Source of the DNA: a virus
Taxonomy: Duplodnaviria > Heunggongvirae > Uroviricota > Caudoviricetes
Direction: 5' to 3' (one strand)
IMG/VR virus record: IMGVR_UViG_3300026533_000003
Span: 37,772-101,771 of that record
DNA length: 64,000 nt
In this document: in pieces, positions 1-64,000 of the stretch
How the letters are laid out: each line of letters starts with the position of its first letter
Numbering within the stretch: the first letter of the stretch is position 1
Notes under the pieces: model-generated
The model's input: the letters and a program-made list of their open reading frames with translations, nothing else
What the model was told of the DNA's origin: nothing
Database searches by the model: none
Made by a program: the position numbers and the translations under genes

Positions 1-1004
1 ACCTTTAACCACTTTCCGATGTAGTCTTTAGCATTAGCTGCCATAGCTAGACGTTCTTCGTTAGTACCTTTGAGCTTTACTTTAAAGGTACAGTTGTCAC
101 CTACGTGGTTGAAGTCTTTGTAGCAGTGGAATACAGCATGACCATTCTTATCGATGTCAAAGGATTTAACTTCAAACTCTGCATCTTGGGCTACTTTATA
201 CTTTAATACATCGTAGCTGCGTGTGTTGTACACATACTTGCCAGAAGCGTTACGTACCATTAGGCCTTCATAGCCTAGTGAGGTAACTTCTTTGAAGGCA
301 GACTCTATATCTTCCTCGGATTGAGCCACTGATACTGGTATAACTTTAACATAGTTAGAGTTGGTTACTTTGTATAGTAGCTCTCCACGATAAGTATAGT
401 TCTCATCTATAAGAGGTACGTCAAAGATATGAAATACAAGGTCTTTAGTTTGAGGGTTAGGCTTCTTAACAGCTGCCATAATATTTTGGAGGTGTTCACC
501 GTGGATGTACATCTCGCCATTAATACGAGTAGTACCCATTGCCGTCATTGCAGCGTGGATAGCTGGCACTTGATGGATAGGTACTTGGTACTGTTCACCG
601 CCACGTGATAGGAGCTCTAGAGTGCCTTCAGCGTTCTTACGGTATTCACAATTAACTCCATTTAGTTTAGGAGAGATGTAGCATGGGAAGGTGATTTTAG
701 CCTTGTGCTTGTCGTAGCTGTTTACCTTCATAGGAAGTTCTACTAATACAGGAGCTTCTTCAGATTCAGAGTAGTTAGCCTTCATCTTCTTAGCCCATAC
801 TGCTTTAGCTTCAATAATGGCTTGCTCCTCAGCTGTAGTCTCATTAGAGCGCCCTACGTTCTTAGGTTTGGCAGTGGTCGCTTTAGTTTGCATTTTACCA
901 TCTTTCTGCCCCCATTCACGCGTGTAGGTATCTCCTATGATTTCCATATTTAGGACCTGAGTGGCCCCGGTCTTTGCTAGTTTGTAAAGTGTTGGTAGCT
1001 TCAT
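1..1004 (-). CDS. ATP-dependent nucleic-acid ligase, DNA-ligase-like (partial; C-terminus lies beyond the window start)
   Basis: The frame is open from ATG at 1002-1004 down to position 1, about 334 aa. 'TFPCYISPKLNGVNCEYR' resembles motif I of minimal Chlorella-virus/T7-type ligases (FPC..PK-I-D-G), but with N in place of D (KLNG). The start overlaps the stop of the next gene (TAATG). Confidence 0.5.
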   Translation of the reverse strand, partial: MKLPTLYKLAKTGATQVLNMEIIGDTYTREWGQKDGKMQTKATTAKPKNVGRSNETTAEEQAIIEAKAVWAKKMKANYSESEEAPVLVELPMKVNSYDKHKAKITFPCYISPKLNGVNCEYRKNAEGTLELLSRGGEQYQVPIHQVPAIHAAMTAMGTTRINGEMYIHGEHLQNIMAAVKKPNPQTKDLVFHIFDVPLIDENYTYRGELLYKVTNSNYVKVIPVSVAQSEEDIESAFKEVTSLGYEGLMVRNASGKYVYNTRSYDVLKYKVAQDAEFEVKSFDIDKNGHAVFHCYKDFNHVGDNCTFKVKLKGTNEERLAMAANAKDYIGKWLK

Positions 1005-1624
1005 TAGGTGTCCTTTATTAGGTTGTTTGATAGGTCTTGCAAGTCTTCTATAGTTCCATCATTACTGATTACTTTATTGAAGAGGTAGCTCTCTAAGGCT
1101 GTCTCAGAGGCGTGAGGGTCCGTTTGGGGTTTCTGTGATGAACGAGTTACCTTAACTGTTAACGCTCCTTCTAGGGCCTCTATTGGGAACCTGAAGTCAG
1201 GTATTAGGATTACATCTGTTGAAGAGTGGTCGGCTATGCGCTTACGCATAATATCTACCCATACAGCATCTCCGAAATACTTTTTCATAGCTTCGGTGCC
1301 GAAACGTTGTAAGTACCCTCTGTAAGTAGGGTTACTATTCTTTGCAGTATCTAGTTGAGCGTGAGTCATACCTAAGGTAATACTCATTATATCTTTTAGA
1401 GGGTCTGCAAAGCTTAATATAGCTACAGACTGCCCAGCTTCTGCATAGGAGTGCTTTAAGCATTTAGCGAAAGTATCTTTACCAGATCTCTTACGGCCTG
1501 CTATTAGTACTACCTTAGACAAGTTTATAGATACAGTCGGCGATCTTCTTACGAGTTTCAGCGATACCCTCTCCCAGGAATTCGTTACGGTATTTACCCG
1601 TAGTTCTAGAGTAGTCCCAAGCAT
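1004..1624 (-). CDS. deoxynucleoside monophosphate kinase (T4 gp1-like)
   Basis: P-loop 'GRKRSGKDT' closely matches T4 dNMP kinase 'GVKRSGKDT'. The first ~35 codons of the tracked ORF overlap ORF 1515..1745, so the true start is probably internal (TTG near 1521). Confidence 0.75.
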   Translation of the reverse strand: MLGTTLELRVNTVTNSWERVSLKLVRRSPTVSINLSKVVLIAGRKRSGKDTFAKCLKHSYAEAGQSVAILSFADPLKDIMSITLGMTHAQLDTAKNSNPTYRGYLQRFGTEAMKKYFGDAVWVDIMRKRIADHSSTDVILIPDFRFPIEALEGALTVKVTRSSQKPQTDPHASETALESYLFNKVISNDGTIEDLQDLSNNLIKDT

Positions 1625-1745
1625 CAGTTAGAGTTACTTGACCGCTTCTCGAGATTGTTGCTATTGCCGTCTCATAGCTGAATAAGGTACTACCCTCTTT
1701 TGTCCCAACTATTACATGGTTGGCGTTTATCATAGTTACAGTCAT
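1515..1745 (-). CDS. hypothetical protein
   Basis: 76-aa ORF co-oriented with its neighbours; no recognisable motif. Confidence 0.3.
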   Translation of the reverse strand: MTVTMINANHVIVGTKEGSTLFSYETAIATISRSGQVTLTDAWDYSRTTGKYRNEFLGEGIAETRKKIADCIYKLV

Positions 1746-1903
1746 AGTAACTCCTTTAGTTAGTTTACGTTAATCCAAGTATTGGATGATTTTGTCTGCA
1801 TTTGCCCACATTTAGGACAGGATCTAAAATGACGTCCTCTATGGGTTATTTGGTATTCCCACGTATGGAAGCCAAATAGACATTTTATAAATTGAATCAT
1901 CGT

Positions 1904-3640
1904 CTAGCCTTCACAGGCCGAGCAAACTGATTTGTCAACTTTATGGACTGACTCTTCGTTTAAGCTATGGATGTAGTAGAGTGACTGGAGGTATGGATCC
2001 ATCAGTGCTATGTAGTGAAGTCTAGAGATTTCCTCTTCAGTTTCTTCTTTAGTTATGAAGATGTTAAGAGACTGGCCTTGGCCACCTCCTCCCTCATTCA
2101 TTAGCTTCTGACGGTGTGAGCCCATCATTATAATGGTCTCCTGGTTTAGCTCATAAGCAGTTCTGAAAACAGACTTCTCGTGATCTGATAACCAGTCCTC
2201 ACCTTGTACTGAGCCTTGAGACTCCGAGATACGTTTCATTACCTCTTCGTTGTACATTCCTCTTTCCTTCATGATAGGTAGAAGGATAGGGTTGATACGG
2301 AATACAGTACCACCAGCAGTGTCTTGGCCATAGACGTTAGCGTACACAGGGTTGATACCTTCTGATATACCGCCTTGGATAATGGCTGTTGACTTAGTGG
2401 GTGGGAATGCTAGACGATGGGAGTTACGAAGGCCATAGCCCTCCAACCACTTAGGTTCTCCTAGCTCTCTTGCCATTAGTTTAGTTGCTGCAAGTGATTC
2501 ACGGTCTAAGTGTTTTACTAGTAGCTGGTTAAACTGGATGGATTGAAAGTCTCCGAACTCCCACATCTTGCTTTGGAAGTAAGACGATTGGCCTAGTTGA
2601 CCTAGCCCTAAGGCTCTTGACTTCTCTGTGAATGCGATTATGCGTTCAAAGCCTTCTTCGTTATGAGCTTTCTCTAACATGTCTTCGATTACGGCGTCTA
2701 GGAACACTGTTGCAATTTGTACTGCGTAGGTGTCTTTCCATTCGTCGTATTTAAGTACATTCATAGATGATAGTACACAAGTGAATGAGTGGTCTTTATC
2801 TGACATTAAAGCTATCTCAGCACATAGGTTAGAGTGACGTACGTAGAAACCTCTATCTATATACATTTGAGATCTGGCGCTGTTTACTTTATCTAGAAAG
2901 AGTAAGTAGCCTTTACCTTTGATCATCTTAGCACGTAGCATACGTTTCCAGATGTAGTCAGCTCTAGCCGCATCTGTGCGAAATAGTGCCTTGAAGTCTT
3001 CAGTGATGTTCCATCCGATATTCCAACCGTCGTCGTCTGCCACGATTTGCTCTACAAGCTCATCGAAGTCAGGGTGAAGAACGTTTACGTATTGTCCTAC
3101 GTTACCACGGCGTGTGCCTTGGCTGATATCTTTCATATCTTGAACAATTCCTGCCGCGGGTTGCATAATACCGTTGGCTGTGCCACCACGCGATACCTTA
3201 GCACCACGATGACGTACGGGATCTAGGCACCATGAGGTACCGTATCCACGTTGAGTTAGTTGTGCTATCTCTGTGCGTGCTTGGTAGAATGATCTGATAG
3301 AGTCTCCTACATAGGTACCTGAACATGCGATAGGGTGGCCTCTACTGTTACCCATATTTGTCAATACAGGTGTAGAAGGTGATAGCCAGCCTTTCCACAT
3401 TACGTCGAAGTAAGCTTCTTCCCAGTTGTTGTAGTCCATATAGGATGGGATATTAAACTTAGTTAGCTCTGCAGCTCTCTTAGCTATACGCGTGTACATG
3501 TCATAAGGTGTTTCTGCCGTGTTTAGGTACTCTTGTCCCTTTAGGAGCTGGTAGCTTGCTGTCGACATCCATTGAGGTGCAAGACCATCTGACTGGAGTT
3601 GCTTTCTCTCATGAGATAAACGTTCGTATTTATTGCTCAT
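1904..3640 (-). CDS. nrdA: ribonucleotide reductase large subunit (class Ia NrdA)
   Basis: 578 aa with the active-site 'SNLCAEI' (NxCxE) motif, a C-terminal Cys pair 'CSACEG' and the typical RNR alpha length. Confidence 0.9.
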   Translation of the reverse strand: MSNKYERLSHERKQLQSDGLAPQWMSTASYQLLKGQEYLNTAETPYDMYTRIAKRAAELTKFNIPSYMDYNNWEEAYFDVMWKGWLSPSTPVLTNMGNSRGHPIACSGTYVGDSIRSFYQARTEIAQLTQRGYGTSWCLDPVRHRGAKVSRGGTANGIMQPAAGIVQDMKDISQGTRRGNVGQYVNVLHPDFDELVEQIVADDDGWNIGWNITEDFKALFRTDAARADYIWKRMLRAKMIKGKGYLLFLDKVNSARSQMYIDRGFYVRHSNLCAEIALMSDKDHSFTCVLSSMNVLKYDEWKDTYAVQIATVFLDAVIEDMLEKAHNEEGFERIIAFTEKSRALGLGQLGQSSYFQSKMWEFGDFQSIQFNQLLVKHLDRESLAATKLMARELGEPKWLEGYGLRNSHRLAFPPTKSTAIIQGGISEGINPVYANVYGQDTAGGTVFRINPILLPIMKERGMYNEEVMKRISESQGSVQGEDWLSDHEKSVFRTAYELNQETIIMMGSHRQKLMNEGGGGQGQSLNIFITKEETEEEISRLHYIALMDPYLQSLYYIHSLNEESVHKVDKSVCSACEG

Positions 3641-4664
3641 CTGAGTCTCCTTTGATGTATGGTAGTAGGCTGAATGAATCTAACTTCCACGTTCTGCTGT
3701 ACTGGTTAGTACCACCTGCAAAGAAGTCATGTATTTTGATAGCACCAGTTCCTTGGTAGAACCATGCTGATACAGTGTCGTCAGTGTCTTCTACATATAG
3801 ATCCTTTTGGCCCAGCAGGCCTAATGCTTCATTGGCTCTAGAGCGTATAAATGCTTTGAGGTTAATACCTTTGATGTCGTTGATAGCAACATCTCCAGGG
3901 AATATGTAGTCTATAACGTCATCCTCGTGGCGTATGATCTCTTTGAAGAGCTCTTGTATATCCTCATCTAGCTTAAGGCGATCGATGTTTCTAGGACCGC
4001 TAGAGTCCTCGTGAAGTACAGTTTTGAATAGGTACGCTGCGAAGTTGCCATGGATAGTTTCATCTTGCACAACAAAGTCTACACCTGTTATAGTGTTTTT
4101 GATTAAGTTGTTACCGTTAGACTGGAAGGACTTTAACATAGCAAAGTTACTGAATAGTAATACCTGCTCTATTGCCGCTACCGTAGCTAACGCCAAGGGC
4201 TTGTTACCTTCAAGGTTGGATGTGATCCTTGTCAGAAAAGCTAGTTTAGATTTAAGAACAGCTATAACTTCTTGGTTTCTAGCTATCTCTTCTGGTTCTA
4301 TATTTAACTCGTCTGACATTTTCTGATAGAAGAAAGCGTGTACAGATTTCTCCATACGTGCTATCTCTATACAGCAGCCGTCTACCTCTGAGTGTGGGTA
4401 CCATGATGATATCTTCTCCCACACTTCCCCGACTTTCTGCTCTATTTCTACAAATAGTTGAAGTGTTACAGTTACTAGGTTAAGCTGGTTAGCATCTAGT
4501 ACGTGGCGGTATTGGTGCACATCTTTATCTACTGGGATTTCTTTTGCAGTCCAGCTTACATCTTGCTGCATCTCCATAATGTCTTTAGCTTCAGGGTAGA
4601 AGTAGCGACCGAATAGCGGGTTCTCAGTTTCTATTGGTAGCTTATTTTGAGATATCTGTTTCAT
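3630..4664 (-). CDS. nrdB: ribonucleotide reductase small subunit (NrdB)
   Basis: 344 aa with ferritin-like diiron pattern (E..H pairs, 'FSNFAMLKSF'). It lies immediately upstream of nrdA and overlaps it by 11 nt. Confidence 0.85.
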   Translation of the reverse strand: MKQISQNKLPIETENPLFGRYFYPEAKDIMEMQQDVSWTAKEIPVDKDVHQYRHVLDANQLNLVTVTLQLFVEIEQKVGEVWEKISSWYPHSEVDGCCIEIARMEKSVHAFFYQKMSDELNIEPEEIARNQEVIAVLKSKLAFLTRITSNLEGNKPLALATVAAIEQVLLFSNFAMLKSFQSNGNNLIKNTITGVDFVVQDETIHGNFAAYLFKTVLHEDSSGPRNIDRLKLDEDIQELFKEIIRHEDDVIDYIFPGDVAINDIKGINLKAFIRSRANEALGLLGQKDLYVEDTDDTVSAWFYQGTGAIKIHDFFAGGTNQYSRTWKLDSFSLLPYIKGDSDEQ

Positions 4665-4815
4665 CTTTAAATGCCTTTGCTACTGAGTGGATAGCTGGTG
4701 TTGATAAATACAATGCTACACCTGCTATAGCTAAACCTGTTGCACCAGTAAGGCCATTGAAGAAAGCTATTGCTAAGATTACTAGATCCAGTATAGCTAT
4801 TGCTTTATTTACCAT
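4642..4815 (-). CDS. small hydrophobic protein (57 aa, hand-called)
   Basis: Sequence MVNKAIAILDLVILAIAFFNGLTGATGLAIAGVALYL... fills the gap between nrdB and the RNA ligase and is co-oriented with them. Confidence 0.25.
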   Translation of the reverse strand: MVNKAIAILDLVILAIAFFNGLTGATGLAIAGVALYLSTPAIHSVAKAFKDETDISK

Positions 4816-4818
4816 AGC

Positions 4819-4995
4819 TTACTTCTTTTTGTCTTCTGCTACTAAGGCAGCTCTTACGGCAGTTACACCATTTTTGATCTCTCCGAGTTGCTTACGGATT
4901 GCAGCTGATGCTACTTTAGTTTGCTTTTCACTAAAGGCAGTGATTGAGTCTACTGCTAATTGTAGTTGTAATTTCATTTCGTTTAATTCTTTCAT
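4819..4995 (-). CDS. small hypothetical protein (58 aa, hand-called)
   Basis: MKELNEMKLQLQLAVDSITAF...; ATG at 4993-4995, co-oriented with neighbours. Confidence 0.25.
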   Translation of the reverse strand: MKELNEMKLQLQLAVDSITAFSEKQTKVASAAIRKQLGEIKNGVTAVRAALVAEDKKK

Positions 4996-4997
4996 GT

Positions 4998-6089
4998 TTA
5001 TCCTTGTGTGTTTAAATAGTTTGTGTAATAGTCTCTGATTATAGGGACTATAAATGCTCGTGCGTCTTTTAGGGATATAGAAGCCTCTGTTAGTAGGTCA
5101 AGATCTTCCTTAACAATATCTTTAAGTACCCATTTAATTACTTCACCCATATGCTTCATTTCTGTAGCGTTGGTCTCCGTGATTGCTTGAGTCAGCCTCC
5201 ATACAGGAGTTACCCTACTTGCCATGTTATCTAATAGCTCAGCCTGTTCGGATGTTAGGCTACGTTTAGGGTCTTTAGGAGTTTTAGGCTTACCACCATG
5301 TTTCTCACCCTTGACTTTAAGGCGCAAGACTTCATCGTTTACCACACAGTGGAATACTACTCCCTCACCAACGTTGTTAGGCTTGTCAAAGAATGCAGCA
5401 ATAGGGGATTTTTCCTCGATTGATAGCATTAGCTCTTCTAGTTTAGTATAAGATCCTTCTTTGTCGTTAAGATCAAGTGTGATGTTGTAGCGACCAAACT
5501 CTGCAAGGTTATATATAAAGTGGTCTTTGTGTTCTATACCAAATGTAGATACGTACGACTGTACTTCACCAGTTTCATTAGATATGATACGACATAGGTC
5601 GAATAGATAGAAAGCTTTGTCAGTACCTGAACAGGCTGCATTACCCCTTTGGATATTGCCACCTGCCCATTCACCATCTAGGACTATAGTTACTTCGTTA
5701 GTGTCTAGATAGCAAGTCTCAGCTACCTCGTCGAAGATAGTTTGGAAAGTAGACTTATGCTGCTCTACGAATTGAGCCATGCCGTTTTGGTCACCCAGCA
5801 CAGTACGAATAGAGTTACGGCCTTGTACCCAAATCTCACCACTAGAGTAGCATACTGCCATATTCTCTCCGTGAAGTTTCTCTGAGCCAAATAGCTCTAT
5901 TGTTGGCATGTCTGGTTTAAACTCTTGGAGTAGCTTGGCCTGGGCTTCAGTAGGCTTTTCTCCTAGGGTGGGGTCGTAGCTGGCATAGTCGTAGCGAGCT
6001 TGGTTGTCACTCATACGTGCTACCTGCTTATAGAAGTTAGGCCAGTTAGGGATGCTTCCGTAGTGAAGGTGTCTTCTAGCCGATTCCAT
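4998..6089 (-). CDS. RNA ligase, Rnl2-like
   Basis: Nucleotidyltransferase motif I 'EKLHGEN' matches T4 Rnl2 'EKIHGTN' (K-x-H-G-x-N). 363 aa. Confidence 0.65.
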   Translation of the reverse strand: MESARRHLHYGSIPNWPNFYKQVARMSDNQARYDYASYDPTLGEKPTEAQAKLLQEFKPDMPTIELFGSEKLHGENMAVCYSSGEIWVQGRNSIRTVLGDQNGMAQFVEQHKSTFQTIFDEVAETCYLDTNEVTIVLDGEWAGGNIQRGNAACSGTDKAFYLFDLCRIISNETGEVQSYVSTFGIEHKDHFIYNLAEFGRYNITLDLNDKEGSYTKLEELMLSIEEKSPIAAFFDKPNNVGEGVVFHCVVNDEVLRLKVKGEKHGGKPKTPKDPKRSLTSEQAELLDNMASRVTPVWRLTQAITETNATEMKHMGEVIKWVLKDIVKEDLDLLTEASISLKDARAFIVPIIRDYYTNYLNTQG

Positions 6090-6598
6090 TACTTGCTACC
6101 TGGAAATCCACTGCTTTTCTTAGCTGCTGCACCTGGAAATCCAGACTTAGCTGCTGCTGTTGGGGCTGCAGCGCCACCACTGTTACCAGTTTGTTGTGCT
6201 TTCTTCCATGCGGCTACAGCTTCGGCAGTTACACCGTCTTCGTATTTGATTTCATCAGCTACTACAACGTCTTTAGCGTAGCGGTCACCGAAGTTAGCAT
6301 CTTCTACGATTTCTGATCCTGCAGCATTGTCAGTTGAACGGTAGAAACGGCGTACAGATACGTCTTCTTTAATTTCACCTTTGTACATGCGGTATGCAAT
6401 TTGAACCCAAGCTTTAACAGTTACGTCGTTTAACTCTGGTATACAGTTAAGTTCTTTGCTGCCTTTCTTGAAAGTTACAGTAGTTGGTTCGGCGTCAGAT
6501 AGTTCATCTTCCCCTAGTACTACTGCTAACGATTCAATGATCTTATAGCCAAATGTTGGTTGGCCATTGATACCGATAATGTTGTTACCGTAGCTCAT
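6089..6598 (-). CDS. putative ssDNA-binding protein (T7 gp2.5-like?)
   Basis: 'GIYDLTLK' resembles T7 gp2.5 'GVYKVDLTIP', but that matching segment lies in the in-frame extension upstream of the tracked ATG (see finding); location is in the recombination/replication block. Weak call. Confidence 0.3.
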   Translation of the reverse strand: MSYGNNIIGINGQPTFGYKIIESLAVVLGEDELSDAEPTTVTFKKGSKELNCIPELNDVTVKAWVQIAYRMYKGEIKEDVSVRRFYRSTDNAAGSEIVEDANFGDRYAKDVVVADEIKYEDGVTAEAVAAWKKAQQTGNSGGAAAPTAAAKSGFPGAAAKKSSGFPGSK

Positions 6599-6783
6599 AG
6601 CTTTATCGAAGAAGTAGTTTACTTGTACCGCTCCGTTTGGTGTTGTGACTACTTCTGCATGCTTAAGTGTTAGGTCGTAGATACCTGACTTCTGGATGTA
6701 TGAGCTTGCGCCCTCTTTTTTAACGTCGTCTTGGTTAACTGTAATGAATGCTATAATTTATCCTTTTTCTCTTGTTGTTAGAG

Positions 6784-7467
6784 TTATATACTTCCATGGT
6801 TAGAATGAAAGTTGTGCTTAACCTCTGCTGCTTTTCTGGCAGCTATGGCGTCTGATTTATTAGAGAAGCTTCCTAGGTTAAGAGTCTTACCCTCTATACC
6901 TATTCTCGCTCTCCACTTATTTGTTTTAACATCCCATATAACACCATGAAACCCTGACTTGTTGCATTTGTACAGTTTCTTTGACTGCATATTGACAAGT
7001 TTAGTTACATCTCTTAAATTACTTAAGCTGTTATCTGATGGGTCGTGATTTTTATGATCTATAACGTTTGTAGGTAGAACTCCATACATATATAACCATG
7101 CAAGCCTTTGGGCCTGGTATCGCTTATAGCCGATAGATATTGTTATATACCCGTTATGTACTGTTCCAACAGTTTTGTTCGGGTACTTAATGTTTGTAAA
7201 TATACCTGTAGTAGGATTATACGTATACAGTTTCTTTAGATACTCCTGTGTTAAGTGTACTACTACTGTTCGTCCTCTTACTTTTGTGCATGTATTGCAT
7301 TTGCCTGATGACTTTAAAGCGGATGAAAACACCAGTACTTTAGGTGAATCACACTCGGTACATTTAAACAGGCCACACCTATCCACTTGTGGTGATGATT
7401 TTCTCTTTCTGCCTTCAACTTCTTTTATAAATATAAGGTTAAAGTCAGATTGTGTATATATTCTCAT
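6784..7467 (-). CDS. HNH homing endonuclease with AP2 DNA-binding domain
   Basis: HNH motif 'IDHKNHDPSDNSLSNLR' and AP2 domain 'GFHGVIWDVKTNKWRARIGIEGKTLNLGSFSNKSDAIAARKAAEVKHNF'. Confidence 0.8.
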   Translation of the reverse strand: MRIYTQSDFNLIFIKEVEGRKRKSSPQVDRCGLFKCTECDSPKVLVFSSALKSSGKCNTCTKVRGRTVVVHLTQEYLKKLYTYNPTTGIFTNIKYPNKTVGTVHNGYITISIGYKRYQAQRLAWLYMYGVLPTNVIDHKNHDPSDNSLSNLRDVTKLVNMQSKKLYKCNKSGFHGVIWDVKTNKWRARIGIEGKTLNLGSFSNKSDAIAARKAAEVKHNFHSNHGSI

Positions 7468-7540
7468 TTAAACTCCTTGCTGCAGTATAGTAACTTTAGC
7501 TTAAGGTACTCTTAAATGCCTGTTGATACTATTAAAAGTT

Positions 7541-8203
7541 TCATAAAATGAATTCAGTAGCTTCAAGCTTTGCAGCTGTTAGTTTAGCTATATGCTCATT
7601 GATGTCGTACTTAGTGCTATCCACAGAATCTTCTAGATCTGATAGAGTAGTACGGCATGGGAACTTCATTGATTTCTGGTGAATGAGGAACTTGCCGCTT
7701 TTCTTCTCGATGAAGATACCGTCATTTACGACAGAAATCCAACTCCCAGCTTTACCGAATTGGCCTGTTGCAGGGATGATATGGCGAGCAGTATCAGGGT
7801 CGAAAGTTGTATGTGCAATAACAACAACGTTTACACCATTAGCTATCAGCACGTCTTCAATGTAGGCGTTTAATGCTAGAGTGTCTTTGTTGTTTGCCTT
7901 GTGCTCATCGAAGCCTTTGTATGCATCTCCATTATAGGCTTGCATTGTAGAGTAGAACTGGGTTACAGTATCAAAGACAACAGTCTCTGGTAGTTTCCCT
8001 ATCTTCTCTTGGTATACACCTAGCTTCTCGTTGATAGTATCAATGAGAGGAGGGATGCCAGTGTACTCAGTTATATTCATATGAGGTACAGGGAATCCGT
8101 ACTCTTTACGGTCAAAGTTTATTACCATAGAGTTGTTGATTGCAGCTCCGGTAGTTGATTTACCTGTGTTTTCAAATCCACAGAGTAGTAGCTTTATTGC
8201 CAT
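7541..8203 (-). CDS. Sak4-like / RecA-fold AAA ATPase
   Basis: N-terminal Walker A 'CGFENTGKST', 220 aa. The position beside a PD-(D/E)XK nuclease is typical of phage Sak4-exonuclease pairs. Confidence 0.55.
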   Translation of the reverse strand: MAIKLLLCGFENTGKSTTGAAINNSMVINFDRKEYGFPVPHMNITEYTGIPPLIDTINEKLGVYQEKIGKLPETVVFDTVTQFYSTMQAYNGDAYKGFDEHKANNKDTLALNAYIEDVLIANGVNVVVIAHTTFDPDTARHIIPATGQFGKAGSWISVVNDGIFIEKKSGKFLIHQKSMKFPCRTTLSDLEDSVDSTKYDINEHIAKLTAAKLEATEFIL

Positions 8204-8239
8204 TAGTTCTCCTTTTGTTGTTTTTGCTTTTATTGACTT

Positions 8240-8530
8240 CTAGGTCATCTTTGAAAGATTGTACAGCTGCCCTGCAGCGTAATTGCCACATAGGTCACAG
8301 CAGTAGGCTCTCTTATTCTTACTGAGGTGTAGTAATGTTGTATCTGTGCACTGGGCACATGTGAACTTCTTGACTTTTACCTTATCCAGGTCCTTCACCA
8401 GACTCTCTAGCACTTTTTTTAGCACTGCCTTGTGCTTGTACTTAATATCATCAGGGATTAGGGATACCATTCGTGGTGCCATTCCTCTTAGCTGCATGAT
8501 GTTCCAATTACGCTGTTTAGCAGGAGTCAT
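8240..8530 (-). CDS. small Cys-rich (zinc-finger-like) protein
   Basis: CAQC...CCDLC pattern; 96 aa. Confidence 0.3.
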   Translation of the reverse strand: MTPAKQRNWNIMQLRGMAPRMVSLIPDDIKYKHKAVLKKVLESLVKDLDKVKVKKFTCAQCTDTTLLHLSKNKRAYCCDLCGNYAAGQLYNLSKMT

Positions 8531-9366
8531 TATGTCACCTTCTGGCGGTAGTCACCCATTAGTAGGTATCGCCATTCTGGAAGGGCTTTGAATGCTTGGG
8601 CAGAGTCTGCTATTACTAGTAGGATTCCTTCTATGAAGCTCTTAGCCTGTTCGTCAAATGGTAACGTGAAATTAATCGTACGCACTGGTAAAGTCTTTGT
8701 AGCTTGTACTGTAAAGCACAACTCTACCTCATCGATAGGGATACCAAGTTTAGTAAGTATATAAGCGTAGGTGTAGGCCTGTAACTTGTAAGCGTAACTG
8801 AATGATGAAGGTTTCTTCGATGCAGTTTTATAATCGCGTACAGTTAGTCTGCCAGAGTGTTTACCAGCTTTTATGTCTTCCCAGGTGTCAGTAGGTGCTG
8901 ACGATGTAATTGCATCGTAAGAGCCTCCTACGAAGATCCCTGGTAAGAGTTCTAACTTGATAAAGCCTTCTGCAGATACGGTATTAGCAGGTAACACAAA
9001 GTCCTTTATTAAAGGCTCTGCCATAGTCCTCCACAGGCCCCGTATCTTGTCGGTATCGTAGTCTTCATCACCATCATAAGTTGCGATGTAGTTTTCCACT
9101 GCTTCGTCTAGCAGAGCTGAATCGTGAGGTACCCCGGTGCGTTTAGCTTCTGATACTACCTCTGCTGCCGCGTGTACACAAGTACCGTTTACAGTCGAGG
9201 TTGATCCAGTGAACTTCTTAGTACCCCCTAGTAGGTTCTCAGTATACCATTGCACTTTGTCTGAGAAGAATTTCTCAACTCCTGATGGTGAGATGCGAAA
9301 GGCATCGGCAGGGATTTCAGATGATCCGTCATTGTAGGCGAATAGGGATGAGTATGGGTTAGACAT
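8530..9366 (-). CDS. PD-(D/E)XK nuclease (RecB/Cas4-like exonuclease)
   Basis: Motifs 'GGSYDAI', 'RDYKT' and 'KLQAYTYAYIL' match RecB-family motifs II, III and QxxxY. Confidence 0.5.
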   Translation of the reverse strand: MSNPYSSLFAYNDGSSEIPADAFRISPSGVEKFFSDKVQWYTENLLGGTKKFTGSTSTVNGTCVHAAAEVVSEAKRTGVPHDSALLDEAVENYIATYDGDEDYDTDKIRGLWRTMAEPLIKDFVLPANTVSAEGFIKLELLPGIFVGGSYDAITSSAPTDTWEDIKAGKHSGRLTVRDYKTASKKPSSFSYAYKLQAYTYAYILTKLGIPIDEVELCFTVQATKTLPVRTINFTLPFDEQAKSFIEGILLVIADSAQAFKALPEWRYLLMGDYRQKVT

Positions 9367-9498
9367 CTTTAGTCTCTGAGAGTGCTTGAGACTCGTAGTC
9401 TATAACTCTAGTATCATTGAAGATACTTGGTAGTACCTCATGTGTCCAGTGTACCCAGTAACCAGTTAGGGTATAGTAGAAATTAATTATAAAGTGCA

Positions 9499-9927
9499 TT
9501 ATTGCTCCTTTTCTTTATATGGTCTGATAAAAACTTCCATACGAGGGTTGTCTTTATCGTGCTCACCTACGTAGTAGGCTTCTTTTTTACAGTACTGGAC
9601 ATTATCATTTTTAACTAGTCCATATTTCTCGAATGCATCGTTAGCAAACTTTGAGGATACTGCACATACATTGCCGAGGTCAGAGGTTTTATTCTTGTAG
9701 TAGTACACGAAGGCTAGTTCGTAATCTCCTGTTATCTTGGTGGCACCTTGTGCTTTAAGTTCTGTAAGGATGAAGTTGGTGTACCAGGTTTTAACTTCGT
9801 TTTTAATGAAGTAGTGCCCGGTGTTGTACCAGTTCATCCCTACTAAGAATTTCTTGTCTTTCTTGGTTTTGAATGTTTGAGTGTAGTAGACTGGTAGAGT
9901 TATATGGACGTGGGTCTCAGCAGCCAT
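9499..9927 (-). CDS. RusA-like Holliday-junction resolvase (putative)
   Basis: 142 aa; 'TSDLGNV' and 'KNDNVQY' resemble the RusA acidic catalytic motifs. Confidence 0.35.
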   Translation of the reverse strand: MAAETHVHITLPVYYTQTFKTKKDKKFLVGMNWYNTGHYFIKNEVKTWYTNFILTELKAQGATKITGDYELAFVYYYKNKTSDLGNVCAVSSKFANDAFEKYGLVKNDNVQYCKKEAYYVGEHDKDNPRMEVFIRPYKEKEQ

Positions 9928-10051
9928 TTAACGTACCTCTACGACGTAGTAATTGTAGTAGTGACTCATTGCATTAGATGCGTATTCCCAGGCCGTATAG
10001 AGGCTAGGAGAGTTAATTGTAGCTATTATAACATGAGTAAAGTCTAGGATA

Positions 10052-10276
10052 TTATACATCGGCTAGTTTGGTAATCTTCATTAGTAGAGAGTCTACTTGA
10101 AAGTACCTGCCATCTCCTATGCTGTTGTTATTAGCGCCAGGGTATTTATCTTCAGTTGATTTAACTAGTAGCATCGATCCGTAGTCTGCAACAACTATAC
10201 CTGGGTGGCCTGCGTGTATAGACTTACCAAAAGGTAGTATTGAAGCACCTAGTAGTTGGACGGGTTGCTTTGGCAT
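10052..10276 (-). CDS. hypothetical protein
   Basis: 74-aa ORF, co-oriented. Confidence 0.25.
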   Translation of the reverse strand: MPKQPVQLLGASILPFGKSIHAGHPGIVVADYGSMLLVKSTEDKYPGANNNSIGDGRYFQVDSLLMKITKLADV

Positions 10277-10285
10277 TATGACTCC

Positions 10286-11182
10286 TTATATTGCAGAGAA
10301 TAGTGATGATTTCACTAGGTCTCTTGATTTTGGTACATCTAGGAAGGCGTTTATAGCATACATGAGATCCATTATATACTCACGGCTTGCTCCTAGACGT
10401 TTAGCTTTCTCTATTGCTGCCATTGAGGTTTTCCATCGGTCACCCTCTTGGGCGTCATATGCAAATGAGAAGGTTGAGTAGGGGGATGCTAAGGCTTTTG
10501 CTGCCTCGGTAGGATTGATATCCATTGCCTCGTACTCAGCTTCCTTAGCAGCTACTTTAGCTTTGGCTATTGAGAGAGCTGATGTAGTATCAATTTTGAT
10601 ACCGTTAGTCTTAGATAAGGTTGTTCTACCTTCGTACCCAAATATTACTTGGGACATAGCTAGACGGTCTATCTTTCCCATACCAAGGGTTGTTGCAACT
10701 TCTTGTAGGTAGTACTTCCATTCATCTCTTGTTATTACCATAGGCCTATCAAGTTCTACAATTACTCTGTATTTGTATTGCTTAGATGGGTCAGAGGTTC
10801 TAGCGATATGGTGGTTTACGTTACCTAGTATTATATGCATTTCTTTATCTGATAAGATAGTTACATCTACATCGAACCATAGCCAGGTACAGCCTCCTAC
10901 TATATTGTTTACTCCCCTGATGCGGCCGGTTGCTGCTGGGTGCTTTACTTTATTGTAGGTAGCTTCTGACTCTAGTGCGAACTTGAAGTTGGAAAACCCT
11001 ACATCGTGCGTTAATAGATTACCAAGGTCCTCAAAAGTTACTTCGTGGTATTCGAAACCAGTTACACAGTTGAATGCTACGTTACCTTTCAGCTTTGCTA
11101 TACGGTCGGGGTGAGCGTTATTGGCTATTGCAGCCTGGATTGCTGTATTGTCTACGTGCTTTAGTGATGTGCCGTGTAACAT
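10286..11182 (-). CDS. putative primase-polymerase (AEP-like) domain protein
   Basis: 'WLWFDVDV' has the hhhDhD pattern, followed by an 'NHH' motif. Weak. Confidence 0.3.
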   Translation of the reverse strand: MLHGTSLKHVDNTAIQAAIANNAHPDRIAKLKGNVAFNCVTGFEYHEVTFEDLGNLLTHDVGFSNFKFALESEATYNKVKHPAATGRIRGVNNIVGGCTWLWFDVDVTILSDKEMHIILGNVNHHIARTSDPSKQYKYRVIVELDRPMVITRDEWKYYLQEVATTLGMGKIDRLAMSQVIFGYEGRTTLSKTNGIKIDTTSALSIAKAKVAAKEAEYEAMDINPTEAAKALASPYSTFSFAYDAQEGDRWKTSMAAIEKAKRLGASREYIMDLMYAINAFLDVPKSRDLVKSSLFSAI

Positions 11183-11268
11183 GATTTCTCCTTATTCGGT
11201 TAGTAGTACTATACCGGTGGATATGAAGACACCACACAGTATTAATATAACAGTAATTTCTATAGGGC

Positions 11269-12666
11269 TCATGCTAGCTCATCATCGTAGGTTAACTCTT
11301 CCACGGCTTCCTGGAAGTGTATATACTTACCACTTACTGTATAGGTAGAGTCGTCAGCACTGGATGCAAGGTCTGCTAGTTCCGTGAGTCTTTTCTCAGA
11401 TCCCTGACCTGTAATGAATCCTAGTTTACGTAGTTGATGAAGGCTTATTGAGTGGAACCCTCCTTCTGCGTGCTTGTGCATGTACTTGATGAATAGCTCA
11501 TAAGGCTCTTTATCTAGTTCTATTTCAAAGGCTTCAAGGTCTGGGCAGTACATCTCAGAGAAACGTATTGCTTGTATGAAGTGATGCTTCTCTATCGTTA
11601 AGTCTCCCATTAGTATTGCTAAAGCGCCTGATAGTTTTAACGTCTTCCATTGGAGGTGGCGTCGGTGCAGTTTATGCATTGGATGCTTTTGGGAGATAGT
11701 TTGTGCTAACCACTTGTTGTAGTTATTGTAGTTACTGAATAAGTCCTTGACTTCCTTAGAAGCCTTTAATGGAGCAGGGACCGTAGAATCTACTAGTGCT
11801 GTGAACCACGGAGTGTAGTCTGCCCTGGCTGCTTTAACGTTCTTCTCTTCTTGCCTATCATGCTCTAGTGATAGTTCAATAGAGCTGAATCGTAATAATT
11901 CTGGCTCCTCGTCTACAAAGGAGAAGAAAGACCTACGAGATAACTTAGTAGAGAACTCTTCCTTGAACTTGCGCTTTACTTTCTCATCTTCTATAATATT
12001 GGTAGGTGATCCAAACATTAATGCTGAGTAGGGAAGGTTCTCAATAGGGTCTACCTGGTTGGCATCATCTTTAACTATCTTAGCTGGGATCTCCCCAGAG
12101 TCGTAGCCGATTGCTAAGGCTACAATATTTTCAGATAGGTCAGCATTAGATACTAACTCAGATCCTATCTCATCTACATACATGTATCCTGCACCTAAGT
12201 TACCTGCTTCTAGTGCTGCTAGGTGCTTCATAGTTCCTGGTAAGGTAGATACAGCTGCTTTTAGATTGCGAGGCTTAGAATGGTACTTACGCCAGTCCCT
12301 CTCTTGCTTCCCATCGTTTACAGCTTCTTGAATGGCGAGGGCTTTGGCGTGTATTTCTCTATATTCGTTTATCTTCTTATAGCCTTTGGATAGGACTGAA
12401 GATACACTCTTAATTGATACGCCTTTACCTTCACCAGATCCACCTATTAGGAATGAGATCAGGTTTACAGGTATCTTATCTTCTTTCCATAGGATAGGCT
12501 TACGGAGGTGGCTTGCAAATACTACTAGTTCAGTTGCTGCTAGAAGTACTTTCATCTTTTTAGGGATGTTACCTGGTATTACTTTAGAGACATCTTCTAG
12601 GATTTGTGGGTACTCTTGCTTGAAGCACCCTTCTTTTTCTAGGGATTGTCTATACATTTCTAGCAT
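11269..12666 (-). CDS. P-loop NTPase, replicative helicase-like (putative)
   Basis: Walker-A-like 'GGSGEGKG' and Walker-B-like 'GYMYVDEIG'; 465 aa, in the replication block. Confidence 0.35.
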   Translation of the reverse strand: MLEMYRQSLEKEGCFKQEYPQILEDVSKVIPGNIPKKMKVLLAATELVVFASHLRKPILWKEDKIPVNLISFLIGGSGEGKGVSIKSVSSVLSKGYKKINEYREIHAKALAIQEAVNDGKQERDWRKYHSKPRNLKAAVSTLPGTMKHLAALEAGNLGAGYMYVDEIGSELVSNADLSENIVALAIGYDSGEIPAKIVKDDANQVDPIENLPYSALMFGSPTNIIEDEKVKRKFKEEFSTKLSRRSFFSFVDEEPELLRFSSIELSLEHDRQEEKNVKAARADYTPWFTALVDSTVPAPLKASKEVKDLFSNYNNYNKWLAQTISQKHPMHKLHRRHLQWKTLKLSGALAILMGDLTIEKHHFIQAIRFSEMYCPDLEAFEIELDKEPYELFIKYMHKHAEGGFHSISLHQLRKLGFITGQGSEKRLTELADLASSADDSTYTVSGKYIHFQEAVEELTYDDELA

Positions 12667-12892
12667 TGGACTCCTTTTGGTTATACCAGTTAAAGGCTCG
12701 TCTTACTACGTAGCCCCTTACTAGGGAGACTAAAGTAAAGACTGCCGCTATTGTTATGTTCTCTGTTGGGGCTAGTACTATGTGCCAGTAGGAGAATACT
12801 ATCGGCTGTACTACTAGGATACTTAATAGTAGGCCTAGTGCTAGGTTGGTAGAGGTCTCTATTAAGGACATCCTCTTAGATTGACTAGCCAT
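12650..12892 (-). CDS. small membrane protein
   Basis: Two predicted TM helices; 80 aa. Confidence 0.3.
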   Translation of the reverse strand: MASQSKRMSLIETSTNLALGLLLSILVVQPIVFSYWHIVLAPTENITIAAVFTLVSLVRGYVVRRAFNWYNQKESNARNV

Positions 12893-13841
12893 TAACTACT
12901 GGTGCTAGAAGGGATGCTCTCTCAGATTTAGATATCACACTTTTACGTTCACGAGAGTATGAGTTACAGTCGTTACAGCGGTATCGTTTAAATTGAGATA
13001 CGTTAGTAACGGAGTAACCGTCTGGCGATAGCGAAGTTGATCCACAAGTTGTACAGCGGTGAGACAGTGAGCCTGAAGTAGTTACTACTGAGGGGTGAGA
13101 TTTATCCCAACCACGTAGCTTTAAGTATAGCTCTTCCGTTACTAGAACGTCTTGGATGTTATAGTGCTTCATCTCTGCCCAAGCTTCCTCGTTGCCAGCC
13201 ATACATTCTTTCCATAGCTCGAAGCCATTGAATTTCTTATGGGCTGACTTTTGTGAGGTACATAGTGCACCAGTTAGGTACTCTAGGGTGTTGCGCTCGA
13301 ATGAGAAATACTTCTTAGCTATTAGCATAGTATCTACTACACGGTACGGAGATGGAGGAGTTAGCCCATTTAAGATGGCATAGGCGTTAATCTTTTTCAT
13401 ATCAAACTTAGCTGCGTTATGGCCTACTACTATATCGGCTTCGTCTACTAGCTCCATTATTTCCGCTGTTATTTTAGAGTCGTCCCCTGTTCTAGTTTCG
13501 AAGTAGAAGATTTCATCTGAGTGCAGCCACTTTGCAGCCACAGTCATCATGTATGAACGGTCACCTTCTAGGCGCATCGGTTGGCCTATGTTTTGCTGCC
13601 AAAGTCCCCAGTGGTATGACATCATTGGAGCATTTTCTATATCTAAAGTAAGGATTTTTAAAGTGTCTCCTTGTGATGCGCTTTGCACTTGCTTCTTTGA
13701 TAGCCTAGCACCTAGTGCTTGCTTTGACACTTTGTAGTGCTTAGCTATTGATGCTTTAGTCTCTCCGTTTTCTATACGAGCTACTATTGAGGTCCAATTA
13801 TCGTTTAGGATCTTTGTAGTTTTTTTATGTGTTTTTGCCAT
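12885..13841 (-). CDS. DEDDh 3'-5' exonuclease (DnaQ/RNase T-like) with N-terminal HTH and C-terminal Cys cluster
   Basis: Exo I 'ILTLDIENAP', Exo II 'VVGHNAAKFD', Exo III 'HYNIQDV'; HTH 'ASIAKHYKVSKQAL'; C-terminal CxxC..CxxC. Confidence 0.6.
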   Translation of the reverse strand: MAKTHKKTTKILNDNWTSIVARIENGETKASIAKHYKVSKQALGARLSKKQVQSASQGDTLKILTLDIENAPMMSYHWGLWQQNIGQPMRLEGDRSYMMTVAAKWLHSDEIFYFETRTGDDSKITAEIMELVDEADIVVGHNAAKFDMKKINAYAILNGLTPPSPYRVVDTMLIAKKYFSFERNTLEYLTGALCTSQKSAHKKFNGFELWKECMAGNEEAWAEMKHYNIQDVLVTEELYLKLRGWDKSHPSVVTTSGSLSHRCTTCGSTSLSPDGYSVTNVSQFKRYRCNDCNSYSRERKSVISKSERASLLAPVVNG

Positions 13842-14043
13842 TAAGGCTCCTTAGTCTAATTTGGGTTCTATTGAGCCCACAGTGGAGTAAGGGTGGTCCA
13901 AGGCGTTTAACGTCTGCCAAGGAATGACGCCTCAAAGGTTTAAGTCGTTTAATAGGTATCACCTAATGTGAGGTCTCGACTGGTTGGGCTTACGTCTCGG
14001 TTAGGATGGCTGCCAGGGGTTTACAAGGTTACTTGTTAGCAGC

Positions 14044-14211
14044 GAACATTGCTAGTATGTATATACCTACTAGACCTAGTCCTATTGCTAACCCGCCATA
14101 TAGTGGCAGTAGTACTAACCACCACGACCATGCTATTACTTCAGCTAGTTTTAGTCCTATAAATAGGATTGCCAGTAACGGTAAGAATATTTGCATATTT
14201 CTCCTTTATTT
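14044..14211 (-). CDS. small membrane protein (hand-called, ~55 aa)
   Basis: MQIFLPLLAILFIGLKLAEVIAWSWWLVLLPLYGG...; co-oriented, and more plausible than the antisense tracked ORF 14006..14215. Confidence 0.2.
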
Positions 14212-14224
14212 TTAAGATGCAGTG

Positions 14225-14467
14225 CTACCAGCTACTACAATGGGCCCGATCGGGAGGTGGAGGAGGCATTACTGACTGTGCGAGTAGTTGCTGCATTCTT
14301 CTATACCTGTCAGCGTCCCCTTCCCTGTCGAACTCATCTGTGTAAGGTACGAAAGTAGAGGTCTTACGGAATATGAAATAGTAGATCCAGCCTCCCGGTA
14401 CTCTAGTTACCTCTACCCCATTAGGCAGAGTTGTGGTTTGGTTCTCTTTAAGTTGATGGATTGTCAT
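14225..14467 (-). CDS. hypothetical protein
   Basis: 80-aa ORF. Confidence 0.25.
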   Translation of the reverse strand: MTIHQLKENQTTTLPNGVEVTRVPGGWIYYFIFRKTSTFVPYTDEFDREGDADRYRRMQQLLAQSVMPPPPPDRAHCSSW

Positions 14468-14702
14468 CTTTGGTTGCTCCTCTTATTAGGAAAGCTAGTT
14501 CCTCATAGGTTTCTTTTATAGGCAGTACCTCTATTTCTAGATCTTCTTGGTACTTGTTATCGGGCTGGTAATGCTGCATATACAGCTTAAGGCCTTTTAC
14601 GTGGAGGCTGCACCTGGTATCATCTTTTACTATAGTGGTTACAGAGTTAGTAGGTATTAGCATCTTATCCCCGTACGTATGGGTTACTTCAAGCCACTTC
14701 AT
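14448..14702 (-). CDS. hypothetical protein
   Basis: 84-aa ORF. Confidence 0.25.
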   Translation of the reverse strand: MKWLEVTHTYGDKMLIPTNSVTTIVKDDTRCSLHVKGLKLYMQHYQPDNKYQEDLEIEVLPIKETYEELAFLIRGATKDDNPST

Positions 14703-15088
14703 AGTAGATTTCCTTGAAGGTATCTTTGTATATAAGAGCTGATAGTTTCATGTGGTAGGGGATTGCGGGTGATGCCATGAAGGCATAATATTTATTTGTG
14801 TTACAGTGGCCTTTCTCCGCAGGCATTGGCGGTAGCTTTATAAGGTCTTCTAGGGAAAGTACTGTTAAGTTTGCATTTATACTGTTATATAGACTTACGG
14901 TTCCTGGTAAATTTTCTCGGTAGAGTGCTGTGTAGGTAGTTATAGCAAATATAAAATTCTCTAGGTTGTTTACTCCGTAGCTAATTATTTTAGCCCTTTT
15001 ATTACTGCTTGCTTTTCTTTCTTAGTTGAGGCTCTTTGTAGCTCTTCCAGTCTTATTGGAAGGGTGAATGAGTTTAATGGCTCTCGCA

Positions 15089-15358
15089 TTAGATACCTCC
15101 TTGTAGTTTTAATAGGAACTTTACAGCGTTGTAATCTTCTGAGACTAGTATCTCTGTTTTAGCTATTACCATTTCTGACTGAGTTGGCTCACTAGCAGGA
15201 GTGTATGGTCTATGGGCTGCAGGAGTACTTGTAGTTATTCTGGTTGTTAATTCATGCCCATCTCTTATCCTCTTTCTATAAGCGTCTACTTGTAGGATGG
15301 TTGATACGAGGATTAGTACTTTAGTATCGTCAAAATGTCTTGTCAGTTCTATGAACAT
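15089..15358 (-). CDS. hypothetical protein
   Basis: 89-aa ORF. Confidence 0.25.
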   Translation of the reverse strand: MFIELTRHFDDTKVLILVSTILQVDAYRKRIRDGHELTTRITTSTPAAHRPYTPASEPTQSEMVIAKTEILVSEDYNAVKFLLKLQGGI

Positions 15359-15371
15359 TGTGGTTCCTTTA

Positions 15372-16166
15372 TTAGTGACAGTCTTGCCAGCTGTTACCTA
15401 CTAGGACTTCTCCAGTGTAGGTACACTTCATTCCCAAGTAGTCAGAGACTTTCTTATAGGTGGATTGAAGGGTGTCGGCTAAGACTTGTTGGTGTTTGAT
15501 TTTTATTATTAGATCCACTTCGTCGTAGATACATGCTTGTTGGATGTAGTCTTTGCCGTGAGGGAATCCTCTACGGGCCATTTCTTCTTGGTAGAATACT
15601 AGGTAGTGCTTCATTGCTTCAGCACCCATTCCTTGGAGTTGGGAGTTAAGGGTAGCATGAGCGTGACGTACAGGTACCCTGCGGCCTCCAAACATCGTTA
15701 CGTACCCGTTTGCCTTGCCTTCCTTAGAGATGTCCGTGATGAGCTCCTTAAGGCCTTCTGTTGAGGAGATTAGGTCTGCTTGTACTTTGGCACCAAATAG
15801 TGCTTGGCGTATTAGGTGGTCTGTGAATGGTACTAGGGCGTCTTTCTTGATGGGGTAGAACTCTTTGCCATCCATTTTTGTTACACGACGGTAAAGCTTC
15901 TTCTTCATTGCGTCGAATTGCTTGCCTGTGTAGTCTGTAAACGGTTTATTACCGAGGAGAGTGTATCCTGTAAGAGTTGGTGAAGAGCCGTAGAGGAACC
16001 CAAACCAGAGCGGTTTTGCATCCCCTCTAGAGATTCCACAAGCTTTGGCGTTAAGGGAGTGAAGGTCTGTCCCGTTAGCTTTGCTGCCAGATGCGATAAT
16101 GTCGTTAAGTCTTCCACCATCATAGGGGTAGAGCATTTCGGCGAGGTTAACGTTTTCTTGTCCAGT
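15372..16166 (-). CDS. DNA polymerase (family A, T7-like) polymerase domain, 3' exon / C-terminal segment
   Basis: Motif B 'RGDAKPLWFGFLYG' and motif C 'ACIYDEVDL'. The in-frame stop-free extension upstream of the tracked ATG encodes 'TGQENVNLAEML', which aligns to T7 'ASGLELRCLAHFM' (motif A helix). Confidence 0.8.
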   Translation of the reverse strand, partial: TGQENVNLAEMLYPYDGGRLNDIIASGSKANGTDLHSLNAKACGISRGDAKPLWFGFLYGSSPTLTGYTLLGNKPFTDYTGKQFDAMKKKLYRRVTKMDGKEFYPIKKDALVPFTDHLIRQALFGAKVQADLISSTEGLKELITDISKEGKANGYVTMFGGRRVPVRHAHATLNSQLQGMGAEAMKHYLVFYQEEMARRGFPHGKDYIQQACIYDEVDLIIKIKHQQVLADTLQSTYKKVSDYLGMKCTYTGEVLVGNSWQDCH

Positions 16167-17042
16167 CAGGAGAAGTCAGTACCGACAAAGACCCATTGTT
16201 CTTTGGTAGTATGACTTCTTAAATCCTCCTTGATTGTACTAGATAAAAGAGGGTTAGCTAGTAATTGGTTGTATTCTTGTTCTGTGAGTTTCATGTAGTT
16301 CCTTTACTCGTTTGATTACCTGGGCTGTACAGTCTTTTGTTCGTAGCTCTGTATCACCTCCGTGGGTAAGTACAGCAGGGCCTTTATATAGTAGGTCCTT
16401 AGTATCTTGCAATAGTAGACGCTCCAGGTCGAAAGCGTCTTCACCATGTAGGCAGTGCACTTCTAGCAGTATTGCTATTGTGTTGCCATCTTTAGTATCT
16501 TTGGCGTACCTTTCCCTTACCGTCTTCTTAGTTATGCCTATTTTGAACAGCGAATTATTTACTAGTACTAGGTAAAGTATTGCGGGTGCTCCCACGTACT
16601 TAGTGCGGCCCCATCCTTTTTTAGTGTTAGCACACTCAGGACATCCCTTACCTCGTAAGTGATTGTTAGGGGATATTAGGAAGTCACCATGAGATTTACA
16701 GGTCACTTTAGACTTTTCACAGGACTTGGTGAAGACAGTAGATTCGTAGGTGTAGAGATTCATGTGTGTAGCGCTAGCACGCAGGATGTATTCCGCTTCA
16801 CTTGTAATAGGAGAGGGCTTGCATGTAGGGCAGTGCCCAGCTCTTAGATGATTCTTCGGAGTAGTGGTAAAGTCTCCGTGTGTTGGGCATGTGACTGTAA
16901 TCTCGTTACCCCTACCTGTGTAGTTAACCTTAGCGTACGTATACTCACCATTATGGAAATCCGTTGCTCTCTCTGCGAAGTTGTCTTTGTTTAATTTCAT
17001 ACAGTATTATACAGCCAGCATACTTAAAGCTTGCTTATACAG
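16167..17042 (-). mobile_element. intervening sequence (putative group I intron) in the DNA polymerase gene, carrying a homing-endonuclease ORF
   Basis: The polymerase sequence resumes in frame on the far side. The proposed 5' exon ends in U (…GAU AGU) and the insertion ends in G (…CUCCUG). Boundaries are inferred by alignment to T7 gp5, not verified. Confidence 0.45.
16254..17000 (-). CDS. homing endonuclease, GIY-YIG-like (T5orf172-type) with duplicated N-terminal Zn-finger modules
   Basis: Two repeats 'TCPTHGDF..NHLRAGHCPTC' and 'TCKSHGDF..NHLRGKGCPEC'. C-terminal 'AILYLVLVNNSLFKIGITKKTVRERY' fits the GIY..YIG pattern. It sits exactly between the two polymerase segments. Confidence 0.6.
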   Translation of the reverse strand: MKLNKDNFAERATDFHNGEYTYAKVNYTGRGNEITVTCPTHGDFTTTPKNHLRAGHCPTCKPSPITSEAEYILRASATHMNLYTYESTVFTKSCEKSKVTCKSHGDFLISPNNHLRGKGCPECANTKKGWGRTKYVGAPAILYLVLVNNSLFKIGITKKTVRERYAKDTKDGNTIAILLEVHCLHGEDAFDLERLLLQDTKDLLYKGPAVLTHGGDTELRTKDCTAQVIKRVKELHETHRTRIQPITS

Positions 17043-17570
17043 ACTATCTGGGACGTAGTAGTAACAGGGAGCTGAGAATAGTTCTCTAAACTCTTTTTGG
17101 GCTGGTATTTGTGCAAGGTTTGGGCTTGAGCTTGTAAATCTTCCTGTAACTGTACCGCACGTATCAACTCTTCCGTGGATACACCTGGTAGCTTCATTGT
17201 AGTGGTTGATAAGTGATCCATCTGCCCCTCCTATTTGGGATTGGTCTTTGGTTACTTTTAGGTATCGCCTAAGCATCTGACCTGAGGGATGGGTCATATT
17301 CTCTAGAGAGTCTACATCTACCTTTACTCCTCCCTTTGGGGTGAAGTATGGGAATTGGTACCCTAGGTCGTGCTTCATCCATAGCTTTATATGAGCACGA
17401 GAACCAGGGTTGAAGGCTTCGTACTTAATGTTTTGGTAGGTACCTTCACGGTGTACCATTACTGTTCGCATTGGTTGGTCAAACCATTTGTAGTTGCTTG
17501 CTGCCGGCATACGGAACTTACCGTTTTTAAGTATCTTAGACCCCGGGATTGTGTAAGGCTTTAGTAGCAT
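17043..17570 (-). CDS. DNA polymerase (family A) polymerase domain, 5' exon / N-terminal segment
   Basis: 'KYEAFNPGSRAHIK' aligns to T7 'FNPSSRDHIQ'; 'GTVTGRFTSSSPNLAQIP' aligns to T7 'GAVTGRATHAFPNLAQIP'. The tracked ORF runs on to 17007 ('DSLYKQALSMLAV*'), which is interpreted as readthrough into the intron. Confidence 0.75.
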
Positions 17571-17844
17571 CTTTGCTCCTATTTATGTGATAGTTGGCCG
17601 CACTTTTCTTGTTGCTAAGGCTGTGCTTTGTTGCGTGTGTTAGTGTGGGTCTAATCTCTAGAGACATTACCTCTGAGATAAGGTCTATATAGAATAGGTT
17701 GATGTAAGACTTCTCTAGTGGGGGCTTACCCGTTGCTTCTCTTAGCATTTTTAGTTCAAGGGATAGTACTAGGCTCTCTGCCTCTGCGATAGAGGTGAGG
17801 GCTTTGATTTCTTGTAGGTAGATTGCTTTGTTAAAGGCATTCAC
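17536..17844 (-). CDS. small protein, MNDF/MNAF-N-terminus paralog family
   Basis: N-terminus 'MNAFNKAIYLQEIKAL' is shared with at least six other small ORFs in this window. Confidence 0.4.
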   Translation of the reverse strand: MNAFNKAIYLQEIKALTSIAEAESLVLSLELKMLREATGKPPLEKSYINLFYIDLISEVMSLEIRPTLTHATKHSLSNKKSAANYHINRSKDATKALHNPGV

Positions 17845-18625
17845 TTAATACCCTTTTGGTACGAGTCTCTACTGCGGTTAGTAGATCTTTTACTTGCTCT
17901 AATTGCTTGAATAGTGGTATCTCTAGTAAGGACTTGTCTTTTACTGTTGCTGCGTATTCGTAGCAGTTGTCGAGGATATCTTCTATTATAGTGTAGTGAA
18001 TCTTCTCTGGCATGTGGAGCTTTAAATACTCTATCTCTAAGACCTGTCGTGGCTGAGTTATTCCTGTAACTTTAGCGCTTTCATCTACTTCATCAGCACC
18101 TCTTAAGTAAGGTATTAAACCATTACCGTCCATTAGAGCGTTAATGTTTGCAAATCCTGCCGACTGCCTTAGCATATATCTCATTTTAAAGGGGTTAGTA
18201 TCCTCTCCGAATGATATTGCTAAGTTACGGATACTGTCTACTTGTAATGTTGAAGGGGCTAGTGTTGTGCAGAACTCAAATACATCTAGGTACTCTTCGC
18301 GGGTGGTTGTCTTATCAGCCATCATATGTGTCAGTAAGGTCTTGTGGTAACTTGTGATTTTAGTAGTAACCTCTCGTATAGGAGGTACAATGGATCTCCA
18401 CTCTGTGATGAGTCTGCTTACACACTTATAGATGTACTTACCTCCCATTATACCCTCCTTTTTATATGTAGATGGTAACAAGTTAGTATATTTACGTATT
18501 AGTTCATTCTGCTTCTTGGCTGTTTTGCAAGTAGCTATCTCTTCAATATCTATTTTGTATTGAAATGCATTCATTCGTCTAGTCTCCATATATTGTCTGG
18601 ACCGCATGAGAAGTATTCGTTCCAT
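17831..18625 (-). CDS. protein of the MNDF/MNAF family (longer member; likely starts at internal 'MNAFQYKIDIEEIA')
   Basis: Internal Met followed by the family N-terminal motif. No polymerase motifs detected. Confidence 0.35.
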   Translation of the reverse strand: MERILLMRSRQYMETRRMNAFQYKIDIEEIATCKTAKKQNELIRKYTNLLPSTYKKEGIMGGKYIYKCVSRLITEWRSIVPPIREVTTKITSYHKTLLTHMMADKTTTREEYLDVFEFCTTLAPSTLQVDSIRNLAISFGEDTNPFKMRYMLRQSAGFANINALMDGNGLIPYLRGADEVDESAKVTGITQPRQVLEIEYLKLHMPEKIHYTIIEDILDNCYEYAATVKDKSLLEIPLFKQLEQVKDLLTAVETRTKRVLSECL

Positions 18626-18813
18626 TTCATTGACGCGCGAAACTTACCTGTCATTCTCTTTGCGGCTTTCCTTTTGGCTAGCATGTATTCTGCTGCTTGC
18701 ATATCTATGCTATTATTTAGTATATATTTAGCTACTGCCACCGACTCTAGTAGATCTAGTTTTCTAGTGGATTTTAGAAGTGGTTGTATTGTTGCTATTT
18801 CAAAGTCATTCAT
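18571..18813 (-). CDS. small protein, MNDF family
   Basis: N-terminus 'MNDFEIATIQPLL'. Confidence 0.35.
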   Translation of the reverse strand: MNDFEIATIQPLLKSTRKLDLLESVAVAKYILNNSIDMQAAEYMLAKRKAAKRMTGKFRASMKWNEYFSCGPDNIWRLDE

Positions 18814-18822
18814 TAGTGGTCC

Positions 18823-20319
18823 TTATACCATTAAGATATCAGTTGTGCCTTTCACTTTCATAGGGTTGTTCTCACAACATACGAAGAAGGTTGATAGGTT
18901 CCTTAGACGAGGGTGTTTAGCCCACTCTTGAGGAATGTCTGAGTAGTTATCAGAGTAAGATAGGAAGATAGTTTTGTTAAGGTCCTTAACGTTGTTATCT
19001 ATCCAGTCGAATACATCTGAGTGGCTAGTGCCTCCTACTACGAATCTAGTTGCTAAGGCTTCTTTGAATTGCTTGTTTTCTGCAATATCATAGTCACTTT
19101 CTAATACGAATTCCTTAACTATACGGGTATCGTGGATAAGCACTGTTAGTTTAGTTATCTGCTTAGATACATCTTCCATTAGGTATAGGAGACGCTGCAA
19201 GGCCTCTGTGGATACTGAGCCTGAGTGATCTACTGATAGTACTAGTTCTAGTTTGGTATCGAAGAATTGCTTCTTAGGTGCCTTATAGATACGACGGTAG
19301 GTATTGTTAAGGTTAGCCCAGTTTGTGCTGTAGTCGTGAGTCATGTAATAGACTTGGCGTTTGAATGAGGCCTTTATCTTCTTGAACCAACCTGTCTCTA
19401 CTTTTATAGATCCGAATAGGGAGTTCATAAGTTTCCCGGCTGTTGTGCCTTTAGTGTTTGTTTGGATTACATCTTGGATTGCTTCGGATAGGTCTGACAT
19501 TGCTGTGTCCAGGTCGTCTACTGAGGTGTCGGTTGCTTTAGTTTTAGCACTTTTACCTCCGTCTTCGTCAGTAGCGTCCCCCTCGTTACCACCGGGATTG
19601 GTTGGTTGAGTAGTTTCTTTACCGTCGAACTCTACTTTGGACATACAGTTAGATACTTGAGTAACTTTAGGTTGCTCGGCACCTTCTTTTAGTAGTTTAA
19701 GGATCTCTATATCGGATAGTTGGTCTTTATGGTATTGGGCATTATATAGGCCTATAGGCTCTATGGTACTCCAGTGAGACTTCAGCTGAGATGCCATAAA
19801 GAGATCTTTTATGCTGTAGTTGATTGCGTAGTCCTCTGCGATATTGACTACTTGGTGAGGGTCTTGTAGGCCATCAGCTATTCGTAACATCATAGTGTTG
19901 TAGCCGCTAGTTATATGCTTACGGATAATATGCTGTAGCTCATGCATATATACAAAGGCAAAGAATACACCATGCCGCTCCATGTGACGCGCTATAGTTT
20001 TTAGTTCGGTTTCATTATGGTATAGGAATTTAAAGTGTACCTCCACATGGTTACCCATCTCTACATACGCTCCAAAGTAGTTCATAAATGTTTTTAACTC
20101 TTTGTCTAGTTTTGGAAGTGGGGCGTTAGTTTGCTCAATTGTTACCTTTACTGGCAGCTTAAGGAATAGTCCTGTACTTAGACCAGCTGTCTTAGTCTTA
20201 CCTAGTAGCAGGTTAGTGTTCTTGGCAATTTCTTTATATACAAAGTCTTCTGCTGTTTTTATAAATTCTGGTATTGTCATATTGGTTCCTTTAATAATTT
20301 GGTAGTGTAGTCTTTTCAA
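18823..20319 (-). CDS. vWA-domain protein with HExxH metallopeptidase-like motif (partner of the MoxR-like ATPase; CobT/ViaA-like)
   Basis: C-terminal MIDAS motif 'LVLSVDHSGSV' (DxSxS); 'MHELQH' zincin-like motif; acidic low-complexity linker; 498 aa. Confidence 0.65.
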   Translation of the reverse strand: MKRLHYQIIKGTNMTIPEFIKTAEDFVYKEIAKNTNLLLGKTKTAGLSTGLFLKLPVKVTIEQTNAPLPKLDKELKTFMNYFGAYVEMGNHVEVHFKFLYHNETELKTIARHMERHGVFFAFVYMHELQHIIRKHITSGYNTMMLRIADGLQDPHQVVNIAEDYAINYSIKDLFMASQLKSHWSTIEPIGLYNAQYHKDQLSDIEILKLLKEGAEQPKVTQVSNCMSKVEFDGKETTQPTNPGGNEGDATDEDGGKSAKTKATDTSVDDLDTAMSDLSEAIQDVIQTNTKGTTAGKLMNSLFGSIKVETGWFKKIKASFKRQVYYMTHDYSTNWANLNNTYRRIYKAPKKQFFDTKLELVLSVDHSGSVSTEALQRLLYLMEDVSKQITKLTVLIHDTRIVKEFVLESDYDIAENKQFKEALATRFVVGGTSHSDVFDWIDNNVKDLNKTIFLSYSDNYSDIPQEWAKHPRLRNLSTFFVCCENNPMKVKGTTDILMV

Positions 20320-20491
20320 GCAGAGAATCCCATACTATATTGAATACCTCATCTTTATCTTTTGAAGCTACTAGGTGTGGTAATAGCACTCTAGTGGACG
20401 GTCTTAGTGTCTTTATATAGGCTGCTTTGCTGTCTAGTGAGATGCAATTATATATAGCTTTCTTTATTATAGCTTTTTCAAAGTCTGTCAT
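20291..20491 (-). CDS. small protein, MNDF family
   Basis: N-terminus 'MTDFEKAIIKKAIY'; ATGA start/stop overlap with the next member. Confidence 0.4.
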   Translation of the reverse strand: MTDFEKAIIKKAIYNCISLDSKAAYIKTLRPSTRVLLPHLVASKDKDEVFNIVWDSLLEKTTLPNY

Positions 20492-20724
20492 TAGAGGTAG
20501 CCTTTCATAGAGCTTATCAGTTTGAATACTTGCTCTGCGGCATTGGCTGAGATTGATGCTTCTGTTAAGGTGTCCCTTATCTTTACAGCATACTCTTTCT
20601 TCTTCTCAAACGGTAGGTTGGATGCAGCTATATTATGCATTAGATTAGTTAGTTGTTGTGCATCGACAGGTGGTTGCAGGTTCTCTACAGCTTTAATTGC
20701 GATGTTTATTGTAAAGTCGTTCAT
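20491..20724 (-). CDS. small protein, MNDF family
   Basis: N-terminus 'MNDFTINIAIKAVE'. Confidence 0.4.
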   Translation of the reverse strand: MNDFTINIAIKAVENLQPPVDAQQLTNLMHNIAASNLPFEKKKEYAVKIRDTLTEASISANAAEQVFKLISSMKGYL

Positions 20725-20735
20725 ATGGTAGTCCC

Positions 20736-20936
20736 TTAGTATCTTAGCTTTTTTATGAATAACACTTCTGCTGGAGATCTTGCCTCTTTTGCTACCATTA
20801 TCTTAAGGTGTAGCATCTTAGCAAGGCGAGAATTTATATCTATTACTTCACAGAACTTGTCTCGTTGCTCTTGCGTTAGATAAATTTCTTTATTTAGAAT
20901 TGCTTCTTTCATTATTGCGTATGAGAAGTTATCCAT
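20736..20936 (-). CDS. small protein, MNDF family
   Basis: N-terminus 'MDNFSYAIMKEAIL'. Confidence 0.4.
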   Translation of the reverse strand: MDNFSYAIMKEAILNKEIYLTQEQRDKFCEVIDINSRLAKMLHLKIMVAKEARSPAEVLFIKKLRY

Positions 20937-21204
20937 TAGCGTCTATCCTTAATTGTAGCCATCGAAAGAACACTGAGGTATTAGGTCCCCATTCCCAAGG
21001 TTTAGTTACCTTTGATAGGTATTCGGTGACTACTACATCTGCAGGAGTGTACTTCTGGGTCTTTACCAGTGGCACTAAGAGGTCTTTACATAAGTCCTCT
21101 AGAGTATCACTAGGGATGGGTGTACCTCGTTCTATGTTACGCATAGCTATTTCTTTACTGAATTTATTCATATAGGTACTCCTGTACTGCTTTGATGCTG
21201 TCAA
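20929..21204 (-). CDS. small protein, MNDF family (probable internal start 'MNKFSKEIAMRNI')
   Basis: Family motif 11 codons into the ORF. Confidence 0.35.
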   Translation of the reverse strand: MTASKQYRSTYMNKFSKEIAMRNIERGTPIPSDTLEDLCKDLLVPLVKTQKYTPADVVVTEYLSKVTKPWEWGPNTSVFFRWLQLRIDANG

Positions 21205-21427
21205 GTAGGTCGGGGTCAGTAGCGGTTTGTTGGGCTGCTGCTAGGCGAAATAGTGCTTGGGTTTTAGGCATTGTCCTTACCTCTCCAAGGATCTGTGAGA
21301 AGAGTGGATGCTGTAATGCGCTACTTGCTTCTAGAAGGTCTGCGTGGCGTAGACGGGAGTTCTCCTCCGTAATTTCGTATGAGGTCTTTGGCTGAGTGGT
21401 ACTTGGGGATATCGTTAGGTGACGCAT
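21164..21427 (-). CDS. hypothetical protein
   Basis: 87-aa ORF; overlaps 21321..21575 in another frame, so one of the two may not be real. Confidence 0.2.
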   Translation of the reverse strand: MRHLTISPSTTQPKTSYEITEENSRLRHADLLEASSALQHPLFSQILGEVRTMPKTQALFRLAAAQQTATDPDLLDSIKAVQEYLYE

Positions 21428-21575
21428 CTGCTTTCTCTCTTTCAGTTAGTTTATTTAAATCTTTACCGAGTTGCAGAAGGGTATCCACAGAGCCCATAGC
21501 TGCGTACCTAGCCGTTAATAGGACTCGTTGGTGTATTGGGTTATGGAGATGAAATTGTTTGCTGAGGGGCTGCAT
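21321..21575 (-). CDS. hypothetical protein
   Basis: 84-aa ORF. Confidence 0.25.
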   Translation of the reverse strand: MQPLSKQFHLHNPIHQRVLLTARYAAMGSVDTLLQLGKDLNKLTEREKADASPNDIPKYHSAKDLIRNYGGELPSTPRRPSRSK

Positions 21576-21803
21576 AGAGGTCCTTTACGTAGTTTGATAT
21601 TGCTTCTGCTGCTACGTTATATATAGATGCTGACACAGGACCACTAATGGCTGTGCGTAGATAGTCTACATCTAAGGCTGCTTCGAATAGGATAGAGGAT
21701 TTGCTGAGGCCGCTATATCTTCTAAGTATTAGAACGTGCTGTTCTGCTGAATTAGCATAGATAAGAGTTGGGGTACTTGTGGTAGGCTGCTCATAGCCAT
21801 TAC

Positions 21804-22802
21804 TTAGTGAATATACTCTGATGCTATTTCGAATAGCTTTGCATGCTCTTTGAAGCTTAGCGTTCCTAATAGTTCTTTATCTTCTTTCTTGAGCTTCTTA
21901 AGCATTTCTGCTGGTGGTTCTTTATCTACCATTTGTAGTAGGATTGCTTCTAGTCCTACAGAGATTGGCTTACCTTTTTCGTAGTTTAGGAATGCTGTGA
22001 ACATTTCTCCCACAATAAAGCCTATGAAGTTAGATGAGCTAATGTTATTATCGATTAACTGCATTACGTACTTAGCATCGTCGATAGTCTCAACGTAGTT
22101 AATAATGTAGGCATAGAGGATTTGGTCTAATGGCTTAAGGTTGGCAATATCCATCTGCTTCTTAGCAGCTACTATACTTGTAAAGTCAATAGCCTCTATG
22201 TAGGCGATATGTTTAGATAGTTCTGCTGCTGCTGCTTTAGATACCTTTTGTTTAGCTAGGAGAGTTGTATTTTCTTGCAAGAAACTACGGTCGTATAGTT
22301 CGAACTCATTTGCTAAGTGAGTCCAAGAGCGTGGAGTACCGAATTGTTCTATTTCAGTGGACTCGTCTTCTTGGCAATACGATGCATGTGTTCGTAAGAA
22401 TGAGCTGATGTAGAAGTGTAGTTGCTTACCGAAGTTCTCAAACCAGTAGTCGAAGTCGAAGTTTACTGGTAACATACCCATGCGGTCTTTAATTGGGGAA
22501 TCTACTCCTGAGAACCCTGCTTCTTCTGAGTCGTTCATTGCACCCATAATGGCTACTTTCTCGTGTAGACGAAATGAGCCTAGTTTACGTTCTCCTAAGA
22601 GCCCGTAGAGGTAGGGAGCTACTGCCATGTTTACACGGTGAAGATCGTCGATGAATAGGATACAACCATTCTTGCCCTCTTCAATTGCAATACGGTTAGC
22701 TGTTTCTATGATTTGAGGTACTGACCATTTAGTAGCCATTGAGTTAACTGTGCCTGTGACTGAGTACTGGTCCATGTGGTGTGCAGGGATGAAGTCTGGA
22801 AT
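21804..22802 (-). CDS. MoxR/CobS-like AAA+ ATPase, 3' exon (Walker B to C-terminus)
   Basis: 'GCILFIDDLHRVNMAVAPYLYGLLGERKLG' is the MoxR-type Walker B / sensor region; Walker A is absent from this ORF. The in-frame stop-free upstream extension 'IPDFIPAHH' runs back to 22802. Confidence 0.7.
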   Translation of the reverse strand: MPDFIPAHHMDQYSVTGTVNSMATKWSVPQIIETANRIAIEEGKNGCILFIDDLHRVNMAVAPYLYGLLGERKLGSFRLHEKVAIMGAMNDSEEAGFSGVDSPIKDRMGMLPVNFDFDYWFENFGKQLHFYISSFLRTHASYCQEDESTEIEQFGTPRSWTHLANEFELYDRSFLQENTTLLAKQKVSKAAAAELSKHIAYIEAIDFTSIVAAKKQMDIANLKPLDQILYAYIINYVETIDDAKYVMQLIDNNISSSNFIGFIVGEMFTAFLNYEKGKPISVGLEAILLQMVDKEPPAEMLKKLKKEDKELLGTLSFKEHAKLFEIASEYIH

Positions 22803-23888
22803 CGCTTATATTCAGTAGTTATCGTTAGTAACTACCCGCACCATTACGTGCTGCTACACCTCTCGGTGTAGGCTAGACTATATCTTCATCTTTATGTCTT
22901 AACTTTCTTGAACAGGGGAGGCAATATTGAATTGCACCTTCTGCTGATCTAACCATCGTTTGTGTCCACGGACTACTTATTTCGTTAGAACAATTATTAC
23001 AGGTGTATACGCCGAACCACTTGAATTTAAGCTTGTCGCCTATTAGTAGCTGTTTGTATTGCACACCTATTATTGTTCTTCCCCCGATATCTTCGCCGAT
23101 GTGCGTCATGTACTGCTCGAACATATTAGCCTGAACTGTGTGAGTTTTAGTCTTTGCAGACTGAGCTCTTACATTTAGATTCTGGTTATCTGCCGAGTGT
23201 TGCATGTTCTCTGCGTGTGTTACCCATTCTAGATTCTCTACAGTATTATTAGTACCGTCTTTATCTTTGTGGTTAACAAATGGCTTGTTATTAGGGTTAG
23301 GAATAAATGCTTCTGCCACTAGTCTATGCATGTGTACTGTATAATTATTGCCGTTATTAGATAACGAAGCTTTAACGTAAGTTGTATGCATTTGCTTGTG
23401 GTAGCTGCCTGAGCGTACCTTAGTACCGCTCTTAGTCGTGATACGTAAGTTGCCTTTGTCTGATACCTCGTAACGAGTACCGTACTTAGGACTTACTGGT
23501 TTGAATGTTTCTTGATTTTCCATTATACTTCCTTAAATTAGATAAGTAAGTATACCGAAAAATTTCTTAAAGTTAAATAAAGATGTCCCCCATTTCCACT
23601 CACTTGAGTGTACGAGCACAATGCTCTAGTCGTTGAACCTTCTCCTGCACGGAGCTTGGCTGCTGATTGCCTCTATCATTTACTTTTCTAACCGTCAACA
23701 TCTGCTTTCGCGATGCTTGTGGTGTAAATGCTTAACAAGGGTTCCCAGCAATTAAAGGGATGCTAACTACGTATCACTACGTAGAAGGGCTGTAACGTTC
23801 AGCTATTTAGTCTTATCAATAACACTACTATCATTTGTTTATTCTCATCATAGTGTTTTAGGGATACTGTTAATAGCTCACGTCGTTA
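22803..23888 (-). mobile_element. putative group I intron (~1.09 kb) interrupting the MoxR-like ATPase gene, carrying an HNH homing endonuclease
   Basis: The 5' exon ends …GGU|UAA and the 3' end is …AAGCG|AUU. A ~360-nt ORF-free, GC-richer structured segment (23524-23885) lies upstream of the HEG. A GNRA-capped hairpin 'CCUACACC GAGA GGUGUAGC' lies downstream of the HEG. Confidence 0.5.
22873..23523 (-). CDS. HNH homing endonuclease (intron-encoded)
   Basis: 'VNHKDKDGTNNTVENLEWVTHAENMQHS' HNH motif; C-terminal Cys cluster 'CNNCSNE...CLPCSRK'. Confidence 0.75.
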   Translation of the reverse strand: MENQETFKPVSPKYGTRYEVSDKGNLRITTKSGTKVRSGSYHKQMHTTYVKASLSNNGNNYTVHMHRLVAEAFIPNPNNKPFVNHKDKDGTNNTVENLEWVTHAENMQHSADNQNLNVRAQSAKTKTHTVQANMFEQYMTHIGEDIGGRTIIGVQYKQLLIGDKLKFKWFGVYTCNNCSNEISSPWTQTMVRSAEGAIQYCLPCSRKLRHKDEDIV

Positions 23889-24086
23889 ACCAGAAAGTTC
23901 TTCCGTACTTACTTCCGGGATCGATACTTGCACAACACCCATGTTTAAGTCTTTCGCTATCTTATATAGAGTTTGTGTTTTCCCGATACCAGGTTTACCA
24001 GCGATAGTTATACCTCCTCCGATGTCTGCTCCAGAAAGTTGGCCCTCGATGTTGGTGCGTAAAATTTTTATTATTGTGTTGTTCAT
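23886..24086 (-). CDS. MoxR/CobS-like AAA+ ATPase, 5' exon (Walker A)
   Basis: 'IAGKPGIGKTQTLYKIAKDL' is a Walker A P-loop. 66 aa ending at a stop, then the intron-like sequence. Overlaps the upstream gene by 4 nt. Confidence 0.7.
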   Translation of the reverse strand: MNNTIIKILRTNIEGQLSGADIGGGITIAGKPGIGKTQTLYKIAKDLNMGVVQVSIPEVSTEELSG

Positions 24087-25132
24087 TGGTTGTTTCCTTT
24101 TAATATTGTTTTAAGTAGTTCATTTGTGTATGTTGTTGCTGTTTGCATGTCTTGATAGCTTTCAGTAAAGGCTTCTAGGGTTGCTGTGCTTTTGTCGCTG
24201 CGGTTGTTATCTAGTTCCTCTACTAGTTGATCTATTGCGATGTCATAGTAGGGGTGGTGACTTTTAGTAGCTAAGGCTGAGAGGATTACCAGTTTATCTA
24301 TTGCGTAGATTACGTCGTAGTTACTCATTGTAGATGGTTTAGCTATCCCGGTTACGTACTTGTGAAGACAGTTAGCTGGAAGGTTTAAGCCAGATATTCT
24401 TAGAGATACTCCTAGGGACCGGGCTGCTAAAAAGAAGAAGTGTTCAGAGAAATGTATGTGCTTGCTTATTGACTTATCAGTATCTGAGGCTAAGTCTCTT
24501 ACAGTTCTAACCATATCTATAGCTCTCTCTTCACGTTTTAAGTAGGAGTCTACGTTTGCGGAATTTATTAGTCTATCTACTAGGGCTTTAGATTTGGTCT
24601 TAGCGTTATCTAGTAGCAGTTTACGGTAGCCTTCTTGAGCTATTACTTCAGACTCTTCACTAGGAGTAGGCAGGTTATCTAAGTAACGAATTACATCCTT
24701 ACCTGATAGCTTTTTATGGGACTCTAAATGCTTCTTGAATATTGCTAGAGAGAATTGGTTAAGAGATAGCTCTTTGCTATTTTCGTTGAAGTTAGCCGAT
24801 AGTTGCATCTCCCTTGCCTTAGTATAACCCTTGCTTGGTAGTATTTCTTTAAGTAGTTCCTTAGGGATTTGGTTTATTATAGTCTCGATAGTGCGGTCTT
24901 TAGTCATATAAATGTTAGCGGCTTTCTGCGCCATTGACCTTTGCTCCCAGCCAAAGCTAGAATAATTGTATCTACCGCTACTTAATCCTGCAAAATTCAC
25001 TAGGAGGAAAGCTTCTAATGGTGTTGCCTTTACTAGCATTGATACACATGGGTCAACACTACCACTTAATGCTGCTGTTAAGTCTTCTTTGAATCTTTGG
25101 TCGTTGAGTTTACTTAGTATTTCTTGTTGCAT
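24083..25132 (-). CDS. hypothetical protein (first gene of the MoxR/vWA operon)
   Basis: 349 aa, translationally coupled to the ATPase 5' exon. Confidence 0.3.
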   Translation of the reverse strand: MQQEILSKLNDQRFKEDLTAALSGSVDPCVSMLVKATPLEAFLLVNFAGLSSGRYNYSSFGWEQRSMAQKAANIYMTKDRTIETIINQIPKELLKEILPSKGYTKAREMQLSANFNENSKELSLNQFSLAIFKKHLESHKKLSGKDVIRYLDNLPTPSEESEVIAQEGYRKLLLDNAKTKSKALVDRLINSANVDSYLKREERAIDMVRTVRDLASDTDKSISKHIHFSEHFFFLAARSLGVSLRISGLNLPANCLHKYVTGIAKPSTMSNYDVIYAIDKLVILSALATKSHHPYYDIAIDQLVEELDNNRSDKSTATLEAFTESYQDMQTATTYTNELLKTILKGNNQ

Positions 25133-25380
25133 ATTTATCCTTTAATATATTAGTTATTATCGTTATATTAGTTGGTAATCACTAATATATTAGTTAAAGC
25201 GGTGGTTATCTACGCCACCTAGCCTTATGCTTTGCTGAGCCATCATTTGCAGCTACTGCAACCGATACAAGTAGCGATATCACCTGTAGATAAGTCAGGT
25301 CTACGATTATAGAGCGGGAGCTCTTGTCCAGGTAAGTTGCCATCACTATTTATAAGAGGACTCGTACCTCAACCCTAAGA

Positions 25381-25659
25381 CTAGGCCTTTTTGTAAGTTT
25401 TACCCTTATAAATTATAGTACCGTTTGATTTAGGGATGGGAGTGTTATGAATCTTCTTAGCTTTCATTTTGGCTTGGTACCTTGCTAGTTGCACTGGTTG
25501 AGGGTTTGCAGTTCCTGCGTCTCTTTTCCACTTACCTAGAGTAGATACTCCGATGTTAAACTCAGCAGCAATTCTAGCTACTGGTGTTGACTTTGTGCGT
25601 TTTACTGCTGCTGTCACTAAGGCTTTTGGGTAAGCCATACCATTTCTAATTGTTCTCAT
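25381..25659 (-). CDS. HTH DNA-binding protein (IS3-OrfA-like helix-turn-helix)
   Basis: 'VARIAAEFNIGVSTLGKWKR'. Confidence 0.4.
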   Translation of the reverse strand: MRTIRNGMAYPKALVTAAVKRTKSTPVARIAAEFNIGVSTLGKWKRDAGTANPQPVQLARYQAKMKAKKIHNTPIPKSNGTIIYKGKTYKKA

Positions 25660-25668
25660 ATTTATCCT

Positions 25669-26463
25669 TTACCATACAGGTATATAGTTGTTGTTAGGAA
25701 GATACTTTCGTACCTTACTGGGTTTCTTATAGGTCTTCTCTTGTCCGTCTTTTAACCATTTAGGTTTAAAGATTAATGAGAGTTGACGAGCTAGTTCTGT
25801 TTTCTCAGTAAGCAACGCTGTGTTTAATGCCCTGGCTTTCACTATGTCTAAATGAAAACCAAGTGCTGTTTGCTCTGCTATTATACTTGCCGCTTTGTGC
25901 TCAATATCTACCACTGCCTCTATAGGAAAGTTAGACTTAGCTAATAGGAATAGTAGTAATCTGGAAGTTAGGCTCACATCCTGGTTACAGTATATGGCCA
26001 TCTCTCTGTTGAGGTGTGAGAAGTCTTCGTAATCTATCTTGAAGTCTCCCATACGTTGTCCAAATGCTTTGGCTGAGTAGGAGCCGAATAGTTTCTTATC
26101 CACGCCAAGGTCACCATCCATTGCAAACAGGTCATCTTTAGAGAAGACTATTTTCGCAAGGATTAAAGTGTCGAGAGGAGTGGATACTATGTCGGTACCT
26201 GCTAGTTTCTGCATCATTGGTACGTCATACCCCATGATGTTATGACCTGCGTTGTAGTCACAAGTGTTTATAAGTGTTACAGCTTGCATTATGCTACCGT
26301 GTGAGTAAGGTACCCAGTGTATGGTGAATATCTTAGCAGGTTCGATTATAACTTCGTCTCTTACTATCTCCACCGACACACAGAATATCTTTGTACTGGG
26401 TATCCAGTCTGCTTCGATATCCCAAACGGCAATGGTTTTTCCTTTAAGCCATTCAGGTATCAT
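25669..26463 (-). CDS. DEDDy 3'-5' exonuclease (DNA polymerase I proofreading-domain homolog, encoded as a separate gene)
   Basis: Exo I 'IAVWDIEADW', Exo II 'NIMGYDVPMM', Exo III 'YCNQDVSLT'; 264 aa. Roughly 8 kb separates it from the polymerase-domain gene. Confidence 0.7.
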   Translation of the reverse strand: MIPEWLKGKTIAVWDIEADWIPSTKIFCVSVEIVRDEVIIEPAKIFTIHWVPYSHGSIMQAVTLINTCDYNAGHNIMGYDVPMMQKLAGTDIVSTPLDTLILAKIVFSKDDLFAMDGDLGVDKKLFGSYSAKAFGQRMGDFKIDYEDFSHLNREMAIYCNQDVSLTSRLLLFLLAKSNFPIEAVVDIEHKAASIIAEQTALGFHLDIVKARALNTALLTEKTELARQLSLIFKPKWLKDGQEKTYKKPSKVRKYLPNNNYIPVW

Positions 26464-26465
26464 TA

Positions 26466-26819
26466 CTAGTCCTCTGAGTTAAGTGCTGTGGAGATTGTTT
26501 TAAGTATTGTTAGGTACTTATCACGTTCCATGCATGCTGCAGTGTTTGATGCTATCTCAGCCTCAAGCTTAGTACCAATATCGGCAACCTTTTCACCAAG
26601 TGATGTGATGGTCTCTTTAGCTCTTACAAGCTCTTCAGCAGTCTCTGAGCTAGTGTCATCCACTTGTTGTACAGGGTTAGCCTCATCGTATAGCTCGATG
26701 ATATCCTTAGCTTTAAAGTATGCAATAATTAGGATGTCATATAATAGGGACTTGTCTTCTGTGTCTATGTTTTCCTCTATCTCTACGATATCGGCTTTTA
26801 ACTGGTCTATTTTGTTCAT
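26466..26819 (-). CDS. hypothetical acidic protein
   Basis: 117-aa ORF. Confidence 0.25.
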   Translation of the reverse strand: MNKIDQLKADIVEIEENIDTEDKSLLYDILIIAYFKAKDIIELYDEANPVQQVDDTSSETAEELVRAKETITSLGEKVADIGTKLEAEIASNTAACMERDKYLTILKTISTALNSED

Positions 26820-26831
26820 TTAGAATTCCTT

Positions 26832-27035
26832 TTAAGATTGGGAGTTATTTTGCTCTGTTTTTATAGCGGCTATCATTGCGGTAAGGAGTGCCTTTTTAGT
26901 CGAGTGGTACCCTGTGTACTTATTCCCAGGGCCTTTAGTACTACATCGCACTACGCCGTCTGAATGGATGTAATTTCCCTTACCATCGCCTGCCCACCAT
27001 CCTGACGAGTTCTTCTCTATATTTACTATTTCCAT
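26832..27035 (-). CDS. hypothetical protein
   Basis: 67-aa ORF. Confidence 0.25.
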   Translation of the reverse strand: MEIVNIEKNSSGWWAGDGKGNYIHSDGVVRCSTKGPGNKYTGYHSTKKALLTAMIAAIKTEQNNSQS

Positions 27036-27511
27036 TAGAATTCCTTTGATGTGTTAGGGTTTCGCCTAGTCGTTGTTCTTATTTTAAAACCTTGTCTTAA
27101 GAGCTCTTTCTCAAAAGCGGTAATTCTCCAATGCTTAAACTTAAGTTCTTCTTTGTCTAACGCTAGTAGCTTTCGCATAGCCCTACTTACAGCCTGTACG
27201 TCCTCTTCCCGCTCTAATATTACTATGTCGATTGAGGGATAGGCTGTGTACTTGGCTAAGTGGTTACTACCACCTGTGGGCTGAACGTTAAAGTACTCCT
27301 CTATAGGGTAGTAGCTTACTTCGTTATGATGGCCTTCCATGAGGATGTCCCAGTTACGTTTCAATACTACGAAGTCATGGTCGGTGTACTTATTGGCTGA
27401 CAGCCCTAGGGCTCTGCTTCCTATTGGTATAGCACCTATGAAAGTCAGAGACTGTGGCACTAATTTAAAGTTACTGTTGCGTCCTTCAAAAGGATCGTGA
27501 TTATAGGCCAT
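27035..27511 (-). CDS. putative Pol-beta-superfamily nucleotidyltransferase (minimal NTase)
   Basis: 'IGSRALGLSANKYTDHDFVV' fits hG[GS]-x(9-13)-DhD. Confidence 0.35.
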   Translation of the reverse strand: MAYNHDPFEGRNSNFKLVPQSLTFIGAIPIGSRALGLSANKYTDHDFVVLKRNWDILMEGHHNEVSYYPIEEYFNVQPTGGSNHLAKYTAYPSIDIVILEREEDVQAVSRAMRKLLALDKEELKFKHWRITAFEKELLRQGFKIRTTTRRNPNTSKEF

Positions 27512-27520
27512 TAGCAGTCC

Positions 27521-27868
27521 TTAAAATGGAATCTCGTCTTCGTCTTCTCGACTGTACTGTACTGGCTGGCTACAGTCAGCACCTTCTTGAGCTGCTGAGC
27601 CTTTCTCTAATTTCTTAGGGGCTTTATGCGCTTTTTTACGTGCTTTCTCAACGGCCTTCTTGTCTGCTTTTTCTTTCTTATGTAAAGATTTAATTACTTC
27701 GTAAGTATTATAAGCGTAGTAGGTAATATCCTCTCCGCTATCTTTGTTAAAGAATGACTTTTTAATTCTAGTGAAGTTCTGTTGTATTAGATAAATATCC
27801 ATATCGGACTTCATCATGTTACATACCTTGGCTAAGGATGAAGAGGAGGCAGTCATTATAGTACCCAA
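27521..27868 (-). CDS. hypothetical Lys-rich protein
   Basis: 115-aa ORF with basic KKA repeats and an acidic tail. Confidence 0.25.
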   Translation of the reverse strand: MGTIMTASSSSLAKVCNMMKSDMDIYLIQQNFTRIKKSFFNKDSGEDITYYAYNTYEVIKSLHKKEKADKKAVEKARKKAHKAPKKLEKGSAAQEGADCSQPVQYSREDEDEIPF

Positions 27869-36499: not shown

Positions 36500-36823
36500 T
36501 TAAACTTTACCTGCTACTGTGTCCATTTGGCATGTCAGGCAGTAGTAGTATTCTATACGTGAACCTATACGTAAGCTAATGTTGCTATGTGAGTACACTA
36601 ACACACCTATACCACAGCGAGGACAAGTATCGGTTTGTGCACCCAACTTAAGGTCTTCCCAGCGGGATACACGTATTACAGACGGCTCTTCAGATGGAGC
36701 ATGTTTCTGTTTTTGTTCTTCTGCCTTGTCAAATTCAATGCCTACTTTGTTGATGTTTACTATTACTATAGCACCGCCTATCACTAAGGCTAGTATACCT
36801 ATTACGAATACGAGTGTTGTCAT
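36500..36823 (-). CDS. membrane-anchored Zn-ribbon protein
   Basis: N-terminal TM helix; 'CPRCG...CLTCQ'. Confidence 0.3.
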   Translation of the reverse strand: MTTLVFVIGILALVIGGAIVIVNINKVGIEFDKAEEQKQKHAPSEEPSVIRVSRWEDLKLGAQTDTCPRCGIGVLVYSHSNISLRIGSRIEYYYCLTCQMDTVAGKV

Positions 36824-36974
36824 ATTAGTTCTCCTTTATTAATGTATGTAGTATTTATGCAGTCCTGCCCAGGTAGCAATTACTCCTGAATGCAGTACTA
36901 CTTCATACTTTCCGACTAGTTTTATGTAGTCTTTTTCACCTGAGTATCTGCATACTACTAGGTCTTCCGGCTCA

Positions 36975-37361
36975 TTAGGCATTAAGATTTTTTAAGAGTT
37001 GAATAAATTGTAGCGGTGCTATGTTGTCCCAGTAGGCATCATCCTCATCTACGTAAATGCCAGTAGATACTTCAGCTTTAAACCTGCATATTCCGTAGTA
37101 CTCAAGCTTACTGTCTGTATCCCACAGTACTACGAATTCACCTGCTGTAGGTTTCCACAGCTTAAAGTCTCGTATCATGTGGGCATACCCGGATATGTCA
37201 GTCATTAAAGCTGTGCCCTCAATATCAGTAACTCTTGATATCTTACCGTCGTCCCTCGCCATGTGCCCGTCTCTTCCGGTGTACACTACCCAGTCACCTA
37301 CTTTAAAGCGGGAGTGAGGCTTGGGCTTGTTATCGTCTATATATTGCTGGTGGTTGTACAT
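36975..37361 (-). CDS. hypothetical protein
   Basis: 128-aa ORF. Confidence 0.25.
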   Translation of the reverse strand: MYNHQQYIDDNKPKPHSRFKVGDWVVYTGRDGHMARDDGKISRVTDIEGTALMTDISGYAHMIRDFKLWKPTAGEFVVLWDTDSKLEYYGICRFKAEVSTGIYVDEDDAYWDNIAPLQFIQLLKNLNA

Positions 37362-37363
37362 AG

Positions 37364-37774
37364 TTAGTCCTTTGCAGGCAGTTCAAATGAACGGCCCGTT
37401 TTAATCCAAGACTCATCAACTGGTTTATTTGCTCTTTTACCGATCAAAGTACCCATAGGTGCTATATACTCGTAATATGTTTCCATTTTAGGTTCTGCTT
37501 TAACTCTGTATTCAGTATCTAAATTCCATTCAGTAACTTCTCCATAAGTCCAGTCCATATCTACAGCATATCTATACTCAAACTTAGTCTCAGGGTCATC
37601 TACTTGTAGCTTACGGAGGACTGAGTGCCAATCGTCTACTATGTACACAACATCTTCATTCCAGTCTGGTTTACTTCTGAGTACCCATTCTGAGTTATTG
37701 TGTGAATACCAAACTCCAGTTCCTTCAGGACTCTCAGCCCATCTAATCATTTCTTCTTTGTGTGTACGATTCAT
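37364..37774 (-). CDS. hypothetical protein
   Basis: 136-aa ORF. Confidence 0.25.
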   Translation of the reverse strand: MNRTHKEEMIRWAESPEGTGVWYSHNNSEWVLRSKPDWNEDVVYIVDDWHSVLRKLQVDDPETKFEYRYAVDMDWTYGEVTEWNLDTEYRVKAEPKMETYYEYIAPMGTLIGKRANKPVDESWIKTGRSFELPAKD

Positions 37775-38136
37775 TATTTACTGCTTATTACTACTGTTAT
37801 GTCTTTCTGTTTAGTTACTGCACCTGATAAGATGTCTACACCTACACCCACGAACCCACCTATAATGATGTTACCTAGGAACCAAGGGTTGAAGGTACGG
37901 CCTACATCCCCTTTAGATCCATTGCAGTCCACTGTGTAGTTGTTATGCCAGTAGTTTGATACTGATACCTCGTAAGGAGTCTCGTCTCCTCTTACTCTTT
38001 TACTGTCTCTGTATAGCGTACAGCTAGCTCCTGAAGGGTTACTGTCTATAGTAATATCACTATGACCACCTACAATTGTGCTGCATCCACTAAATAGCAT
38101 CGCTGCTAATAGTGTTACTGTTGATATCTTTTTCAT
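37774..38136 (-). CDS. lipoprotein
   Basis: Signal peptide plus lipobox 'LFSGCST'; 120 aa. Confidence 0.4.
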   Translation of the reverse strand: MKKISTVTLLAAMLFSGCSTIVGGHSDITIDSNPSGASCTLYRDSKRVRGDETPYEVSVSNYWHNNYTVDCNGSKGDVGRTFNPWFLGNIIIGGFVGVGVDILSGAVTKQKDITVVISSK

Positions 38137-38298
38137 TTTGATCCCTTTTGTTTTTCCCAGTTAGCACAGTAGAAGGTTGGACCTACTAGTGCTAAGTGGT
38201 TAGTGTCTGCTTGGCAGATCTTTAGTGTTGGTACTTTATGGGATTTAACCCAGAACTTACAGTTGCTGCATTGGTTTTTCATAATTAGCCTTTAATGG

Positions 38299-38697
38299 TT
38301 AGAATGGTATGTATATTTGTAGGTTGGTTACTAGGTAGTTTGATACTACTTTTACGTAGCCTACTTGCAGTCCTACAGTCGGTATTACGGTTTCTTCTGT
38401 CGAGTAGCCAGATGCTATTGATAGTGCTGATGATAGTGTTATAAGGTCGGTTACATGGTAATTGTAGCCTATACCGGTTATAAGAGAGGCTTTACTATAG
38501 GAATTATAATAAGCACCTACATGGGTTTCAATATTATTACTAAACTCGTGCTCGTAGCCAACACCATAAGTTAGAGAGTTAAACTTATTGTTTGGGTCTA
38601 CTGAGTGGTACGATGGCAACATTATTATTATGCTATCAGATGCTAGTGATGTTGTTGCTAGTATGGCTGCTAGTATTAGATGGCGCATTGGTTTCAC
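38299..38697 (-). CDS. small outer-membrane beta-barrel protein (OmpX/Ail/Lom-like)
   Basis: Signal peptide, alternating aromatic/hydrophobic beta-strand pattern, and a C-terminal 'IYIPF' ending in Phe. Confidence 0.4.
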   Translation of the reverse strand: MKPMRHLILAAILATTSLASDSIIIMLPSYHSVDPNNKFNSLTYGVGYEHEFSNNIETHVGAYYNSYSKASLITGIGYNYHVTDLITLSSALSIASGYSTEETVIPTVGLQVGYVKVVSNYLVTNLQIYIPF

Positions 38698-38959
38698 CTT
38701 TTAGTGCTATTAGGAAGCTATAAGCCTCGGCTGATGTTTTAGTAGCTACATCTTTAAAGCGTATGTACAGTACCCTTCTTGGAGACTCGATAAAAGGCTT
38801 ACCGTTAGCGTATATACACTCTAAGTCCTCTTTAGTTACTTTTAGTACAGTGAACTTAACGTCTTTAGTTACATTATCCTTACGTAGGTAGATAGAGTAT
38901 GTCCCATTGAATGAGGCCGGTGTTAACGTTATTACATCACCATCTTTAAAGTCTTGCAT
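38636..38959 (-). CDS. hypothetical protein
   Basis: 107-aa ORF. Confidence 0.25.
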   Translation of the reverse strand: MQDFKDGDVITLTPASFNGTYSIYLRKDNVTKDVKFTVLKVTKEDLECIYANGKPFIESPRRVLYIRFKDVATKTSAEAYSFLIALKGETNAPSNTSSHTSNNITSI

Positions 38960-39095
38960 TATTTGCTCCTTACTCTATATAGGCACCTTGATGCTTATAA
39001 TTGAATATCCACACCCGTTATGTTATAGTCTCTCCGGGTTCTCGACTTGCTTTGGAATATAGGTTGCTACGTTTATACTCCAGCTTGAGTGGTTA

Positions 39096-39347
39096 CTATA
39101 CTAGTGCTATAGCGTCTACTGGTACCCAGCCACACCCAAGATCACTAGCCCAACCATCATTAACTGCTTGTTTAACATCTTCAGATGATGGTGCATCTAT
39201 ATTTAATCTATAAGGTAGCTCATTATCACTAGTGTCTACGGCTACTACAGTATAGGTATTGCCAACTTTGGTTTTATTACCTGTTTCATCATCTATTGTA
39301 ACTGCTCTCAGAGCTGTAACTAAAGATCCTACTTCTATCACTTTCAT
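39096..39347 (-). CDS. hypothetical protein
   Basis: 83-aa ORF. Confidence 0.25.
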   Translation of the reverse strand: MKVIEVGSLVTALRAVTIDDETGNKTKVGNTYTVVAVDTSDNELPYRLNIDAPSSEDVKQAVNDGWASDLGCGWVPVDAIALV

Positions 39348-39520
39348 TGTGTTTCCTCACGTTTTTTTTTAAAGAACTTTAGTAGTTCTATGGTTACTCT
39401 TGCTGCTTCTGCCTCGTGGGCTGCAGTTGCGGTTGCTAGGTTGTTAATGTCGTCTATAGTTACTGGTTTAGTTATTGCTATCGTCATCTCTAGGATTTCG
39501 GCATCGGTCATTGGTAGCTC

Positions 39521-40336
39521 CTATTGAGCTGCTTCTTGGAAGCTTAACTCAGGGTAGACTTCATTCTCAAACTTCTCGATACGGGCTGTTAGTAAGTGGT
39601 TGGCTTTCTCTGAGGCTAGGTACTCTGCCATTGATGGAGCGGCATCACGAAAGTCTGCTAAGAACCGTAAGGCTGCAATGTTTTCTGATTTATGCACTAC
39701 GGTTGCAATTACTTTGTAGAATACTTCCCAGTCTTCAATACGGTCGAATGCATCAGCCATCTTCTCAGTGAATTCGGTACGGCCTTCAGTTGATACTTTG
39801 GCTGCTTGGTATATATCGTCTTCAGACATATCAAAGGTATCGGCTAGCCAGTCGTGAAGAGCTTTCTTCTTCATGGCTTCTACTGAGATAGCGGCTGAGG
39901 ACATCTTCTTAGGTAAGGTGCCAGTGTCTTCTGCTGCTTTACGGAGGTTGTCTGCTGTGAACTTTCCATACTTAGCTACACACACGTCTAGGAGAGCCAT
40001 AGCGTCATCTTCTGCGTCAGGTATGTACTCACTCGCTGAGAGGGAGATCGCAACGTAGAACTTAGCTTTGATAGCCTCTAGCACTGGTCTCTTCTGTAGG
40101 TAGCTGATGTATAGGTTTGCTGTTTCTACTGCATAGCCTAGGTCCGCTACTGATTGAGCATAGCCGTCGGGTGATAGGTTTGTTTTTAAAAGGAAGAATA
40201 CTGAACCTTTACCGAAGAACATAAGTTCCTTGCTGAATGCATCGGTACGTTCTAATTGGTCTCTCGCCCAGTCTGTGTCTACGGCAGTACCGTCTTCTGG
40301 GAGTAGTACTCCTGTATCTATTTCTTTAGTGCTCAT
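39521..40336 (-). CDS. hypothetical acidic protein
   Basis: 271-aa ORF. Confidence 0.3.
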   Translation of the reverse strand: MSTKEIDTGVLLPEDGTAVDTDWARDQLERTDAFSKELMFFGKGSVFFLLKTNLSPDGYAQSVADLGYAVETANLYISYLQKRPVLEAIKAKFYVAISLSASEYIPDAEDDAMALLDVCVAKYGKFTADNLRKAAEDTGTLPKKMSSAAISVEAMKKKALHDWLADTFDMSEDDIYQAAKVSTEGRTEFTEKMADAFDRIEDWEVFYKVIATVVHKSENIAALRFLADFRDAAPSMAEYLASEKANHLLTARIEKFENEVYPELSFQEAAQ

Positions 40337-40599
40337 TTGGTGTCCTTTATAGTTTGGTATAGTAGTGTTTTTATTGTTCTTTCGGATAGTCCTGTTGCGG
40401 CTATTGCTGCTTTTAGGAATAGTTTGTAACTTGGTGAAGCTTCTCTAGCTTCCTTCAGGGTTAATGCCTTGGCTTCTTGGATTGAGCTGTAGTCGAATGG
40501 ATTGACGTTGTAGCTTTTTCCTTTTATGTAGAAGTACAAAGAGCCATAGGTAAGTTCCTTAGCTGGGAACCATGGTGCCTTGCGGCTGTCTTTAGGCAC
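40333..40599 (-). CDS. hypothetical protein
   Basis: 88-aa ORF. Confidence 0.25.
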   Translation of the reverse strand: MPKDSRKAPWFPAKELTYGSLYFYIKGKSYNVNPFDYSSIQEAKALTLKEAREASPSYKLFLKAAIAATGLSERTIKTLLYQTIKDTK

Positions 40600-40603
40600 A
40601 GGG

Positions 40604-41176
40604 CTAAGCTACTGCTTTATAGGTAGTTGACTCTGGTGCTGACATGTTGAATAAGGCTTCCCATCTAGCTATAGTGTTAGTACTCTTAGGTAGTACTACT
40701 TTAGTTACGTCCCCAGTAATGTGGTTGATTTGGACTAGGGCCGGGCCTTCCATTGCCGCTAGCTTAGTTGCTGCTGATGATCTAATGATATGGGCTTTAT
40801 GAGGATTAAATAGTACACTTATCTTCTTGATTATAAAACTGTAGTCATTATTGTATGTACCTACCCCGCCAAATGCTTTAGCACGGTAAGGTCTGAAGTG
40901 ACGAGATGACAGTATCTCCATTGCGATTGAATGAGGAGACTTAGCTCCAAATATAGATACTGCTGTCTCCACTGCTATACGGTGGTCCTCGTAAGTTACT
41001 TTAGTGTTATCTTTGGCTACGTCTCGTGCCTGTCTGGCTACTTCATCTTTATCGTACCAGAATACTCTTCTATCCCACCATGTAATGGTTTCTTCGAACT
41101 TGCGTTGAGGTCTAGTAGCTACGGTGTTTTTAAAGAATGCTTCTAGTTGCATGTCTCTTTCAGTTATTTCTCTCAT
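40604..41176 (-). CDS. hypothetical protein
   Basis: 190-aa ORF. Confidence 0.3.
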   Translation of the reverse strand: MREITERDMQLEAFFKNTVATRPQRKFEETITWWDRRVFWYDKDEVARQARDVAKDNTKVTYEDHRIAVETAVSIFGAKSPHSIAMEILSSRHFRPYRAKAFGGVGTYNNDYSFIIKKISVLFNPHKAHIIRSSAATKLAAMEGPALVQINHITGDVTKVVLPKSTNTIARWEALFNMSAPESTTYKAVA

Positions 41177-41451
41177 TACTTATCTCCTATATAGATGAAG
41201 TTTATACCGCTTGATTTATATTTACGGTTTATTAAAGCTACGTAAGTTAATACACACTCGTCTGAGGTGCATATAACATAGCCTTTAGGGTTGAAGAACA
41301 CATTATGCTCTATAGGGTGGTTAGGTGGTAGGATTACGTAGTCCTCGGTTGATATGGTTACCAGTCCGGTTACGTCTTCTTGGTCTATTTGTATTATGTT
41401 ACGAGCTGACAGTGTTGCTACTAGTAGCGTTGCAAGTAGTAGCTTTAGCAT
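41176..41451 (-). CDS. secreted small protein
   Basis: N-terminal signal peptide 'MLKLLLATLLVATLSA'. Confidence 0.3.
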   Translation of the reverse strand: MLKLLLATLLVATLSARNIIQIDQEDVTGLVTISTEDYVILPPNHPIEHNVFFNPKGYVICTSDECVLTYVALINRKYKSSGINFIYIGDK

Positions 41452-41738
41452 TAGTAGTCCCTCACGTCATAAGCTGGTGGTGGTGTTACTGGTGGTAATA
41501 CCTCTAGTGAAGTGTCAGTGTTTAGGGTTGGTAGTTCTTGAATGAATAGAGAGATACCGGTCTCGGCATTGTAATACTCTGTTTCTCCAGAGGAGTAGGT
41601 TGTTACATCTATATCACTTACCTGGTTTTCAGTGTAGATTATAATTGACTCACTTGCCAGGGCTAGTACCGTTATTAGTAACATTGCTAATGTTTTCATT
41701 GGCTTACCAACTCTAGTTGCTCTGATGTAAATAACCAC
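41451..41738 (-). CDS. secreted small protein
   Basis: Signal peptide 'MKTLAMLLITVLALA'. Confidence 0.3.
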   Translation of the reverse strand: MVIYIRATRVGKPMKTLAMLLITVLALASESIIIYTENQVSDIDVTTYSSGETEYYNAETGISLFIQELPTLNTDTSLEVLPPVTPPPAYDVRDY

Positions 41739-41899
41739 CAGTCACTGTTGTCTCTTGTGTATACTTCAAATTTATAACCGTCTGCACGGTGTGCTGAGGT
41801 ATGTCTAACTGTACAGATCTCACCTACCTTAAAGTCTTCTGCTATTACTTCATCCATTGCTAGTATTTTAACTAGACTGCCTTCTTTAATTGCTGTCAT
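41696..41899 (-). CDS. hypothetical protein
   Basis: 67-aa ORF. Confidence 0.2.
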   Translation of the reverse strand: MTAIKEGSLVKILAMDEVIAEDFKVGEICTVRHTSAHRADGYKFEVYTRDNSDWWLFTSEQLELVSQ

Positions 41900-42287
41900 T
41901 GGTGTGTCCTTTTTGTTAAGTACCTATAAGGTCTATTAAGCCCTCTGATATATGAATAAAATATACGTAGGAGGTATGAGTTGCTTTGAAAATCCCTGAG
42001 GAGGCAGGGTTTAAGGAATTCAGAGGACTTAATAGGCGTTATAGTGGTTGCAGGTCTTCAGGTATCTAGGCAAGGAAGCAACCTCCATCCATGGAGAGTA
42101 TTCTAGAACTGAGAGGACCTGGTGTTGGCATAAGTGGTATGCGAGTGGTTTAATGTCGTTTAGACTGGTGGTAGTTTAATGTCTGCCGAGACAATAGCTG
42201 GTTATAGGTGGTTATCTATATCAGCAGGGTCTATTGGATTTTCGTTAATCCACATTGTGTATTCCTTGTTGGAGAGGTAGTCTAAGA

Positions 42288-42608
42288 CTAGAACTCCGAG
42301 ATGTCTTTAGCTTCAAGAACTTCACCGAGATCGGCTACAGTTAGTTCTACTAAGTTGTTGTTGTACATAGTTGGCAATTGAGCAATAGCTGCTTCTGCAG
42401 GGATATCTTCAACTCTTTGAACTCCAAATACCTCACGAGCCATAGTGTCTGTGATGTTTAAGAAACCAGCATGTTTGCCAGATTTGATTGAGTGGAATGA
42501 TGCTGAGAATTGCATTTTACTTTTGCTTTTTGTTGTTGTGTTTTTCTCGAATGCCATTAATGTCCTTTGCCGCTTGGGTCTTTTTAGATTAGTGCCAGTT
42601 AGAGTCAA
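42288..42608 (-). CDS. small protein, paralog family 2 (probable start at internal 'MAFEKN')
   Basis: Paralogous to 46102..46374 and 47261..47512: shared pattern MAF.K..T...F......G..AGF.N..D.MAR..FGV..V.D...A...LP......E......DI..F. Confidence 0.4.
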   Translation of the reverse strand: MTLTGTNLKRPKRQRTLMAFEKNTTTKSKSKMQFSASFHSIKSGKHAGFLNITDTMAREVFGVQRVEDIPAEAAIAQLPTMYNNNLVELTVADLGEVLEAKDISEF

Positions 42609-42613
42609 GGTGA

Positions 42614-43033
42614 CTATGGTCTATATTGTCGCAGGAGTAAGTAAGGTTCTTCTTTATGATGTTGGTGGATCTCTTTATGGCATGGCTGACATACCGTTAC
42701 TAGATCCTCTAGAGTCTCGTGGTACAGTGTGTTGTAATGTAGATGATGCACATTTAAATTACTTGTTGCCCCACATTGCTTACACCGGTAGCCGTCACGC
42801 TTACGCGTTAGTAATGATAGCTCTCGCCATTCCTCAGACAAAATGTATGCGCGGTGGCTGACGTGGTACTTCTTCAAGGCTGGCCACTCTTTCATGGTGG
42901 TGCCTTCCAGCTTCTCATCTGCAAAGTCCTCGTAGAACTGATCAGGGTCTTCATAGTCCCCTGGTAATGGATGTTTGTCAGTGAATGCCCATATTATAAA
43001 CCATATTGCGACCACTGTTAATGCTGTTTCCAT
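42614..43033 (-). CDS. small HNH nuclease with N-terminal TM helix
   Basis: 'CKQCGATSNLNVHHLHYNTL....CQPCHKEIH'. Confidence 0.5.
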   Translation of the reverse strand: METALTVVAIWFIIWAFTDKHPLPGDYEDPDQFYEDFADEKLEGTTMKEWPALKKYHVSHRAYILSEEWRELSLLTRKRDGYRCKQCGATSNLNVHHLHYNTLYHETLEDLVTVCQPCHKEIHQHHKEEPYLLLRQYRP

Positions 43034-43206
43034 TACTTTCTTCTAGCTTTAACCAGAGCAAGTGTCTCACTTAAGATAATGATAGTTGCATCCAGTGTGT
43101 TGTAGATAGGTACAAAAGCTAGAAAAGTAGATACTGCTGGGGCATCTCCCCTGTATGATTGGTGTGCCAGTGCAATAATTATTGATACGGTGTAGATTGT
43201 TAGCAT
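43033..43206 (-). CDS. small membrane protein (hand-called, 57 aa)
   Basis: MLTIYTVSIIIALAHQS...; its stop overlaps the next ATG. Confidence 0.2.
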   Translation of the reverse strand: MLTIYTVSIIIALAHQSYRGDAPAVSTFLAFVPIYNTLDATIIILSETLALVKARRK

Positions 43207-43458
43207 TATTATTCCTTATTTTTTGTTATCGTAAGACTAATTAAGTTTTACTTTCTTCTGCTCAGTACCTTTCTTCTTATAAATTTTTAAGATGATACAG
43301 TTACTCAATTATTTATCCATAAGATTAATCGAGGAGATAAACTGCTCCTTGCTCCGCTCTAGCCTCGCAGAGACCCAGCGGTAGCGATTATATATGTAGG
43401 GCGACGAAGGAGCATACCTTTTAGAGAAAAAATAAGTACCACCCGAAGGTGGTTGAGG

Positions 43459-44217
43459 TTAGCAGATGTGGTAGGTAGCTTGGTGAGTGTTGCGGACAAA
43501 CTCGGTCACATCTATGCCGAAGTCTTGCTGGCAGAAGTCCTCTAGTATTCTAGATTCGGCTAGGATACGGATTGCTTCTATGTATAGCTCTTGCACTCTC
43601 TCAACATTGTTGGGGTGAGTATCGAATTGGTCGTGGATATGAGTTACTATGAAGCCCTCTTTATGGGCTTTAGTGATTACATAGCGAACTATCCAAGCAT
43701 CTTGTGCATGAATAAAGTTTGGAGCTAGCGAGGTTGCTACTTCTGAAGTACCCACTTCGTTATAGATGTATGGTAACTCTAACCCCTCTACTGCTAGAGT
43801 CCCCTCTATTTTGTTTATTACTGGAATGTAGCTCACATGCCCGTCAAGGCATTTAAATGTGTGGAAGGTAGCTGAGGTATCCCAACGGTCGTTTAGGGCT
43901 TCTAGGGTATTCATAGCACCTGGGAAGAGGACTGATAGAGTTTCATAGAAAGCTTCTAGTTCCGGAGTGTCTTCTCCGAATGCTGAGATTGGCTGGTTAC
44001 GGCTATTGTAGAATGCTGTCATAGTTGGTTTCTTACAGTAAGCTCTAATCTCGCTAAAGCTCTTACCTACAAATATCTCTGAGTTTGGGACTAGAGTTAT
44101 TATGTGTTGAGCAATTAGAGTGTATGGGTCGGCACGGTCCACTTTAGTAGTGTAGTTGTCACGGTTAGCTCTTAGGGCTCTGATTTCTGCTAGTATTATT
44201 TTCTTAGTTCTTCTCAT
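43459..44217 (-). CDS. T7-like single-subunit RNA polymerase, C-terminal fragment
   Basis: 'LAPNFIHAQDAWIVRYVITKAHKEGFIVTHIHDQFDT' aligns to T7 'IAPNFVHSQDGSHLRKTVVWAHEKYGIESFALIHDSFGT' (motif C). 'KKPTMTAFYNS' aligns to 'KRSVMTLAYGS'. Preceded by the RBS CCGTAGGAGG. Confidence 0.8.
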   Translation of the reverse strand: MRRTKKIILAEIRALRANRDNYTTKVDRADPYTLIAQHIITLVPNSEIFVGKSFSEIRAYCKKPTMTAFYNSRNQPISAFGEDTPELEAFYETLSVLFPGAMNTLEALNDRWDTSATFHTFKCLDGHVSYIPVINKIEGTLAVEGLELPYIYNEVGTSEVATSLAPNFIHAQDAWIVRYVITKAHKEGFIVTHIHDQFDTHPNNVERVQELYIEAIRILAESRILEDFCQQDFGIDVTEFVRNTHQATYHIC

Positions 44218-44234
44218 TTGTTCCTCCTACGGAA

Positions 44235-44498
44235 TTATTTGTTACGGTTTAAGTTATAAAGGAATATAACTGCCTCTGCGGTTATTTGTGTTACTGGTTC
44301 CTTCTTAGGGTTGTGACAGTTATCACTACTGTATAGTATTTCTGTGCCTCTTAAGACTAAGTAAGGTTCGGTGGTATGTTTATAGGTAGTTTCTCCTTCT
44401 ACCCAGTGATACCCTTCCTCGAAGGCTATATCTTGTATGACGAGTGAAGTGTCAGGAGTTACCTTAATCATACTATTGTTAGTTAGCACTTTAGGCAT
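44235..44498 (-). CDS. ssRNAP internal fragment (87 aa, shifted frame)
   Basis: Lies between two RNAP fragments in a different frame; 'VLTNNSMIKVTPDTSLVIQ' aligns loosely to T7 'INGTDNEVVTVTDENTGEI'. Its start overlaps the upstream stop (ATGCCTAA). Confidence 0.5.
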   Translation of the reverse strand: MPKVLTNNSMIKVTPDTSLVIQDIAFEEGYHWVEGETTYKHTTEPYLVLRGTEILYSSDNCHNPKKEPVTQITAEAVIFLYNLNRNK

Positions 44499-45303
44499 TT
44501 GCTAGTTCTCTTTCAAGTTCTAGTATTTTCTCATTTGCTTCATCAGTCATCTCACGAATGATATGCGGGTTGACATTAGAATTAGCCCCTCCTACTGTAC
44601 ACCCTGCCATCGCTGACATTAGTTGAATTCCCGAAGCTGTGGCATCGAAGCCGACACGGTGATTAATAGGTTTACACAATATTACACCATTGTTATAGGC
44701 TAGTATTGCTTTGATGAATAGTTCTTGGTCATCGGCTCTATGAGCTTCAGCTAGCATTTGAGTTTCATCAAGAGTCCCATTAAGGAATATATTCTTGATT
44801 AAGCGGTTGGCTCTAGTTATTCTTTCGAAATAAGTTAGCTTATCGTAGCCGTAAGTGTTTGCTATATCTAACTTAAGGTATTTGATGCCTTTAGTAGTTA
44901 GTTCCTCACTGTGTTTGTAGCTGAGCATAGCTTTGCGGTAGGCATTGCCTTGAGGATTACAATGGTACCCCTGGCTATAGCTACGGCCTCTTTTATCGTA
45001 TTTCCACCCGAAGAAGAAGCTGTTGTTGTTCTCTAGTAGGTAATCTATTACTACATCAGTTTCTCGTTGTAGGTGGATGAAGCCTTTCTCTCTCTCTGAT
45101 ACCTCTAGCGGAGTTAAGTCCTCTGAGGGTGCCTTTAGAGTGTCTTTAATGTATGGTAGAATTTCTTCATCAATTTCCCACTCTACTGCTTGAAGAATGT
45201 TTAGGAAGTCAGTGTTGATGTGTTGACCTTTGTCGTTGCCTTTACCGAGTATTGGGCTGTCGTTTTCTTTTGTTAATAGGTGGCTAGTGATTTTCTTATT
45301 CAT
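44491..45303 (-). CDS. ssRNAP middle fragment
   Basis: 'WKYDKRGRSYSQGYHCNPQGNAYRKAML' aligns to T7 'DWRGRVYAVSMFNPQGNDMTKGLL'. 'FDATASGIQLMSAMAGCTVGGANSNVNP' aligns to '[28 protein letters not shown]'. Confidence 0.8.
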   Translation of the reverse strand: MNKKITSHLLTKENDSPILGKGNDKGQHINTDFLNILQAVEWEIDEEILPYIKDTLKAPSEDLTPLEVSEREKGFIHLQRETDVVIDYLLENNNSFFFGWKYDKRGRSYSQGYHCNPQGNAYRKAMLSYKHSEELTTKGIKYLKLDIANTYGYDKLTYFERITRANRLIKNIFLNGTLDETQMLAEAHRADDQELFIKAILAYNNGVILCKPINHRVGFDATASGIQLMSAMAGCTVGGANSNVNPHIIREMTDEANEKILELERELANA

Positions 45304-45304
45304 A

Positions 45305-45451
45305 TTATTTCCTTTTATTTAGCTTGGGTTTACGGTTGAACTTGTATCTATTTAAGATAGCTTGTCCCTCAGCTGGTGTTGTTGCCTTTTGCATTAGAGC
45401 TAGGATTTCATCTAGGTCTTCTGCTTTTAGGTGTGGGTTTAGAGTCTTCAT
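45305..45451 (-). CDS. small ORF between RNAP fragments (48 aa; possibly part of RNAP)
   Basis: Own RBS AACCGTAGGAGGTTAAATG; its stop overlaps the next fragment's start. Confidence 0.3.
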   Translation of the reverse strand: MKTLNPHLKAEDLDEILALMQKATTPAEGQAILNRYKFNRKPKLNKRK

Positions 45452-45465
45452 TTAACCTCCTACGG

Positions 45466-46068
45466 TTATCTTGGAGAGTAGTCCATTGGCTGGATTAAGA
45501 GAGGCGGTAAGTACTTCGTAGCACGAATAGCTGAGTAGAGCTCTAGTGATACTTCCATAGTTGGTACCACTACTGCAGAGTCGCCATGCACTTCTATATG
45601 GCCGTTACGGTTAACTGCACGGTCTTCCTCTTTAACTACACGAACATCAAAGATGCCTATGTGTTGGAATGCTGATAGGAGCTGGATACCTGTAGTTACA
45701 GCATCTATCTGGTCGTAGTGGAGCTTATTACCTATTTGTGTACCTATTGCTTGTATAGGAGCTACACCTGGTAAGGCTACCTCTTTACCACCACGGATTA
45801 CTAAGTCTGGGCGGATTAGGATTATAGCTTCTAGGATTGAATCTACGATGAGTTGCTTTGCCTCATGTAGCCCGTAGTTAGATTGAATCTCTTTAATGCG
45901 AGCTTCGTCCTCTAAGTCGGTACGGTCTTTAGTAAGGAAGTCCTCTGCAACTTGTAGTGCTAGGTCTATATCGTCTTGGTCTATACCTTTGATGAACTCT
46001 TTTGTCCACTCTGCTATATTGTGCTTACCCCACACTGCTTCTGCTAATAATTGGCTATTATAACTCAT
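45466..46068 (-). CDS. ssRNAP N-terminal domain fragment
   Basis: 'TMEVSLELYSAIRATKYLPPLLIQPMDYSP' aligns to T7 'TIELAPEYAEAIATRAGALAGISPMFQPCVVPP'. Terminated by a stop followed by a strong RBS. Confidence 0.7.
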   Translation of the reverse strand: MSYNSQLLAEAVWGKHNIAEWTKEFIKGIDQDDIDLALQVAEDFLTKDRTDLEDEARIKEIQSNYGLHEAKQLIVDSILEAIILIRPDLVIRGGKEVALPGVAPIQAIGTQIGNKLHYDQIDAVTTGIQLLSAFQHIGIFDVRVVKEEDRAVNRNGHIEVHGDSAVVVPTMEVSLELYSAIRATKYLPPLLIQPMDYSPR

Positions 46069-46101
46069 ATTGTTTCTCCTGTTAGTTTATGTTATTTAAT
46101 G

Positions 46102-46374
46102 TTAGAACTGTGTGATGTCTTTGGTTACTAGTTCTGCCTCTGGGTTTGTGACTACCACTTCAAGGTAGTGACTGTTTAGTATTAAAGGCAACTTTTCTAG
46201 TGCTTGTTCGTAAGTAACATCTGCTACTGAACGGACACCGAACGATTTACGAGCCATTACATCTGACATGTTAAAGAAACCTGCTTGGTCACCTGTTGTT
46301 GTGCTTACCATTTGTGCTACGAATTGGTTTCTGTTCTTTGAAGTTGATGCTGTGTTTTGTTTAGTGAATGCCAT
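46102..46374 (-). CDS. small protein, paralog family 2
   Basis: MAFTKQN...; strong RBS AGGAGG; promoter-like motif ~75 nt upstream. Confidence 0.45.
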   Translation of the reverse strand: MAFTKQNTASTSKNRNQFVAQMVSTTTGDQAGFFNMSDVMARKSFGVRSVADVTYEQALEKLPLILNSHYLEVVVTNPEAELVTKDITQF

Positions 46375-46440
46375 AATTAAACCTCCTACGGTTTGGTGTA
46401 CTCTAGGTACTTGGTTAGCCCGAAGGCGGTAGTTCTCTTT

Positions 46441-46463
46441 TCTAGTGCAAATAGCACCTGGTT
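46441..46463 (-). promoter_or_regulatory. conserved promoter-like motif, copy 1
   Basis: Minus-strand TTAACCAGGTGCTATTTGCACTAGAAAAGAG, 70-90 nt upstream of the start at 46374. Confidence 0.45.
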
Positions 46464-46761
46464 AAGATGCTAGTAATTTACGGACTTGTGTGATTGAGCG
46501 ACACTGTGAGGCTTGGGCAAGCAACTCTTTTAGTACTTCTACCTCTTTCTCTAAGGCATCCACTTTAGTGTTTACCGGAGTAATAGCAGGCTTACGAAGG
46601 TCTTTAATAGGGTCGTTCTCATATCTACGAGTGTTTGGGTTGTAAGTTCTTATCATAATATCCTCCTCAGGATTGTTAGTATTGTTTATATGTTGTTGCT
46701 GAAACTGGATATGGTTTAAGCATAGCAGTAATGATTGTGTTAGATAGTTTATCGTTCTCAC
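46462..46761 (-). CDS. hypothetical protein
   Basis: 99-aa ORF. Confidence 0.25.
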   Translation of the reverse strand: MRTINYLTQSLLLCLNHIQFQQQHINNTNNPEEDIMIRTYNPNTRRYENDPIKDLRKPAITPVNTKVDALEKEVEVLKELLAQASQCRSITQVRKLLAS

Positions 46762-46927
46762 GATTGACTTTCTCCATTGCCTTTAGTAGCTTCTTATAAG
46801 CTATATCTTGAGCACTGATTAAGTTCCGTAGCTCCTCTACATCTTGAATAGTGAACTCTACGGTATGGTTAGTGCAAGTATTGATGATTACATTGAGAGT
46901 TTCTCTCCAACGAGTTGGTTTAGACAT
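46676..46927 (-). CDS. hypothetical protein
   Basis: 83-aa ORF. Confidence 0.25.
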   Translation of the reverse strand: MSKPTRWRETLNVIINTCTNHTVEFTIQDVEELRNLISAQDIAYKKLLKAMEKVNRENDKLSNTIITAMLKPYPVSATTYKQY

Positions 46928-46928
46928 A

Positions 46929-47261
46929 TTATTTTCCTTTTAGGGTATTTAGAACTCTTCTATTTAAACCTCTACGGTAGTTATTTAACTCGTAGGTAGG
47001 TAGTGTGACTGGGAGTGTTTTAACATCCTCTTGTAGCATTGCTATTGCCTGGGCTATACACTTTCTAAACTTCTCTGTTGCTCTTCTTTGGTCTTCTAAC
47101 TCTTCGAAGTTAGGTGGTAGGGCACAAGTATGGATAGGAAATAGCTTAGGCAGTAGTCCCTTTAGTTGGGCTACACGGTATGCTGTAATGTTACCCTCTC
47201 TGAACTCTGCTGGAGAGTTGTAAGAGGATGCTTGATGGATAACTCTGGCTAGCAAGGACAT
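46929..47261 (-). CDS. hypothetical protein
   Basis: 110-aa ORF. Confidence 0.3.
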   Translation of the reverse strand: MSLLARVIHQASSYNSPAEFREGNITAYRVAQLKGLLPKLFPIHTCALPPNFEELEDQRRATEKFRKCIAQAIAMLQEDVKTLPVTLPTYELNNYRRGLNRRVLNTLKGK

Positions 47262-47512
47262 TAAAAGTCCTCGATGTTACCAGCAGTTAGTACTTCAGTT
47301 TCTTCAAGTGTTATGGTTTGAGTCGCTAAGTACTCTAAGAGGTTACCTTTGTTGATTGACGCTACCTGCTCAAAGGTTGGCTTCTCTGTGGCACAAGTAG
47401 CTCTTAGGAATGCCTTAGATAGGTTAATGAACCCGACTGTGTTACCGTTGTTAGACTTAATGCTAATCTTGTAACTATGTGTTGGTGTGTTATCTTTTCT
47501 TGGATTAAACAT
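47261..47512 (-). CDS. small protein, paralog family 2 (divergent member)
   Basis: 'GFINLSKAFLRATCA...LLEYLATQTITLEETEVLTAGNIEDF' matches the family pattern. Confidence 0.35.
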   Translation of the reverse strand: MFNPRKDNTPTHSYKISIKSNNGNTVGFINLSKAFLRATCATEKPTFEQVASINKGNLLEYLATQTITLEETEVLTAGNIEDF

Positions 47513-47660
47513 GGTGGTTCCTTTAGTTTAGTTTGTATTCTTTTCCCGTGAAGGTAGCTGTTGGTTAATTGGTTAGCATGGTGTAGTAGACATTGCCCAC
47601 AGGACTGTCAAGGTTAGTGCCATTGCTGTGATGAAGTTAAACATATCTTGGAATATCATT

Positions 47661-47912
47661 CTATACCTCCTGTAAGGTAAACTTTGAGCATGGTTTAAGC
47701 TCTATAGGTTGGAACGGTAAGGTTCTGTAGCATAGGTATACTTCTCTATGCTTATCTTGACTACGATGCTTACAATGGAGGCATGAAGGTTTCTCTAGTA
47801 CCTTTATTAGTTCTTCTGCTTCCTCTACTGTGGAGGTTCTCGCTAAACGGTATCCATTGGTAGTAACATAGATAGTGGAGTCTCTCTCTTCTATTGTGTA
47901 CATTGTGTACAT
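47661..47912 (-). CDS. hypothetical protein
   Basis: 83-aa ORF. Confidence 0.25.
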   Translation of the reverse strand: MYTMYTIEERDSTIYVTTNGYRLARTSTVEEAEELIKVLEKPSCLHCKHRSQDKHREVYLCYRTLPFQPIELKPCSKFTLQEV

Positions 47913-48013
47913 TGTTAACTCGTTACTGCTAAGGCTATCATGCCTACTAGCAGGAAGGTTGTTACAACTATGAAAGTGTGGTTACTCATTGGTTCTCCTT
48001 TAAGGTAGTTTAT

Positions 48014-48340
48014 TTACTCTTCTCTAGTGGAAGTAGCACCTGGTTGGTTAGTTTTTATGGAGGCTTTCTCAGTACGGGTTAGGAATAGCAAGGCTTCAGT
48101 AGAAGCTTTTGCATAGTCTATAGTGATATTCCCCTCGTCGCCATATGCTAGGTGCCAGTTAGCCTCTATAAATAAGGTGTTCACCTTGTAGCCGACATTG
48201 CTTGTAGCTCTTACAAATCCCTCGGCAGTAGTTGATAATATGTCATTATTTAGGGTTACCTTGTTGGCTAGTAGTACTGTTACTAATTCTAGGATGTTGT
48301 CATCGGTTACGGTGTAGTAGGTCATGGGTTGTATTTGCAT
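48014..48340 (-). CDS. hypothetical protein
   Basis: 108-aa ORF. Confidence 0.3.
   Translation of the reverse strand: MQIQPMTYYTVTDDNILELVTVLLANKVTLNNDILSTTAEGFVRATSNVGYKVNTLFIEANWHLAYGDEGNITIDYAKASTEALLFLTRTEKASIKTNQPGATSTREE
48023..48045 (-). promoter_or_regulatory. conserved promoter-like motif, copy 2
   Basis: Minus-strand AACCAACCAGGTGCTACTTCCACTAGAGAAGAG; it lies inside the 3' end of ORF 48014..48340 and ~110 nt upstream of the start at 47912. Confidence 0.4.
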
Positions 48341-48837
48341 TGTTTCTCCTTGTGAGTGTTATATGGATGGTGTAGTTAAACGGTATAGGTTAACGATTGG
48401 TAATGTTAATAGCATTGAGCTATAGTTGGACGAGGTGGAACGATAGTGGTTGGTTGAGTAAGATTACCTGGGAAAGCCTTTAATGGCTTCTAGGTAGCTT
48501 ATATGGACTCTGATGAGTGGTTATGTGTTAGACGGCATTGGTTGATGGCAATGTTAGTCTAATACTAGTAGTTTTTATGTGGTTGGTATTGGAGATGGCA
48601 CGGGATTCCGTGTGGGTTAGGTGGATTATGGTATGGGATTGTGGTTTGGTTGTGGGTGGTAACGACCGCACATCGGTACCATCTCTAGCCCCTATCTACT
48701 ATAAGGGTTACAATACCTCTGTCCATTTTGTCTCGTGTTTATATATAAGAGAACTTGGACAACCATTTCCCCGCAGACCCGTGAGGTGTGGAAGAACCCC
48801 GAATTTCTCAATCATCACAGTGATGATTAGGATTGTG

Positions 48838-49284
48838 TTAATATAGTGTATTTAAAGTAGACTCTGAACAGTCAAGTCTAACATCAGATGGGATATTATT
48901 ACAGTACTCCACCGATTGTATGAACTTCCATATCTCACACTCTTTGCCCTTTATTGCAAATGTAGGGTTGACGATGTACTCATAGTCTACACCTGTAGGC
49001 ATCAGGAGTCCGTAAGGAGCTAGTCTTGACACACTATTTAGTATTGACCTCTTGTTGTAACCACTATGGGTTGCTACTAGGTCTATTGTGTCTCCTGATA
49101 TAGTAAAGTGATTGCTATTAGTTCTCATTACATACAGTAACGAGTCCATAACCGCTTTATCATCAGTCCTTAGTGTTATGTATACCTCGTATAAGTCTCC
49201 ATTAGTCTTGATTAAGATATTGCCCTTGGCTCCTGTATGAGGCTGCTGCTTAACCCCGTTAGGTCTATTAGTTAGTGCTGGCAT
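48838..49284 (-). CDS. hypothetical protein
   Basis: 148-aa ORF. Confidence 0.3.
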   Translation of the reverse strand: MPALTNRPNGVKQQPHTGAKGNILIKTNGDLYEVYITLRTDDKAVMDSLLYVMRTNSNHFTISGDTIDLVATHSGYNKRSILNSVSRLAPYGLLMPTGVDYEYIVNPTFAIKGKECEIWKFIQSVEYCNNIPSDVRLDCSESTLNTLY

Positions 49285-49331
49285 TATGTCTCCTTGTAAT
49301 TCATATAGTAGTATACCATTGTATACTCTCT

Positions 49332-49354
49332 TCTAGTGCAAATAGCTGTTGGTT
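49332..49354 (-). promoter_or_regulatory. conserved promoter-like motif, copy 3
   Basis: Minus-strand AACCAACAGCTATTTGCACTAGAAGAGAG, ~50 nt upstream of the start at 49284. Confidence 0.4.
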
Positions 49355-49660
49355 TAGCAACCGCTACACCAAATAGATGTGGAGTAGTAGTCGAGGCTTG
49401 GGTGTCCGTCCTTCGTCCTGCCTTCTAGTGTGCTCTTAGTGTGCTCTTGGCTCTGGGCTTGTGTGCTCTTGGTTGGAAAAATAAAGGTAGCCCCGAAGGA
49501 CTACTTAGTGTCTAATACAGCTGATACTTTAGCACCAGCCATCACTAGGGTTGCAATTACATCAGCACTATACTTAGGCTTGACATTTACCTTGCAGACT
49601 CTACCGTGAAGTTTATATTTGATTAACATAGGATGTCCTTATAGTAGTAACCCCGTAGGA

Positions 49661-50053
49661 TTACTTAGTTTGTTCTGAGAACTGTGTGTCTAGTTCAGCC
49701 ATTCTAGCATTGTAAGCTACTTGAGTCTTACGAAGTTCGAAGTCTAGCTCCATACCGTCTTGTAATGCCTCTATCTTAGATTCTTTAGCCCATAACTGCA
49801 TTGAGTCGCTAGCTACTTGTCTACCTACTTGTGAGGCTTCTTCTAGTGTACCAAATACATCACCAGTTATATTAGCTGATGCAACTAGAGCAGTGTCTAA
49901 TACATCTGCAGTTAAGTTAGTAGTTGCTTTGATTCTCTTGAAGAAACCTTTAGGTCTAGTGTTGTTGTTTAGTGTTGTGTTATTTTCATTCATAGTATTG
50001 TTACCTTTGCCATAGTAGGACTTGTAGTAGTGAGTAGGTTGTGGGTTACACAT
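49661..50053 (-). CDS. hypothetical protein (first gene of the leftward early array)
   Basis: 130-aa ORF. Confidence 0.3.
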   Translation of the reverse strand: MCNPQPTHYYKSYYGKGNNTMNENNTTLNNNTRPKGFFKRIKATTNLTADVLDTALVASANITGDVFGTLEEASQVGRQVASDSMQLWAKESKIEALQDGMELDFELRKTQVAYNARMAELDTQFSEQTK

Positions 50054-50083
50054 CTTGTTTTAAAGGCCGTAGCCTATGTACTT

Positions 50084-50110
50084 CTAATCAAGTGCAACTA
50101 GCACCTGGTT
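50084..50110 (-). promoter_or_regulatory. conserved promoter-like motif, copy 4
   Basis: Minus-strand CTAACCAGGTGCTAGTTGCACTTGATTAGAAG, ~40 nt upstream of the start at 50053. Confidence 0.4.
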
Positions 50111-50202
50111 AGGTTATCTATTGTATGGACATAGTGGACGAGTTACCGTTACTGTGCCGTCTGATGCTACTGTGTGCATTAGAACTCCTTGAAGTATTTT
50201 AT

Positions 50203-50230
50203 TCTTATCAAGTGCAAGTGGCACATGGTT
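50203..50230 (-). promoter_or_regulatory. conserved promoter-like motif, copy 5 (degenerate)
   Basis: Minus-strand ACAACCATGTGCCACTTGCACTTGATAAGAAT. Confidence 0.3.
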
Positions 50231-50825
50231 GTACAGTTAGTGTTGATAAGTGTGCTCTTGTATTTATTATAGGATTGAGTTTAGGTACCGTTATATGACT
50301 GCTTATGTGGGGGGGCAGGGTATTGTTAATCATCAATTTAGGAGGTATACTACACCTGCTCCCAAAAATATAAAATATTTCACATACACCCATCATACAT
50401 CTACCACATATCCATCAAGCATCTACAAAGCATCTATCAAACATGCTACGCTTGCCTCACAAAAAATAAAAAATTACTATAAGAAACCCCCTCACCTCCC
50501 CCCCCTCCTATAAGCCCTTAGCTATCACCACTCGATAACCTACGGTTACCTCCTGACCTACAACTCCAGTAATACCACTAACACAATTGGATTACGAGTT
50601 TAGGAGGGAAGCCGTAAGGCTAACCGAGTAAAGGAGTACTCCTAAAGCAACACCTACCTCAGCACCAACTGTACTAATACTAGTGCAATCCCTTACCCAT
50701 ACAGCACTCATGCAAGCCCCTACAAGCAACGATACTGCTAAAAGGTACCAGTAGTTGCCGTAAAGGATTAAGCCTCGTGTAAGCCACGTGAGACTATACT
50801 GCTACCAAATTTAAAGGAGGACTCT

Positions 50826-50963
50826 ATGAGCCACCATAAAACTAAACTACTCTGTCCTAAGTGTAAAGAGTATGTAGAACCAGAAGAGAAGATATTCCAT
50901 ACAATGCTATGCCCTAAGTGTAATACTATACTTGAGGGTGATAAGCAGTGGAAGCAATCATGA
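50826..50963 (+). CDS. small Zn-ribbon protein (45 aa, hand-called)
   Basis: MSHHKTKLLCPKCKEYVEPEEKIFHTMLCPKCNTILEG...; strong RBS AAAGGAGGACTCTATG; first plus-strand gene after the strand switch. Confidence 0.4.
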   Translation: MSHHKTKLLCPKCKEYVEPEEKIFHTMLCPKCNTILEGDKQWKQS

Positions 50964-51229
50964 GGTATATGGACTATGGGACTGAGTTCCCTAAGATGCC
51001 TAAGAGTATTACTAGTAGTAGGTGCAAGTGGTGTAATAGAGACCACCCTGTACTTGAGGTGTGTATGAGTAACCCTTCATATGTACTGCCAATAGATCTC
51101 CCTAGTGACGCCGAAGAGTATAGTCCTCTTATAGTAGTAGACACCACTAAGGATGGGGACTATACTTGCAAGGTATCGTACCAGGTAAGGAATGGTAGTG
51201 TTTTAGTTAGTAATATAGAGTACGTTTAA
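50960..51229 (+). CDS. hypothetical Cys-containing protein (start taken at 'MRYMDYG')
   Basis: The tracked ORF begins at 50948; its ATG overlaps the upstream stop. Confidence 0.3.
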   Translation: MRYMDYGTEFPKMPKSITSSRCKWCNRDHPVLEVCMSNPSYVLPIDLPSDAEEYSPLIVVDTTKDGDYTCKVSYQVRNGSVLVSNIEYV

Positions 51230-51351
51230 CATGGCACTAGTAGAATATATATGGTTTACAAAGACTTACTGGAAGTATGTAGGGGTTGTTGGGTTTATTA
51301 GTGGGTATGTGCCTGCTTTACTAAGGTTTAGAAGATTATTAAAGGATCAGA

Positions 51352-51717
51352 ATGGGATGTAGTGTAAGTGAAGGAGAGTTTACAGAGGCTGTAGCTCTGA
51401 CTAAGGAAGGTAACATGAAAGTTACTAGAAAGCTTATTAAGGATTGGATGCTTGGCCCTAGGGATGCGTCCACTAGTAGAAAAGCTAATAGTAGGTATTG
51501 GAGAGACTTATCGAAGGTTTGGTTTATAACTGAGGAGGAGGCCAGACGTAGGACGTGTGCGAATTGTGAGTACTCACGTAATAATGAAGCGGCAATTGAA
51601 GCTATGGAGCATATACCTAATAATGTACTAGATGCAGACGGCGGTGGGAGAGTATGGTGTGAAAAGTTTGATTTCATATGTCACAACCTTAGGACATGCC
51701 AGGCCTGGGAGTACTAG
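51352..51717 (+). CDS. hypothetical Cys-rich protein
   Basis: 121 aa; 'CANCEY...CEKFDFICHNLRTC'. Confidence 0.3.
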   Translation: MGCSVSEGEFTEAVALTKEGNMKVTRKLIKDWMLGPRDASTSRKANSRYWRDLSKVWFITEEEARRRTCANCEYSRNNEAAIEAMEHIPNNVLDADGGGRVWCEKFDFICHNLRTCQAWEY

Positions 51718-51723
51718 GTAAGG

Positions 51724-52152
51724 ATGGCCTTTCTACAGGTAGGGGCAGGAGCTCCAAAGAAGAAGCAACGACTCTACCTAATGAGTATTACTCTTCCTAG
51801 TGGTATGCATGTTGTTAAGATAGGTAAGGCTAGTGGTAGCTCCTCCAAGGAGAGGATGCTGCAGATTAATGGTAGTATCTTTGATAAGTTTAGAACCACC
51901 GCTATGATCAGTATTAAGAGAGATAGGGAAGTGCCTGAAGATATGGTCTTTAAGTATGAGACAGTTTTACATAGATTCTTCTGTGATTATCAGTATAATA
52001 GTAAGCATAAGTTTGATGGAGTTAGTGAGTGCTTTGCAATACCACTAGAAGATGCTGTGCAGGCTTATGAGGCTGTTATAGAAGGTAGTGAGCCTGACTT
52101 TACTTATGAGCTAGTTACAGTAGAGGATAATGAGTATGAGCTACCGTTTTAA
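51724..52152 (+). CDS. T5orf172/GIY-YIG-like domain protein (putative)
   Basis: 'LYLMSITLPSGMHVVKIGKASG' resembles the 'KIGIT' core of the polymerase-intron HEG. Weak. Confidence 0.25.
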   Translation: MAFLQVGAGAPKKKQRLYLMSITLPSGMHVVKIGKASGSSSKERMLQINGSIFDKFRTTAMISIKRDREVPEDMVFKYETVLHRFFCDYQYNSKHKFDGVSECFAIPLEDAVQAYEAVIEGSEPDFTYELVTVEDNEYELPF

Positions 52153-52163
52153 AAGGAGATTAA

Positions 52164-52631
52164 ATGGCAACAGAGTTTGAGTTTAACAAGCAGTATGGTG
52201 CAGTAGTGCCAGGTAGAAGTGAGCAAGGAAATATAGACCTTGACAATAGGGTTCCTTACTACCCTAATGGTCTTGGTAACGTAGCCTTGCCTCATGGGTT
52301 TGGTGATAGGGGAGTTGTTAAGACAGAGGAAAGCACTACAATACCTACAGATAAGAGTGGTAAGCCCATATTTGAGAGAGTACCTGATGATCACCCTAAC
52401 TGGGTAAATATACCAACAGTACTCCATGGTACACAAAGAGAAGGTAAAGAGTATCAAGATGCAGTTATGAATTATATGTTAACTGGTAAGCATTTAGGAC
52501 AGTTCAGTGAAGGTGTTGGGTTAGCCGTAGATGATGCTAGGAGAACACACATAAGGCAGATGAATGCAGGCAAGCAGGTTGGACTAGGTGAGGTTATACA
52601 GAATGGGCTAGACTTTGCAGTTGGCAACTAG
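52164..52631 (+). CDS. hypothetical protein
   Basis: 155-aa ORF. Confidence 0.3.
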   Translation: MATEFEFNKQYGAVVPGRSEQGNIDLDNRVPYYPNGLGNVALPHGFGDRGVVKTEESTTIPTDKSGKPIFERVPDDHPNWVNIPTVLHGTQREGKEYQDAVMNYMLTGKHLGQFSEGVGLAVDDARRTHIRQMNAGKQVGLGEVIQNGLDFAVGN

Positions 52632-53126
52632 TTTAAGGTTATTACGAACTACTCTAAGGTTAATATAATAGTGACAACTTATGCCAGATACAGTACACTT
52701 AAGGTTTAATTAATAGTACCTCACTATAATTACACCACTCCTAAGCAAGAGACCAAAGGCACAGAGGGTAGACTCTATAACCTACAATGATACCTCCCTA
52801 GGTTGTAACTAAGGGCGAGGGACTAGGCAATCTTAGTCAGGTACTTACAGAGGTCAATCAAGTCACCCGCGTAGCAAAGACTTGATACTAATAGGAGCTA
52901 CCAGGCTCCACTTCATATTGAGGTATAGCACAATGGCAGTGCAACTGGTTTTGGTCCAGTTTACGGGGGGATCGTTACCTCCTACCTCATCCACACATCA
53001 GCATTAACTCCAACATATTTGTATTAACTACCCTAAAACCTACATAACTACAACTATACCTTATTTATTAAACTACACTTAAGCCAACTATAGCTATCAT
53101 GCGTTAAATTTTAAAGGATGTAACTA

Positions 53127-53384
53127 TTGCAAGTAGATAAGACCGGTACCATAGTATGGACCACAGCATTAGATACACTAACTCCTGGAGCGTTCTTCCT
53201 GCTAGCCACTATATGGTTTAGGGACTTAGATATGAATGATTTATCTATGATGAGGGCTACCAAGTTTGGGACCTCTACACATAGGTTGCAGAAGAGAGAG
53301 TTAGTGCAGGAAGGGTACTTAAGTGTATCACAAGTAGGTAAGGGCGAATATCGCTATAAAGTAGGAGAGAATCTCAATGGCTAA
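53127..53384 (+). CDS. hypothetical protein
   Basis: 85-aa ORF upstream of the terminase genes. Confidence 0.25.
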   Translation: MQVDKTGTIVWTTALDTLTPGAFFLLATIWFRDLDMNDLSMMRATKFGTSTHRLQKRELVQEGYLSVSQVGKGEYRYKVGENLNG

Positions 53385-54147
53385 TGCTAAAGAATTTAAT
53401 AAACCAGATCCAAGTAGGACTAGAAGAGTACCAGACTCCTCCCAAAACATAACTAGGGAAAAGCTTAAGAGTGTACTACCTAAGAACTCAGGTGTGCAGA
53501 TAACTGACGAGGTACTAAGGCTTATAAGTACTATGGAGGAAGATATAGACATTGACCAGACTGTGCTAGAGGAAGATATTATGTCCTATATGTTTCTACT
53601 TGGTAACTCTACTAACAGTATTAAAGATTTAGTTAATGCTGTTAAGTTCTGTAACCTAAAGAGGCATTACGATAATAGAACTGCATGGGCTATAGTGTTC
53701 CCGGATAAGTACGAGAAGGCTATCAACGAGAACAAGTATATTGATAGTAGAGTTAGTACCTATAATAACAGTCGGCTAGTTATAGCCATTGATAAAGAGA
53801 TGCTGATACCTGTACATATTCAATACGCAGGACACTTCCATGCAGCCGTTAAGAAACAGTTTGAGCTTATGAATGGTATTAGTTCTGCGGGTAAAGGAAA
53901 GACAACTCCTATGGTTGAGCACCTTGCAGCTAAAGAGCTAGCATTACTAACAGCACAGCCTGTAGAGACTAAGATTGACCTTAAGGTTTCACCTAGTGAT
54001 GCTGCGCTTGGAGCTATGGGTGAGATGAATGAACAGCTTAAGCAGATAGTAGCCAAGCAAAAGAGAGATATTGATGCCGGTATGGATATCATTGATGCAC
54101 AAGTTATTGGTATTGACTTCTCAGATGTTGGCAGGGACAAAGGGTAA
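53377..54147 (+). CDS. putative terminase small subunit
   Basis: 256 aa; position immediately upstream of, and overlapping, the terminase large subunit. Called by position only. Confidence 0.35.
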   Translation: MANAKEFNKPDPSRTRRVPDSSQNITREKLKSVLPKNSGVQITDEVLRLISTMEEDIDIDQTVLEEDIMSYMFLLGNSTNSIKDLVNAVKFCNLKRHYDNRTAWAIVFPDKYEKAINENKYIDSRVSTYNNSRLVIAIDKEMLIPVHIQYAGHFHAAVKKQFELMNGISSAGKGKTTPMVEHLAAKELALLTAQPVETKIDLKVSPSDAALGAMGEMNEQLKQIVAKQKRDIDAGMDIIDAQVIGIDFSDVGRDKG

Positions 54148-55853
54148 TGGCAGCTAAGGCAATAGGGGTATTTGACCTAGACCAAGCACTAGACTCAGTT
54201 GATCTTAGCTTTAACGGGTATAGTCCTTCTGAGGATGCCTTAGAGTTCTTCGCACTGATGCGGCTGGTACAAGGAGAGGATTTCGAGTTCAGTACCCCTC
54301 TATTTCACTATTGGCTCGTAGACCTAATGTTTGGAAAGATTGAGAGGGAGAATTACCCTTACTCCAAGGTAGTTAGGGATAGCATCACAGTTAACCCTAA
54401 GCGGATATGTATTGTGGCCTCCCGTGGTGTCGCTAAGTCCACAGTGGTAACTACATTCTACCCTATCTATTGTGCTATTAAAGGCAAGACACCTGATGGA
54501 TTAACTTCAGAGTTTCACTTAATGGTAGCAGCATCACAACAGGGTGGTGGACGAGTTATGGCCAAGGCTGTACAGTCTATGTGTGAGGATAGTGTATTCT
54601 GTAATAACTATTTTGAGAGTATGCGGTTTACAGAAACAGAGAGTGAGTTCATACGCAAAGGAGTAGCTAAGACTAAGAAGAGGGTGTTCCTGGCCAGGTA
54701 TATAGGTATTGGTGGAGGTATCCGTGGTATCCGTTCTAATATAGGTGCTGAAAGACCAGACCATATTATCTTTGACGATGTTATTCTAAACTCAGATGCA
54801 GCATACTCCGATACGATAATGAAGTCACTTAGGAATACTATCAATGCGGATGCTATCAATGCATTAAAGGGTGGAGGCAGAGGTAAGATCTTCTCAGTGG
54901 CCACACCATTCCACTTACTGGATCCTATTATAGAGATGCTGACAGGAGGCGCTTATACACCTGTTGCTATCCCTATCTGTGAGAAGATAACTGAGACTAC
55001 TACGGAGGAGGAGTTCGTAGGGGTATGGCCATCTATGCACCCTTATCATGCTGTGATAGAGCAGTACCAATCAGCTGTAGCCTCTAAGGCCACTAGAGAG
55101 TTCAACCAGGAGCGTATGCTTAGGATTAGTTCAGACGAAGATAGGATGATCCCTGATGACCTAATTGATTGGTACAGTAGAAAGACACTACTTAAGAACA
55201 TTGATGGATATAACATCTACATAACAACAGACTTTACTACAACCTCTGAGGCTAAGTCAGACTTCTCTGCACTGGCGGTATGGGGTGTTAATAGTGAGAA
55301 GCACTTCTTCCTACTAGACCTATGTGTTAGAAGGCAAAGTATTGGAGAGCAGTACGAAGAGCTCTTTAGGATGGTAAACTTCTGGAAATCTATGGGTAAA
55401 ACAGTAGAGGTTGGTGTAGAGGTAGATGGGCAACAAAAGGCCCATATCTTTGCACTGAAGGAGATGATGGTTAAGAAGAATGAGTGGTTTAGCTTTGCAA
55501 GACAGAAGGGTGCTAAGTATGGGTCTGAAGGCATCCTTAGTAGAAGCTCAGGAGGTAACAAGCACTCTAGGTTTAGAATGATGCTACCACAGTTTCAGAA
55601 TATGATGTTTCACTTCCCAGAGGAGATAAGAGATACTCCTGATATGGAGGAAGCACTTAAGCAGCTCAAGTATACTACCTGGGAAGCCTTTGGTGGTCAT
55701 GATGATTTCTGTGATGTAGTCAGTCAGCTAGGTATGATGGAGATCTACTACCCCTCTGTAAAGGCCTTTAGTGCACCATCATATAAAGATAGATCGATAT
55801 GGGAAGATGTTAAGGATACTTCATCGGTATCCGCATATTCAAGTTATTCCTAG
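54147..55853 (+). CDS. terminase large subunit
   Basis: Walker A 'IVASRGVAKST', Walker B 'HIIFDDV', and a C-terminal RNase-H-like nuclease with 'ITTDFTTTS' and 'LLDLCVRR'; 568 aa. Confidence 0.85.
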   Translation: MAAKAIGVFDLDQALDSVDLSFNGYSPSEDALEFFALMRLVQGEDFEFSTPLFHYWLVDLMFGKIERENYPYSKVVRDSITVNPKRICIVASRGVAKSTVVTTFYPIYCAIKGKTPDGLTSEFHLMVAASQQGGGRVMAKAVQSMCEDSVFCNNYFESMRFTETESEFIRKGVAKTKKRVFLARYIGIGGGIRGIRSNIGAERPDHIIFDDVILNSDAAYSDTIMKSLRNTINADAINALKGGGRGKIFSVATPFHLLDPIIEMLTGGAYTPVAIPICEKITETTTEEEFVGVWPSMHPYHAVIEQYQSAVASKATREFNQERMLRISSDEDRMIPDDLIDWYSRKTLLKNIDGYNIYITTDFTTTSEAKSDFSALAVWGVNSEKHFFLLDLCVRRQSIGEQYEELFRMVNFWKSMGKTVEVGVEVDGQQKAHIFALKEMMVKKNEWFSFARQKGAKYGSEGILSRSSGGNKHSRFRMMLPQFQNMMFHFPEEIRDTPDMEEALKQLKYTTWEAFGGHDDFCDVVSQLGMMEIYYPSVKAFSAPSYKDRSIWEDVKDTSSVSAYSSYS

Positions 55854-55861
55854 GAGGATTA

Positions 55862-56137
55862 ATGTTTAGTACTATACAAAGCTACCTTGCAGCAGCAGGG
55901 GCTATATTGGTTATGGGGTTTGCTCTTATATTTAAAATGAGAGGGGATACCATTGAGGAACTTAAAGTAGAAGTGGGCTCAGCAAGAGCAGAGGTTGAGG
56001 TGGCTAACGCTGTCTCAGGTATAGTTGCAGACCACGAGAAGTTTACAGACAAGCTACAAGATGAAGCTAAAGACACGGAGGTGGCAATTGCTAAAGAGAC
56101 TAACAGTTACAATCCTGGCGACACTATTACTATTTAG
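55862..56137 (+). CDS. i-spanin (Rz-like; N-terminal TM plus periplasmic helical domain)
   Basis: TM helix 'AAGAILVMGFALIF' followed by a charged helical domain; contains an embedded +1-frame lipoprotein gene. Confidence 0.5.
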   Translation: MFSTIQSYLAAAGAILVMGFALIFKMRGDTIEELKVEVGSARAEVEVANAVSGIVADHEKFTDKLQDEAKDTEVAIAKETNSYNPGDTITI

Positions 56138-56372
56138 TGGCTGTACCAGGATTATTGAGAAACCGGTATTGGTTGAGACACAATGCCCTAGGCTAGTTAC
56201 TATCCCTGAGGTAGATACTCTGACTATAGTAGTTGGAGAGGATGGTAAGCTTACACAACATAGCCTAAACGCGCTAGTTAACACTAGTAAGGCATTACGT
56301 AGGACAGAGCAGTTCTACTTATGGCAAATAAATAAGTACAACGCTAAGTACAGTTACCCTATTGACAAGTAA
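56061..56372 (+). CDS. o-spanin (Rz1-like lipoprotein), overlapped with the i-spanin gene
   Basis: 'MKLKTRRWQLLKRLTVTILATLLLFSGC' is a signal peptide plus lipobox. It starts inside the i-spanin ORF in a different frame. The tracked ORF starts at 56025. Confidence 0.5.
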   Translation: MKLKTRRWQLLKRLTVTILATLLLFSGCTRIIEKPVLVETQCPRLVTIPEVDTLTIVVGEDGKLTQHSLNALVNTSKALRRTEQFYLWQINKYNAKYSYPIDK

Positions 56373-56418
56373 TGCCACTTAAGGTATCATTCGGTAATTA
56401 AAATTACAGGATGCCTAA

Positions 56419-56868
56419 ATGACTTACGACACACTAAAAGCTATCACTGCTGGGCTTCTTACGGGAGATAATGTACTCCCTAAGGATGACCTAGTCCTAC
56501 AAGGCCTGGTTCAGTACGCACTAACCACAGTAGCTACACAGGCTGATTCCCTACATCTAATGACTTTAAGCACCACTGCTAATGTACTACGCCTTGCACA
56601 AGGTGACTACCTTATTAGGATGCCTGCTACTCCAACCGAGGGGACAGACCTAATAGATATTGATGAAGAGCTTACATTTGCTGTAGCTAGATATTTAGCT
56701 AGTTATGTAAGTAAGGAGAAGGGCGGTATACATGTACAAGCTGCTGATAGAATCATTAAAGACTATAATGGCAAGACTTATGAGATTACAGATCAAATGC
56801 AACTAGAAGCTGCACATGAAGGGTTACTGGATAGCTGCCCTCCAGGTTCAACTGAGTTCGTGCTATGA
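56419..56868 (+). CDS. hypothetical structural-region protein
   Basis: 149-aa ORF. Confidence 0.3.
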   Translation: MTYDTLKAITAGLLTGDNVLPKDDLVLQGLVQYALTTVATQADSLHLMTLSTTANVLRLAQGDYLIRMPATPTEGTDLIDIDEELTFAVARYLASYVSKEKGGIHVQAADRIIKDYNGKTYEITDQMQLEAAHEGLLDSCPPGSTEFVL

Positions 56869-57350
56869 CCTTAGACGATATATGGAAACTTAAGGACTGC
56901 AACCTACCTACTAAGGGCTCTTTAGATGGGGCAACAGTAAAGCCGATATCTAGGCTTGGGGACCTTAGTAATAAAGTATCACTAGGCACCGCTGCTGTAT
57001 TTATATCAAAGAGCTCTTTCGATGAACATATACCATATAGTAGAGAGTACGATAATACCACAGGGCTTCTGACTATATACATGAATTACCACTTCATTAA
57101 AGAGGTCAGGAGGCAACTTAGTGTAGACGTGCCTGCAGAAGAATCAAAGTTCAGCCCTGAGGAAGAGGTTCTTTACACAGAATATGCTGGCTGGACAGAT
57201 CTCGGTGCAGGAGCTGGTGAACATTTGCTAGCATTTACAGCCTTAGATAAATGGTTAGTGGATGAGGTAATGGATGAATTACATCCAGTACTTGATCGCA
57301 CTTATGACAAGACACACAAGTGGAGAAAAACAGATGAAAGGACAGACTAA
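56865..57350 (+). CDS. hypothetical structural-region protein
   Basis: 161-aa ORF. Confidence 0.3.
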   Translation: MTLDDIWKLKDCNLPTKGSLDGATVKPISRLGDLSNKVSLGTAAVFISKSSFDEHIPYSREYDNTTGLLTIYMNYHFIKEVRRQLSVDVPAEESKFSPEEEVLYTEYAGWTDLGAGAGEHLLAFTALDKWLVDEVMDELHPVLDRTYDKTHKWRKTDERTD

Positions 57351-60300
57351 TGGCTAGTGATTTTTTAAAGCAGGTAAGAGAGATAAGGGGTACAGGTACA
57401 CCAGAGGTTGCACCTACTGATGGAATGTATCATGATATAGCTATTAAGACTACCGATACTGATGGTACACCTAGGTTAGGTGATGGTATGTATGGCAGTA
57501 TGAAAGCCATGTATGGCGGTGTTGTGCCTGTGGTGGAGGACTTAGATAAGATCATTATAGTTAGTGATAATATAGTTAGTGTAATCGGCGTTGCCGATAG
57601 TATAACAGATGTTAACGTAGTCTCAGCAAATATGTCGGCTGTTGCTTCTGTAGCGCTTAATGAGGCTAACATTAATGTAGTTGCAGCAGATATAGCTAAT
57701 GTTAATACTGTGGCTACTAATATAGCTAACGTTAACACGGTGGCTAATTCGTCTACTGAGGTTATTACTGTTGCAGATAATATAGTTGATGTAACCGTTG
57801 TAGCTGCTAATGATGTTAATGTAACTGTTGTTGGCGGTAATATGCCTGATATTAATACTGTTGCTGCTGACACAGTTGCGGTTAACACTGTAGCGGGTAT
57901 TTCAGCTGATGTTACTACAGTTTCTACCGACTCTGCTGATGTTGTTACAGTTGCTTCTAACATAGCTGATGTTACTTCTGTAGCTGATAATATGGCCGAT
58001 GTTAACAACTACGCTAGGACTTACTACGGCAGCCTTACTATAGACCCAACTATAACCACACATCCAACGTTAAGTGTTGGTGACTTGTACTTCAACACCA
58101 CTATAGATATGCTGAAAGTGTATGAGGTTAGTGGTAATTGGACTAATACAGTAAGTACTGTTAATGGCACTAGTGCTAGAGACTCTTTTGTTGCAACGTC
58201 TGGTCAGACGGTGTTCACCCCTTCTGGTGGGTATGACTCAGGATTTATAGATGTATACAAGAACGGTATTAAACTTGTTGATGGGACTGACTTCATAGCT
58301 ACTGATGGTATTGCACTAACTCTATCGCAGGGTGCAGTACTTAATGACTCTATTGAGACAATTGCTTATGGTATCTTTACACTTGCTAATCACTACACTA
58401 AGCTGGAGGCAGACCAAAGAGATGCTTTGAGCACTAAGTGGAAAGGGTTATGGGCTGAAGGGCTGTACGTAACTAATGATATGGCTAGGGATGGGGATTG
58501 GCTAATGGTAGCTAATAAACCTACTAGTGATAGACCAGCACCTCAGCCTAATGGGGAAGTCGAGCATGATACTATTGATGGTACTTTTTTGCCTTCTCAG
58601 TACACTGGTATTGTTTCTATGGAGCATACATACACTATGCTGCAAGCAGGGTGGATCAAGTCACTAAGTATTAAAGTACCTACTTACACCCCTGAATACA
58701 TGTCAAGGGTTATTGTTACTAACGTTACTAATAATGAAGTTACCGTTTATGACAACCCTATCCTTAAAGGTGGTGAGTGGGTTAGTCTTAAGACAGCTAC
58801 AGTTACTACTACTATAGGAGCACAGTTCAAGGTTAAGCTAGAGCTTTACTCCAATGAGAACTCCGCTGTTCTCTCAGGTATATGGGATTCTAACTTAAAC
58901 GATAGCCCTTCAGCAGGTGAGGTTTACTTAGATGACTCCTCAACTCCTACTATAATCACATATAATAACTTTGACTTAGATGGTGTAGATAGAACTACAG
59001 AGCTACAAGGTGTTGTCATAGGTAGTACAATAGATCTTAAGCAACGTACAGATGCTAGTAGGTACTTAACAGTTACAGTAGACTCTATAAGTACTGCAAC
59101 TGCAGGTGAGACAACATATGCAGTAACTCCAGTACTTACAGGTAAAGACCTTAAAGATGGTAAAGAACTTGTATCAGGTATACAACAAGCTTCAACAGTT
59201 CCTACAGAGTATGGCAGTATTGATAACTTCTACTCAGCAGGTACTCCTACATGGGGAGATATTACTACAACATTAAACCTAGGCGGGCTAGTGCAACCAG
59301 TAGTAGGTACGGAAGCGTATGGTATTGATGTAGGGTTCCAAGATGCTTATATAAGCCCGGACTGGGATATTATGAGCACTAGCGGCAGTGGGTCTGGAGG
59401 AGCTACTTCTATAGGAGATGCCCCTAATAATGGCCTTCGCCATACTCGTAGGAATGGCAGCTGGGAAGCAGAGAGTAATGAATCTAGCCCTACTGGACTT
59501 ATTGATGGAGGGGAGCTTAATATAGTCGGTGGTGGAGCTGATGTAGAGGTTTTAGCTGGTGAGGGAGTTAAGGTTGATTCTTATACTAACCCTTACGGGG
59601 CCCCTGCGGTTACTAGACTAAGCTGGAATAGGCTACAAGCAACTATCGTATCTGCTGGTGTCGCAGGTAACATTGTGTACCTAACGTTGGCTGAAGGTGC
59701 CTTAGATGGTCCTGTTGCTAACACTAAAGAAGTGGTACTGAAGCAGTATGTTGTACAGCCAACTCCCCACGAGGCTAGAGATGAAGTCTATTTGGGATAC
59801 GTTTTACATAATGGTACAAGTTGGGGAGAAGTATCAGCACCAGTAGTTGTAAACAACTCAGCTATAACTTTACATGAATACCTTAAAACAGTTAAAGGCC
59901 CATCGTTTACACAAGTTGGTGGCACAGTTACACAACATGCTACTAACTTCACACTAGATAGAGAAGCAGGTATTGTATGGGAACTAAATAGGAACTGGCA
60001 TATAGATAAGAAAGATCCTCACAGAGAGTCATTCAATGCTCAGCCAGAGTTCCAGTTCAAGTACGTTAATAGGGACTTCAGCTCTGTTACTGGCTACACT
60101 AGTACAGTTGACTTAACTCTTTTTGATGATGGTACTGGAGTAGTTACTAACCCTGGAGGCATAAAGAGCACATCTCCTCAGAGGTTATATATTGACCAGA
60201 GGGACAACTACTGGGTTTTAGTAGGACAAGTACTACATGATAACTTCAAAGAGGCTGTAGCTAGACTACCACTAGATGATAACGAGACTGAAGTACCCGC

Positions 60301-61102
60301 ACTATTACAGAACGCTATCTTTTTAGGGTACATAGTAGGCGAACAGGCTAAGTCTAACTGGGAACTAGAGAAGGCTAGGTTTGTTCCTCACTCAGATATA
60401 GGAGGAGCAGGTGGTGGTGGTGATATGCTATCATCAGTCTACGACACTGATGGGGATGGAGTTGTAGATGACTCTGCGAAGCTAGGTGGGCAACTGCCTA
60501 GTTATTATGCTACCTTTGGGCAAGTTAACGCTAAAGTGAACCTATCCGGTGATACTATGACGGGTGACCTTACAGTCCCTAACGTAGTTACTCCAGGGTT
60601 GGTAGATGGTAGAGATGTATCTGTAGATGGTACTAAGCTAGATGGGATAGAGTCCGGGGCTACGGCTGATCAGACTGCAGCTGAGATAGAGACACTTTAC
60701 GAGAGTATTACCAATACTAATAAGTACACAGATACCTCTGTTTCTAAACTAGCAGGTATTGAGCCAGGCGCTACACAGGATCAGACAGGTGCAGAGATAA
60801 AAGTAGTTTATGAGGCTGAGCCTAACACTAACGCCTTTACAGATTCTGATAAGTCAGCTATACTTGCACTTAACGTTAATGCACCTAAGGAGCTAGCTGC
60901 GTTAGATATAATTGATATGCAGTATACTAATGGTGATTTATCTAAGATTATTTACGCCGGGACTAACAATTTTGAGGACTTCTCGTATGATATAGATGGA
61001 TTATCAGCTATAGCTCATACAGTTAATGGGATACTAAAAGGTAACTCAGCATTAAGCTACGTAGCAGGTAATCTGGTATCAGTAGTATTTACAGCTATAT
61101 AG
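57350..61102 (+). CDS. tail fibre protein (1250 aa) with N-terminal 10-aa tandem repeat array
   Basis: About 14 consecutive 10-residue repeats (NVVAADIANV / NTVATNIANV ...). C-terminal repeats 'GIESGATADQTAAEIETLYE' and 'GIEPGATQDQTGAEIKVVYE'. Shares an N-terminal domain with 61292..62554. Confidence 0.7.
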   Translation: MASDFLKQVREIRGTGTPEVAPTDGMYHDIAIKTTDTDGTPRLGDGMYGSMKAMYGGVVPVVEDLDKIIIVSDNIVSVIGVADSITDVNVVSANMSAVASVALNEANINVVAADIANVNTVATNIANVNTVANSSTEVITVADNIVDVTVVAANDVNVTVVGGNMPDINTVAADTVAVNTVAGISADVTTVSTDSADVVTVASNIADVTSVADNMADVNNYARTYYGSLTIDPTITTHPTLSVGDLYFNTTIDMLKVYEVSGNWTNTVSTVNGTSARDSFVATSGQTVFTPSGGYDSGFIDVYKNGIKLVDGTDFIATDGIALTLSQGAVLNDSIETIAYGIFTLANHYTKLEADQRDALSTKWKGLWAEGLYVTNDMARDGDWLMVANKPTSDRPAPQPNGEVEHDTIDGTFLPSQYTGIVSMEHTYTMLQAGWIKSLSIKVPTYTPEYMSRVIVTNVTNNEVTVYDNPILKGGEWVSLKTATVTTTIGAQFKVKLELYSNENSAVLSGIWDSNLNDSPSAGEVYLDDSSTPTIITYNNFDLDGVDRTTELQGVVIGSTIDLKQRTDASRYLTVTVDSISTATAGETTYAVTPVLTGKDLKDGKELVSGIQQASTVPTEYGSIDNFYSAGTPTWGDITTTLNLGGLVQPVVGTEAYGIDVGFQDAYISPDWDIMSTSGSGSGGATSIGDAPNNGLRHTRRNGSWEAESNESSPTGLIDGGELNIVGGGADVEVLAGEGVKVDSYTNPYGAPAVTRLSWNRLQATIVSAGVAGNIVYLTLAEGALDGPVANTKEVVLKQYVVQPTPHEARDEVYLGYVLHNGTSWGEVSAPVVVNNSAITLHEYLKTVKGPSFTQVGGTVTQHATNFTLDREAGIVWELNRNWHIDKKDPHRESFNAQPEFQFKYVNRDFSSVTGYTSTVDLTLFDDGTGVVTNPGGIKSTSPQRLYIDQRDNYWVLVGQVLHDNFKEAVARLPLDDNETEVPALLQNAIFLGYIVGEQAKSNWELEKARFVPHSDIGGAGGGGDMLSSVYDTDGDGVVDDSAKLGGQLPSYYATFGQVNAKVNLSGDTMTGDLTVPNVVTPGLVDGRDVSVDGTKLDGIESGATADQTAAEIETLYESITNTNKYTDTSVSKLAGIEPGATQDQTGAEIKVVYEAEPNTNAFTDSDKSAILALNVNAPKELAALDIIDMQYTNGDLSKIIYAGTNNFEDFSYDIDGLSAIAHTVNGILKGNSALSYVAGNLVSVVFTAI

Positions 61103-61291
61103 CAAAATAAACGGAGGTGTGACATCGATGCAGTAAGTTACGCACATAGTGCAGCACAGGCTAAGAGGATTGATAATCTATTTCATGTAGGGGAAACAGA
61201 GCCCTCAAAGATAGTAGTAGGGCAGGAGTGGTATGTACCTACAACAGGTAAGACCTATAAGAGGACCAATGATGGTGCTAATGATGTTTGG

Positions 61292-62554
61292 GTGGATATT
61301 GGTGCTACAGGTGCTAACTCTGCTATAAAGAAGTCAGAGAGCTTCGTAGCCGGTACTCCTAGTGGAGTGTACGATGGAGACCTAACTACATTTACACTCC
61401 TCAAAGGCTATACAGATGGGTATGTAGATGTATTCAGAGAAGGTATGAAACTAGGGCCCACTGAATACTCAGCAGTTGATAGCGCTACTATAGTACTAGC
61501 GTTACCAGCGGTAGCAGGGGATATAATTGATGTGCAGGCATTTGGTAACTTCAATGTAGCTGAACACTACACTAAGCCAGAAGCTAATGCATTGTTAGAT
61601 ACTAAGGCAGACCTAGGAGGTAGTGCGGCTAATACTTTTAAAGTAGGATTTGGGGTACTTGCTGATGAGGCGGTACAGAGGGTACAACTAGATACTAAAG
61701 CGGATCTTAGCTATGTTGACGCCAAACCTACTGGTAGAAAAAACCTACTTATTAATGGTGGGTTTGATATATGGCAGAGAGGTGAGGGTTTTACAAGTGT
61801 TGCTGGAAAGTACCATGCTGATAGATTTGGAAATGGAAGTGGTTTTATAGATGCAACAAAGAGTACAATGTTGTTAAATGGCACAAATGTAAACTCTATA
61901 CTCCTAACAAACTCCTCTACAACAAACTCTACACAACTTAGAGGTAATGTAGAGTTACAAAGTTTAACAAGCATATCTCCTTTTATACCTAATAAAGAGT
62001 ATACAGTTTCTTTTTATGTGCAAGTACAAGAAGACAGTGCTATAGATGTAGGACTATTTTGGGGACATGGGTTAGTAGCAACTACTAGCATTGATGTTAT
62101 TAAGACAACAAGTTTATTAAATGGAGTTGTTACTAAAGTAGAGCAAACTTTCACTATTAATACTTTACCAGATGGGATTAATGATACATCATTGGTGTTT
62201 TTTATAGATAGTAAGGCATCGGTGTCAAACCTTAATATTACTCAGGTACAACTAGAACAAGGCTCAGTAGCTACACCTTTTGAGATACTACCTATAGGTG
62301 AGACTTTGAGTTTATGCCAGAGATACTATGAGGTAGGTAATATTGTTTTTTCTTCGGCAACTTCCGACAATGATAGAATAATTCAAATGTTTCAATATAA
62401 ACAGTCAAAAAGAGTACTACCAACAATTGTTGTTACTAGCATACCCGGAACAGTTGAACTTCGTGATATATTTGATGACTCAGCAAGATTAGACAATACT
62501 CAGGTCGGGACACAATCGCAAGCAACATTAACAATTGATGCAGAAATTTACTAG
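61292..62554 (+). CDS. tail fibre protein 2 (receptor-binding tip candidate)
   Basis: N-terminal 'GYTDGYVDVFREGMKLG..NFNVAEHYTKPEANALLDTK' is paralogous to 'GFIDVYKNGIKLV..TLANHYTKLEADQRDALSTK' in the 1250-aa fibre. C-terminal module shared with 63076..>64000. Confidence 0.65.
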   Translation: MDIGATGANSAIKKSESFVAGTPSGVYDGDLTTFTLLKGYTDGYVDVFREGMKLGPTEYSAVDSATIVLALPAVAGDIIDVQAFGNFNVAEHYTKPEANALLDTKADLGGSAANTFKVGFGVLADEAVQRVQLDTKADLSYVDAKPTGRKNLLINGGFDIWQRGEGFTSVAGKYHADRFGNGSGFIDATKSTMLLNGTNVNSILLTNSSTTNSTQLRGNVELQSLTSISPFIPNKEYTVSFYVQVQEDSAIDVGLFWGHGLVATTSIDVIKTTSLLNGVVTKVEQTFTINTLPDGINDTSLVFFIDSKASVSNLNITQVQLEQGSVATPFEILPIGETLSLCQRYYEVGNIVFSSATSDNDRIIQMFQYKQSKRVLPTIVVTSIPGTVELRDIFDDSARLDNTQVGTQSQATLTIDAEIY

Positions 62555-62563
62555 GAAAATAAA

Positions 62564-63076
62564 ATGATAATAACTAAATTAAAATACACAGAAGATACTC
62601 TCAATTGGGTATCAGTAGAGTTTGAAGATGGAACTAAAGGACAGTCTAGTTTAACAGATGGTATTCGCAGACAATATACAGATGATGTTCAAGCTTATCT
62701 AGATGATGGTGGTATAGTAGAACCACAGTATACATTGCCGGACCTCAGAGCACAGAAAAAAGCCGAGTTACAGGCAGGATACAATACTGCTATCCACAAG
62801 GATATCAGTTACATGGGTAACATGTTTCAAGCTGGTGAAGGTTCACAGAGCACTCTAAGCAAGGTACTAGCAACTGGGTCAGTACCGGCAGGATTCTTCT
62901 GGATGTCCTCAGAGAACGTCACCGTGGCAATGGATTACGTAGAGTTACAGGGGCTTGCTTCGGCACTACTACTACGTGGGCAGTTGTGCTTTATCGAGCT
63001 ACAGCGCCTTAAAGGCCAACTCTCTATGACAACTACAGAGAAGGCTATAAGCAAAATTGTATGGAAGGATAACTAA
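62564..63076 (+). CDS. putative tail-fibre assembly/chaperone protein
   Basis: 170 aa between two fibre genes. Called by position only. Confidence 0.3.
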   Translation: MIITKLKYTEDTLNWVSVEFEDGTKGQSSLTDGIRRQYTDDVQAYLDDGGIVEPQYTLPDLRAQKKAELQAGYNTAIHKDISYMGNMFQAGEGSQSTLSKVLATGSVPAGFFWMSSENVTVAMDYVELQGLASALLLRGQLCFIELQRLKGQLSMTTTEKAISKIVWKDN

Positions 63077-64000
63077 TGGCATTTCCAATAGCACCCTCAG
63101 TAGGGGAAACTTACACACTGGGTAATATCCAGTACGAATGGAATGGGGTAGCCTGGGATGTCTCAGGATCTGTATCAGGGGATGCAGTAGCACTGAAAGC
63201 ATCCACTACGTACGTGGATAGCCAGGACTCACTTTTGGTAAGTAAGTCAGGTGATACCATGACTGGTAATCTTGAAGCACCAAGTATAAGTATAGGTGGA
63301 AATTATGTATCTCCTTACGGTAGAAAAAACCTACTTATTAATGGTGGGTTTGATATATGGAAGAGAGGTGAAAATAAGTCTGTTGCTTCAGGTAAATTCT
63401 TTGCAGATAGATGGTATTATAACACTGGAGGCACTTCATCAATAACAGCAAGCAAATATAGAGAAGGTTCAGCACAAGGTATATATGAGGGTTTAATATC
63501 TGCTCAATTACAAGGTAACGCAAGCTCATATAAAGACTATAGACACAGAATTGAGGATTGTGTTAGGTTGTCAGGAAAGACACTAACACTGTCATTTTTG
63601 ATGGTATCTGACTCAGTTGAAGATATAACTATATTTACTAGAAATGTATACAGTTCTACAGACTCAACTTCTTTTGTATCATCTATCATAGGACAAACAT
63701 CAGGTTTTCTTACTAAGTACACTTATACTTTTACTGTACCATCATACAATGGAGAGACTATAGATGAGAGTAATAGTATAGAACTAGTTATCAGACATGG
63801 GTCAGCATCAGGCACAGTTAGATTAGCACAAGTACAACTAGAACAAGGCTCAGTAGCTACACCTTTTGAGGTGCTACCTATAGGTGAGACTGATATGTTG
63901 TGTAAGAGATATTATCAGATTGCTAATTTTAGATTTAGAGGATATGGATTTTCTGCGGGAAGATCTGAACAGTCTATTTTCATTAATGAAATGAGAGTAA
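63076..64000 (+). CDS. tail fibre protein 3 (partial, continues beyond the window)
   Basis: ATG at 63076, open to the window end. Contains 'GRKNLLINGGFDIWKRGE' and 'VQLEQGSVATPFEVLPIGETDMLCKRYY', near-identical to the corresponding segments of 61292..62554. Confidence 0.6.
   Translation, partial: MAFPIAPSVGETYTLGNIQYEWNGVAWDVSGSVSGDAVALKASTTYVDSQDSLLVSKSGDTMTGNLEAPSISIGGNYVSPYGRKNLLINGGFDIWKRGENKSVASGKFFADRWYYNTGGTSSITASKYREGSAQGIYEGLISAQLQGNASSYKDYRHRIEDCVRLSGKTLTLSFLMVSDSVEDITIFTRNVYSSTDSTSFVSSIIGQTSGFLTKYTYTFTVPSYNGETIDESNSIELVIRHGSASGTVRLAQVQLEQGSVATPFEVLPIGETDMLCKRYYQIANFRFRGYGFSAGRSEQSIFINEMRV

Follow-up and report, generated by a model that had tools for sequence, protein, structure and literature searches.

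Introduction

For efficient programmed bypassing in bacteria and phages, T4 gene 60 and its homologues, all of them topoisomerase genes, are essentially the only natural example that has been studied well. The primary work on the T4 mobA/gene 60 cassette is reportedly that of Bonocora and colleagues from 2011. In T4, bypass protects against cleavage by MobA (Manning & Atkins, bioRxiv 10.1101/2022.08.31.505936), and reviews state that shorter bypass counterparts with matched codons have been "long presumed" to exist. Engineered, low-efficiency "stop-hops" have been made in E. coli (Weiss et al. 1987, as covered in Atkins et al. 2016, PMC5009743); in these constructs, matched codons flank a stop codon and the peptidyl-tRNA moves to the downstream copy, such that 8 to 9 nt yield one amino acid. 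According to the same review, no natural in-frame stop-hop is known. A further phage bypass occurs at the rare sense codon UUA, where separate ORFs are joined, the A-site codon is slow to decode, and mRNA structure draws the landing codon nearer.

Group I introns, some with an endonuclease ORF and some lacking one, are present in phage DNA polymerase genes, such as those of SPO1 and the T7-like phage PhiI. Phage genes can also be split by endonuclease genes and specify two polypeptides, as in the MobE-split nrdA gene of Aeromonas phage Aeh1, and a DNA polymerase gene is split by an HNH endonuclease in the N4-like Vibrio phages JA1 and VchO139-I (PMC3670811). Here, we describe a DNA polymerase gene in a 64,000-nt stretch of metagenomic caudoviricete DNA (IMG/VR record IMGVR_UViG_3300026533_000003, positions 37,772 to 101,771; the window). 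Like JA1 and VchO139-I, the window phage is N4-like, and its locus resembles theirs and Aeh1 nrdA in having a free-standing endonuclease gene inside an essential gene, tails derived from the insert, and halves thought to assemble. In contrast to the Aeh1, JA1, and VchO139-I cases, for which none is reported, the gene has a second interruption that appears to require recoding. From sequence comparison, we consider it probable that synthesis of the C-half of this endonuclease-split gene depends on a programmed stop-hop over a short distance, in analogy with the T4 mobA/gene 60 cassette.

Results

Confirming the preliminary description of the locus, we found three minus-strand ORFs (17007..17570, 16254..17000, and 15372..16136; all coordinates below are on this strand), the outer two of which encode parts of a family A DNA polymerase. 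The N-half ORF (17007..17570; 187 aa, with its stop codon at 17009..17007) matched Pfam DNA_pol_A above the cut-off (6.7e-14). The C part (16136..15372) contains motifs B and C and matched PHROG DNA polymerase I (8e-29) and Pfam DNA_pol_A (8.8e-06, under the curated cut-off). Its upstream extension, GQENVNLAEML, had correctly been assigned to the helix after motif A, and the merged N and C sequence aligned through the junction with T7 gp5 (6.7e-25). The split gene is a family A (T7 gp5-like) DNA polymerase gene with motifs A (D-x4-E), B, and C, of which motif A (TDFSGQE) is present only after a short leader ORF (16294..16166) is joined with the downstream frame. Following the leader, the rest of the C-half (15372..16163) reads from GQENVNLAEML to SWQDCH and a stop codon. 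It supplies the Glu of motif A as well as motifs B and C, and the ORF called mechanically here begins at the ATG at 16136. In comparisons with other interrupted relatives, this remainder is under purifying selection (pN of ~0.19 versus a saturated pS of ~0.77). A separate 3'-5' exonuclease subunit of the same polymerase is encoded outside the insert at 12885..13841 (phrog_403 "DNA polymerase exonuclease subunit," 6.8e-97), whereas some relatives have a single protein of 690 to 710 aa that combines this exonuclease domain with the polymerase. All sequences compared were metagenomic DNA.

Because intact relatives were available for alignment, both the insertion point and the ancestral sequence could be defined. 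Intact polymerases (440 to 460 aa, 60 to 73% identical) read ...FSAP-xGWSFIGTDFS-GQENVNL..., and alignment of the N-half with them ends at "AP." Residues 1 to 168 of the N-half are host derived (17570..17067, ending ...FSAP), and residues 169 to 187 are a C-terminal extension supplied by the insert (17066..17010, CYYYVPDSLYKQALSMLAV). Relative to intact genes, the window gene contains an 865-nt insert after "AP" (17066..16202) and 5 further extra nt at 16168..16164. The 865-nt insert encodes the 19-aa tail of the N-half, an endonuclease of 248 aa whose gene is intact, and, behind a separate ribosome-binding site, a leader of 31 aa; intact relatives set the insert boundaries at ...GCT CCC | TGT... 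and ...ACC AAA | GAA CAA. The preliminary description had instead proposed 16167..17042 as the removable segment, which is wrong because the true motif A strand is encoded at 16201..16169, within the 42-aa ORF at 16294..16166. Likewise, "YYYVPDS," previously read as motif A, belongs to the tail, homologues of which often lack the Asp (PNE, PNT); it is not motif A because intact relatives read FSAP-xGWSFIGTDFS-GQEN.

At both ends of the insert, conservation is at the protein level: tail and leader are conserved in six relatives (L001, L002, L004, L016, L017, and L053), and the codons differ synonymously. When a filled relative (L001) was compared with an empty one (L019), DNA on either side of the insert was 91 to 93% identical, with homology stopping after A-P-T and restarting exactly at the landing codon. 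Inserts may also be very short: that of L002 has ~160 nt and no endonuclease, and that of L053 likewise does not exceed about 160 nt. The insert is a free-standing endonuclease gene that splits its host gene and adds C- and N-terminal extensions to the halves, a MobA/MobE-like arrangement. An intein was considered and rejected: stop codons separate the ORFs, Pfam returned no Hint match, and tail and leader together comprise just 50 aa without terminal Cys/Ser...His-Asn residues.

The free-standing, homing-endonuclease-like gene (16254..17000) encodes 248 aa, in which a Zn module occurs twice ahead of a putative T5orf172 (GIY-YIG-like) domain. Its product matched phrog_681 "endonuclease" (4.1e-40), supporting the intact endonuclease ORF. 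The Zn-module duplication of the preliminary description was also recovered (a C-x2-H...C-x2-C module at residues 10 to 60 and again at 73 to 123). The GIY-YIG-like core proposed there corresponds to a weak Pfam T5orf172 match at residues 149 to 202 (E of 0.0068, 17.3 bits, cut-off of 20), and T5orf172 is presumably, by clan assignment, a branch of the GIY-YIG superfamily. Other weak Pfam matches were to DUF723, DUF4379, and CapR, and homologous endonucleases of L050, L052, and L056 were flagged as DUF723. Identity to the same-site endonuclease of L050 is 56% along the entire protein, and identity to that of L016 is 52% over 172 aligned residues. Occupancy of the slot varies among relatives: the window's type is found in L016, L050, and L052, endonuclease VII in L004, and an ORF without a family match in L001, whereas L002 and L053 have an empty slot. 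Whatever the slot contains, tail and leader are retained.

We propose the leader ORF (16166..16294; 42 aa plus stop) as the true 5' end of the C-half. It comprises a 31-aa N-terminal extension (16294..16202, MKLTEQEYNQLLANPLLSSTIKEDLRSHTTK) followed by an insert-borne copy of the motif A strand, EQWVFVGTDFS (16201..16169), with the motif A Asp. A Shine-Dalgarno sequence, AAAGGAA (16299..16305), lies 4 nt ahead of its ATG at 16294, and relatives have GAGG or AAGGAG in the same place. More than 20 mini-ORFs and in-frame C-halves contain leader homologues; the leader is continuous in frame with the polymerase in L004, L034, L055, and L056, and leader identity among interrupted lineages is 26 to 54%. 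In the cassette copy of W-S-F-V-G, third codon positions vary and the alternative frame is not conserved. The preliminary description left this 42-aa ORF unused, and it missed both the start of the C-half at ATG 16294 and the break within motif A because it had misplaced the motif.

The break lies between "DFS" and "GQE," where the sequence TCC TGA CT|GGA (proposed recoding site, 16164..16171) contains a stop codon and a frame change. Skipping 5 nt here restores ...VGTDFS|GQENVNL..., with length and motif identical to those of intact relatives. The same grammar is found at 14 distinct sites, in the window and 13 related sequences: a take-off codon, 2 to 5 nt whose presence puts a stop codon immediately after it, and a landing copy of the same codon. 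In the window, these elements are TCC (Ser; 16171..16169), TGA (16168..16166, with TG at 16168..16167 as the untranslated gap), and ACT (16166..16164), after which decoding would resume at GGA (16163). Skipping the gap restores the ancestral motif with residues neither gained nor lost at 14 of 14 sites. Given the relatedness of the sequences and possible homing of the cassette, this and the other 14/14 counts do not represent independent events. The shifts are +5 (eight sites), +6 (two), +7 (three), and +8 (one), so neither a single frameshift direction nor stop read-through fits them all. At five sites the landing triplet repeats the take-off triplet or is synonymous with it; at the rest, the two have two of three positions in common, and the window triplets (UCC and ACU) share the middle base and a wobble-compatible third base but nothing else. 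Because codon duplication itself produces a match, this resemblance is not independent evidence for re-pairing.

Candidate start codons for independent initiation in the resume frame are few. No upstream start codon is present in this frame at 9 of the 14 sites (L016, L036, L047, and L054 among them), and no start codon lies within 150 nt downstream at five (L036, L017, L041, L050, and L054). A search before the window's ATG 16136 ("AEM") found no Shine-Dalgarno sequence, and starting at the "AEM" ATG deletes the motif A Asp, Glu, or both.

We identified two further features near the take-off codon. The leader contains an internal Shine-Dalgarno-like AAGGAGG (16225..16231), which precedes the end of the take-off codon by 57 nt. 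AAGGAG is present in 14/14 interrupted leaders and 0/4 leaders without a gap, at a distance of 45 nt in 9/9 class A sites, 57 nt in 3/3 class B sites, 54 nt in L053, and 48 nt in L054. Between this element and the take-off codon is a hairpin (16172..16218; 5' arm GAAGUCAUACUACCAAAGA, 16218..16200; 3' arm UCUUUGUCGGUACUGACUUC, 16191..16172), the 3' arm of which ends at the take-off codon and which can be extended by pairing of AGGA (16227..16224) with UCCU (16171..16168). Hairpins adjoin the take-off codon in 14/14 interrupted sequences (z of -1.7 to -6.8, versus +0.8 to -2.7 in controls), and their position shifts along with that of take-off. The 5' arm is class specific, so that the end of the stem always coincides with the take-off codon of that class; in the window, L051, and L052, AGAAGUC pairs with GACUUCU. 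With a predicted folding energy of -20.3 kcal/mol, the window hairpin is the weakest of its class, its z ranging from -1.5 to -3.2 by the stretch folded (-2.4 and -3.2 in two stretches and -1.5 in a longer, 92-nt one). The inner helix is 91% paired with four pairs changed on both sides, a modest covariation in that 8 of 500 shuffles reach the observed score (nine sequences).

The hairpin and AAGGAG co-occur with the gap, suggesting that they may stimulate the event at the stop codon. At a linear distance of 45 to 57 nt, AAGGAG is too far away for prfB- or dnaX-like action unless the hairpin forms. L038 and L039 keep both hairpin and AAGGAG with a group I intron replacing the gap; because they do so without a gap, the two elements could be inherited features of the leader.

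Together, these observations suggest the following model. In this N4-like phage, a mobile endonuclease cassette has inserted into the polymerase gene immediately ahead of the beta-strand of motif A, splitting the gene into two translation units: the N-half with its 19-aa tail (17570..17007) and a C-half that would start at the cassette ATG (16294) from its own ribosome-binding site and run through the 31-aa leader and then EQWVFVGTDFS. A ribosome with peptidyl-tRNA on TCC would then face a poorly terminating UGA-C in the A site. If it did not terminate, it would advance 5 nt, the tRNA would re-pair with ACU, and decoding would resume at GGA to give an uninterrupted ...GTDFS-GQENVNL... C-half, with EQWVFVGTDFSGQENVNLAEMLYPYDGGR as the expected junction peptide. 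The hop would probably be driven or positioned by the take-off hairpin and the AAGGAGG just 5' of it. The extra bases probably break the endonuclease target in the motif A codons, which would protect the carrier genome, and the two halves may assemble into an active enzyme, aided by tail and leader.

Four other explanations were weighed against this model. Of the options left by the preliminary description, an endonuclease-split gene was essentially upheld, and the other, a group I intron with an endonuclease ORF that is spliced to give one continuous polymerase, now has almost no likelihood. The proposal had some appeal in that the N-half, endonuclease gene, and C part share one frame, the segment 16167..17042 (876 nt) is a multiple of three, and the candidate junction proposed for it has U preceding and G at its end; the polymerase family also harbors genuine group I introns, including one after DFSG in L038. 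However, a search of 1 kb with the group I model (Rfam RF00028, E up to 10), a check called for at the outset, found no catalytic core (P3-P9) in the window insert, and none was detected with the model in the homologous inserts of seven relatives, whereas the model scored 55 to 75 bits on the introns of L016, L036, L048, and L038. Introns in relatives' polymerase genes lie at motif B (L016, L036, and L048) or after DFSG (L038), with L054 also among the relatives having one, and none is at the AP|xGW site. Moreover, the endonuclease ORF leaves just ~120 nt of the insert free, L002 and L053 have inserts too short for an intron, and both insert ends are conserved as protein, the leader having its own Shine-Dalgarno sequence and ATG. 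The intron junction would also need "YYYVPDS" as motif A, which the PNE and PNT tails contradict, and the U...G rule fails at the true boundaries, where the exon ends in ...CCC and the insert in ...AAA. A decaying pseudogene, disabled by cassette and frameshift in a phage that replicates with another polymerase, is very improbable. A stop codon and frame change within a catalytic motif might be read this way, as might the relative L040, in which this motif has TGA in place of its Trp codon, but both halves are full length with every motif intact, pN between interrupted lineages is ~0.19 against saturated pS, and one precise grammar has been kept despite deep divergence of host gene and cassette (leader identity of 26 to 54%). 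In addition, no second polymerase domain was found among the scanned ORFs of the window, which is part of the genome.

The remaining two explanations accept a functional gene and differ on how the stop codon is handled. Without any recoding, a 42-aa mini-protein bearing the motif A strand and Asp would be made separately from the rest, initiated at ATG 16136, giving three polypeptides plus the exonuclease subunit. This arrangement, which we regard as decidedly unlikely, is suggested by the in-frame ATG 30 nt past the window's landing codon, at which gene callers begin the C-half (P0023, P0035, P0044, P0047, and P0049), and by documented endonuclease-split phage enzymes that work as separate subunits. 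Against it, ATG 16136 lacks a Shine-Dalgarno sequence, starting there loses GQENVNLAE including the motif A Glu, and the arrangement cannot serve the family, since L036, L017, L041, L050, and L054 have no downstream start within 150 nt, and L016, L036, L047, and L054 none upstream, and yet the downstream parts of these relatives are conserved; it also leaves unexplained why the resume frame starts exactly at the duplicated codon in 14/14 sequences. Another form of recoding at the same stop, either a -1 slip on C_UUC_UCC_UGA or out-of-frame A-site binding, would add one or two residues to the C-half (e.g., DFS-LT-GQE) rather than produce an exact hop. The window needs a net -1 shift, its pyrimidine run CUUCUCCU would let the tRNA re-pair in part after moving back by one base, and stops that are decoded slowly are classical shift sites. 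In addition, the landing triplet matches the take-off triplet poorly at 9 of 14 sites, which weakens the case for a hop with re-pairing. We nonetheless consider such recoding unlikely: L051 and L052, of the same class as the window, need +7, and others need +6 or +8, so one frameshift direction is not the mechanism of the family. Furthermore, an X_XXY_YYZ slippery heptamer is absent from the site, and two extra residues would change the D-x4-E spacing, which is invariant in the aligned intact relatives.

Discussion

Our analysis indicates that a short stop-hop in an endonuclease-split polymerase gene probably best accounts for this locus, and its closest parallel is the T4 mobA/gene 60 cassette. 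In both, an essential replication gene is split by a mobile endonuclease element at a single conserved position beside a metal-binding motif and gains conserved C- and N-terminal extensions. The host codons as far as the take-off codon are duplicated within the element, the next codon is a stop, and the landing codon is a copy of the take-off codon, albeit an identical or synonymous one at just 5 of the 14 sites here. Both systems also have RNA structure and a Shine-Dalgarno-like element at the site, and in both the endonuclease can be exchanged or lost while the remainder stays. The two systems differ in host gene (a family A DNA polymerase here versus a topoisomerase large subunit) and in endonuclease (a Zn-module/T5orf172 type here, with endonuclease VII in L004, versus MobA). 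The gap is 2 to 5 nt here (a shift of 5 to 8 nt) and 50 nt in T4 gene 60. The structure here lies 5' of the take-off codon and ends there, with the Shine-Dalgarno-like element 5' of the hairpin, whereas the take-off stem-loop and the Shine-Dalgarno-like element of T4 gene 60 are inside the gap. The leaders have no sequence similarity to the T4 system, and bypassing is experimentally proven in T4 gene 60, whereas here we infer it from comparison of related genes.

Comparison with the other described systems sets the locus further apart. The sites of L016 (ACU UAA ACA) and L036 have exactly the layout of synthetic stop-hops; in contrast to those constructs, the layout here is conserved in natural genes and accompanied by a hairpin and AAGGAG. 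In contrast to bypass at the UUA codon, the trigger here would be a stop codon, an endonuclease cassette is involved, and the gene is different. As with group I introns of polymerase genes, the most conserved catalytic motifs of the gene are targeted and endonuclease target sites are disrupted, but the window insert lacks a ribozyme core and is translated at both ends.

A broader proposal is that translational bypass cassettes borne by endonucleases arose in a second family, independent of that of T4, and that these genes are the first set of natural short stop-hops, in which 5 to 8 nt would be skipped across a stop codon within motif A and the gap would confer self-immunity on the endonuclease. 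In such a family, re-folding of the hairpin on the exit side of the ribosome would drive the skip and bring AAGGAG next to the site, positioning it. We see about equal grounds for accepting and for doubting this proposal as a whole. The family would support the idea that selfish endonucleases recruit recoding to guard their own target sites. It offers at least 14 natural variants with gaps of 2 to 5 nt and all three frame relations, with compact signals (stop codon, hairpin, AAGGAG, and leader peptide) that can be mutated singly. These properties would make it a small and tractable system for studying how a ribosome departs from a codon, how far exit-side RNA folding can draw the mRNA along, and whether short hops need codon re-pairing. 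Current annotation presents such polymerases as a fragment beginning at "MLYPYD" and an orphan ORF of 39 to 44 aa.

The polymerase gene is interrupted within its motif A region

Between 12.8 and 20.3 kb, every gene of the window is on the minus strand. Pfam and PHROG searches confirmed the assignment, made in the preliminary description, of two of these ORFs to the N and C parts of a family A DNA polymerase: 187 aa at 17570..17007 (Pfam DNA_pol_A, 6.7e-14) and 254 aa at 16136..15372 (C part of Pfam DNA_pol_A; PHROG DNA polymerase I, 8e-29), both minus. Between them is a 248-aa endonuclease ORF (17000..16254, minus; phrog_681 'endonuclease,' 4e-40), and overlapping the 3' end of the endonuclease gene is a 42-aa ORF (16294..16166, minus), which we term the leader. 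The endonuclease contains two copies of a C-x2-H...C-x2-C module, bearing out the duplicated zinc module described earlier, and has weak Pfam matches to DUF723, DUF4379, and CapR; for the GIY-YIG-like core also described, we detected only a weak Pfam match to T5orf172.

A merged query of the N and C parts recovered approximately 20 uninterrupted relatives of 440 to 460 aa (60 to 73% identity, 100% coverage) as well as many half-length proteins. Intact relatives read ...EFRELFSAP-xGWSF(I/V)GTDFS-GQENVNLAEMLYPYD..., and in almost all intact loci examined, exactly 33 nt of DNA extends from 'AP' to 'GQEN.' The N part in the window departs from this sequence after 'AP' (17067) and then runs CYYYVPDSLYKQALSMLAV to a stop codon. 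The leader ends with the conserved EQWVFVGTDFS (16201..16169), and GQENVNLAEML comes after TGA CT in a different frame. Because of the departure after 'AP' and the positions of EQWVFVGTDFS and GQEN, we define the insert as 17066..16202 (865 nt) with 5 extra nt at 16168..16164. The preliminary description left out the leader ORF that encodes EQWVFVGTDFS and took 'YYYVPDS' as motif A, which is instead part of a 19-aa cassette-encoded tail ending the N part. Homologous tails in relatives (TYYHIPNELY, TFYTIPNTLY, VYFHVEDKLY, and VYYEIPDDLW) often lack the Asp, and their codon differences are synonymous.

In the related locus L040 (approximately 1100-1200), the leader reads ...KNEP TGA TFIGTDFSGQEN, with TGA standing precisely where motif A has its conserved Trp codon; candidate explanations are a nonsense mutation, decoding of UGA as Trp, or some other form of recoding. 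Upstream of this point, the L040 polymerase gene has a further split at a TGRFTSSS motif, as seen in related proteins P0062 and P0064.

Tail, endonuclease slot, and leader form a mobile cassette

Related loci L001 (filled) and L019 (empty) share 91 to 93% DNA identity on either side of the site, with homology ending after GCA CCA ACT and starting again at ACT GAC TTC. The W-S-F-V-G codons carried by the cassette are a separate copy, with 4 of 15 nt different from the host's. The slot holds an endonuclease of the window's type in L016, L050, L052, and L056 (52 to 56% identity to the window for L016 and L050), an endonuclease VII in L004, and an ORF without a family match in L001, and it is empty in L002 and L053. 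Like the cassette, T4 MobA/MobE elements split a gene, have conserved C- and N-terminal extensions, and carry an endonuclease subject to exchange or loss (bioRxiv 10.1101/2022.08.31.505936).

Megablast of 15000-18000 against phage records, which detects near-identical DNA, gave no match, nor did a scan of bacterial and archaeal genomes, and a DNA pattern scan of IMG/VR yielded nothing beyond two contigs already in our set. Since the closest cultured phages are just 28% identical in protein, no annotated relative was usable.

The insert lacks the features of an intron

Splicing of a group I intron from the mRNA, as proposed in the preliminary description, is very improbable. Rfam searches of the window insert, even with 1 kb searched alone at E values up to 10, gave neither a group I nor a group II signal, and the corresponding inserts of L001, L002, L004, L016, L017, and L041 were equally negative, leading us to reject an intron for this insert. 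Because bona fide group I introns were detected elsewhere in these polymerase genes (64 to 75 bits for motif B introns in L016, L036, and L048; 54.8 bits for an intron after DFSG in L038), the search is valid on this material, and the genuine introns it detected all lie at other sites. Furthermore, the whole insert is approximately 160 nt or less, without an endonuclease, in L002/L003 and L053; both insert ends are conserved at the protein level; and a good Shine-Dalgarno sequence precedes the leader ATG in every relative. We also rejected an intein or split intein due to the intervening stop codons, the lack of a Hint domain, and tails that are too short.

The motif B introns (RF00028) lie at KPLWFGF/LYGSS in L016 (3737-4033), L036 (295-597), and L048 (357-673), with another in L054 (approximately 2440-2720) judged by sequence only; the window has no intron at this site. 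The L038 intron (1704-2033; also in L039) is directly after DFSG in motif A, in an insert of approximately 348 nt without an ORF.

A stop codon and short gap recur at the end of the leader

In four related loci (L004, L034, L055, and L056), the leader continues in frame into the polymerase. In 14 distinct sequences, including the window, the copy of motif A borne by the cassette is cut off by a stop codon immediately after one of its codons (the take-off codon), and the host frame resumes a few nucleotides on, after a gap of 2 to 5 nt, at a copy of the take-off codon (the landing triplet). Given as take-off, gap, and landing, the +5 sites are ACT-TA-ACT in L001 and L002, ACT-TA-GCT in L047 and L048, ACT-TA-GCA in L050, TCC-TA-ACT in L017, TCA-TG-ACT in L041, and TCC-TG-ACT in the window. 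The +6 sites are ACT-TAA-ACA in L016 and ACT-TAA-TCA in L036; the +7 sites are TCC-TAAG-TCT in L051, TCT-TAGT-GCT in L052, and CAA-TGAC-CGA in L054; and the +8 site is TTC-TAGAC-TTC in L053. Joining the take-off codon to the codon after landing restored the ancestral motif, with neither gain nor loss of a residue, at 14 of 14 sites, and take-off and landing triplets were identical or synonymous at just 5 of 14 (UCC versus ACU in the window), counts that are not independent since the sequences are kin. Among 1.84 billion proteins, a profile search picked out approximately 18 leader-like mini-ORFs of 39 to 44 aa in four classes, with a stop after ...GT, ...GSDF, ...GTDFS, or ...GTDFSGQ; the ...GTDFS class is that of the window and has five other representatives.

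Interrupted leaders share a predicted hairpin and an AAGGAG element

AAGGAG is present in each interrupted leader, always as Lys-AAG Glu-GAG, and in none of the four uninterrupted control leaders. Its distance to take-off is 45 nt at all nine sites of the class that we term class A, 57 nt at all three of the window's class (window, L051, and L052), 54 nt in L053, and 48 nt in L054. Folding predicted a hairpin in every interrupted sequence, with the 3' arm ending at or inside the take-off codon, at -17 to -30 kcal/mol (z of -1.7 to -6.8), compared to -5 to -17 kcal/mol (z of +0.8 to -2.7) for the controls. The inner helix of the nine class A sequences is 91% paired, with four pairs altered on both sides, such as Val GTT to Ile ATT/ATC matched by AAC to AAT/GAT. 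Its covariation score was 0.211 versus 0.167 in shuffles, with 8 of 500 shuffles reaching 0.211, and sliding the helix partners lowered pairing to 60% or less.

The 5' arm is class specific, so the stem tracks the position of take-off. The window shares with L051 and L052 a pairing of AGAAGUC, from Arg-Ser codons, with GACUUCU, from Asp-Phe-Ser codons. The window hairpin, which is the weakest of its class, has arms at 16218..16200 and 16191..16172, and AGGA (16227..16224) pairs with UCCU (16171..16168). In L038, the hairpin and AAGGAG persist without a gap. We found no U-run 3' of the window hairpin to indicate an intrinsic terminator. Matches to RsaE (25 bits) and rli61 (20 bits) on the plus strand at 16168-16287 were far below Rfam thresholds and overlap the leader hairpin on the other strand; we read them as the hairpin's reverse complement rather than RNA genes.

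A ribosomal hop is the favored route across the interruption

On comparative sequence grounds, we favor a hop at the putative recoding site with moderate confidence, tempered by the mismatch of take-off and landing triplets, the kinship of the sequences, the weak window hairpin, and L038. Translation appears to enter the site in the leader frame because third codon positions vary in the cassette copy of W-S-F-V-G and the alternative frame is not conserved. A different recoding event could act at the same site, which we regard as unlikely. Classical -1 frameshifting was rejected for want of a slippery heptamer and because relatives require +6, +7, or +8, and stop read-through or an altered genetic code was rejected because the site shows all three stop codons and most sites also change frame. 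Each of the three frame relations is represented among the shifts, so no -1/+1 frameshift or read-through serves the whole family.

A polymerase made as three polypeptides is slightly less likely still. The gene callers' choice of start, the 'AEM' ATG (16136 in the window), has no Shine-Dalgarno sequence, would lose the motif A Asp, Glu, or both, and has no equivalent Met in several relatives. The resume frame has no upstream start codon at 9 of 14 sites and no start codon within 150 nt downstream at 5 of 14, and an alternative-frame ATG from 'A TGG' at the Trp codon is present in just 5 of 14 sequences, with a TGA closing it in the window, leading us to reject an independent start of the C part. 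That the polymerase is a pseudogene is improbable; its downstream part is under purifying selection between interrupted lineages (pN of approximately 0.19 and pS of approximately 0.77, with synonymous sites saturated). Sequencing or assembly error was rejected since many samples, assembled independently, show the same arrangement. The window encodes an RNA ligase (4998-6089, minus; phrog_548, 3e-36), of interest because RNA-level repair or joining of the 5-nt interruption was briefly weighed; nothing ties one to the other.

For the favored hop, the ribosome would first translate the leader until TCC occupied the P site and UGA-C the A site, at which point termination may be slow; C after a stop codon is a weak termination context. 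The hairpin would re-form behind the ribosome and draw the message through by a few nucleotides, and accounts of gene 60 bypassing include a proposal that exit-side pairing drives forward movement. AAGGAG, placed next to the site by the hairpin, could dock on the anti-Shine-Dalgarno sequence to set the register, and peptidyl-tRNA would then re-pair with the landing triplet for decoding to resume, giving the expected junction peptide EQWVFVGTDFSGQENVNLAEMLYPYDGGR. Neither of the two tRNA genes of the window, tRNA-Arg (anticodon CCT; 32306-32381, minus) and tRNA-Gln (anticodon TTG; 52919-52993, plus), encodes a Ser or Thr tRNA relevant to the proposed hop.

By analogy with the MobA/gene 60 gap, for which breakage of the endonuclease target was shown (bioRxiv 10.1101/2022.08.31.505936), the gap probably breaks the target of the cassette endonuclease. 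Consistent with this idea, the leaders of L038 and L039 are a near match to that of L041, yet the group I intron after DFSG takes the place of the gap. HEG-split polymerases were reported in N4-like phages (PMC3670811), the one known case of HEG-borne bypassing is the MobA/gene 60 element of topoisomerase genes (bioRxiv 10.1101/2022.08.31.505936), and short natural stop-hops are expected, with none known (PMC5009743). Our literature searches found no report of this polymerase cassette; judged from sequence and pending experiment, a cassette with a short hop would be previously unreported.

Other genes of the window

The window phage is N4-like, with genes for an N4-like RNA polymerase, primase, ribonucleotide reductase, and terminase. 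Upstream of the polymerase, as in L053, is a 498-aa ORF (18823-20319, minus) with a VWA-like DUF2201 domain that matches phrog_1314 (labeled HNH endonuclease). A 'DNA polymerase exonuclease subunit' is encoded separately (12885..13841, minus), in addition to which a 264-aa ORF (25669-26463, minus) matches phrog_17 (1.4e-22) and phrog_403 (2.6e-12), covering the exonuclease region of phage DNA polymerases. Adjoining ORFs at 10286-11182 and 11269-12666 (minus) match successive parts of DNA primase family phrog_2135 (profile positions 13-431 and 455-589) and may represent another split gene. The N4-like RNA polymerase gene may also be in pieces, as a 270-aa ORF (44491-45303, minus) covers only positions 188-432 of the 505-position profile.

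Follow-up and report, generated by a model that had tools for sequence, protein, structure and literature searches.

Exo/pol gene fission has been described in the PolA of S-SBP1-like T7-like cyanophages, a family-A enzyme whose proofreading and polymerase genes are separate, each with its own stop and start, and whose products are expected to reassemble (Czernecki et al. 2023, PMC10201439). The bypass cassette of T4 gene 39/mobA/gene 60 (Bonocora et al. 2011, presented in Manning & Atkins 2022, 10.1101/2022.08.31.505936) consists of a homing endonuclease within an essential replication gene, with no intron or intein. Of its two ORFs, the first has a conserved C-terminal tail and the second a conserved N-terminal leader; about 40 codons of ORF2 precede a non-coding gap, there is an RNA structure at the site, and the endonuclease is progressively lost while the gap is retained. 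Gene 60-type elements always use one tRNA for both the take-off and the landing codon (10.1101/2022.08.31.505936), and further mechanistic precedent is given in 10.1101/2024.12.09.627546. A free-standing endonuclease, MobE, also splits the NrdA gene of phage Aeh1, where the added tails are required for function of the reassembled protein and there is no coding gap or recoding (10.1101/2022.08.31.505936). Finally, short 'stop-hopping' in E. coli yields one amino acid from 9 nt (Weiss et al. 1987, cited in 10.1101/2022.08.31.505936).

All the T4 traits listed above recur in the polA family described here. The window that was analyzed covers 64 kb (64,000 nt) of a Caudoviricetes genome of about 102 kb. 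In it, a T7-type DNA polymerase is encoded as three separately translated pieces, and the two that had been counted by an earlier sequence-only reading are an undercount. The last piece contains a 5-base, stop-containing interruption in a catalytic motif, which is probably skipped by the ribosome as in the bypass of phage T4 gene 60. The features are:

25669..26463, minus strand: piece 1, 264 aa, made up of the 3'-5' exonuclease domain and the first ~75 polymerase-domain residues, up to the thumb loop (translation, T7 gp5 alignment)
17571..25668, minus strand: intervening block of 8.1 kb, with a small HTH ORF, a 349-aa ORF, an interrupted MoxR AAA gene, small ORFs, a vWA-like gene and a 264-aa ORF
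18823..20319, within the intervening block: vWA-like gene (DUF2201)
17576..17580, minus strand: ribosome-binding site AGGAG, 5 nt upstream of the pol-N ATG (direct sequence reading)
17570..17007, minus strand: pol-N ORF (piece 2, polymerase part and tail)
17067..17570, minus strand: polymerase part of piece 2, 168 aa, second half of the thumb via TGRFTSSSPNLAQIP to ...FRELFSAP (Pfam DNA_pol_A, 52 bits)
17007..17066, minus strand: C-terminal extension of piece 2, CYYYVPDSLYKQALSMLAV and stop, assigned to the cassette by tail conservation
16254..17000, minus strand: free-standing homing-endonuclease gene, 248 aa (PHROG 681 'endonuclease', E 4e-40)
16166..16294, minus strand: start of piece 3, 42 codons, with its own ATG, the extension MKLTEQEYNQLLANPLLSSTIKEDLRSHTTKEQ, WVFVGTDFS (motif A Asp) and TGA
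16171..16219, minus strand: RNA hairpin of 18 bp pairing leader codons with motif A codons (-18.6 kcal/mol, z = -3.3)
16164..16168, minus strand: 5-nt coding gap TGACT, the in-frame stop TGA first, then C
15372..16163, minus strand: remainder of piece 3, 263 aa and stop (T7 gp5 residues 592-704 aligned)
12885..13841, minus strand: second stand-alone DEDD exonuclease, 318 aa, outside the split polymerase (PHROG 403, phrog_403, 'DNA polymerase exonuclease subunit', E 7e-97)

Piece 1 matches PHROG 17 'DNA polymerase' and has the Exo I (VWDIEAD), Exo II (HNIMGYDVP) and Exo III (YCNQDV) motifs that the sequence-only reading had recognized. That reading took the ORF to be the exonuclease domain alone, separated at the domain border from a polymerase starting at about residue 250 of T7 gp5. 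The exonuclease domain is there, but the limits are different: piece 1, ending in ...KVRKYLPNNNYIPVW before its stop, aligns with T7 gp5 residues ~58-272 (to at least residue 272), and piece 2 with residues 325-444 (268-415 of the fused L014 protein). The break thus maps between residues ~271 and ~322, in the thioredoxin-binding loop of the thumb, and since the cut is inside this loop (TBD), part of the polymerase domain belongs to piece 1. With an AGGAG ahead of its own ATG, piece 2 is therefore translated independently. In the sister lineages L014, L015/L021, L036 and L037 exonuclease and polymerase form a single ORF, which reads ...YIPDENYQYLT/AIAYHPFQYTILKNGK across the junction (slash) of the two termini in the window; the exonuclease and polymerase ORFs are therefore parts of one replicase, as had been proposed. 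The pieces (264, 168, 12 and 263 aa) match a fused relative of 692 aa end to end with nothing lost or doubled. All 43 close homologues of piece 1 (48-100% identity) are stand-alone ORFs of 264-283 aa, which indicates that the fission is old.

The two genes are 8,098 nt apart, in agreement with the ~8 kb first noted, and the vWA-like and MoxR-type genes do lie between them, the latter broken by a group I intron with an HNH gene inside. What the block contains varies among relatives (RlaP, PolyA_pol, RtcB, Metallophos, Apyc1); some have more than 10 kb of unrelated genes between the pieces, while in the distant L009, with the same Trp-stop end, just one gene separates them. In S-SBP1, by contrast, the genes are adjacent and overlap as the result of a 1-nt frameshift (PMC10201439); here the cut is in the thumb/TBD loop, and the comparison with S-SBP1 is one of gene layout. 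An old fission probably cut a surface loop at the thumb tip, where T7 has its thioredoxin-binding insert, leaving piece 1 (exonuclease and first thumb helix) and piece 2 with separate starts and stops. The two would presumably reassemble non-covalently, and the space between them would since have been filled by 1 to more than 12 cargo genes.

Single-ORF sister lineages, with their contiguous junction, rule out that piece 1 is an unrelated RNase D/WRN enzyme. The second exonuclease (12885..13841; Pfam RNase_H_2) gives a weak tblastn match with the fused polymerase; it is fused to no polymerase, so it does not speak against the split as an exonuclease-polymerase fusion would.

The stretch 15372..17570 had been read as one polymerase gene. 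It is family-A sequence, but made of four elements: pol-N, the endonuclease gene, the 42-codon motif A ORF and a frame-shifted remainder. This second split, by a cassette that would call for non-standard decoding, had been overlooked. In the endonuclease, zinc-finger/DUF723-like repeats are combined with a T5orf172 (GIY-YIG-like) domain; its Pfam matches are weak, and L024, L006 and L060 have homologues of 50-93% identity at the same site (41 synonymous and 18 non-synonymous codon differences from L024). The insertion point, after AP and eight residues ahead of the motif A catalytic Asp, is common to 10 cassette lineages, along with the tail and the leader, whereas L010-L012, L017 and L018 have an uninterrupted pol ORF of ~450 aa reading AP-KGWSFIGTDFSGQENV. 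Each of the 10 cassette lineages examined has the tail pattern x[YM]Yx[IV]xxx[LI]Y, which cassette-free genes lack. In L028 a deletion scar joins the tail to the C-terminus of the endonuclease. Window and L024 differ by 9% in the cassette and by 17% in the host gene. The cassette is neither an intron nor an intein: no group I intron was found by Rfam at any cassette locus, with a group I model that misses some phage introns, although the same searches did detect those in motif B, in motif A of L039 and in the MoxR gene. We suggest that a mobile cassette built around the T5orf172/DUF723 endonuclease was inserted later than the fission and left two ORFs, piece 2 ending in a conserved tail and piece 3 beginning with a conserved leader, as likewise seen with MobA in T4 topoisomerase and MobE in Aeh1 NrdA.

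Piece 3 has AAGGA 5 nt upstream of its ATG, and its leader is conserved as protein in 9 lineages. After WVFVGTDFS-TGA, reading resumes five bases on, in another frame, at GQENVNLAE (motif A Glu), followed by motif B DAKPLWFGFLYG, motif C IYDEVD and the C-terminal ...CH. Gaps were found in eight lineages (5 nt in six, 6 and 7 nt in the others) and in none of 11 cassette-free lineages. They lie at three positions in motif A, after GT, DFS or GQ; because the lineages are partly related, such counts overstate independence, with at least three independent gap positions. Every gap opens with TGA, TAA or TAG right after the last normal codon, the next base is C in 7/8, and omitting the gap gives back the ancestral protein in 8/8. 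The gap TGACT is the same in L024, whose flanks differ by 9-17%.

Cassette, gap and hairpin are associated. The window hairpin, which extends on its 3' side to the first base of the UCC take-off codon, has its z of -3.3 for a 60-nt segment against dinucleotide shuffles, but z = -1.38, not significant, when 81 nt are folded with a standard tool. All nine cassette loci have hairpins of 16-19 bp (z = -3.1 to -4.8, dinucleotide shuffles), with compensatory changes and a 3' end that tracks the gap position, whereas four cassette-free controls gave z = -0.4 to +1.4 by the same shuffles and the hairpin is absent from eleven cassette-free lineages. It is not strictly tied to the gap, since L039/L040 keep it without the short gap, their group I intron lying one codon away.

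The cassette is accompanied by an insertion of 5-7 nt in the motif A coding sequence, stop codon first. The ribosome would pause with a weak stop (mostly followed by C) in the A site, the upstream hairpin would re-zip behind it, and the peptidyl-tRNA would land 5-7 nt downstream, restoring the ancestral ...GTDFSGQENV..., with a junction peptide spanning ...WVFVGTDFSGQENVNLAEMLYPYDGGR. The landing triplet equals the take-off codon in L027 (ACU/ACU) and is synonymous in L006 (ACU/ACA), where ACU UAA ACA is the exact hop-over-a-stop pattern of E. coli. In the other six it can pair at 2 or 3 of 3 positions (2/3 in window/L024, L023, L028 and L060); the window UCC would land on ACU, with a first-position mismatch. 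Matched codons are thus found in 2/8 lineages, against always in gene 60-type elements. Compared with T4, the host gene is polA instead of Topo2L, the endonuclease T5orf172/DUF723 instead of MobA, and the gap 5-7 instead of 20-50 nt; the hairpin is located 5' to the take-off codon, with that codon at its 3' base, whereas the T4 hairpin surrounds it; and, unlike in T4, the gap has no internal mini-SD and shifts position between lineages. The E. coli hops are low-efficiency or synthetic, while here an essential enzyme could be made only by way of the site. Taken as a whole, thumb-loop fission plus a MobA/gene-60-like cassette dependent on a short ribosomal hop is the account to which, from the sequences compared, we incline slightly.

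Conventional recoding in place of a hop, by -1 frameshift (5 nt), stop readthrough (6 nt) or +1 frameshift (7 nt), is unlikely. It would explain why all gaps are 6 +/- 1 nt, two codons with one base more or less, and why take-off and landing mismatch in 6/8 lineages; the -1 frame is open just upstream in several lineages. The prfB +1 site is CUU UGA C, the L029 site CAA UGA C resembles it, and the weak stop-plus-C context is common to prfB and the gaps. However, three mechanisms would be required for one homologous element, no site has an X XXY YYZ slippery heptamer, a tRNA-Thr slipping by -1 from ACU would face CAC and pair at 1/3, a hairpin re-forming behind the ribosome favors forward over backward movement, and two-residue insertions would fall at three places within the most conserved catalytic motif. 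So decoded, motif A would have two extra residues, the window reading DFS-LT-GQE.

We regard as improbable a removal at the RNA level, of the 5-7 nt or of cassette plus gap, followed by standard translation and carried out by an unrecognized ribozyme or by an endonuclease with the phage RNA ligase or RtcB. Phage DNA polymerase genes host group I introns and inteins (SPO1 gene 31 is one example) in the same conserved motifs. This polymerase family is heavily invaded by such introns, true ones occurring in motifs A and B, among them introns between DFSG and QEN in L039 and at the L029 gap position in L009, and an intein occurs after TGRxxS; an RNA ligase is encoded in the window and RtcB in relatives, and the hairpin could serve as a processing signal. 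The cassette differs from these elements in having stop codons and its own start codon and no Rfam-detectable ribozyme core, even where neighboring introns were detected. Excision of 5-7 nt would lie outside any known splicing system; in L028 and L041 a ribozyme would not fit, the tail ORF abutting or overlapping the leader ORF; the leader comes with an SD and an ATG of its own, and its conservation is that of a protein; and a stop as first gap codon in 8/8 lineages is a signature of translation, not of splicing.

That the gap makes a pseudogene, the phage replicating with another polymerase, is suggested by the in-frame stop within motif A and by the ~38 kb of genome outside the window, but seems highly improbable. 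Both flanks of the gap show strong purifying selection (synonymous to non-synonymous differences of 59:13 in pol-N, 49:7 in pol-C against L016 and 28:8 in the 55 codons beyond the gap), at least 8 diverged lineages retain the architecture, phages that are 9-17% diverged do not differ in the gap or in the 27 nt flanking it, and no other polA was found in the 64-kb window, with only one polA locus in a related 102-kb IMG/VR contig. Termination and restart, with motif A partly in a 39-44-aa peptide and partly in a fourth polypeptide, is hardly credible: AAGGAG at the 5' base of the hairpin would be brought beside the gap by folding, comparable to the T4 gene 38 start site, and L028 has an ATG in the downstream frame six codons ahead of the Asp, but past the stop the other lineages have no ATG, GTG or TTG (UUA, CUA, AAU and UAA instead), where the gap follows GT a product without start codon would begin with the catalytic Asp, and the cut point would vary between lineages.

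By analogy with MobA, the insertion would probably shield the genome that carries it from that genome's own endonuclease. Exo/pol fission in T7-like PolA has been known since 2023 (PMC10201439), so the split alone, which had been called uncommon, is less novel than was implied, and the present polymerase is a variant of it.

Judged from its sequence, the family-A DNA polymerase of this phage is an enzyme in three pieces. The minus strand carries every gene from 14 to 50 kb of the window, and the parts concerned are the following.

26463..25669, minus strand: exo ORF of 264 aa (piece 1), with Exo I VWDIEAD, Exo II HNIMGYDVP and Exo III YCNQDV
17570..17007, minus strand: N-terminal polymerase part (pol-N, piece 2)
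17000..16254, minus strand: endonuclease ORF of 248 aa, matching PHROG 681 'endonuclease' (E 4e-40) and weakly Pfam T5orf172, DUF723 and zinc-finger
ATG at 16294, in the 3' end of the endonuclease gene, minus strand: 42-codon ORF MKLTEQEYNQLLANPLLSSTIKEDLRSHTTKEQWVFVGTDFS followed by a stop, with AAGGA upstream of the ATG
16294..15372, minus strand: piece 3, containing the leader, the start of motif A, a gap and the C-terminal polymerase part (pol-C)

The Exo I-III motifs of the exo ORF line up with T7 gp5 and with a fused relative, as in a DEDDy exonuclease, and its alignment to T7 gp5 runs from the exonuclease domain as far as residue 272 or beyond. Polymerase sequence (Pfam DNA_pol_A) starts at 17570 and stops at 15372 with a T7-like C-terminus, ...QDCH. 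The family-A motifs A (GTDFS/GQE, broken by a 5-nt gap), B (DAKPLWFGFLYG) and C (IYDEVD) and the C-terminal His are present; instead of the single polypeptide of a T7-like family-A polymerase, three sets of ORFs were found, each with a start and stop of its own. The sequence-only reading was right that both the 264-aa ORF with its three Exo motifs and the family-A sequence are real. It was inaccurate in taking the polymerase half for a single gene that starts at about residue 250, as the match begins at T7 gp5 residue 325 (residues 325-444) and several ORFs are involved. The exo/pol split that it proposed is likewise real, but is only part of a picture with three pieces, and fission of this kind was already published.

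In the window, 8,098 nt with more than 12 ORFs separate the exo and polymerase genes. Among 5.8 billion proteins searched, the exo piece has 43 homologues (48-100% identity), all stand-alone and every one 264-283 aa long. A fused ORF of 692 aa is found in the more distant relatives L014, L015/L021, L036 and L037 (about 50% identity). At the junction the fused protein reads ...KPRRTKQYIPDENYQYLT-AIAYHPFQYTILKNGKIRF..., where the window has ...KVRKYLPNNNYIPVW followed by a stop and MLLKPYTIPGSKILKNGKF... in its place. The joined window pieces (707 aa) align end to end with the fused protein, with 324 identities, no missing segment and no overlap, which bears out the expectation of non-overlapping halves. 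When the fused protein is aligned to T7 gp5, the junction maps between the confidently aligned residues ~271 and ~322, a stretch that in the T7 structure forms the thioredoxin-binding insert at the thumb tip. An AGGAG-N5-ATG of its own precedes piece 2. The still more distant relative L009 has the same exo end, ...W and stop, with only one 323-aa gene before pol-N; therefore, the fission is older than much of the clade. On these alignments the exo/pol split is a true gene fission of old date, situated in the thumb, and the space between the two genes appears to have grown.

Gene order in the contigs of the exo homologues is exo, variable cargo, a conserved ORF of 334-349 aa, MoxR, a vWA-like gene and then the polymerase. 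The interval is a cargo hot spot in L001, L003, L004, L005 and L007, with RtcB, an RlaP nucleotidyltransferase, a PolyA_pol/CCA-type enzyme, a metallophosphatase and an anti-Pycsar Apyc1-like lactamase; that of the window holds instead a small HTH ORF (25381..25659) and a 349-aa ORF. No phage match to 15000..27000 was found by megablast. The nearest cultured phages are 27-34% identical at the protein level, and both inspected top matches have fused polymerase genes. At 12885..13841 on the minus strand, 1.5 kb downstream of the polymerase, is a second stand-alone DEDD exonuclease. It matches PHROG 403 'DNA polymerase exonuclease subunit' (E 7e-97) and ends in a Cys-rich tail, and L010-L012 carry a comparable gene 2-3 kb downstream of pol.

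Fission of a T7-like PolA into exo and pol has been described for S-SBP1-like cyanophages, where the two genes overlap, and a shortened TBD was reported for this PolA type (PMC10201439). As in the window, S-SBP1-type phages have separate exo and pol genes and fused relatives. The S-SBP1 genes are adjacent or overlapping through a 1-nt frameshift, whereas those of the window lie kilobases apart and those of L009 are separated by a single gene.

The second split lies just before motif A. After ...FRELFSAP, piece 2 continues with 19 extra codons (CYYYVPDSLYKQALSMLAV, then a stop), whereas L010, L011, L012, L017 and L018 have a single unbroken pol ORF reading ...FRELFSAP-KGWSFIGTDFSGQENVNLAEMLY.... 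The inserted cassette consists of this tail, the homing-endonuclease gene and a leader that begins piece 3. It occurs in ten lineages (window, L024, L006, L027, L028, L060, L041, L029, L023 and L039/40), which share the insertion point, the conserved tail (consensus x[YM]Yx[IV]xxx[LI]Y...) and the conserved leader (consensus MKxT[DE]xQYxx[LI]Lx[ND]PxxPxxLxKELxNKAxxExW). The window, L024, L006 and L060 encode homologous endonucleases (50-93% identity). The endonuclease is missing from L027, L028 and L041; in L028 the tail is joined to the last residues of the endonuclease, a deletion scar. Exo and pol-N are fused in the cassette carriers L023 and L039; thus, the cassette is independent of the exo/pol fission. 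Between the window and L024 the cassette differs by 9% and pol-N by 17%, which is consistent with lateral spread of the cassette.

Self-removing elements were considered as the cause of the interruptions. No Rfam group I intron was found in 16140..17070 or in the cassettes of L020, L023, L024, L027, L028, L029, L039 and L041 (E<=1), while the same searches scored introns adjoining cassettes at 34-96 bits. A group I intron was rejected as the cause of the polymerase interruption, as Rfam was blank there, yet positive in MoxR and in motifs A and B of relatives. An intein was rejected for either split: stop codons end pieces 1 and 2, and junction residues are absent, the first tail residue being C, T, I or V by lineage, with no HN motif ahead of the resumption point.

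Several other mobile elements were found around these genes. Rfam detects group I introns in motif B of L019, L020, L026, L027 and L039, in motif A of L039 and in the window MoxR. The motif B introns, between PLWFG and LYGSS, are ORF-less and score 34-96 bits (L006/L020 ~11697..12190, L027 1027..1300, L019, L026, L039 4333..4561); this intron is absent from the window polymerase. A Cys-first intein-like insert (CVPLDYKI... or CVPVDYMI...) lies between TGRxxS and S.NLxQIP in L039 (~2400..2780) and in the further relative P0059. At least four different mobile-element sites thus lie within one polymerase domain of ~450 aa. L009 has an endonuclease-containing insertion between DLANI and EIR (10546..12900), at the codon position of the 7-nt gap of L029, another insertion with Endonuclease VII in motif B, four tRNA genes immediately following the polymerase and an ORF with a reverse-transcriptase domain upstream of exo. 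The MoxR-type AAA ATPase gene of the window (21804..24086, minus strand) is broken by a group I intron of ~1.08 kb (Rfam 57.6 bits at 23810..23480, 3' part 23028..22854) with an HNH/NUMOD4 endonuclease ORF (23523..22873); exon 1 is 24086..23889 and exon 2 runs from near 22805. MoxR is unbroken (396-397 aa) in L005 and L007, and L001/L006 have an insertion at the same site without a called endonuclease ORF. The N4-like RNA polymerase II sequence spans three consecutive ORFs of 270, 87 and 252 aa (43459..45303, minus strand). The N4 enzyme has two subunits, and the three ORFs suggest an extra split here too.

Within piece 3, the window reads GAC TTC TCC (DFS), then TGACT, then GGA CAA GAA (GQE) in a different frame, where cassette-free genes read DFSGQE unbroken.

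Coding gaps in motif A of the cassette lineages (lineage: last codon; gap; next codon)
Window/L024: UCC; TGACT; GGA
L023: UCC; TAACT; GAU
L027: ACU; TAACT; GAU
L006: ACU; TAAACA; GAU
L028: ACU; TAGCG; GAC
L060: ACU; TAGCA; GAC
L041: ACU; TAGCT; GAC
L029: CAA; TGACCGA; GAG

In all eight, a stop (TGA, TAA or TAG) immediately follows the last normal codon, at one of three positions (after GT, DFS or GQ). The stop is followed by C in seven of the eight lineages, and stop plus C is a weak termination context. None of 11 cassette-free lineages has a gap. Excision of the gap gives back the ancestral protein in every gap lineage. L024, whose flanks differ by 9-17%, is identical to the window over 27 nt plus the 5 nt, which excludes a sequence error; moreover, L006 was assembled independently by JGI and Logan, and the feature recurs in eight lineages. 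The metagenome scan gave only 11 loci.

A hairpin of 16-19 bp was found in nine of nine cassette loci, in which leader codons (NKA...; RSHTT... in the window) pair with motif A codons (WSFVG...; GTDF in the window). Its 3' base lies at, or at most 3 nt from, the last codon before the gap (take-off codon), and its position shifts along with the gap across the three classes. With 60-nt segments and dinucleotide-preserving shuffles, z was -3.1 to -4.8 for cassette loci and -0.4 to +1.4 for cassette-free equivalents; the significance is seen only with the 60-nt segment ending at the stop, and the window hairpin, folded as 81 nt in a standard tool, was non-significant (z = -1.38). Compensatory changes occur, one pair being C-G in four sequences and U-A in two. 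An invariant Shine-Dalgarno-like AAGGAG marks the 5' base (window 16225..16231, with equivalents in all cassette loci). The leader K-E codons are always AAG GAG and never AAA GAA, despite a genome of 41% GC; the region of the take-off codon is a further possible pairing partner of AAGGAG (GGAG/CUCC in the window). When IMG/VR was scanned for the 5' arm pattern, 18 loci came up, of which two were real, both already in the set.

The cassette closely parallels the MobA/gene 60 element (10.1101/2022.08.31.505936). In both, an endonuclease divides an essential gene into two ORFs without intron or intein, the two products carry conserved C-terminal and N-terminal extensions, a frame-breaking gap led by a stop lies ~40 codons into the second ORF, RNA structure is found at the site, and the gap is retained after endonuclease loss. 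In the cassette, the tail is closed by stop codons, and the leader starts at an ATG of its own behind a Shine-Dalgarno sequence. The cassette gap of 5-7 nt is shorter than the 20-50 nt of MobA elements (10.1101/2022.08.31.505936). The MobA element lies in Topo2L with a MobA-family endonuclease, while here the host gene is polA and the endonuclease is of the PHROG 681/T5orf172/DUF723 kind. In gene 60 types the take-off codon lies in the 5' arm of a stem-loop; here the hairpin is upstream, with the take-off codon at its 3' base. Take-off codon and landing triplet, where the tRNA would re-pair, are read by the same tRNA in L027 (ACU/ACU) and L006 (ACU/ACA); the window has UCC/ACU, and the others pair at two or three of three positions. 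Strict membership in the MobA/gene 60 group is weakened by this codon match in two lineages only, by the different hairpin geometry and by L039/L040, which keep the hairpin and have a group I intron between DFSG and QEN in place of the gap.

Some recoding event is very probably required for piece 3. The parallel leads us to suggest that the ribosome makes a short forward hop (+5 to +7 nt), which we favour by a little as the decoding of the gap. Slow termination at the stop would help the hop, as would re-zipping of the hairpin behind the ribosome; pairing of exiting mRNA as a driver of forward bypassing is an idea taken from 10.1101/2024.12.09.627546. The product would carry the junction peptide EQWVFVGTDFSGQENVNLAEMLYPYDGGR with no extra residues, and the gap may protect its carrier from its own endonuclease. 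Conventional frameshifting or readthrough is a less likely alternative, in which a -1 shift would give ...DFSLTGQENV... and a +2 shift ...DFSTGQENV.... RNA-level removal of the gap or of the whole cassette is another. As to a pseudogene, synonymous and non-synonymous codon differences number 59:13 for pol-N, 49:7 for pol-C (compared with L016) and 28:8 for the 55 codons that follow the gap (compared with L006); both sides of the gap are, by these counts, under purifying selection. Reinitiation after the stop was rejected, as start codons are lacking. A suppressor tRNA or altered code was rejected, since the only tRNAs in the window are tRNA-Arg(CCT) and tRNA-Gln(TTG), each of the three stop codons is in use and the frame also changes at most gaps.

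Natural programmed bypassing in bacteria and phages has, to our knowledge, essentially one example, T4 gene 60 and its homologues, all one gene. A 2022 survey found no similar bypassing elsewhere in phages (10.1101/2022.08.31.505936). We consider evenly balanced the wider reading that the cassette represents a second, independent family of mobile endonuclease with programmed bypass, the first outside T4-like topoisomerase genes, set in motif A of a replicative polymerase. Micro-gaps of 5-7 nt would be hopped at a weak stop with the upstream hairpin as driver, a strict codon match would be unneeded, and the gap would be mobile within the motif, with the hairpin co-evolving. If true, this second, unrelated cassette, whose gap is much shorter and which comes in three gap positions and about ten natural variants, would offer a compact system of ~90 nt that could test the minimal needs for a hop, whether mRNA re-folding behind the ribosome drives forward movement, and the co-evolution of endonucleases and recoding signals. 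Bypass aside, the T7-type polymerase appears to tolerate interruption of its backbone both in the thumb loop and shortly before motif A, which may be useful for split-polymerase engineering. For annotation, an 'exonuclease only' ORF and a 'truncated polymerase' ORF can belong to one enzyme even when many kilobases separate them.

Follow-up and report, generated by a model that had tools for sequence, protein, structure and literature searches.

On the minus strand of the 64-kb window (i.e., the entire stretch of DNA analyzed here; the data are metagenomic DNA throughout), an AAA+ ATPase gene is cut in two by a putative intron of 1,086 nt (23888..22803), and all parts of the gene and intron described below lie on this strand. 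Exon 1 (23889..24086; 66 codons) encodes the Walker A motif GKPGIGKT, and its final bases, GGU, form the exon side of the P1 helix. It corresponds to a 66-aa open reading frame (ORF; 24086..23886) with GKPGIGKT inside and TAA at its end; this UAA represents bases 1 to 3 of the intron and is an in-frame stop directly after exon 1. Exon 2 (21804..22802; 332 codons plus the stop) encodes the Walker B motif (ILFIDD), the sensor region, and an alpha-helical C-terminal domain. The 323-aa ORF 22775..21804 lies within it, and the frame stays open upstream to 22802. We read the ATG at 22775 as a conserved internal methionine, not a start codon. The HMD motif around it is kept in uninterrupted homologs, and a search of the sequence upstream of 22775 for a Shine-Dalgarno motif found none.

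Between the exons, the intron (22803..23888) begins with UAAC, ends with a terminal G at 22803, and carries an HNH homing-endonuclease ORF (22873..23523; 216 aa) with ORF-free flanks on both sides. This layout agrees with a first-pass annotation of the sequence, which had placed Walker A in a 66-aa ORF ending in a stop, the Walker B part at 21804..22802, and, between them, an ORF-free segment, the HNH ORF, and a 3' segment with a GNRA-capped hairpin (P9 in the structure described below); its estimates of an element of ~1.1 kb and a spliced product 1.09 kb shorter fit the exact intron length. All public copies found carry an HNH gene and, in place of one ATPase gene, two ORFs of 66 aa and 323 aa annotated as unrelated. 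Gene callers list the 323-aa piece as P0001 and also predict 66-aa ORFs at sibling loci.

In Pfam, the joined ATPase hits AAA_5 (34 bits; cut-off, 22) as well as the generic AAA family (33 bits). Its nearest cultured relatives are the N4 gp24-like ATPases (~22% identity), and identity to cultured phage proteins is at most ~25%. The initial description of the protein as MoxR/CobS-type stands only in part. The AAA_5 match is in line with it, as is a nearby 498-aa ORF (20319..18823) that matches the VWA-like DUF2201 (27.9 bits versus 26.4). The orthologue of this ORF in L007 matches VWA_CoxE, the ATPase and VWA-like ORFs are ~1.5 kb apart with small ORFs between them, and one JGI homolog carries the name "MoxR-like ATPase." However, PDB profile and fold searches, in which RuvB, MCM, Lon, and FtsH led and NorQ ranked 44th (TM, 0.25 to 0.31), returned only generic AAA+ matches. 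The fold searches did not confirm a MoxR identity, and the label "MoxR-like" is only loosely supported.

The Rfam group I intron model (RF00028; Intron_gpI) matches 23810..23480 on the minus strand; its 57.6 bits clear the gathering score of 50, with an E-value of 5.5e-12 when the whole 64-kb window is searched. The margin is only modest, since P8 is interrupted by the ORF and a spurious P8 and P9 are fitted by the model to the beginning of the ORF. Two sibling introns inserted at this site but lacking an ORF reach 91.2 and 93.5 bits, with model positions 1 to 253 covered. A structure from P1 to P9.2, including the P3/P7 pseudoknot and P7.1/P7.2, comprises 115 pairs in 22 helices across 10 homologous introns. 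In this set, 90.7% of the cells are paired versus 31 to 42% with the partners slid, 73 of the 115 pairs show changes on both sides, and the covariation score is 0.535 versus 0.04 to 0.12 in controls, with 0/500 shuffles reaching the observed values. Core pairing in the 10 introns amounts to 100% for P3 (2 pairs changed on both sides), 95% for P4, 100% and 92.5% for P6, and 98% each for P7 and proximal P8. The first-pass annotation had predicted a group I intron whose peripheral loop holds an ORF and had proposed a covariance-model search for P1 to P9 with a guide pairing. The match exceeds the gathering score, the HNH ORF lies in the P8 loop, and P1 to P9.2 are present and covary, contradicting the alternative outcome that no core would be detectable.

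The 5' part of the catalytic core (23586..23760) is delimited by the Rfam alignment and by the pair counts of helices 6 to 16. It is preceded by the P2 hairpin (23767..23784; CUACGUA-GUGA-UACGUAG), which has a GNRA loop and changes on both sides in 7/7 pairs. The core opens with the 5' strand of P3 (23760..23755), followed by P4, P5-P5a-P5b with a GAAA loop, P6 (23660..23637), J6/7, the 5' strand of P7 (23631..23627), P7.1 (23626..23614), P7.2 (23610..23597), and the 3' strand of P3 (23591..23586). P7.1 (GAGCA-UUG-UGCUC) is 93% paired with 3 covarying pairs, and P7.2 is 94% paired with 4. The 5' strand of P8 (CAUCUUUAUUUAACUUU; 23569..23585) pairs with 22906..22887 across the ORF, and 4 of its 6 proximal pairs covary. 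The region 22876..22906, containing the 3' strand of P8 (22906..22887), J8/7 (AAGAUA; 22886..22881), and the 3' strand of P7 (UAGUC; 22880..22876), fits the Rfam consensus gAAGAUAUAGUC, which is complete in the alignments of the ORF-less introns L001 and L009. The 3' domain (22803..22875) consists of J7/9 with the P9.0 bases GC (22873..22872), P9 (22871..22854; CUACACC-GAGA-GGUGUAG, with a GNRA cap formed by the GAGA loop), P9.1 (22851..22838), P9.2 (22835..22815; invariant UAACG within a YUAACGM loop), AAUAUAAGC, and the terminal G, and its helices (20 to 22) covary. Additional helices P7.1 and P7.2 between P7 and the 3' strand of P3 define subgroup IA (PMC3984707). By these helices, we assign the intron to subgroup IA and, tentatively, to the phage "IA2-like" type.

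Both predicted splice sites (GGU|UAAC and AAGCG|AUU) are embedded in this structure. The 3' strand of P1 (23788..23796) pairs GUUA (23796..23793) with intron bases 1 to 4 and, after an unpaired CA, the guide GCC (23790..23788) with the exon GGU. The U·G wobble at position -1 of the 5' splice site and the two flanking G-C pairs are present in 10/10 introns, the intron side covaries (UAAC/GUUA to UGAG/UUCA in L007), and the long-range P1 was recovered independently by RNAalifold. At the 3' end, the terminal G is found in 10/10 introns. P9.0 is GC/GC in five introns and GU/AC in the other five; this covariation, perfect and with only two states, pins down the 3' splice site. Exon and guide pair over just 3 to 4 bp, and the two unpaired bases (CA) sit beside the U·G pair. 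We also sought a P10 pairing with the 3' exon but found none: AUUCCA does not complement CA or GUUA, which precede the guide G. To our knowledge, P10 is not universal among group I introns, and its absence does not disqualify a candidate.

Joining the exons at these sites gives a protein that reads ...STEELSG-IPDFIP... in frame (junction letters, ...CUUUCUGGU-AUUCCAGAC...), which is exactly the splice-site pair (GGU|UAA and AAGCG|AUU) and EELSG join of the first-pass annotation. The product of 398 aa aligns without gaps to ~45 uninterrupted homologs of 395 to 399 aa, has a single AAA_5 match running across the junction (residues 28 to 174), and yields an AlphaFold model with a pLDDT of 80 and a pTM of 0.75. 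The frame across the join is kept in all 10 intron-bearing lineages. Relative to the 93%-identical intron-less allele L143, the ATPase has a dN of 0.05 and a dS of 0.92 (dN/dS, ~0.05), and exon 1 alone has a dN of 0.027 and a dS of 0.72. Both exons are under purifying selection.

Intron-plus and intron-minus alleles are interleaved in the ATPase tree. L001 and L009 carry short ORF-less introns (the variants measure 415 and 496 nt), and that of L001 is an ORF-deleted derivative that retains the ribosome-binding site (RBS) and ATG. L168 has a different endonuclease ORF in P8, and in L005, P6 and P8 each hold an HNH ORF. The 12 nt 3' of the insertion site (ATTCCAGACTTC) are identical in 5 of the 7 intron-bearing alleles with a W-type junction and also occur in the intron-less L143 and L145; the uninterrupted site of L143 reads GAAGAGTTATCAGGT|ATTCCAGACTTCATCGAT. 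From this patchy distribution, together with endonuclease genes that were lost, exchanged, or doubled, we infer that the intron is mobile. Synonymous divergence proved uninformative as a clock of recent transfer, as sites were saturated (pS, 0.59 to 0.77) in both the HNH ORF and the ATPase. A near-identity DNA search of cultured phages returned nothing, i.e., no isolate with the same gene-intron pair.

The endonuclease ORF matches Pfam HNH_3 (37.4 bits; cut-off, 24.8; residues 64 to 108) and the HNH families PHROG 59 and 959 (E = 6e-37 for PHROG 59), and its N-terminal NUMOD4 match (22.3 bits) falls just below the cut-off of 23.4, with sibling ORFs at 22.7 and 19.9 bits. The only solved relative is I-HmuI (PDB 1U3E; E = 1.1e-7), in which the (D/N)HKD...NN...N catalytic stretch is aligned. 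Among sibling HNH ORFs, pN is 0.10 to 0.17 versus a pS of 0.59 to 0.77; the ORF is under purifying selection. Its final codons (KDEDIV and the stop) read through the 3' strand of P8, J8/7, and the 3' strand of P7, and its translation through these elements would unfold the core. At the other end, a hairpin (23516..23562) hides both the Shine-Dalgarno motif AAGGAAG (23534..23528) and the AUG (23523) of the ORF. This hairpin has a predicted energy of -12.9 kcal/mol (z = -4.84; 0/200 shuffles as stable) and recurs in L133 and L001. With the RBS and AUG locked in the pre-mRNA hairpin, translation of the endonuclease is probably delayed or low, by analogy with I-TevI in T4. A sigma-70-like sequence, TTAACT-16-TATACT (23576..23549; 9/12 positions matching), overlaps the 5' arm. 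Such matches occur at chance level (7 sites in the region versus 8.7 in shuffled sequence), and an internal promoter is retained as a hypothesis only. The motif GGTATACT shows no enrichment either (6 in the window versus 4.3). An I-TevI-style operator mimicking the homing site was also sought upstream of the ORF and rejected, as the best local alignment (17) was equalled by 157/300 shuffles and siblings gave no consistent match.

These observations lead us to conclude, with high confidence, that the locus represents a mobile group I intron of subgroup IA in the N4 gp24-like AAA+ ATPase gene of an uncultured ~100-kb phage, its splicing being predicted from structure. The splicing chemistry is established for group I introns as a class. 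Under this model, one pre-mRNA would be transcribed, and ribosomes on exon 1 would halt at the UAA formed by the first three intron bases. The RNA would fold into the P1-P9.2 ribozyme, and an external guanosine bound at P7 would attack the phosphate after the U of the P1 U·G pair (GGU|UAAC). The freed exon 1 would then attack after the terminal G, placed by P9.0 and P7, and the ligated mRNA would encode the continuous 398-aa ATPase. Homing would take place in mixed infections: alleles that lack the intron may be nicked or cut by the endonuclease at GGT|ATTCCAGACTTC and would then gain a copy of the intron through repair.

A variant in which the element is a true group I intron whose splicing needs a phage or host protein or a folding cofactor, making ATPase production conditional rather than constitutive, is possible but unlikely. 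Some phage group I introns, including several from Bastillevirinae, splice in vivo but not in vitro (PMC11878797); strict self-splicing therefore cannot be assumed here. The short exon-guide pairing and the unusual L1 insertion with its almost invariant apical loop (see below) would also suit such a dependence. Against it, all standard core elements and the IA peripheral helices are present and covary, nothing ties the L1 loop to a protein, and the ORF-less siblings (L001 and L009) persist, so that an intron-encoded maturase is not required.

That the intron is instead a decayed relic, leaving the ATPase a pseudogene or a pair of trans-assembling polypeptides (66 aa and ~323 aa, the latter initiated at the 22775 ATG), is very unlikely. 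Gene callers do give these two separate ORFs, and the Rfam score of the window is near the threshold. However, purifying selection on both exons has been strong since the split from the intron-less allele (dN/dS, ~0.05), the frame over the join is maintained in all 10 intron-bearing lineages, compensatory changes in 73 ribozyme pairs point to selection for the fold, and the ATG at 22775 is a conserved internal methionine lacking an upstream Shine-Dalgarno motif. Finally, a free-standing homing-endonuclease insertion with no intron, like mobE in nrdA of phage Aeh1, would be in keeping with how common such HNH cassettes are in phages (PMC2988022) and with the DNA_pol_A gene in the same window, in which an endonuclease-like ORF interrupts the coding sequence and no ribozyme is detectable, but can be dismissed with near certainty given the complete ribozyme flanking the HNH ORF and the ORF-less versions at the same site with 91 to 93 bits in Rfam. 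A second group I intron at that DNA polymerase split (17570..15372) was considered and rejected, as Rfam gave no signal even to E = 1.

The mobile intron in the ATPase gene is further marked by an unusual 105-nt insertion in loop L1, which identifies its sub-lineage. Here, an extension of P1 (23801..23878) is formed by P1.1 (23878..23872 with 23807..23801) and P1.2 (23855..23851 with 23827..23823), and these covarying helices close an almost invariant 23-nt apical element (UGAUGAGAAUAAACAAAUGAUAG; 23850..23828). The element occurs once in the window and in all sibling introns. Its apparent specificity for ATPase introns among 170 loci was refuted by collection scans that recovered it in related introns of primase-like and rIIA genes. 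In the genome-collection scan for the L1 motif, nearly all matches were chance matches in AT-rich genomes, and only one genome-contig match lay near group I core motifs. A check of the apical loop for a k-turn or stable fold gave an MFE of only -3.6 kcal/mol (z = -1.5). The sub-lineage sits after GGU in at least three unrelated phage genes (AAA+ ATPase, primase-like, and rIIA). We consider it an improbable combination that the L1 loop is a functional module (a protein-binding or tertiary docking site) that makes splicing conditional and that the lineage enters new genes by reverse splicing at GGU sites matched by the fixed GCC guide, in addition to endonuclease homing.

A group I intron with an HNH homing endonuclease is a well-known kind of element; what is new is the host gene, and the N4 gp24-like AAA+ ATPase thus joins the phage genes colonized by group I introns. 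The ATPase has been systematically misannotated in these uncultured phages. The 10 introns at one insertion site, with ORF-bearing, ORF-deleted, ORF-swapped, and double-ORF forms, document, in compact natural form, the life cycle of homing endonucleases, and the ORF-less variants are ready candidates for ribozyme work. Our literature search found no report of an intron in this ATPase gene family, and related viral introns interrupt capsid, psbA, terminase, tail, polymerase, and helicase genes and another AAA gene. The early view that an intron in such an ATPase is unusual therefore needs qualification: the host gene is new, but the same sub-lineage also resides in primase-like and rIIA genes, and an ATPase host is not very surprising. 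Together, these three hosts favor reading the classical list (td, nrd, pol, and terL) as a matter of which phages were sampled and not of a biological limit.

Among known systems, the DNA polymerase introns of the Bacillus phages SPO1 and SP82 (I-HmuI and I-HmuII) are likewise phage subgroup IA introns in a replication-module gene with an HNH endonuclease. In SPO1, too, the intron ORF is housed in the P8 loop; I-HmuI acts by nicking DNA. The host gene differs (DNA polymerase versus AAA+ ATPase), there is no similarity at the DNA level, and the extended P1 with the conserved apical loop belongs to the window lineage. The C-terminal halves of the proteins differ as well: where I-HmuI has its DNA-binding tail, the window protein carries CxxC...CxxC zinc-ribbon-like motifs. 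The T4 introns (I-TevI and I-TevII) share the IA type and a stop closing the exon 1 frame near the 5' splice site; their ORFs lie in different loops and encode GIY-YIG enzymes, whereas the window enzyme is HNH. They also share the sequestering of the endonuclease RBS in a hairpin, for which T4 provides the precedent (PMC2988022). The late promoter inside that hairpin is proven in T4, whereas the window has a chance-level match only, and the T4 operator mimicking the homing site has no significant counterpart in the window.

The closest ribozyme from cultured phages is the intron in the RNA polymerase large-subunit gene of the N4-like Pseudomonas phages PAP02, YH6, and Pa_WF01 (Litunavirus), one record of which annotates Intron_gpI. 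The likeness (81 to 84% identity over 105 to 165 nt of P4-P7.2) is confined to the conserved core. These phages encode the gp24-like ATPase family, yet their intron sits in the RNA polymerase gene and not in the ATPase gene. The introns of primase-like (PHROG 2135) and rIIA genes in uncultured phages share the L1 apical element and the core motifs; their 5' junction, readable in seven cases but not in the eighth, L193, is the same GGT|TAA(C/T) in five of the seven. They occupy other host genes and other insertion sites, and their flanking exons are unrelated to the ATPase.

We delimited a split ATPase locus (here W) made up of three minus-strand ORFs: a 66-amino-acid (aa) ORF that contains GKPGIGKT and ends in TAA (24086..23886), a 216-aa ORF (23523..22873), and a 323-aa ORF (22775..21804) with a frame open upstream to 22802. 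These coordinates match exactly those in the first-pass annotation, which had read the locus as an ATPase gene interrupted by an endonuclease-bearing group I intron. Joining GGU (23889) to AUU (22802) removes 1,086 nt and produces a 398-aa protein. With U opening the intron and A opening exon 2, the boundary has no room to slide, and GGU-AUU is the one join that gives Gly-Ile. The joined protein has a single Pfam AAA_5 match (residues 28-174), which crosses the junction. A protein search with it retrieved about 45 uninterrupted homologs (395-399 aa, 63-75% identity, ~97-100% coverage) and a second group of ~323-aa proteins. Aligned with the uninterrupted proteins, STEELSG-IPDFI runs colinearly, and no gap falls at the join, which bears out the in-frame join that had been proposed. 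Modeled with AlphaFold (pLDDT 80, pTM 0.75), the joined protein has its junction in a short loop (residues 66-68) directly before a beta-hairpin. Comparison with the ATPase of an intron-less relative (L143; 93% identical) gave a dN of 0.05 and a dS of 0.92 (0.027 and 0.72, respectively, for exon 1 alone), so both exons have remained under strong purifying selection.

The AAA+ label of this protein is secure. The MoxR-like part of the earlier label stands less firmly: it draws on the AAA_5 match, one database name, and a neighboring VWA-like DUF2201 gene, whereas sequence and fold searches of the PDB returned generic AAA+ proteins only, with low TM scores. The pattern ...S.E.LSG... directly before the insertion presumably resembles the MoxR "DLxG" motif. 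The DUF2201 neighbor (498 aa, TTG start; 20319..18823, minus strand) lies downstream of the ATPase gene; its family, PHROG 1314, is named "HNH endonuclease," which looks misleading.

Scanning the whole 64-kb window with Rfam at the gathering threshold led to three matches, i.e., two tRNA genes (32309..32381, minus strand; 52919..52990, plus strand) and the group I intron model RF00028 (23810..23480, minus strand). The last match exceeded the cutoff (57.6 versus 50 bits; E = 5.5e-12), in agreement with the intron class first suggested, and two related introns lacking an ORF (L001 and L009) scored 91.2 and 93.5 bits with the whole model covered. We aligned the cores of 10 introns after removal of loop ORFs, drew the full structure on W, and counted pairs. 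Standard pairs occupied 90.7% of the cells across 115 pairs in 22 helices, against 31 to 42% in controls in which the 3' partner was slid by 1 to 3 columns. Both sides had changed at 73 of the pairs, the covariation score was 0.535 (0.04 to 0.12 in slid controls), and none of 500 shuffles reached any observed pairing or covariation measure. The helices comprise a long-range P1, P1.1, P1.2, P2 (GNRA loop), P3, P4, P5/5a/5b/5c, P6, P7, P7.1, P7.2, P8, P9 (GAGA loop), P9.1, and P9.2, with P3 and P7 forming a pseudoknot. By the published criterion (PMC3984707), an intron with P7.1 and P7.2, as predicted here, belongs to subgroup IA. Given no more than the first 110 nt, RNAalifold independently recovered P1, in which exon GGU and intron UAAC pair with GUUA-CA-GCC ~95 nt downstream, and predicted a P1 extension in which 18 of 28 pairs covary. 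All 10 introns have the U.G wobble and end in G; P9.0 takes the form GC/GC in five of them and GU/AC in the remaining five. A P10 pairing was sought in the W intron and not found.

These 10 introns, W included, come from distinct loci with an insertion at the same ATPase codon, identified by fetching the contigs of truncated ATPase homologs and scanning two collections; more than 20 ATPase loci without an intron were also collected. An HNH ORF in P8 is carried by W and five siblings with introns of ~1.08 kb (L002, L003, L133, L150, and L007). The introns of L001 (496 nt) and L009 (415 nt) have no endonuclease ORF. That of L005 (1,733 nt; 2299-4031) has two HNH_3 ORFs, the P6 loop holding one of 185 aa and the P8 loop one of 222 aa, and in L168 (1,401 nt) an unrelated DUF723/treble-clef/T5orf172-like ORF replaces the HNH gene in P8. 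In L005 and L009, which belong to a more divergent ATPase clade, the insertion is shifted by one nucleotide in the 3' direction relative to the codon frame (GGG U|UA CC versus GGU|AUU); there too it comes after GGU, paired with the same GCC guide, and the predicted join restores the Gly-Leu-Pro found in their intron-less relatives. This offset suggests an independent insertion or a site shift.

Intron-plus and intron-minus alleles are interleaved in a neighbor-joining ATPase tree (W/L143, L003/L145, L002/L011, and L009+L005/L138+L139). The body of the HNH ORF is gone from the L001 intron, which retains the ribosome-binding site and ATG along with a few codons and the ORF's 3' end. The 12 nt 3' of the insertion site, ATTCCAGACTTC, are identical in five of seven intron-bearing main-clade alleles and recur in the intron-less L143 and L145, which on this basis look like ready candidate homing targets. 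Taken together, the interleaving and the loss, exchange, and doubling of ORFs form the picture that would be expected for cycles of endonuclease gain, decay, and loss.

The covarying P1 extension is capped by a 23-nt apical loop that hardly varies, UGAUGAGAAUAAACAAAUGAUAG (23828..23850, minus strand), and this loop defines an intron sublineage found in ATPase, primase-like (PHROG 2135), and rIIA genes, mostly after GGT. The loop also occurs in L177, L184, L187, L188, L190, L192, L193, L195, L205, and L283, and the same 5' junction, GGT|TAA(C/T), is shared by five of the seven primase-like/rIIA introns whose junction could be read. A folding test gave no convincing fold for the C/D-box-like UGAUGA...UGA motif in this loop. 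In several viral contigs, two related group I introns lie no more than a few kilobases apart (L190/L192, both on IMGVR_UViG_3300045135_002242; L193, L025, L059, L063, and L099); in one contig, the genes interrupted are rIIA and a primase-like gene.

Our literature search found no published group I intron in a MoxR-like ATPase or in the phage N4 gp24-like family, and a 2025 compilation of split phage genes lists no such ATPase, the nearest entry being "ATP_43b" in crAss-like phages. The closest ribozyme in cultured phages is a related ORF-bearing group I intron that splits the gene for the RNA polymerase large subunit in N4-like Pseudomonas phages (PAP02, MT080102.1 71337-73345; Pa_WF01). The PAP02 record leaves this intron without annotation and marks the 3' exon merely as a misc_feature. 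The P6-P7 core motif of the W intron was detected in at least 120 IMG/VR contigs, all of which lack the ATPase; the frames entering those introns match capsid, psbA, terminase, tail, DNA polymerase, helicase, and one AAA protein. On these comparisons, the host gene, described at first as unusual, is new, but an insertion of this kind is commonplace among such elements. The main value of the locus lies in a corrected annotation and a well-populated comparative set at one insertion site.

The window contains a second split gene, encoding a family-A DNA polymerase (17570..15372, minus strand), with pieces at 17570..17007 and 16136..15372 (DNA_pol_A profile positions 21-148 and 243-381, respectively). 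Between them lies a 248-aa treble-clef/DUF723/T5orf172-like ORF (17000..16254, minus strand) with 33% identity to the ORF in the L168 intron (E = 3e-39). Rfam gave no group I signal at this split even at E values up to 1, and the split may stem from the insertion of a free-standing endonuclease gene or from a ribozyme that escapes Rfam. A 227-aa ORF outside the detected introns (6784..7467, minus strand; HNH_3, 50.8 bits) seems to encode an HNH endonuclease of the free-standing type. Further genes in the window code for class I ribonucleotide reductase subunits, an RNA ligase, a PD-(D/E)XK nuclease, and an RNase H-like protein, a gene content consistent with the replication module of a large lytic phage.

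The 216-aa ORF of the W intron matches Pfam HNH_3 (37.4 bits; cutoff, 24.8), with a NUMOD4 match just under the Pfam cutoff. Among solved structures, its one relative is I-HmuI (1U3E; E = 1.1e-7), and the two align over the catalytic HKD...NN...N stretch. Among sibling HNH ORFs, pN (0.10 to 0.17) is far below pS (0.59 to 0.77), so selection acts on the protein. The ORF sits in the P8 loop (23585..23569 paired with 22906..22887), and its last codons, GAU GAA GAU AUA GUC UAG, double as P8 3', J8/7, and P7 3'. A sigma-70-like site, statistically unremarkable, overlaps the 5' arm of a predicted 47-nt hairpin finishing just past the HNH AUG; an operator mimicking the homing site upstream of the ORF was not supported when tested. 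Within this hairpin (-12.9 kcal/mol; z = -4.84), the Shine-Dalgarno sequence and the start codon are both base-paired, and the same hairpin is predicted in L133 and in the ORF-less L001. In T4 introns, hairpins likewise sequester the ribosome-binding sites of endonucleases, the I-TevI ORF reaches into the td core, and hairpin loss impairs splicing (PMC2988022). By analogy, the layout of the HNH ORF, with a predicted hairpin burying its ribosome-binding site, mirrors the T4 arrangement.

Follow-up and report, generated by a model that had tools for sequence, protein, structure and literature searches.

Here, we report that an uncultivated phage with a genome of about 100 kb carries a minimal RNA polymerase of the T7/N4-RNAP-II type that is very probably made as three separately translated chains and assembled non-covalently, with unrelated cargo genes lodged in breaks that were probably created by mobile elements. 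Single-subunit RNA polymerases are the textbook one-chain transcription machine, and N4 RNAP II is to our knowledge the only well-studied natural exception so far. In the 64,000-nucleotide stretch analysed (the window), the polymerase consists of three pieces, A, B and C, of 200, 270 and 252 aa (722 aa together), separated by two small ORFs. The locus would be read as one operon, from a promoter-like motif through a 90-aa gene, A, ORF2, B, ORF4 and C to a terminator:

46435..46466, minus strand: 32-nt copy of the promoter-like motif D1, directly upstream of the operon (repeat search)
46102..46374, minus strand: 90-aa gene, first of the operon; RBS CCGTAGGAGG at 46382-46391
45466..46068, minus strand: piece A (ORF1), 200 aa, N-terminal domain of the polymerase
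45305..45451, minus strand: ORF2, 48 aa, orphan at the A/B junction; RBS CCGTAGGAGG at 45456-45465
44491..45303, minus strand: piece B (ORF3), 270 aa, with DxxGR and motif A; Pfam PF00940
44235..44498, minus strand: ORF4, 87 aa, at the B/C junction; its start overlaps the B stop (ATGCCTAA)
43459..44217, minus strand: piece C (ORF5), 252 aa, with motifs B and C; RBS CCGTAGGAGG at 44223-44232
43428..43453, minus strand: intrinsic-terminator-like hairpin (ACCACCTTCGGGTGGT) followed by a T-run, 6 nt past the C stop (terminator scan and sequence)

The ORF listing returned all five ORFs on the minus strand with exactly the coordinates and lengths given in an earlier, sequence-only reading of this DNA, and the junctions read as that reading had quoted them: TAA-CCGTAGGAGGTTAA-ATG after ORF1, TAATATG, ATGCCTAA and TAA-TTCCGTAGGAGGAACAA-ATG. 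The 10-mer CCGTAGGAGG has three exact copies in the 64 kb, against 0.04 expected, and all three lie within the polymerase operon. The hairpin past C is the sole minus-strand terminator-like site in the operon. The six members of the D1 family lie on the minus strand from 46.4 to 50.2 kb and score 38-46 in a weight-matrix scan where the next best site reaches 15 and the shuffle maximum is 18. D1 is a promoter-like candidate with a putative promoter role; that it is the polymerase's own genome-wide promoter is not supported, because its copies are confined to a 4-kb early block. The 90-aa gene has a homologue immediately upstream of piece A in every relative (blastp E 3e-39 to 8e-7 against the relatives' upstream ORFs) and a paralogue in the window at 42288-42608 (42% identical). 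Its product matches nothing in Pfam or PHROG and is a candidate accessory factor.

The locus is, by its profile matches, a member of the T7-like RNA polymerase superfamily (PF00940) with predicted RNA polymerase activity. ORF3 and ORF5 score 32.5 and 38.0 bits against a Pfam gathering score of 22, and the motifs quoted in the earlier reading are indeed those of the T7 family. Piece A ends in an invariant peptide, YLPPxLxxPxDY, equivalent to T7 ~267-278; its profile found no significant sequence-level match in the PDB, so its identity was taken from PHROG matches and a fold comparison, which recovered the T7-type fold of the N-terminal domain. Piece B contains the last part of the N-terminal region as well as thumb and palm, with DKRGRSY (D103/R105/R107) and the motif A aspartate D220, and it spans the point where N4 RNAP II is split. 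Compared with the PDB, positions 14-135 of the B profile correspond to N4 RNAP1 145-268 (E 4e-27), 139-247 to N4 RNAP2 6-102 and 86-250 to T7 398-567. Piece C contains the fingers and the C-terminal palm, with motif B (R58/K62/Y70), APNFIHAQD, motif C (H195/D196) and a conserved C-terminal Y-x-[IL]-C; positions 22-191 of its profile correspond to N4 RNAP2 105-266 (E 6e-21). The numbered residues are invariant in the B and C family alignments, and the catalytic motifs (DxxGR, the motif A Asp, motif B R-x3-K-x7-Y and motif C His-Asp) align with those of T7 and N4. These domains do not lie on one polypeptide: they are distributed over three ORFs, and every one of these has a stop, an RBS and an ATG to itself. 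Because of these signals and the conservation of the pieces, we infer that A, B and C are translated separately and assembled.

The three-piece split is, on comparative grounds, genuine, and is neither a sequencing error nor a dying gene. Comparison with orthologs in related phages, which the earlier reading had proposed as a check, covered 13 related loci, drawn from no fewer than 12 independent samples; in all of them the breaks are kept at the same profile positions. The relatives, found in metagenomes, retain pieces of ~197, ~272 and ~249 aa at 48-88% identity. Family members of A measure 184-207 aa and the ~40 B proteins mostly 263-286 aa, while the C family holds 13 full-length proteins of 248-256 aa and one 184-aa fragment. 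In three relatives (L011, L012 and L013) the pieces are 9-22 nt apart and the spacers contain GGAGG or AAGGAG. Against the closest relative, dN/dS is 0.17 for A, 0.11 for B and 0.15 for C. Since the same breaks occur in many diverged, independent assemblies and dN/dS lies at 0.11-0.17, the sequencing frameshifts and the decaying pseudogene that had been listed as alternatives are excluded. Sequencing or assembly frameshifts breaking a single ORF of ~860 aa might be suspected from the two very short junctions (a 1-nt gap and an 8-nt overlap), and L006 exemplifies such a lesion, its C being broken into 52 + 198 aa and that of the near-identical L005 being intact. This origin is, however, left with virtually no probability by the recurrence of the breaks across at least 12 independent samples and assemblers at only 50-88% identity, by junctions made of a stop, an RBS-bearing spacer and an ATG instead of single indels, by the split-specific terminal extensions of the pieces, and by the window's own B protein, which is recorded identically in three sources (JGI, ENA and Logan). 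Polymerase remnants no longer used by the phage would be compatible with a fragmented gene, with interspersed small ORFs of unknown function and with the abundance of mobile endonucleases in the genome. Such decay is extremely improbable, given the low dN/dS of all three pieces, catalytic residues that are invariant across the families and ORFs that are intact in every lineage. The B genes of L009 and L014 hold group I introns, removal of which restores the frame (L014 was reconstructed explicitly).

The searches also delimit the clade. GenBank phages gave no match in a near-identical DNA search, so there is no annotated close relative among them. A scan of IMG/VR with single-sequence peptide patterns returned nothing, and its profile version returned four loci of the clade, all already known from other searches. 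Five genes whose lengths suggested further split variants (P0113, P0117, P0193, P0195 and P0112) were rejected as truncated by contig ends, since their sequences stop short inside motif B or soon after it. P0139 (451 aa, B and C without A) may be an A/BC form or a truncated call. Two ORFs downstream in L014, of 201 and 272 aa and thus sized like A and B, were dismissed for want of a profile match.

The pieces could also be rejoined into one chain by RNA splicing, split-intein trans-splicing or ribosomal bypassing. Relatives carry self-splicing group I introns in B, and phage precedents have been reported both for translational bypassing (bioRxiv 10.1101/2022.08.31.505936) and for endonuclease genes flanked by split inteins (PMC2677866). 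We nevertheless consider rejoining very improbable: no Rfam family matched positions 42000-47000 of the window, even at E <= 1, and the junction spacers of the relatives (1-22 nt, with their own RBS and ATG) are too short for an intron. At B/C, the tail of B (~24 aa) and the head of C (~21-28 aa) are helical and charged; the former is far shorter than an N-intein half, and the latter is not followed by a conserved Cys/Ser/Thr as an intein would be.

The number of polymerase pieces is three. The earlier reading had counted four to five, with about 860 aa colinear with T7 RNAP, and this count had to be given up: ORF2 and ORF4 show no RNAP similarity by blastp, by Pfam/PHROG or by unfiltered hmmsearch against the family profiles (E >= 0.24), and the closeness of 857 aa to the 883 aa of T7 is a coincidence. 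In the alignment, the end of B and the start of C fall on neighbouring positions of T7, N4 and the unsplit homologues, and several relatives have empty junctions, so that no polymerase segment is left for the two ORFs to encode. On these comparisons ORF2 and ORF4 are unrelated intervening genes and not polymerase pieces. ORF2 has a Lys-rich C-terminus, a strong RBS and no homologue in any related locus; the A/B junction of relatives is empty or holds an unrelated 51-aa ORF or an HNH endonuclease gene. ORF4 matches phrog_17589 (unknown function) and is restricted to the window's nearest relatives, with homologues at the B/C junctions of L014 and L016 that are 45-50% identical where the flanking C is 72-78% identical. 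Its dN/dS is 0.57, and its single-sequence AF2 model (pLDDT 40) was too low in confidence to use. Neither ORF has a nuclease signature in Pfam/PHROG. That ORF2 might be left over from the HNH gene occupying the A/B junction of L014 was rejected, as there is no DNA or protein similarity; likewise, ORF2 and ORF4 bear no similarity to duplicated polymerase segments of which, by comparison with the L005 insert, they might have been remnants.

It is unlikely that the enzyme of this sub-clade has four or five subunits, ORF4 and possibly ORF2 serving as further subunits or as regulators of the polymerase. In favour of this, the three nearest lineages all have ORF4 at the B/C junction, the overlap of its start with the stop of B would have the two co-expressed, and the strong RBS of ORF2 is identical to that of C. 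However, most relatives have a complete A/B/C set without either ORF, ORF4 evolves much faster than the polymerase by both identity and dN/dS, ORF2 is without any homologue, and both differ from every polymerase segment. Conserved in the nearest relatives and translationally coupled to B, ORF4 may be an accessory subunit of the three-piece polymerase.

By sequence, the closest solved relative is the natural heterodimer N4 RNAP II (gp15/RNAP1 + gp16/RNAP2; PDB 6DT7). The two belong to the same minimal size class (722 aa here, 673 in N4 and 715 in MY01), with a truncated N-terminal domain and thumb, and share the same motifs and the same type of C-terminal end (Y-x-L-C here, Y-A-L-S in N4). T7 RNAP, a single 883-aa chain, is ~160 aa longer than the three chains of the window, and the T7-sized enzyme of the earlier reading gives way to an N4-RNAP-II-like minimal polymerase of ~720 aa. 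The genes are adjacent in both systems, and in many N4-like phages unrelated ORFs lie between them. N4-type enzymes consist of a gp15-like protein (N-terminus, thumb and DxxGR) and a gp16-like protein (motifs A, B and C), cut between DxxGR and motif A (PMC4496689). This single cut at T7 ~453 contrasts with the two cuts described here, at T7 278/279 (approximately) and ~561, or RNAP1 133/134 and RNAP2 ~99 in N4 coordinates, and N4's own break is continuous in the window. All 58 N4-type loci examined have a break at B-profile position 135-138, as against 0 of 14 loci of the split clade, and are continuous across B/C wherever the second ORF was available. No charged tails are seen at the N4 break, whereas they are present here at B/C. 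As aligned, the split is different from that of the N4-type heterodimer and no break is shared. The idea of a genuine multi-subunit split analogous to N4 RNAP II holds as far as the split itself is concerned, by virtue of the conserved breaks; the pieces are three and the break positions are others.

The giant virion RNAP of N4 makes the early transcripts that encode RNAP II. No match to this vRNAP by tblastn and no ORF above 1250 aa was found in ~74 kb (the window and 10 kb beyond), ~12-28 kb lying outside and vRNAPs being very divergent, and N4 gp1, gp2 and SSB, small fast-evolving proteins whose absence is weak evidence, gave no tblastn match at E <= 0.01 in the same ~74 kb. In the literature we found no described three-piece phage RNAP and no introns in phage RNAP genes, the only hint being a remark on two N4-like genomes with gp16 split into two genes (PMC4496689).

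The breaks most likely arose by mobile-element insertion, whereby free-standing homing endonuclease genes would have inserted into an originally continuous gene. As no recognisable endonuclease is present at either polymerase junction in the window, this origin rests on relatives and on analogy. An HNH endonuclease gene (HNH_3, E 1.6e-14) occupies the A/B junction of L014. At B/C, L004 has an ORF whose weak likeness to GIY-YIG stays below the Pfam cut-off, and L005 has what is left of a duplicated C; the group I introns in B of L009 and L014 add to this picture. The window carries a DNA polymerase gene interrupted by an endonuclease gene, and an HNH gene lies 425 nt downstream of C. The B/C break probably came first, since in one distant two-piece relative A and B are fused and C is separate. 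The analogy is provided by NrdA-a/NrdA-b, the ribonucleotide reductase of Aeromonas phage Aeh1, whose 'genes in pieces' arose when mobE, a homing endonuclease gene, inserted (Crona et al. 2011, PMC3045599). The tails that this insertion created at the cut, one C-terminal and one N-terminal, are unique, essential for activity and thought to be interaction domains (PMC3045599). The polymerase is likewise an essential enzyme whose gene is cut into adjacent genes under purifying selection, probably translated separately, with endonuclease genes at the same cuts in relatives and, at B/C, terminal tails that uncut homologues lack. Aeh1 NrdA differs in being another enzyme and in two pieces; the junctions of the window are now without endonuclease, and its tails are clearly acidic and basic helices.

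These tails are restricted to the split lineages. Residues ~247-270 of B form a conserved acidic helical tail with an LxxLExELAxL pattern, and the net charge over the last 24 residues of B is -4.1 on average (n = 32). The conserved helical head of C (residues 1-~21, QILAEIRxLK) is basic, with an average of +3.5 over the first 20 residues (n = 13). Together they form a ~55-column insertion that is shared by the two-piece relative L007 and absent from the unsplit P0110, P0115 and P0118, from N4 and from T7; about 7-13 residues occupy the site in unsplit homologues, N4 and T7. Alignment with uncut homologues revealed no extra tails at the A/B break. Each tail is short, about two heptads, and B tail and C head probably constitute a natural heterodimeric zipper, as their charge and pattern suggest. 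They resemble the solution adopted in the engineered fragmented T7 RNAP, the 'resource allocator' (Segall-Shapiro et al. 2014, PMC4299498), in which three fragments are encoded in one operon, activity requires all of them, and the specificity loop is on the C-terminal fragment. Adding an antiparallel leucine-zipper pair at the C-terminal split of this active three-piece enzyme gave a gain of more than 10-fold (PMC4299498). The engineered enzyme differs in being artificial, in its split points (T7 67, 179 and 601, not ~279/~561) and in its zippers, which are designed SynZIPs.

In the proposed enzyme, the N-terminal domain, for promoter binding and initiation, would come from A. The thumb would be part of B, together with the half of the palm that bears DxxGR and the motif-A aspartate, and C would contribute the motif-B fingers, the aspartate of motif C and the C-terminal foot, with ORF2 and ORF4 as unrelated cargo in the two breaks. 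As the catalytic residues are divided between B and C, an active site would form only when these two are in complex. The docking of A on B probably involves the native domain interface and the C-terminal peptide of A, which is invariant but intrinsically unstructured. B and C are probably held together by their native interface and by the oppositely charged amphipathic helices, which would act as a short heterodimeric zipper. In T7 RNAP, the region that matches A recognises the promoter and refolds on promoter escape. It is conceivable, if rather doubtful, that the three-piece layout is functionally exploited, with A as a dissociable, sigma-like initiation subunit and B and C locked by the acidic/basic coiled-coil zipper. 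If so, the enzyme would correspond in nature to the T7 polymerase engineered as core + sigma-fragment + alpha-fragment, and would illustrate how a polymerase of one subunit can evolve to have several and be regulated through them.

The pieces are at present called 'hypothetical protein' or partial RNA polymerase in metagenomes, which is a warning to annotators. For split-polymerase engineering, the family offers natural split sites and heterodimerising tails, and the series of unsplit, AB/C and A/B/C forms lends itself to the study of how essential genes survive fragmentation by mobile elements. It is also a testable case of a detachable N-terminal domain that may act like an initiation factor. 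The same fold that is cut once in N4 has been cut in nature at two further positions, yielding a conserved enzyme under purifying selection that would assemble from three subunits, with, at one of the cuts, an apparent charged zipper of the kind that synthetic biologists added by design.

Five minus-strand open reading frames (ORFs) were proposed in the sequence-only reading to encode a T7-like RNA polymerase (RNAP), and all five are present at exactly the coordinates it gave, as are the junction sequences it quoted:

45466-46068, minus strand, ORF1, piece A, 200 aa
45305-45451, minus strand, ORF2, 48 aa
44491-45303, minus strand, ORF3, piece B, 270 aa
44235-44498, minus strand, ORF4, 87 aa
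43459-44217, minus strand, ORF5, piece C, 252 aa

The curated Pfam threshold of PF00940 (T7-type RNA polymerase family) was passed by ORF3 and ORF5. Among PHROG profiles, ORF1 and ORF3 matched consecutive parts of phrog_2166, 'N4-like RNA polymerase' (profile 57-181 and 188-432), and ORF5 matched phrog_2051, which is N4 RNAP2-like; ORF2 had no match in PHROGs and the sole match of ORF4 was a family of unknown function. With T7 RNAP and both RNAP II subunits of coliphage N4 and of Klebsiella phage MY01 as blastp references, ORF3 aligned by residues 7-133 to the C-terminal half of RNAP1 and by residues 136-265 to the first ~130 residues of RNAP2, the remainder of which was matched by ORF5, and neither ORF2 nor ORF4 had a significant match to any of these proteins. 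Family profiles of the pieces were also searched against the PDB. In the N4 RNAP II crystal structure (6DT7), B 14-135 corresponded to RNAP1 145-268 (E 4e-27), B 139-247 to RNAP2 6-102 and C 22-191 to RNAP2 105-266 (E 6e-21), and T7 RNAP 398-567 corresponded to B 86-250. ORF2 and ORF4 gave E >= 0.24 against the A, B and C profiles in a six-sequence search with HMMER filters off. The polymerase thus consists of A, B and C, in sum 722 aa as compared with 673 aa in N4 and 715 aa in MY01. Of the 4-5 RNAP pieces originally claimed, ORF1, ORF3 and ORF5 thus stand as polymerase; ORF2 and ORF4, both of unknown function, are bystanders without polymerase similarity, and the claimed ~860 aa, colinear with the 883-aa T7 RNAP, was a numerical coincidence.

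Homologue searches covering 5.8 billion proteins returned ~40 homologues of B (48-60% identity, lengths mostly 263-286 aa), 39 of A (55-88%, 184-207 aa) and 13 full-length homologues of C (50-78%, 248-256 aa) plus one fragment of 184 aa. Comparison with orthologues in related phages, as the sequence-only reading had proposed, was made on 13 related loci, which came from at least 12 samples and from more than one assembler, with every ORF scored against the A, B and C profiles. Each locus carried the complete profiles in three successive ORFs, one apiece. In three of them (L011, L012 and L013) the spacers were just 9-22 nt and contained GGAGG or AAGGAG, and L005 and L010 had ATGA or TAATATG overlaps at some junctions. 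This recurrence speaks against breaks introduced by sequencing error, as does the identity of the window's B protein in JGI, ENA and Logan sources. Against decay of a pseudogene stand dN/dS values of 0.17, 0.11 and 0.15 for A, B and C relative to the window's closest relative, L014, and the invariance in the family alignments of the catalytic residues: in B those of DxxGR (D103/R105/R107) and motif A (D220), in C those of motif B (R58/K62/Y70) and motif C (H195/D196). This rules out both sequencing error and pseudogene decay as causes of the breaks, and the genuine multi-subunit split, earlier held to be conceivable, gains firm ground: the locus encodes a real, conserved and selected three-subunit form of this single-subunit-type RNAP.

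The cuts were mapped by aligning the concatenated A+B+C with unsplit homologues, N4 and T7. The A|B cut lies directly C-terminal to an invariant peptide, YLPPxLxxPxDY, and corresponds to T7 278/279 (PCVVPPKPW), N4 RNAP1 133/134 and 162/163 of the unsplit homologue P0110, while the B|C cut falls between motif A and motif B, at T7 ~561, N4 RNAP2 ~99 and P0110 395. The cut of N4 itself, at T7 ~453 between DxxGR and motif A, is uncut in the window's clade. All 58 of 58 more distant IMG/VR loci were N4-type, cut at B-profile position 135-138, and their B/C boundary was uncut wherever the second ORF was present in the sequence; N4-type and window-type splits are mutually exclusive. In a more distant relative (L007/L008, protein P0038) A and B are fused (461 aa) and C is separate, which suggests that B|C is the older of the two cuts. 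Another homologue, P0139 (451 aa), joins B and C in a single chain that lacks A and starts at the A|B cut position; it represents a third architecture (A|BC) or else a gene call that is truncated. For the B-type family, exhaustive HMMER searching among 1.84 billion cluster representatives recovered essentially one 50%-identity cluster and fragments, P0038 as a second cluster, and then, as nearest relatives, mostly unsplit polymerases of 540-730 aa. The window-type RNAPs therefore form a narrow clade within the minimal polymerases that are unsplit.

At B|C the split lineages have ~45 extra residues in the alignment, where unsplit relatives, N4 and T7 have ~7-13. B ends in an acidic stretch of ~24 residues (mean net charge -4.1 in 32 homologues; consensus EEAQxRLxELEAELAxL with L263, E266 and L267 invariant) and C opens with a basic one of ~20 (mean charge +3.5 in 13 homologues; consensus RRTKxQILAEIRxLK with L9, E11 and R13 invariant), both with hydrophobic residues spaced 3-4 apart, and the tails are present also in the two-piece relative with A and B fused. 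From this pattern we infer that B tail and C head may form a short heterodimeric coiled coil linking B to C. Such an arrangement has two precedents. In phage Aeh1, the splitting of nrdA by the endonuclease gene mobE gave rise to tails that the enzyme requires for its activity (PMC3045599). The layout of the window enzyme mirrors that of an engineered T7 RNAP, which works in three fragments and whose activity rose more than 10-fold when an antiparallel zipper was added at the C-terminal split (PMC4299498). The A|B cut has no such additional tails. For residues 181-200 of A, its invariant C-terminal peptide, disorder in isolation is predicted (pLDDT 30-51), which would fit a docking segment. A well-motivated mechanism is that A, B and C would be translated separately and assemble non-covalently into one polymerase, B-C association being aided by the zipper of B tail and C head.

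The RNAP operon is ordered as a 32-nt motif, a 90-aa gene, A, ORF2, B, ORF4, C and a terminator-like hairpin, the single one of the operon on the minus strand, 6 nt past C. A ribosome-binding 10-mer, CCGTAGGAGG, occurs three times in the window, always within this operon. The motif and the 90-aa family are located as follows:

46435-46466, 47538-47569, 48017-48048, 49326-49357, 50082-50113 and 50202-50233, minus strand, six copies of the 32-nt motif, the first opening the RNAP operon
46102-46374, minus strand, 90-aa gene, first of the operon, homologous and syntenic in all relatives
42288-42608, minus strand, paralogue of the 90-aa protein, 42% identical, just downstream of the operon
47261-47512, minus strand, probable third copy of the 90-aa protein (BLAST not significant)

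All six motif copies, with the minus-strand core AACCAGGTGCTAyTTGCACTAGAAAAGAG, are upstream of small genes in a 4-kb block (46.4-50.2 kb) ending with the RNAP operon. Their weight-matrix scores were 38-46 at a noise ceiling of about 18, with no further copies elsewhere in the 64 kb, and a strict pattern search did not find the motif in the relatives' loci. The 3' part is reminiscent of the SP6/T7 promoter core. The motif is probably an early promoter class. In relatives, a homologue of the 90-aa protein always lies immediately upstream of A (E 3e-39 to 8e-7); the family (~83-106 aa) has an acidic C-terminus ending in Phe (DITQF, DISEF, NIEDF) and no Pfam or PHROG match, and by its position only it is a candidate polymerase cofactor.

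The phage genome is about 86-102 kb with 41% G+C, and no close relative was found in GenBank. The 74 kb examined showed neither a gene for a giant virion RNAP nor homologues of N4 gp1, gp2 or SSB. The enzyme is thus N4-RNAP-II-like in sequence, yet assignment of the phage to the schitoviruses is not supported. Like N4 RNAP II, it would be a T7-type polymerase built from separately encoded parts; since its cut positions differ and the N4 cut is absent, it lacks the defining architecture of the N4 RNAP II family. Literature searches turned up neither a T7-like polymerase that naturally comes in three pieces nor cuts at these sites. Other features of the window are:

61733-62344 and 63319-63930, plus strand, internal duplications of 83-98% identity, spaced by 1586 nt, in the region of the tail-fibre gene
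57549-57809, 210-nt-spaced repeat inside the 1250-aa tail-fibre gene
32306-32381, minus strand, phage-encoded tRNA-Arg(CCT)
52919-52993, plus strand, phage-encoded tRNA-Gln(TTG)

The contents of the junctions differ between relatives. A|B is empty in five lineages; the window has the orphan ORF2 there, L010 an unrelated ORF of 51 aa, and L014/L015 a gene for an HNH homing endonuclease of 251 aa (HNH_3 E 1.6e-14; phrog_99 E 3e-56). B|C is likewise empty in five lineages; the window, L014 and L016 carry the ORF4 family (81-87 aa) at this cut, L004 carries an ORF of 251 aa whose GIY-YIG match is below threshold, and L005 (5853-6056) carries a chimeric ORF of 67 aa left over from a duplicated C gene (E 1e-13; 90% DNA identity over 119 nt), in which the C start region is fused to C codons ~162-203. 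In the near-identical L006 (6071-6822), C is broken into 52+198 aa, by a genuine frameshift or by an error of assembly. ORF4 has 45-50% identity among relatives, against 72-78% for the polymerase, and a dN/dS of 0.57.

Group I introns were found inside B in two relatives, at its two catalytic motifs: in L009 (5606-5912 and following) within motif A, DATASG^IQ (Rfam RF00028, 69 bits), and in L014 (~2720-3265) and L015 next to DxxGR, at RGRSYSQG^YH (78 bits), the two introns differing from each other. Excising 546 nt with canonical U/G boundaries from L014 restores a 272-aa ORF. The window had no Rfam match at all at 42-47 kb, and no published account of an intron in a phage gene for a T7-like RNAP was found. 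In sample ERZ27262650, the source of the window's ENA contig, the L014 phage (with intron and HNH gene) occurs alongside the window phage, which has neither. Elsewhere in the window a family-A DNA polymerase gene appears to be in pieces, and a primase-family gene (10286-12666), matched to the 713-position profile phrog_2135, may be another split gene:

17007-17570, minus strand, family-A DNA polymerase, N part of the polymerase domain
16254-17000, minus strand, endonuclease gene splitting the DNA polymerase (phrog_681)
15372-16136, minus strand, C part of the polymerase domain
12885-13841 and 25669-26463, separate exonuclease-like pieces
11269-12666, minus strand, first primase-family ORF (profile 13-431)
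10286-11182, minus strand, adjacent second ORF (profile 455-589)
42614-43033, 22873-23523, 18823-20319 and 16254-17000, minus strand, endonuclease genes of HNH type or related, at least four in the window, the first 425 nt downstream of the RNAP operon

The split DNA polymerase, the primase in two ORFs and these endonuclease genes make gene fragmentation through mobile elements a theme of the genome. Mobile elements would be the most economical origin of the RNAP cuts, and in this probable origin, as in its tails, the window RNAP matches the 'genes in pieces' of Aeh1 NrdA.
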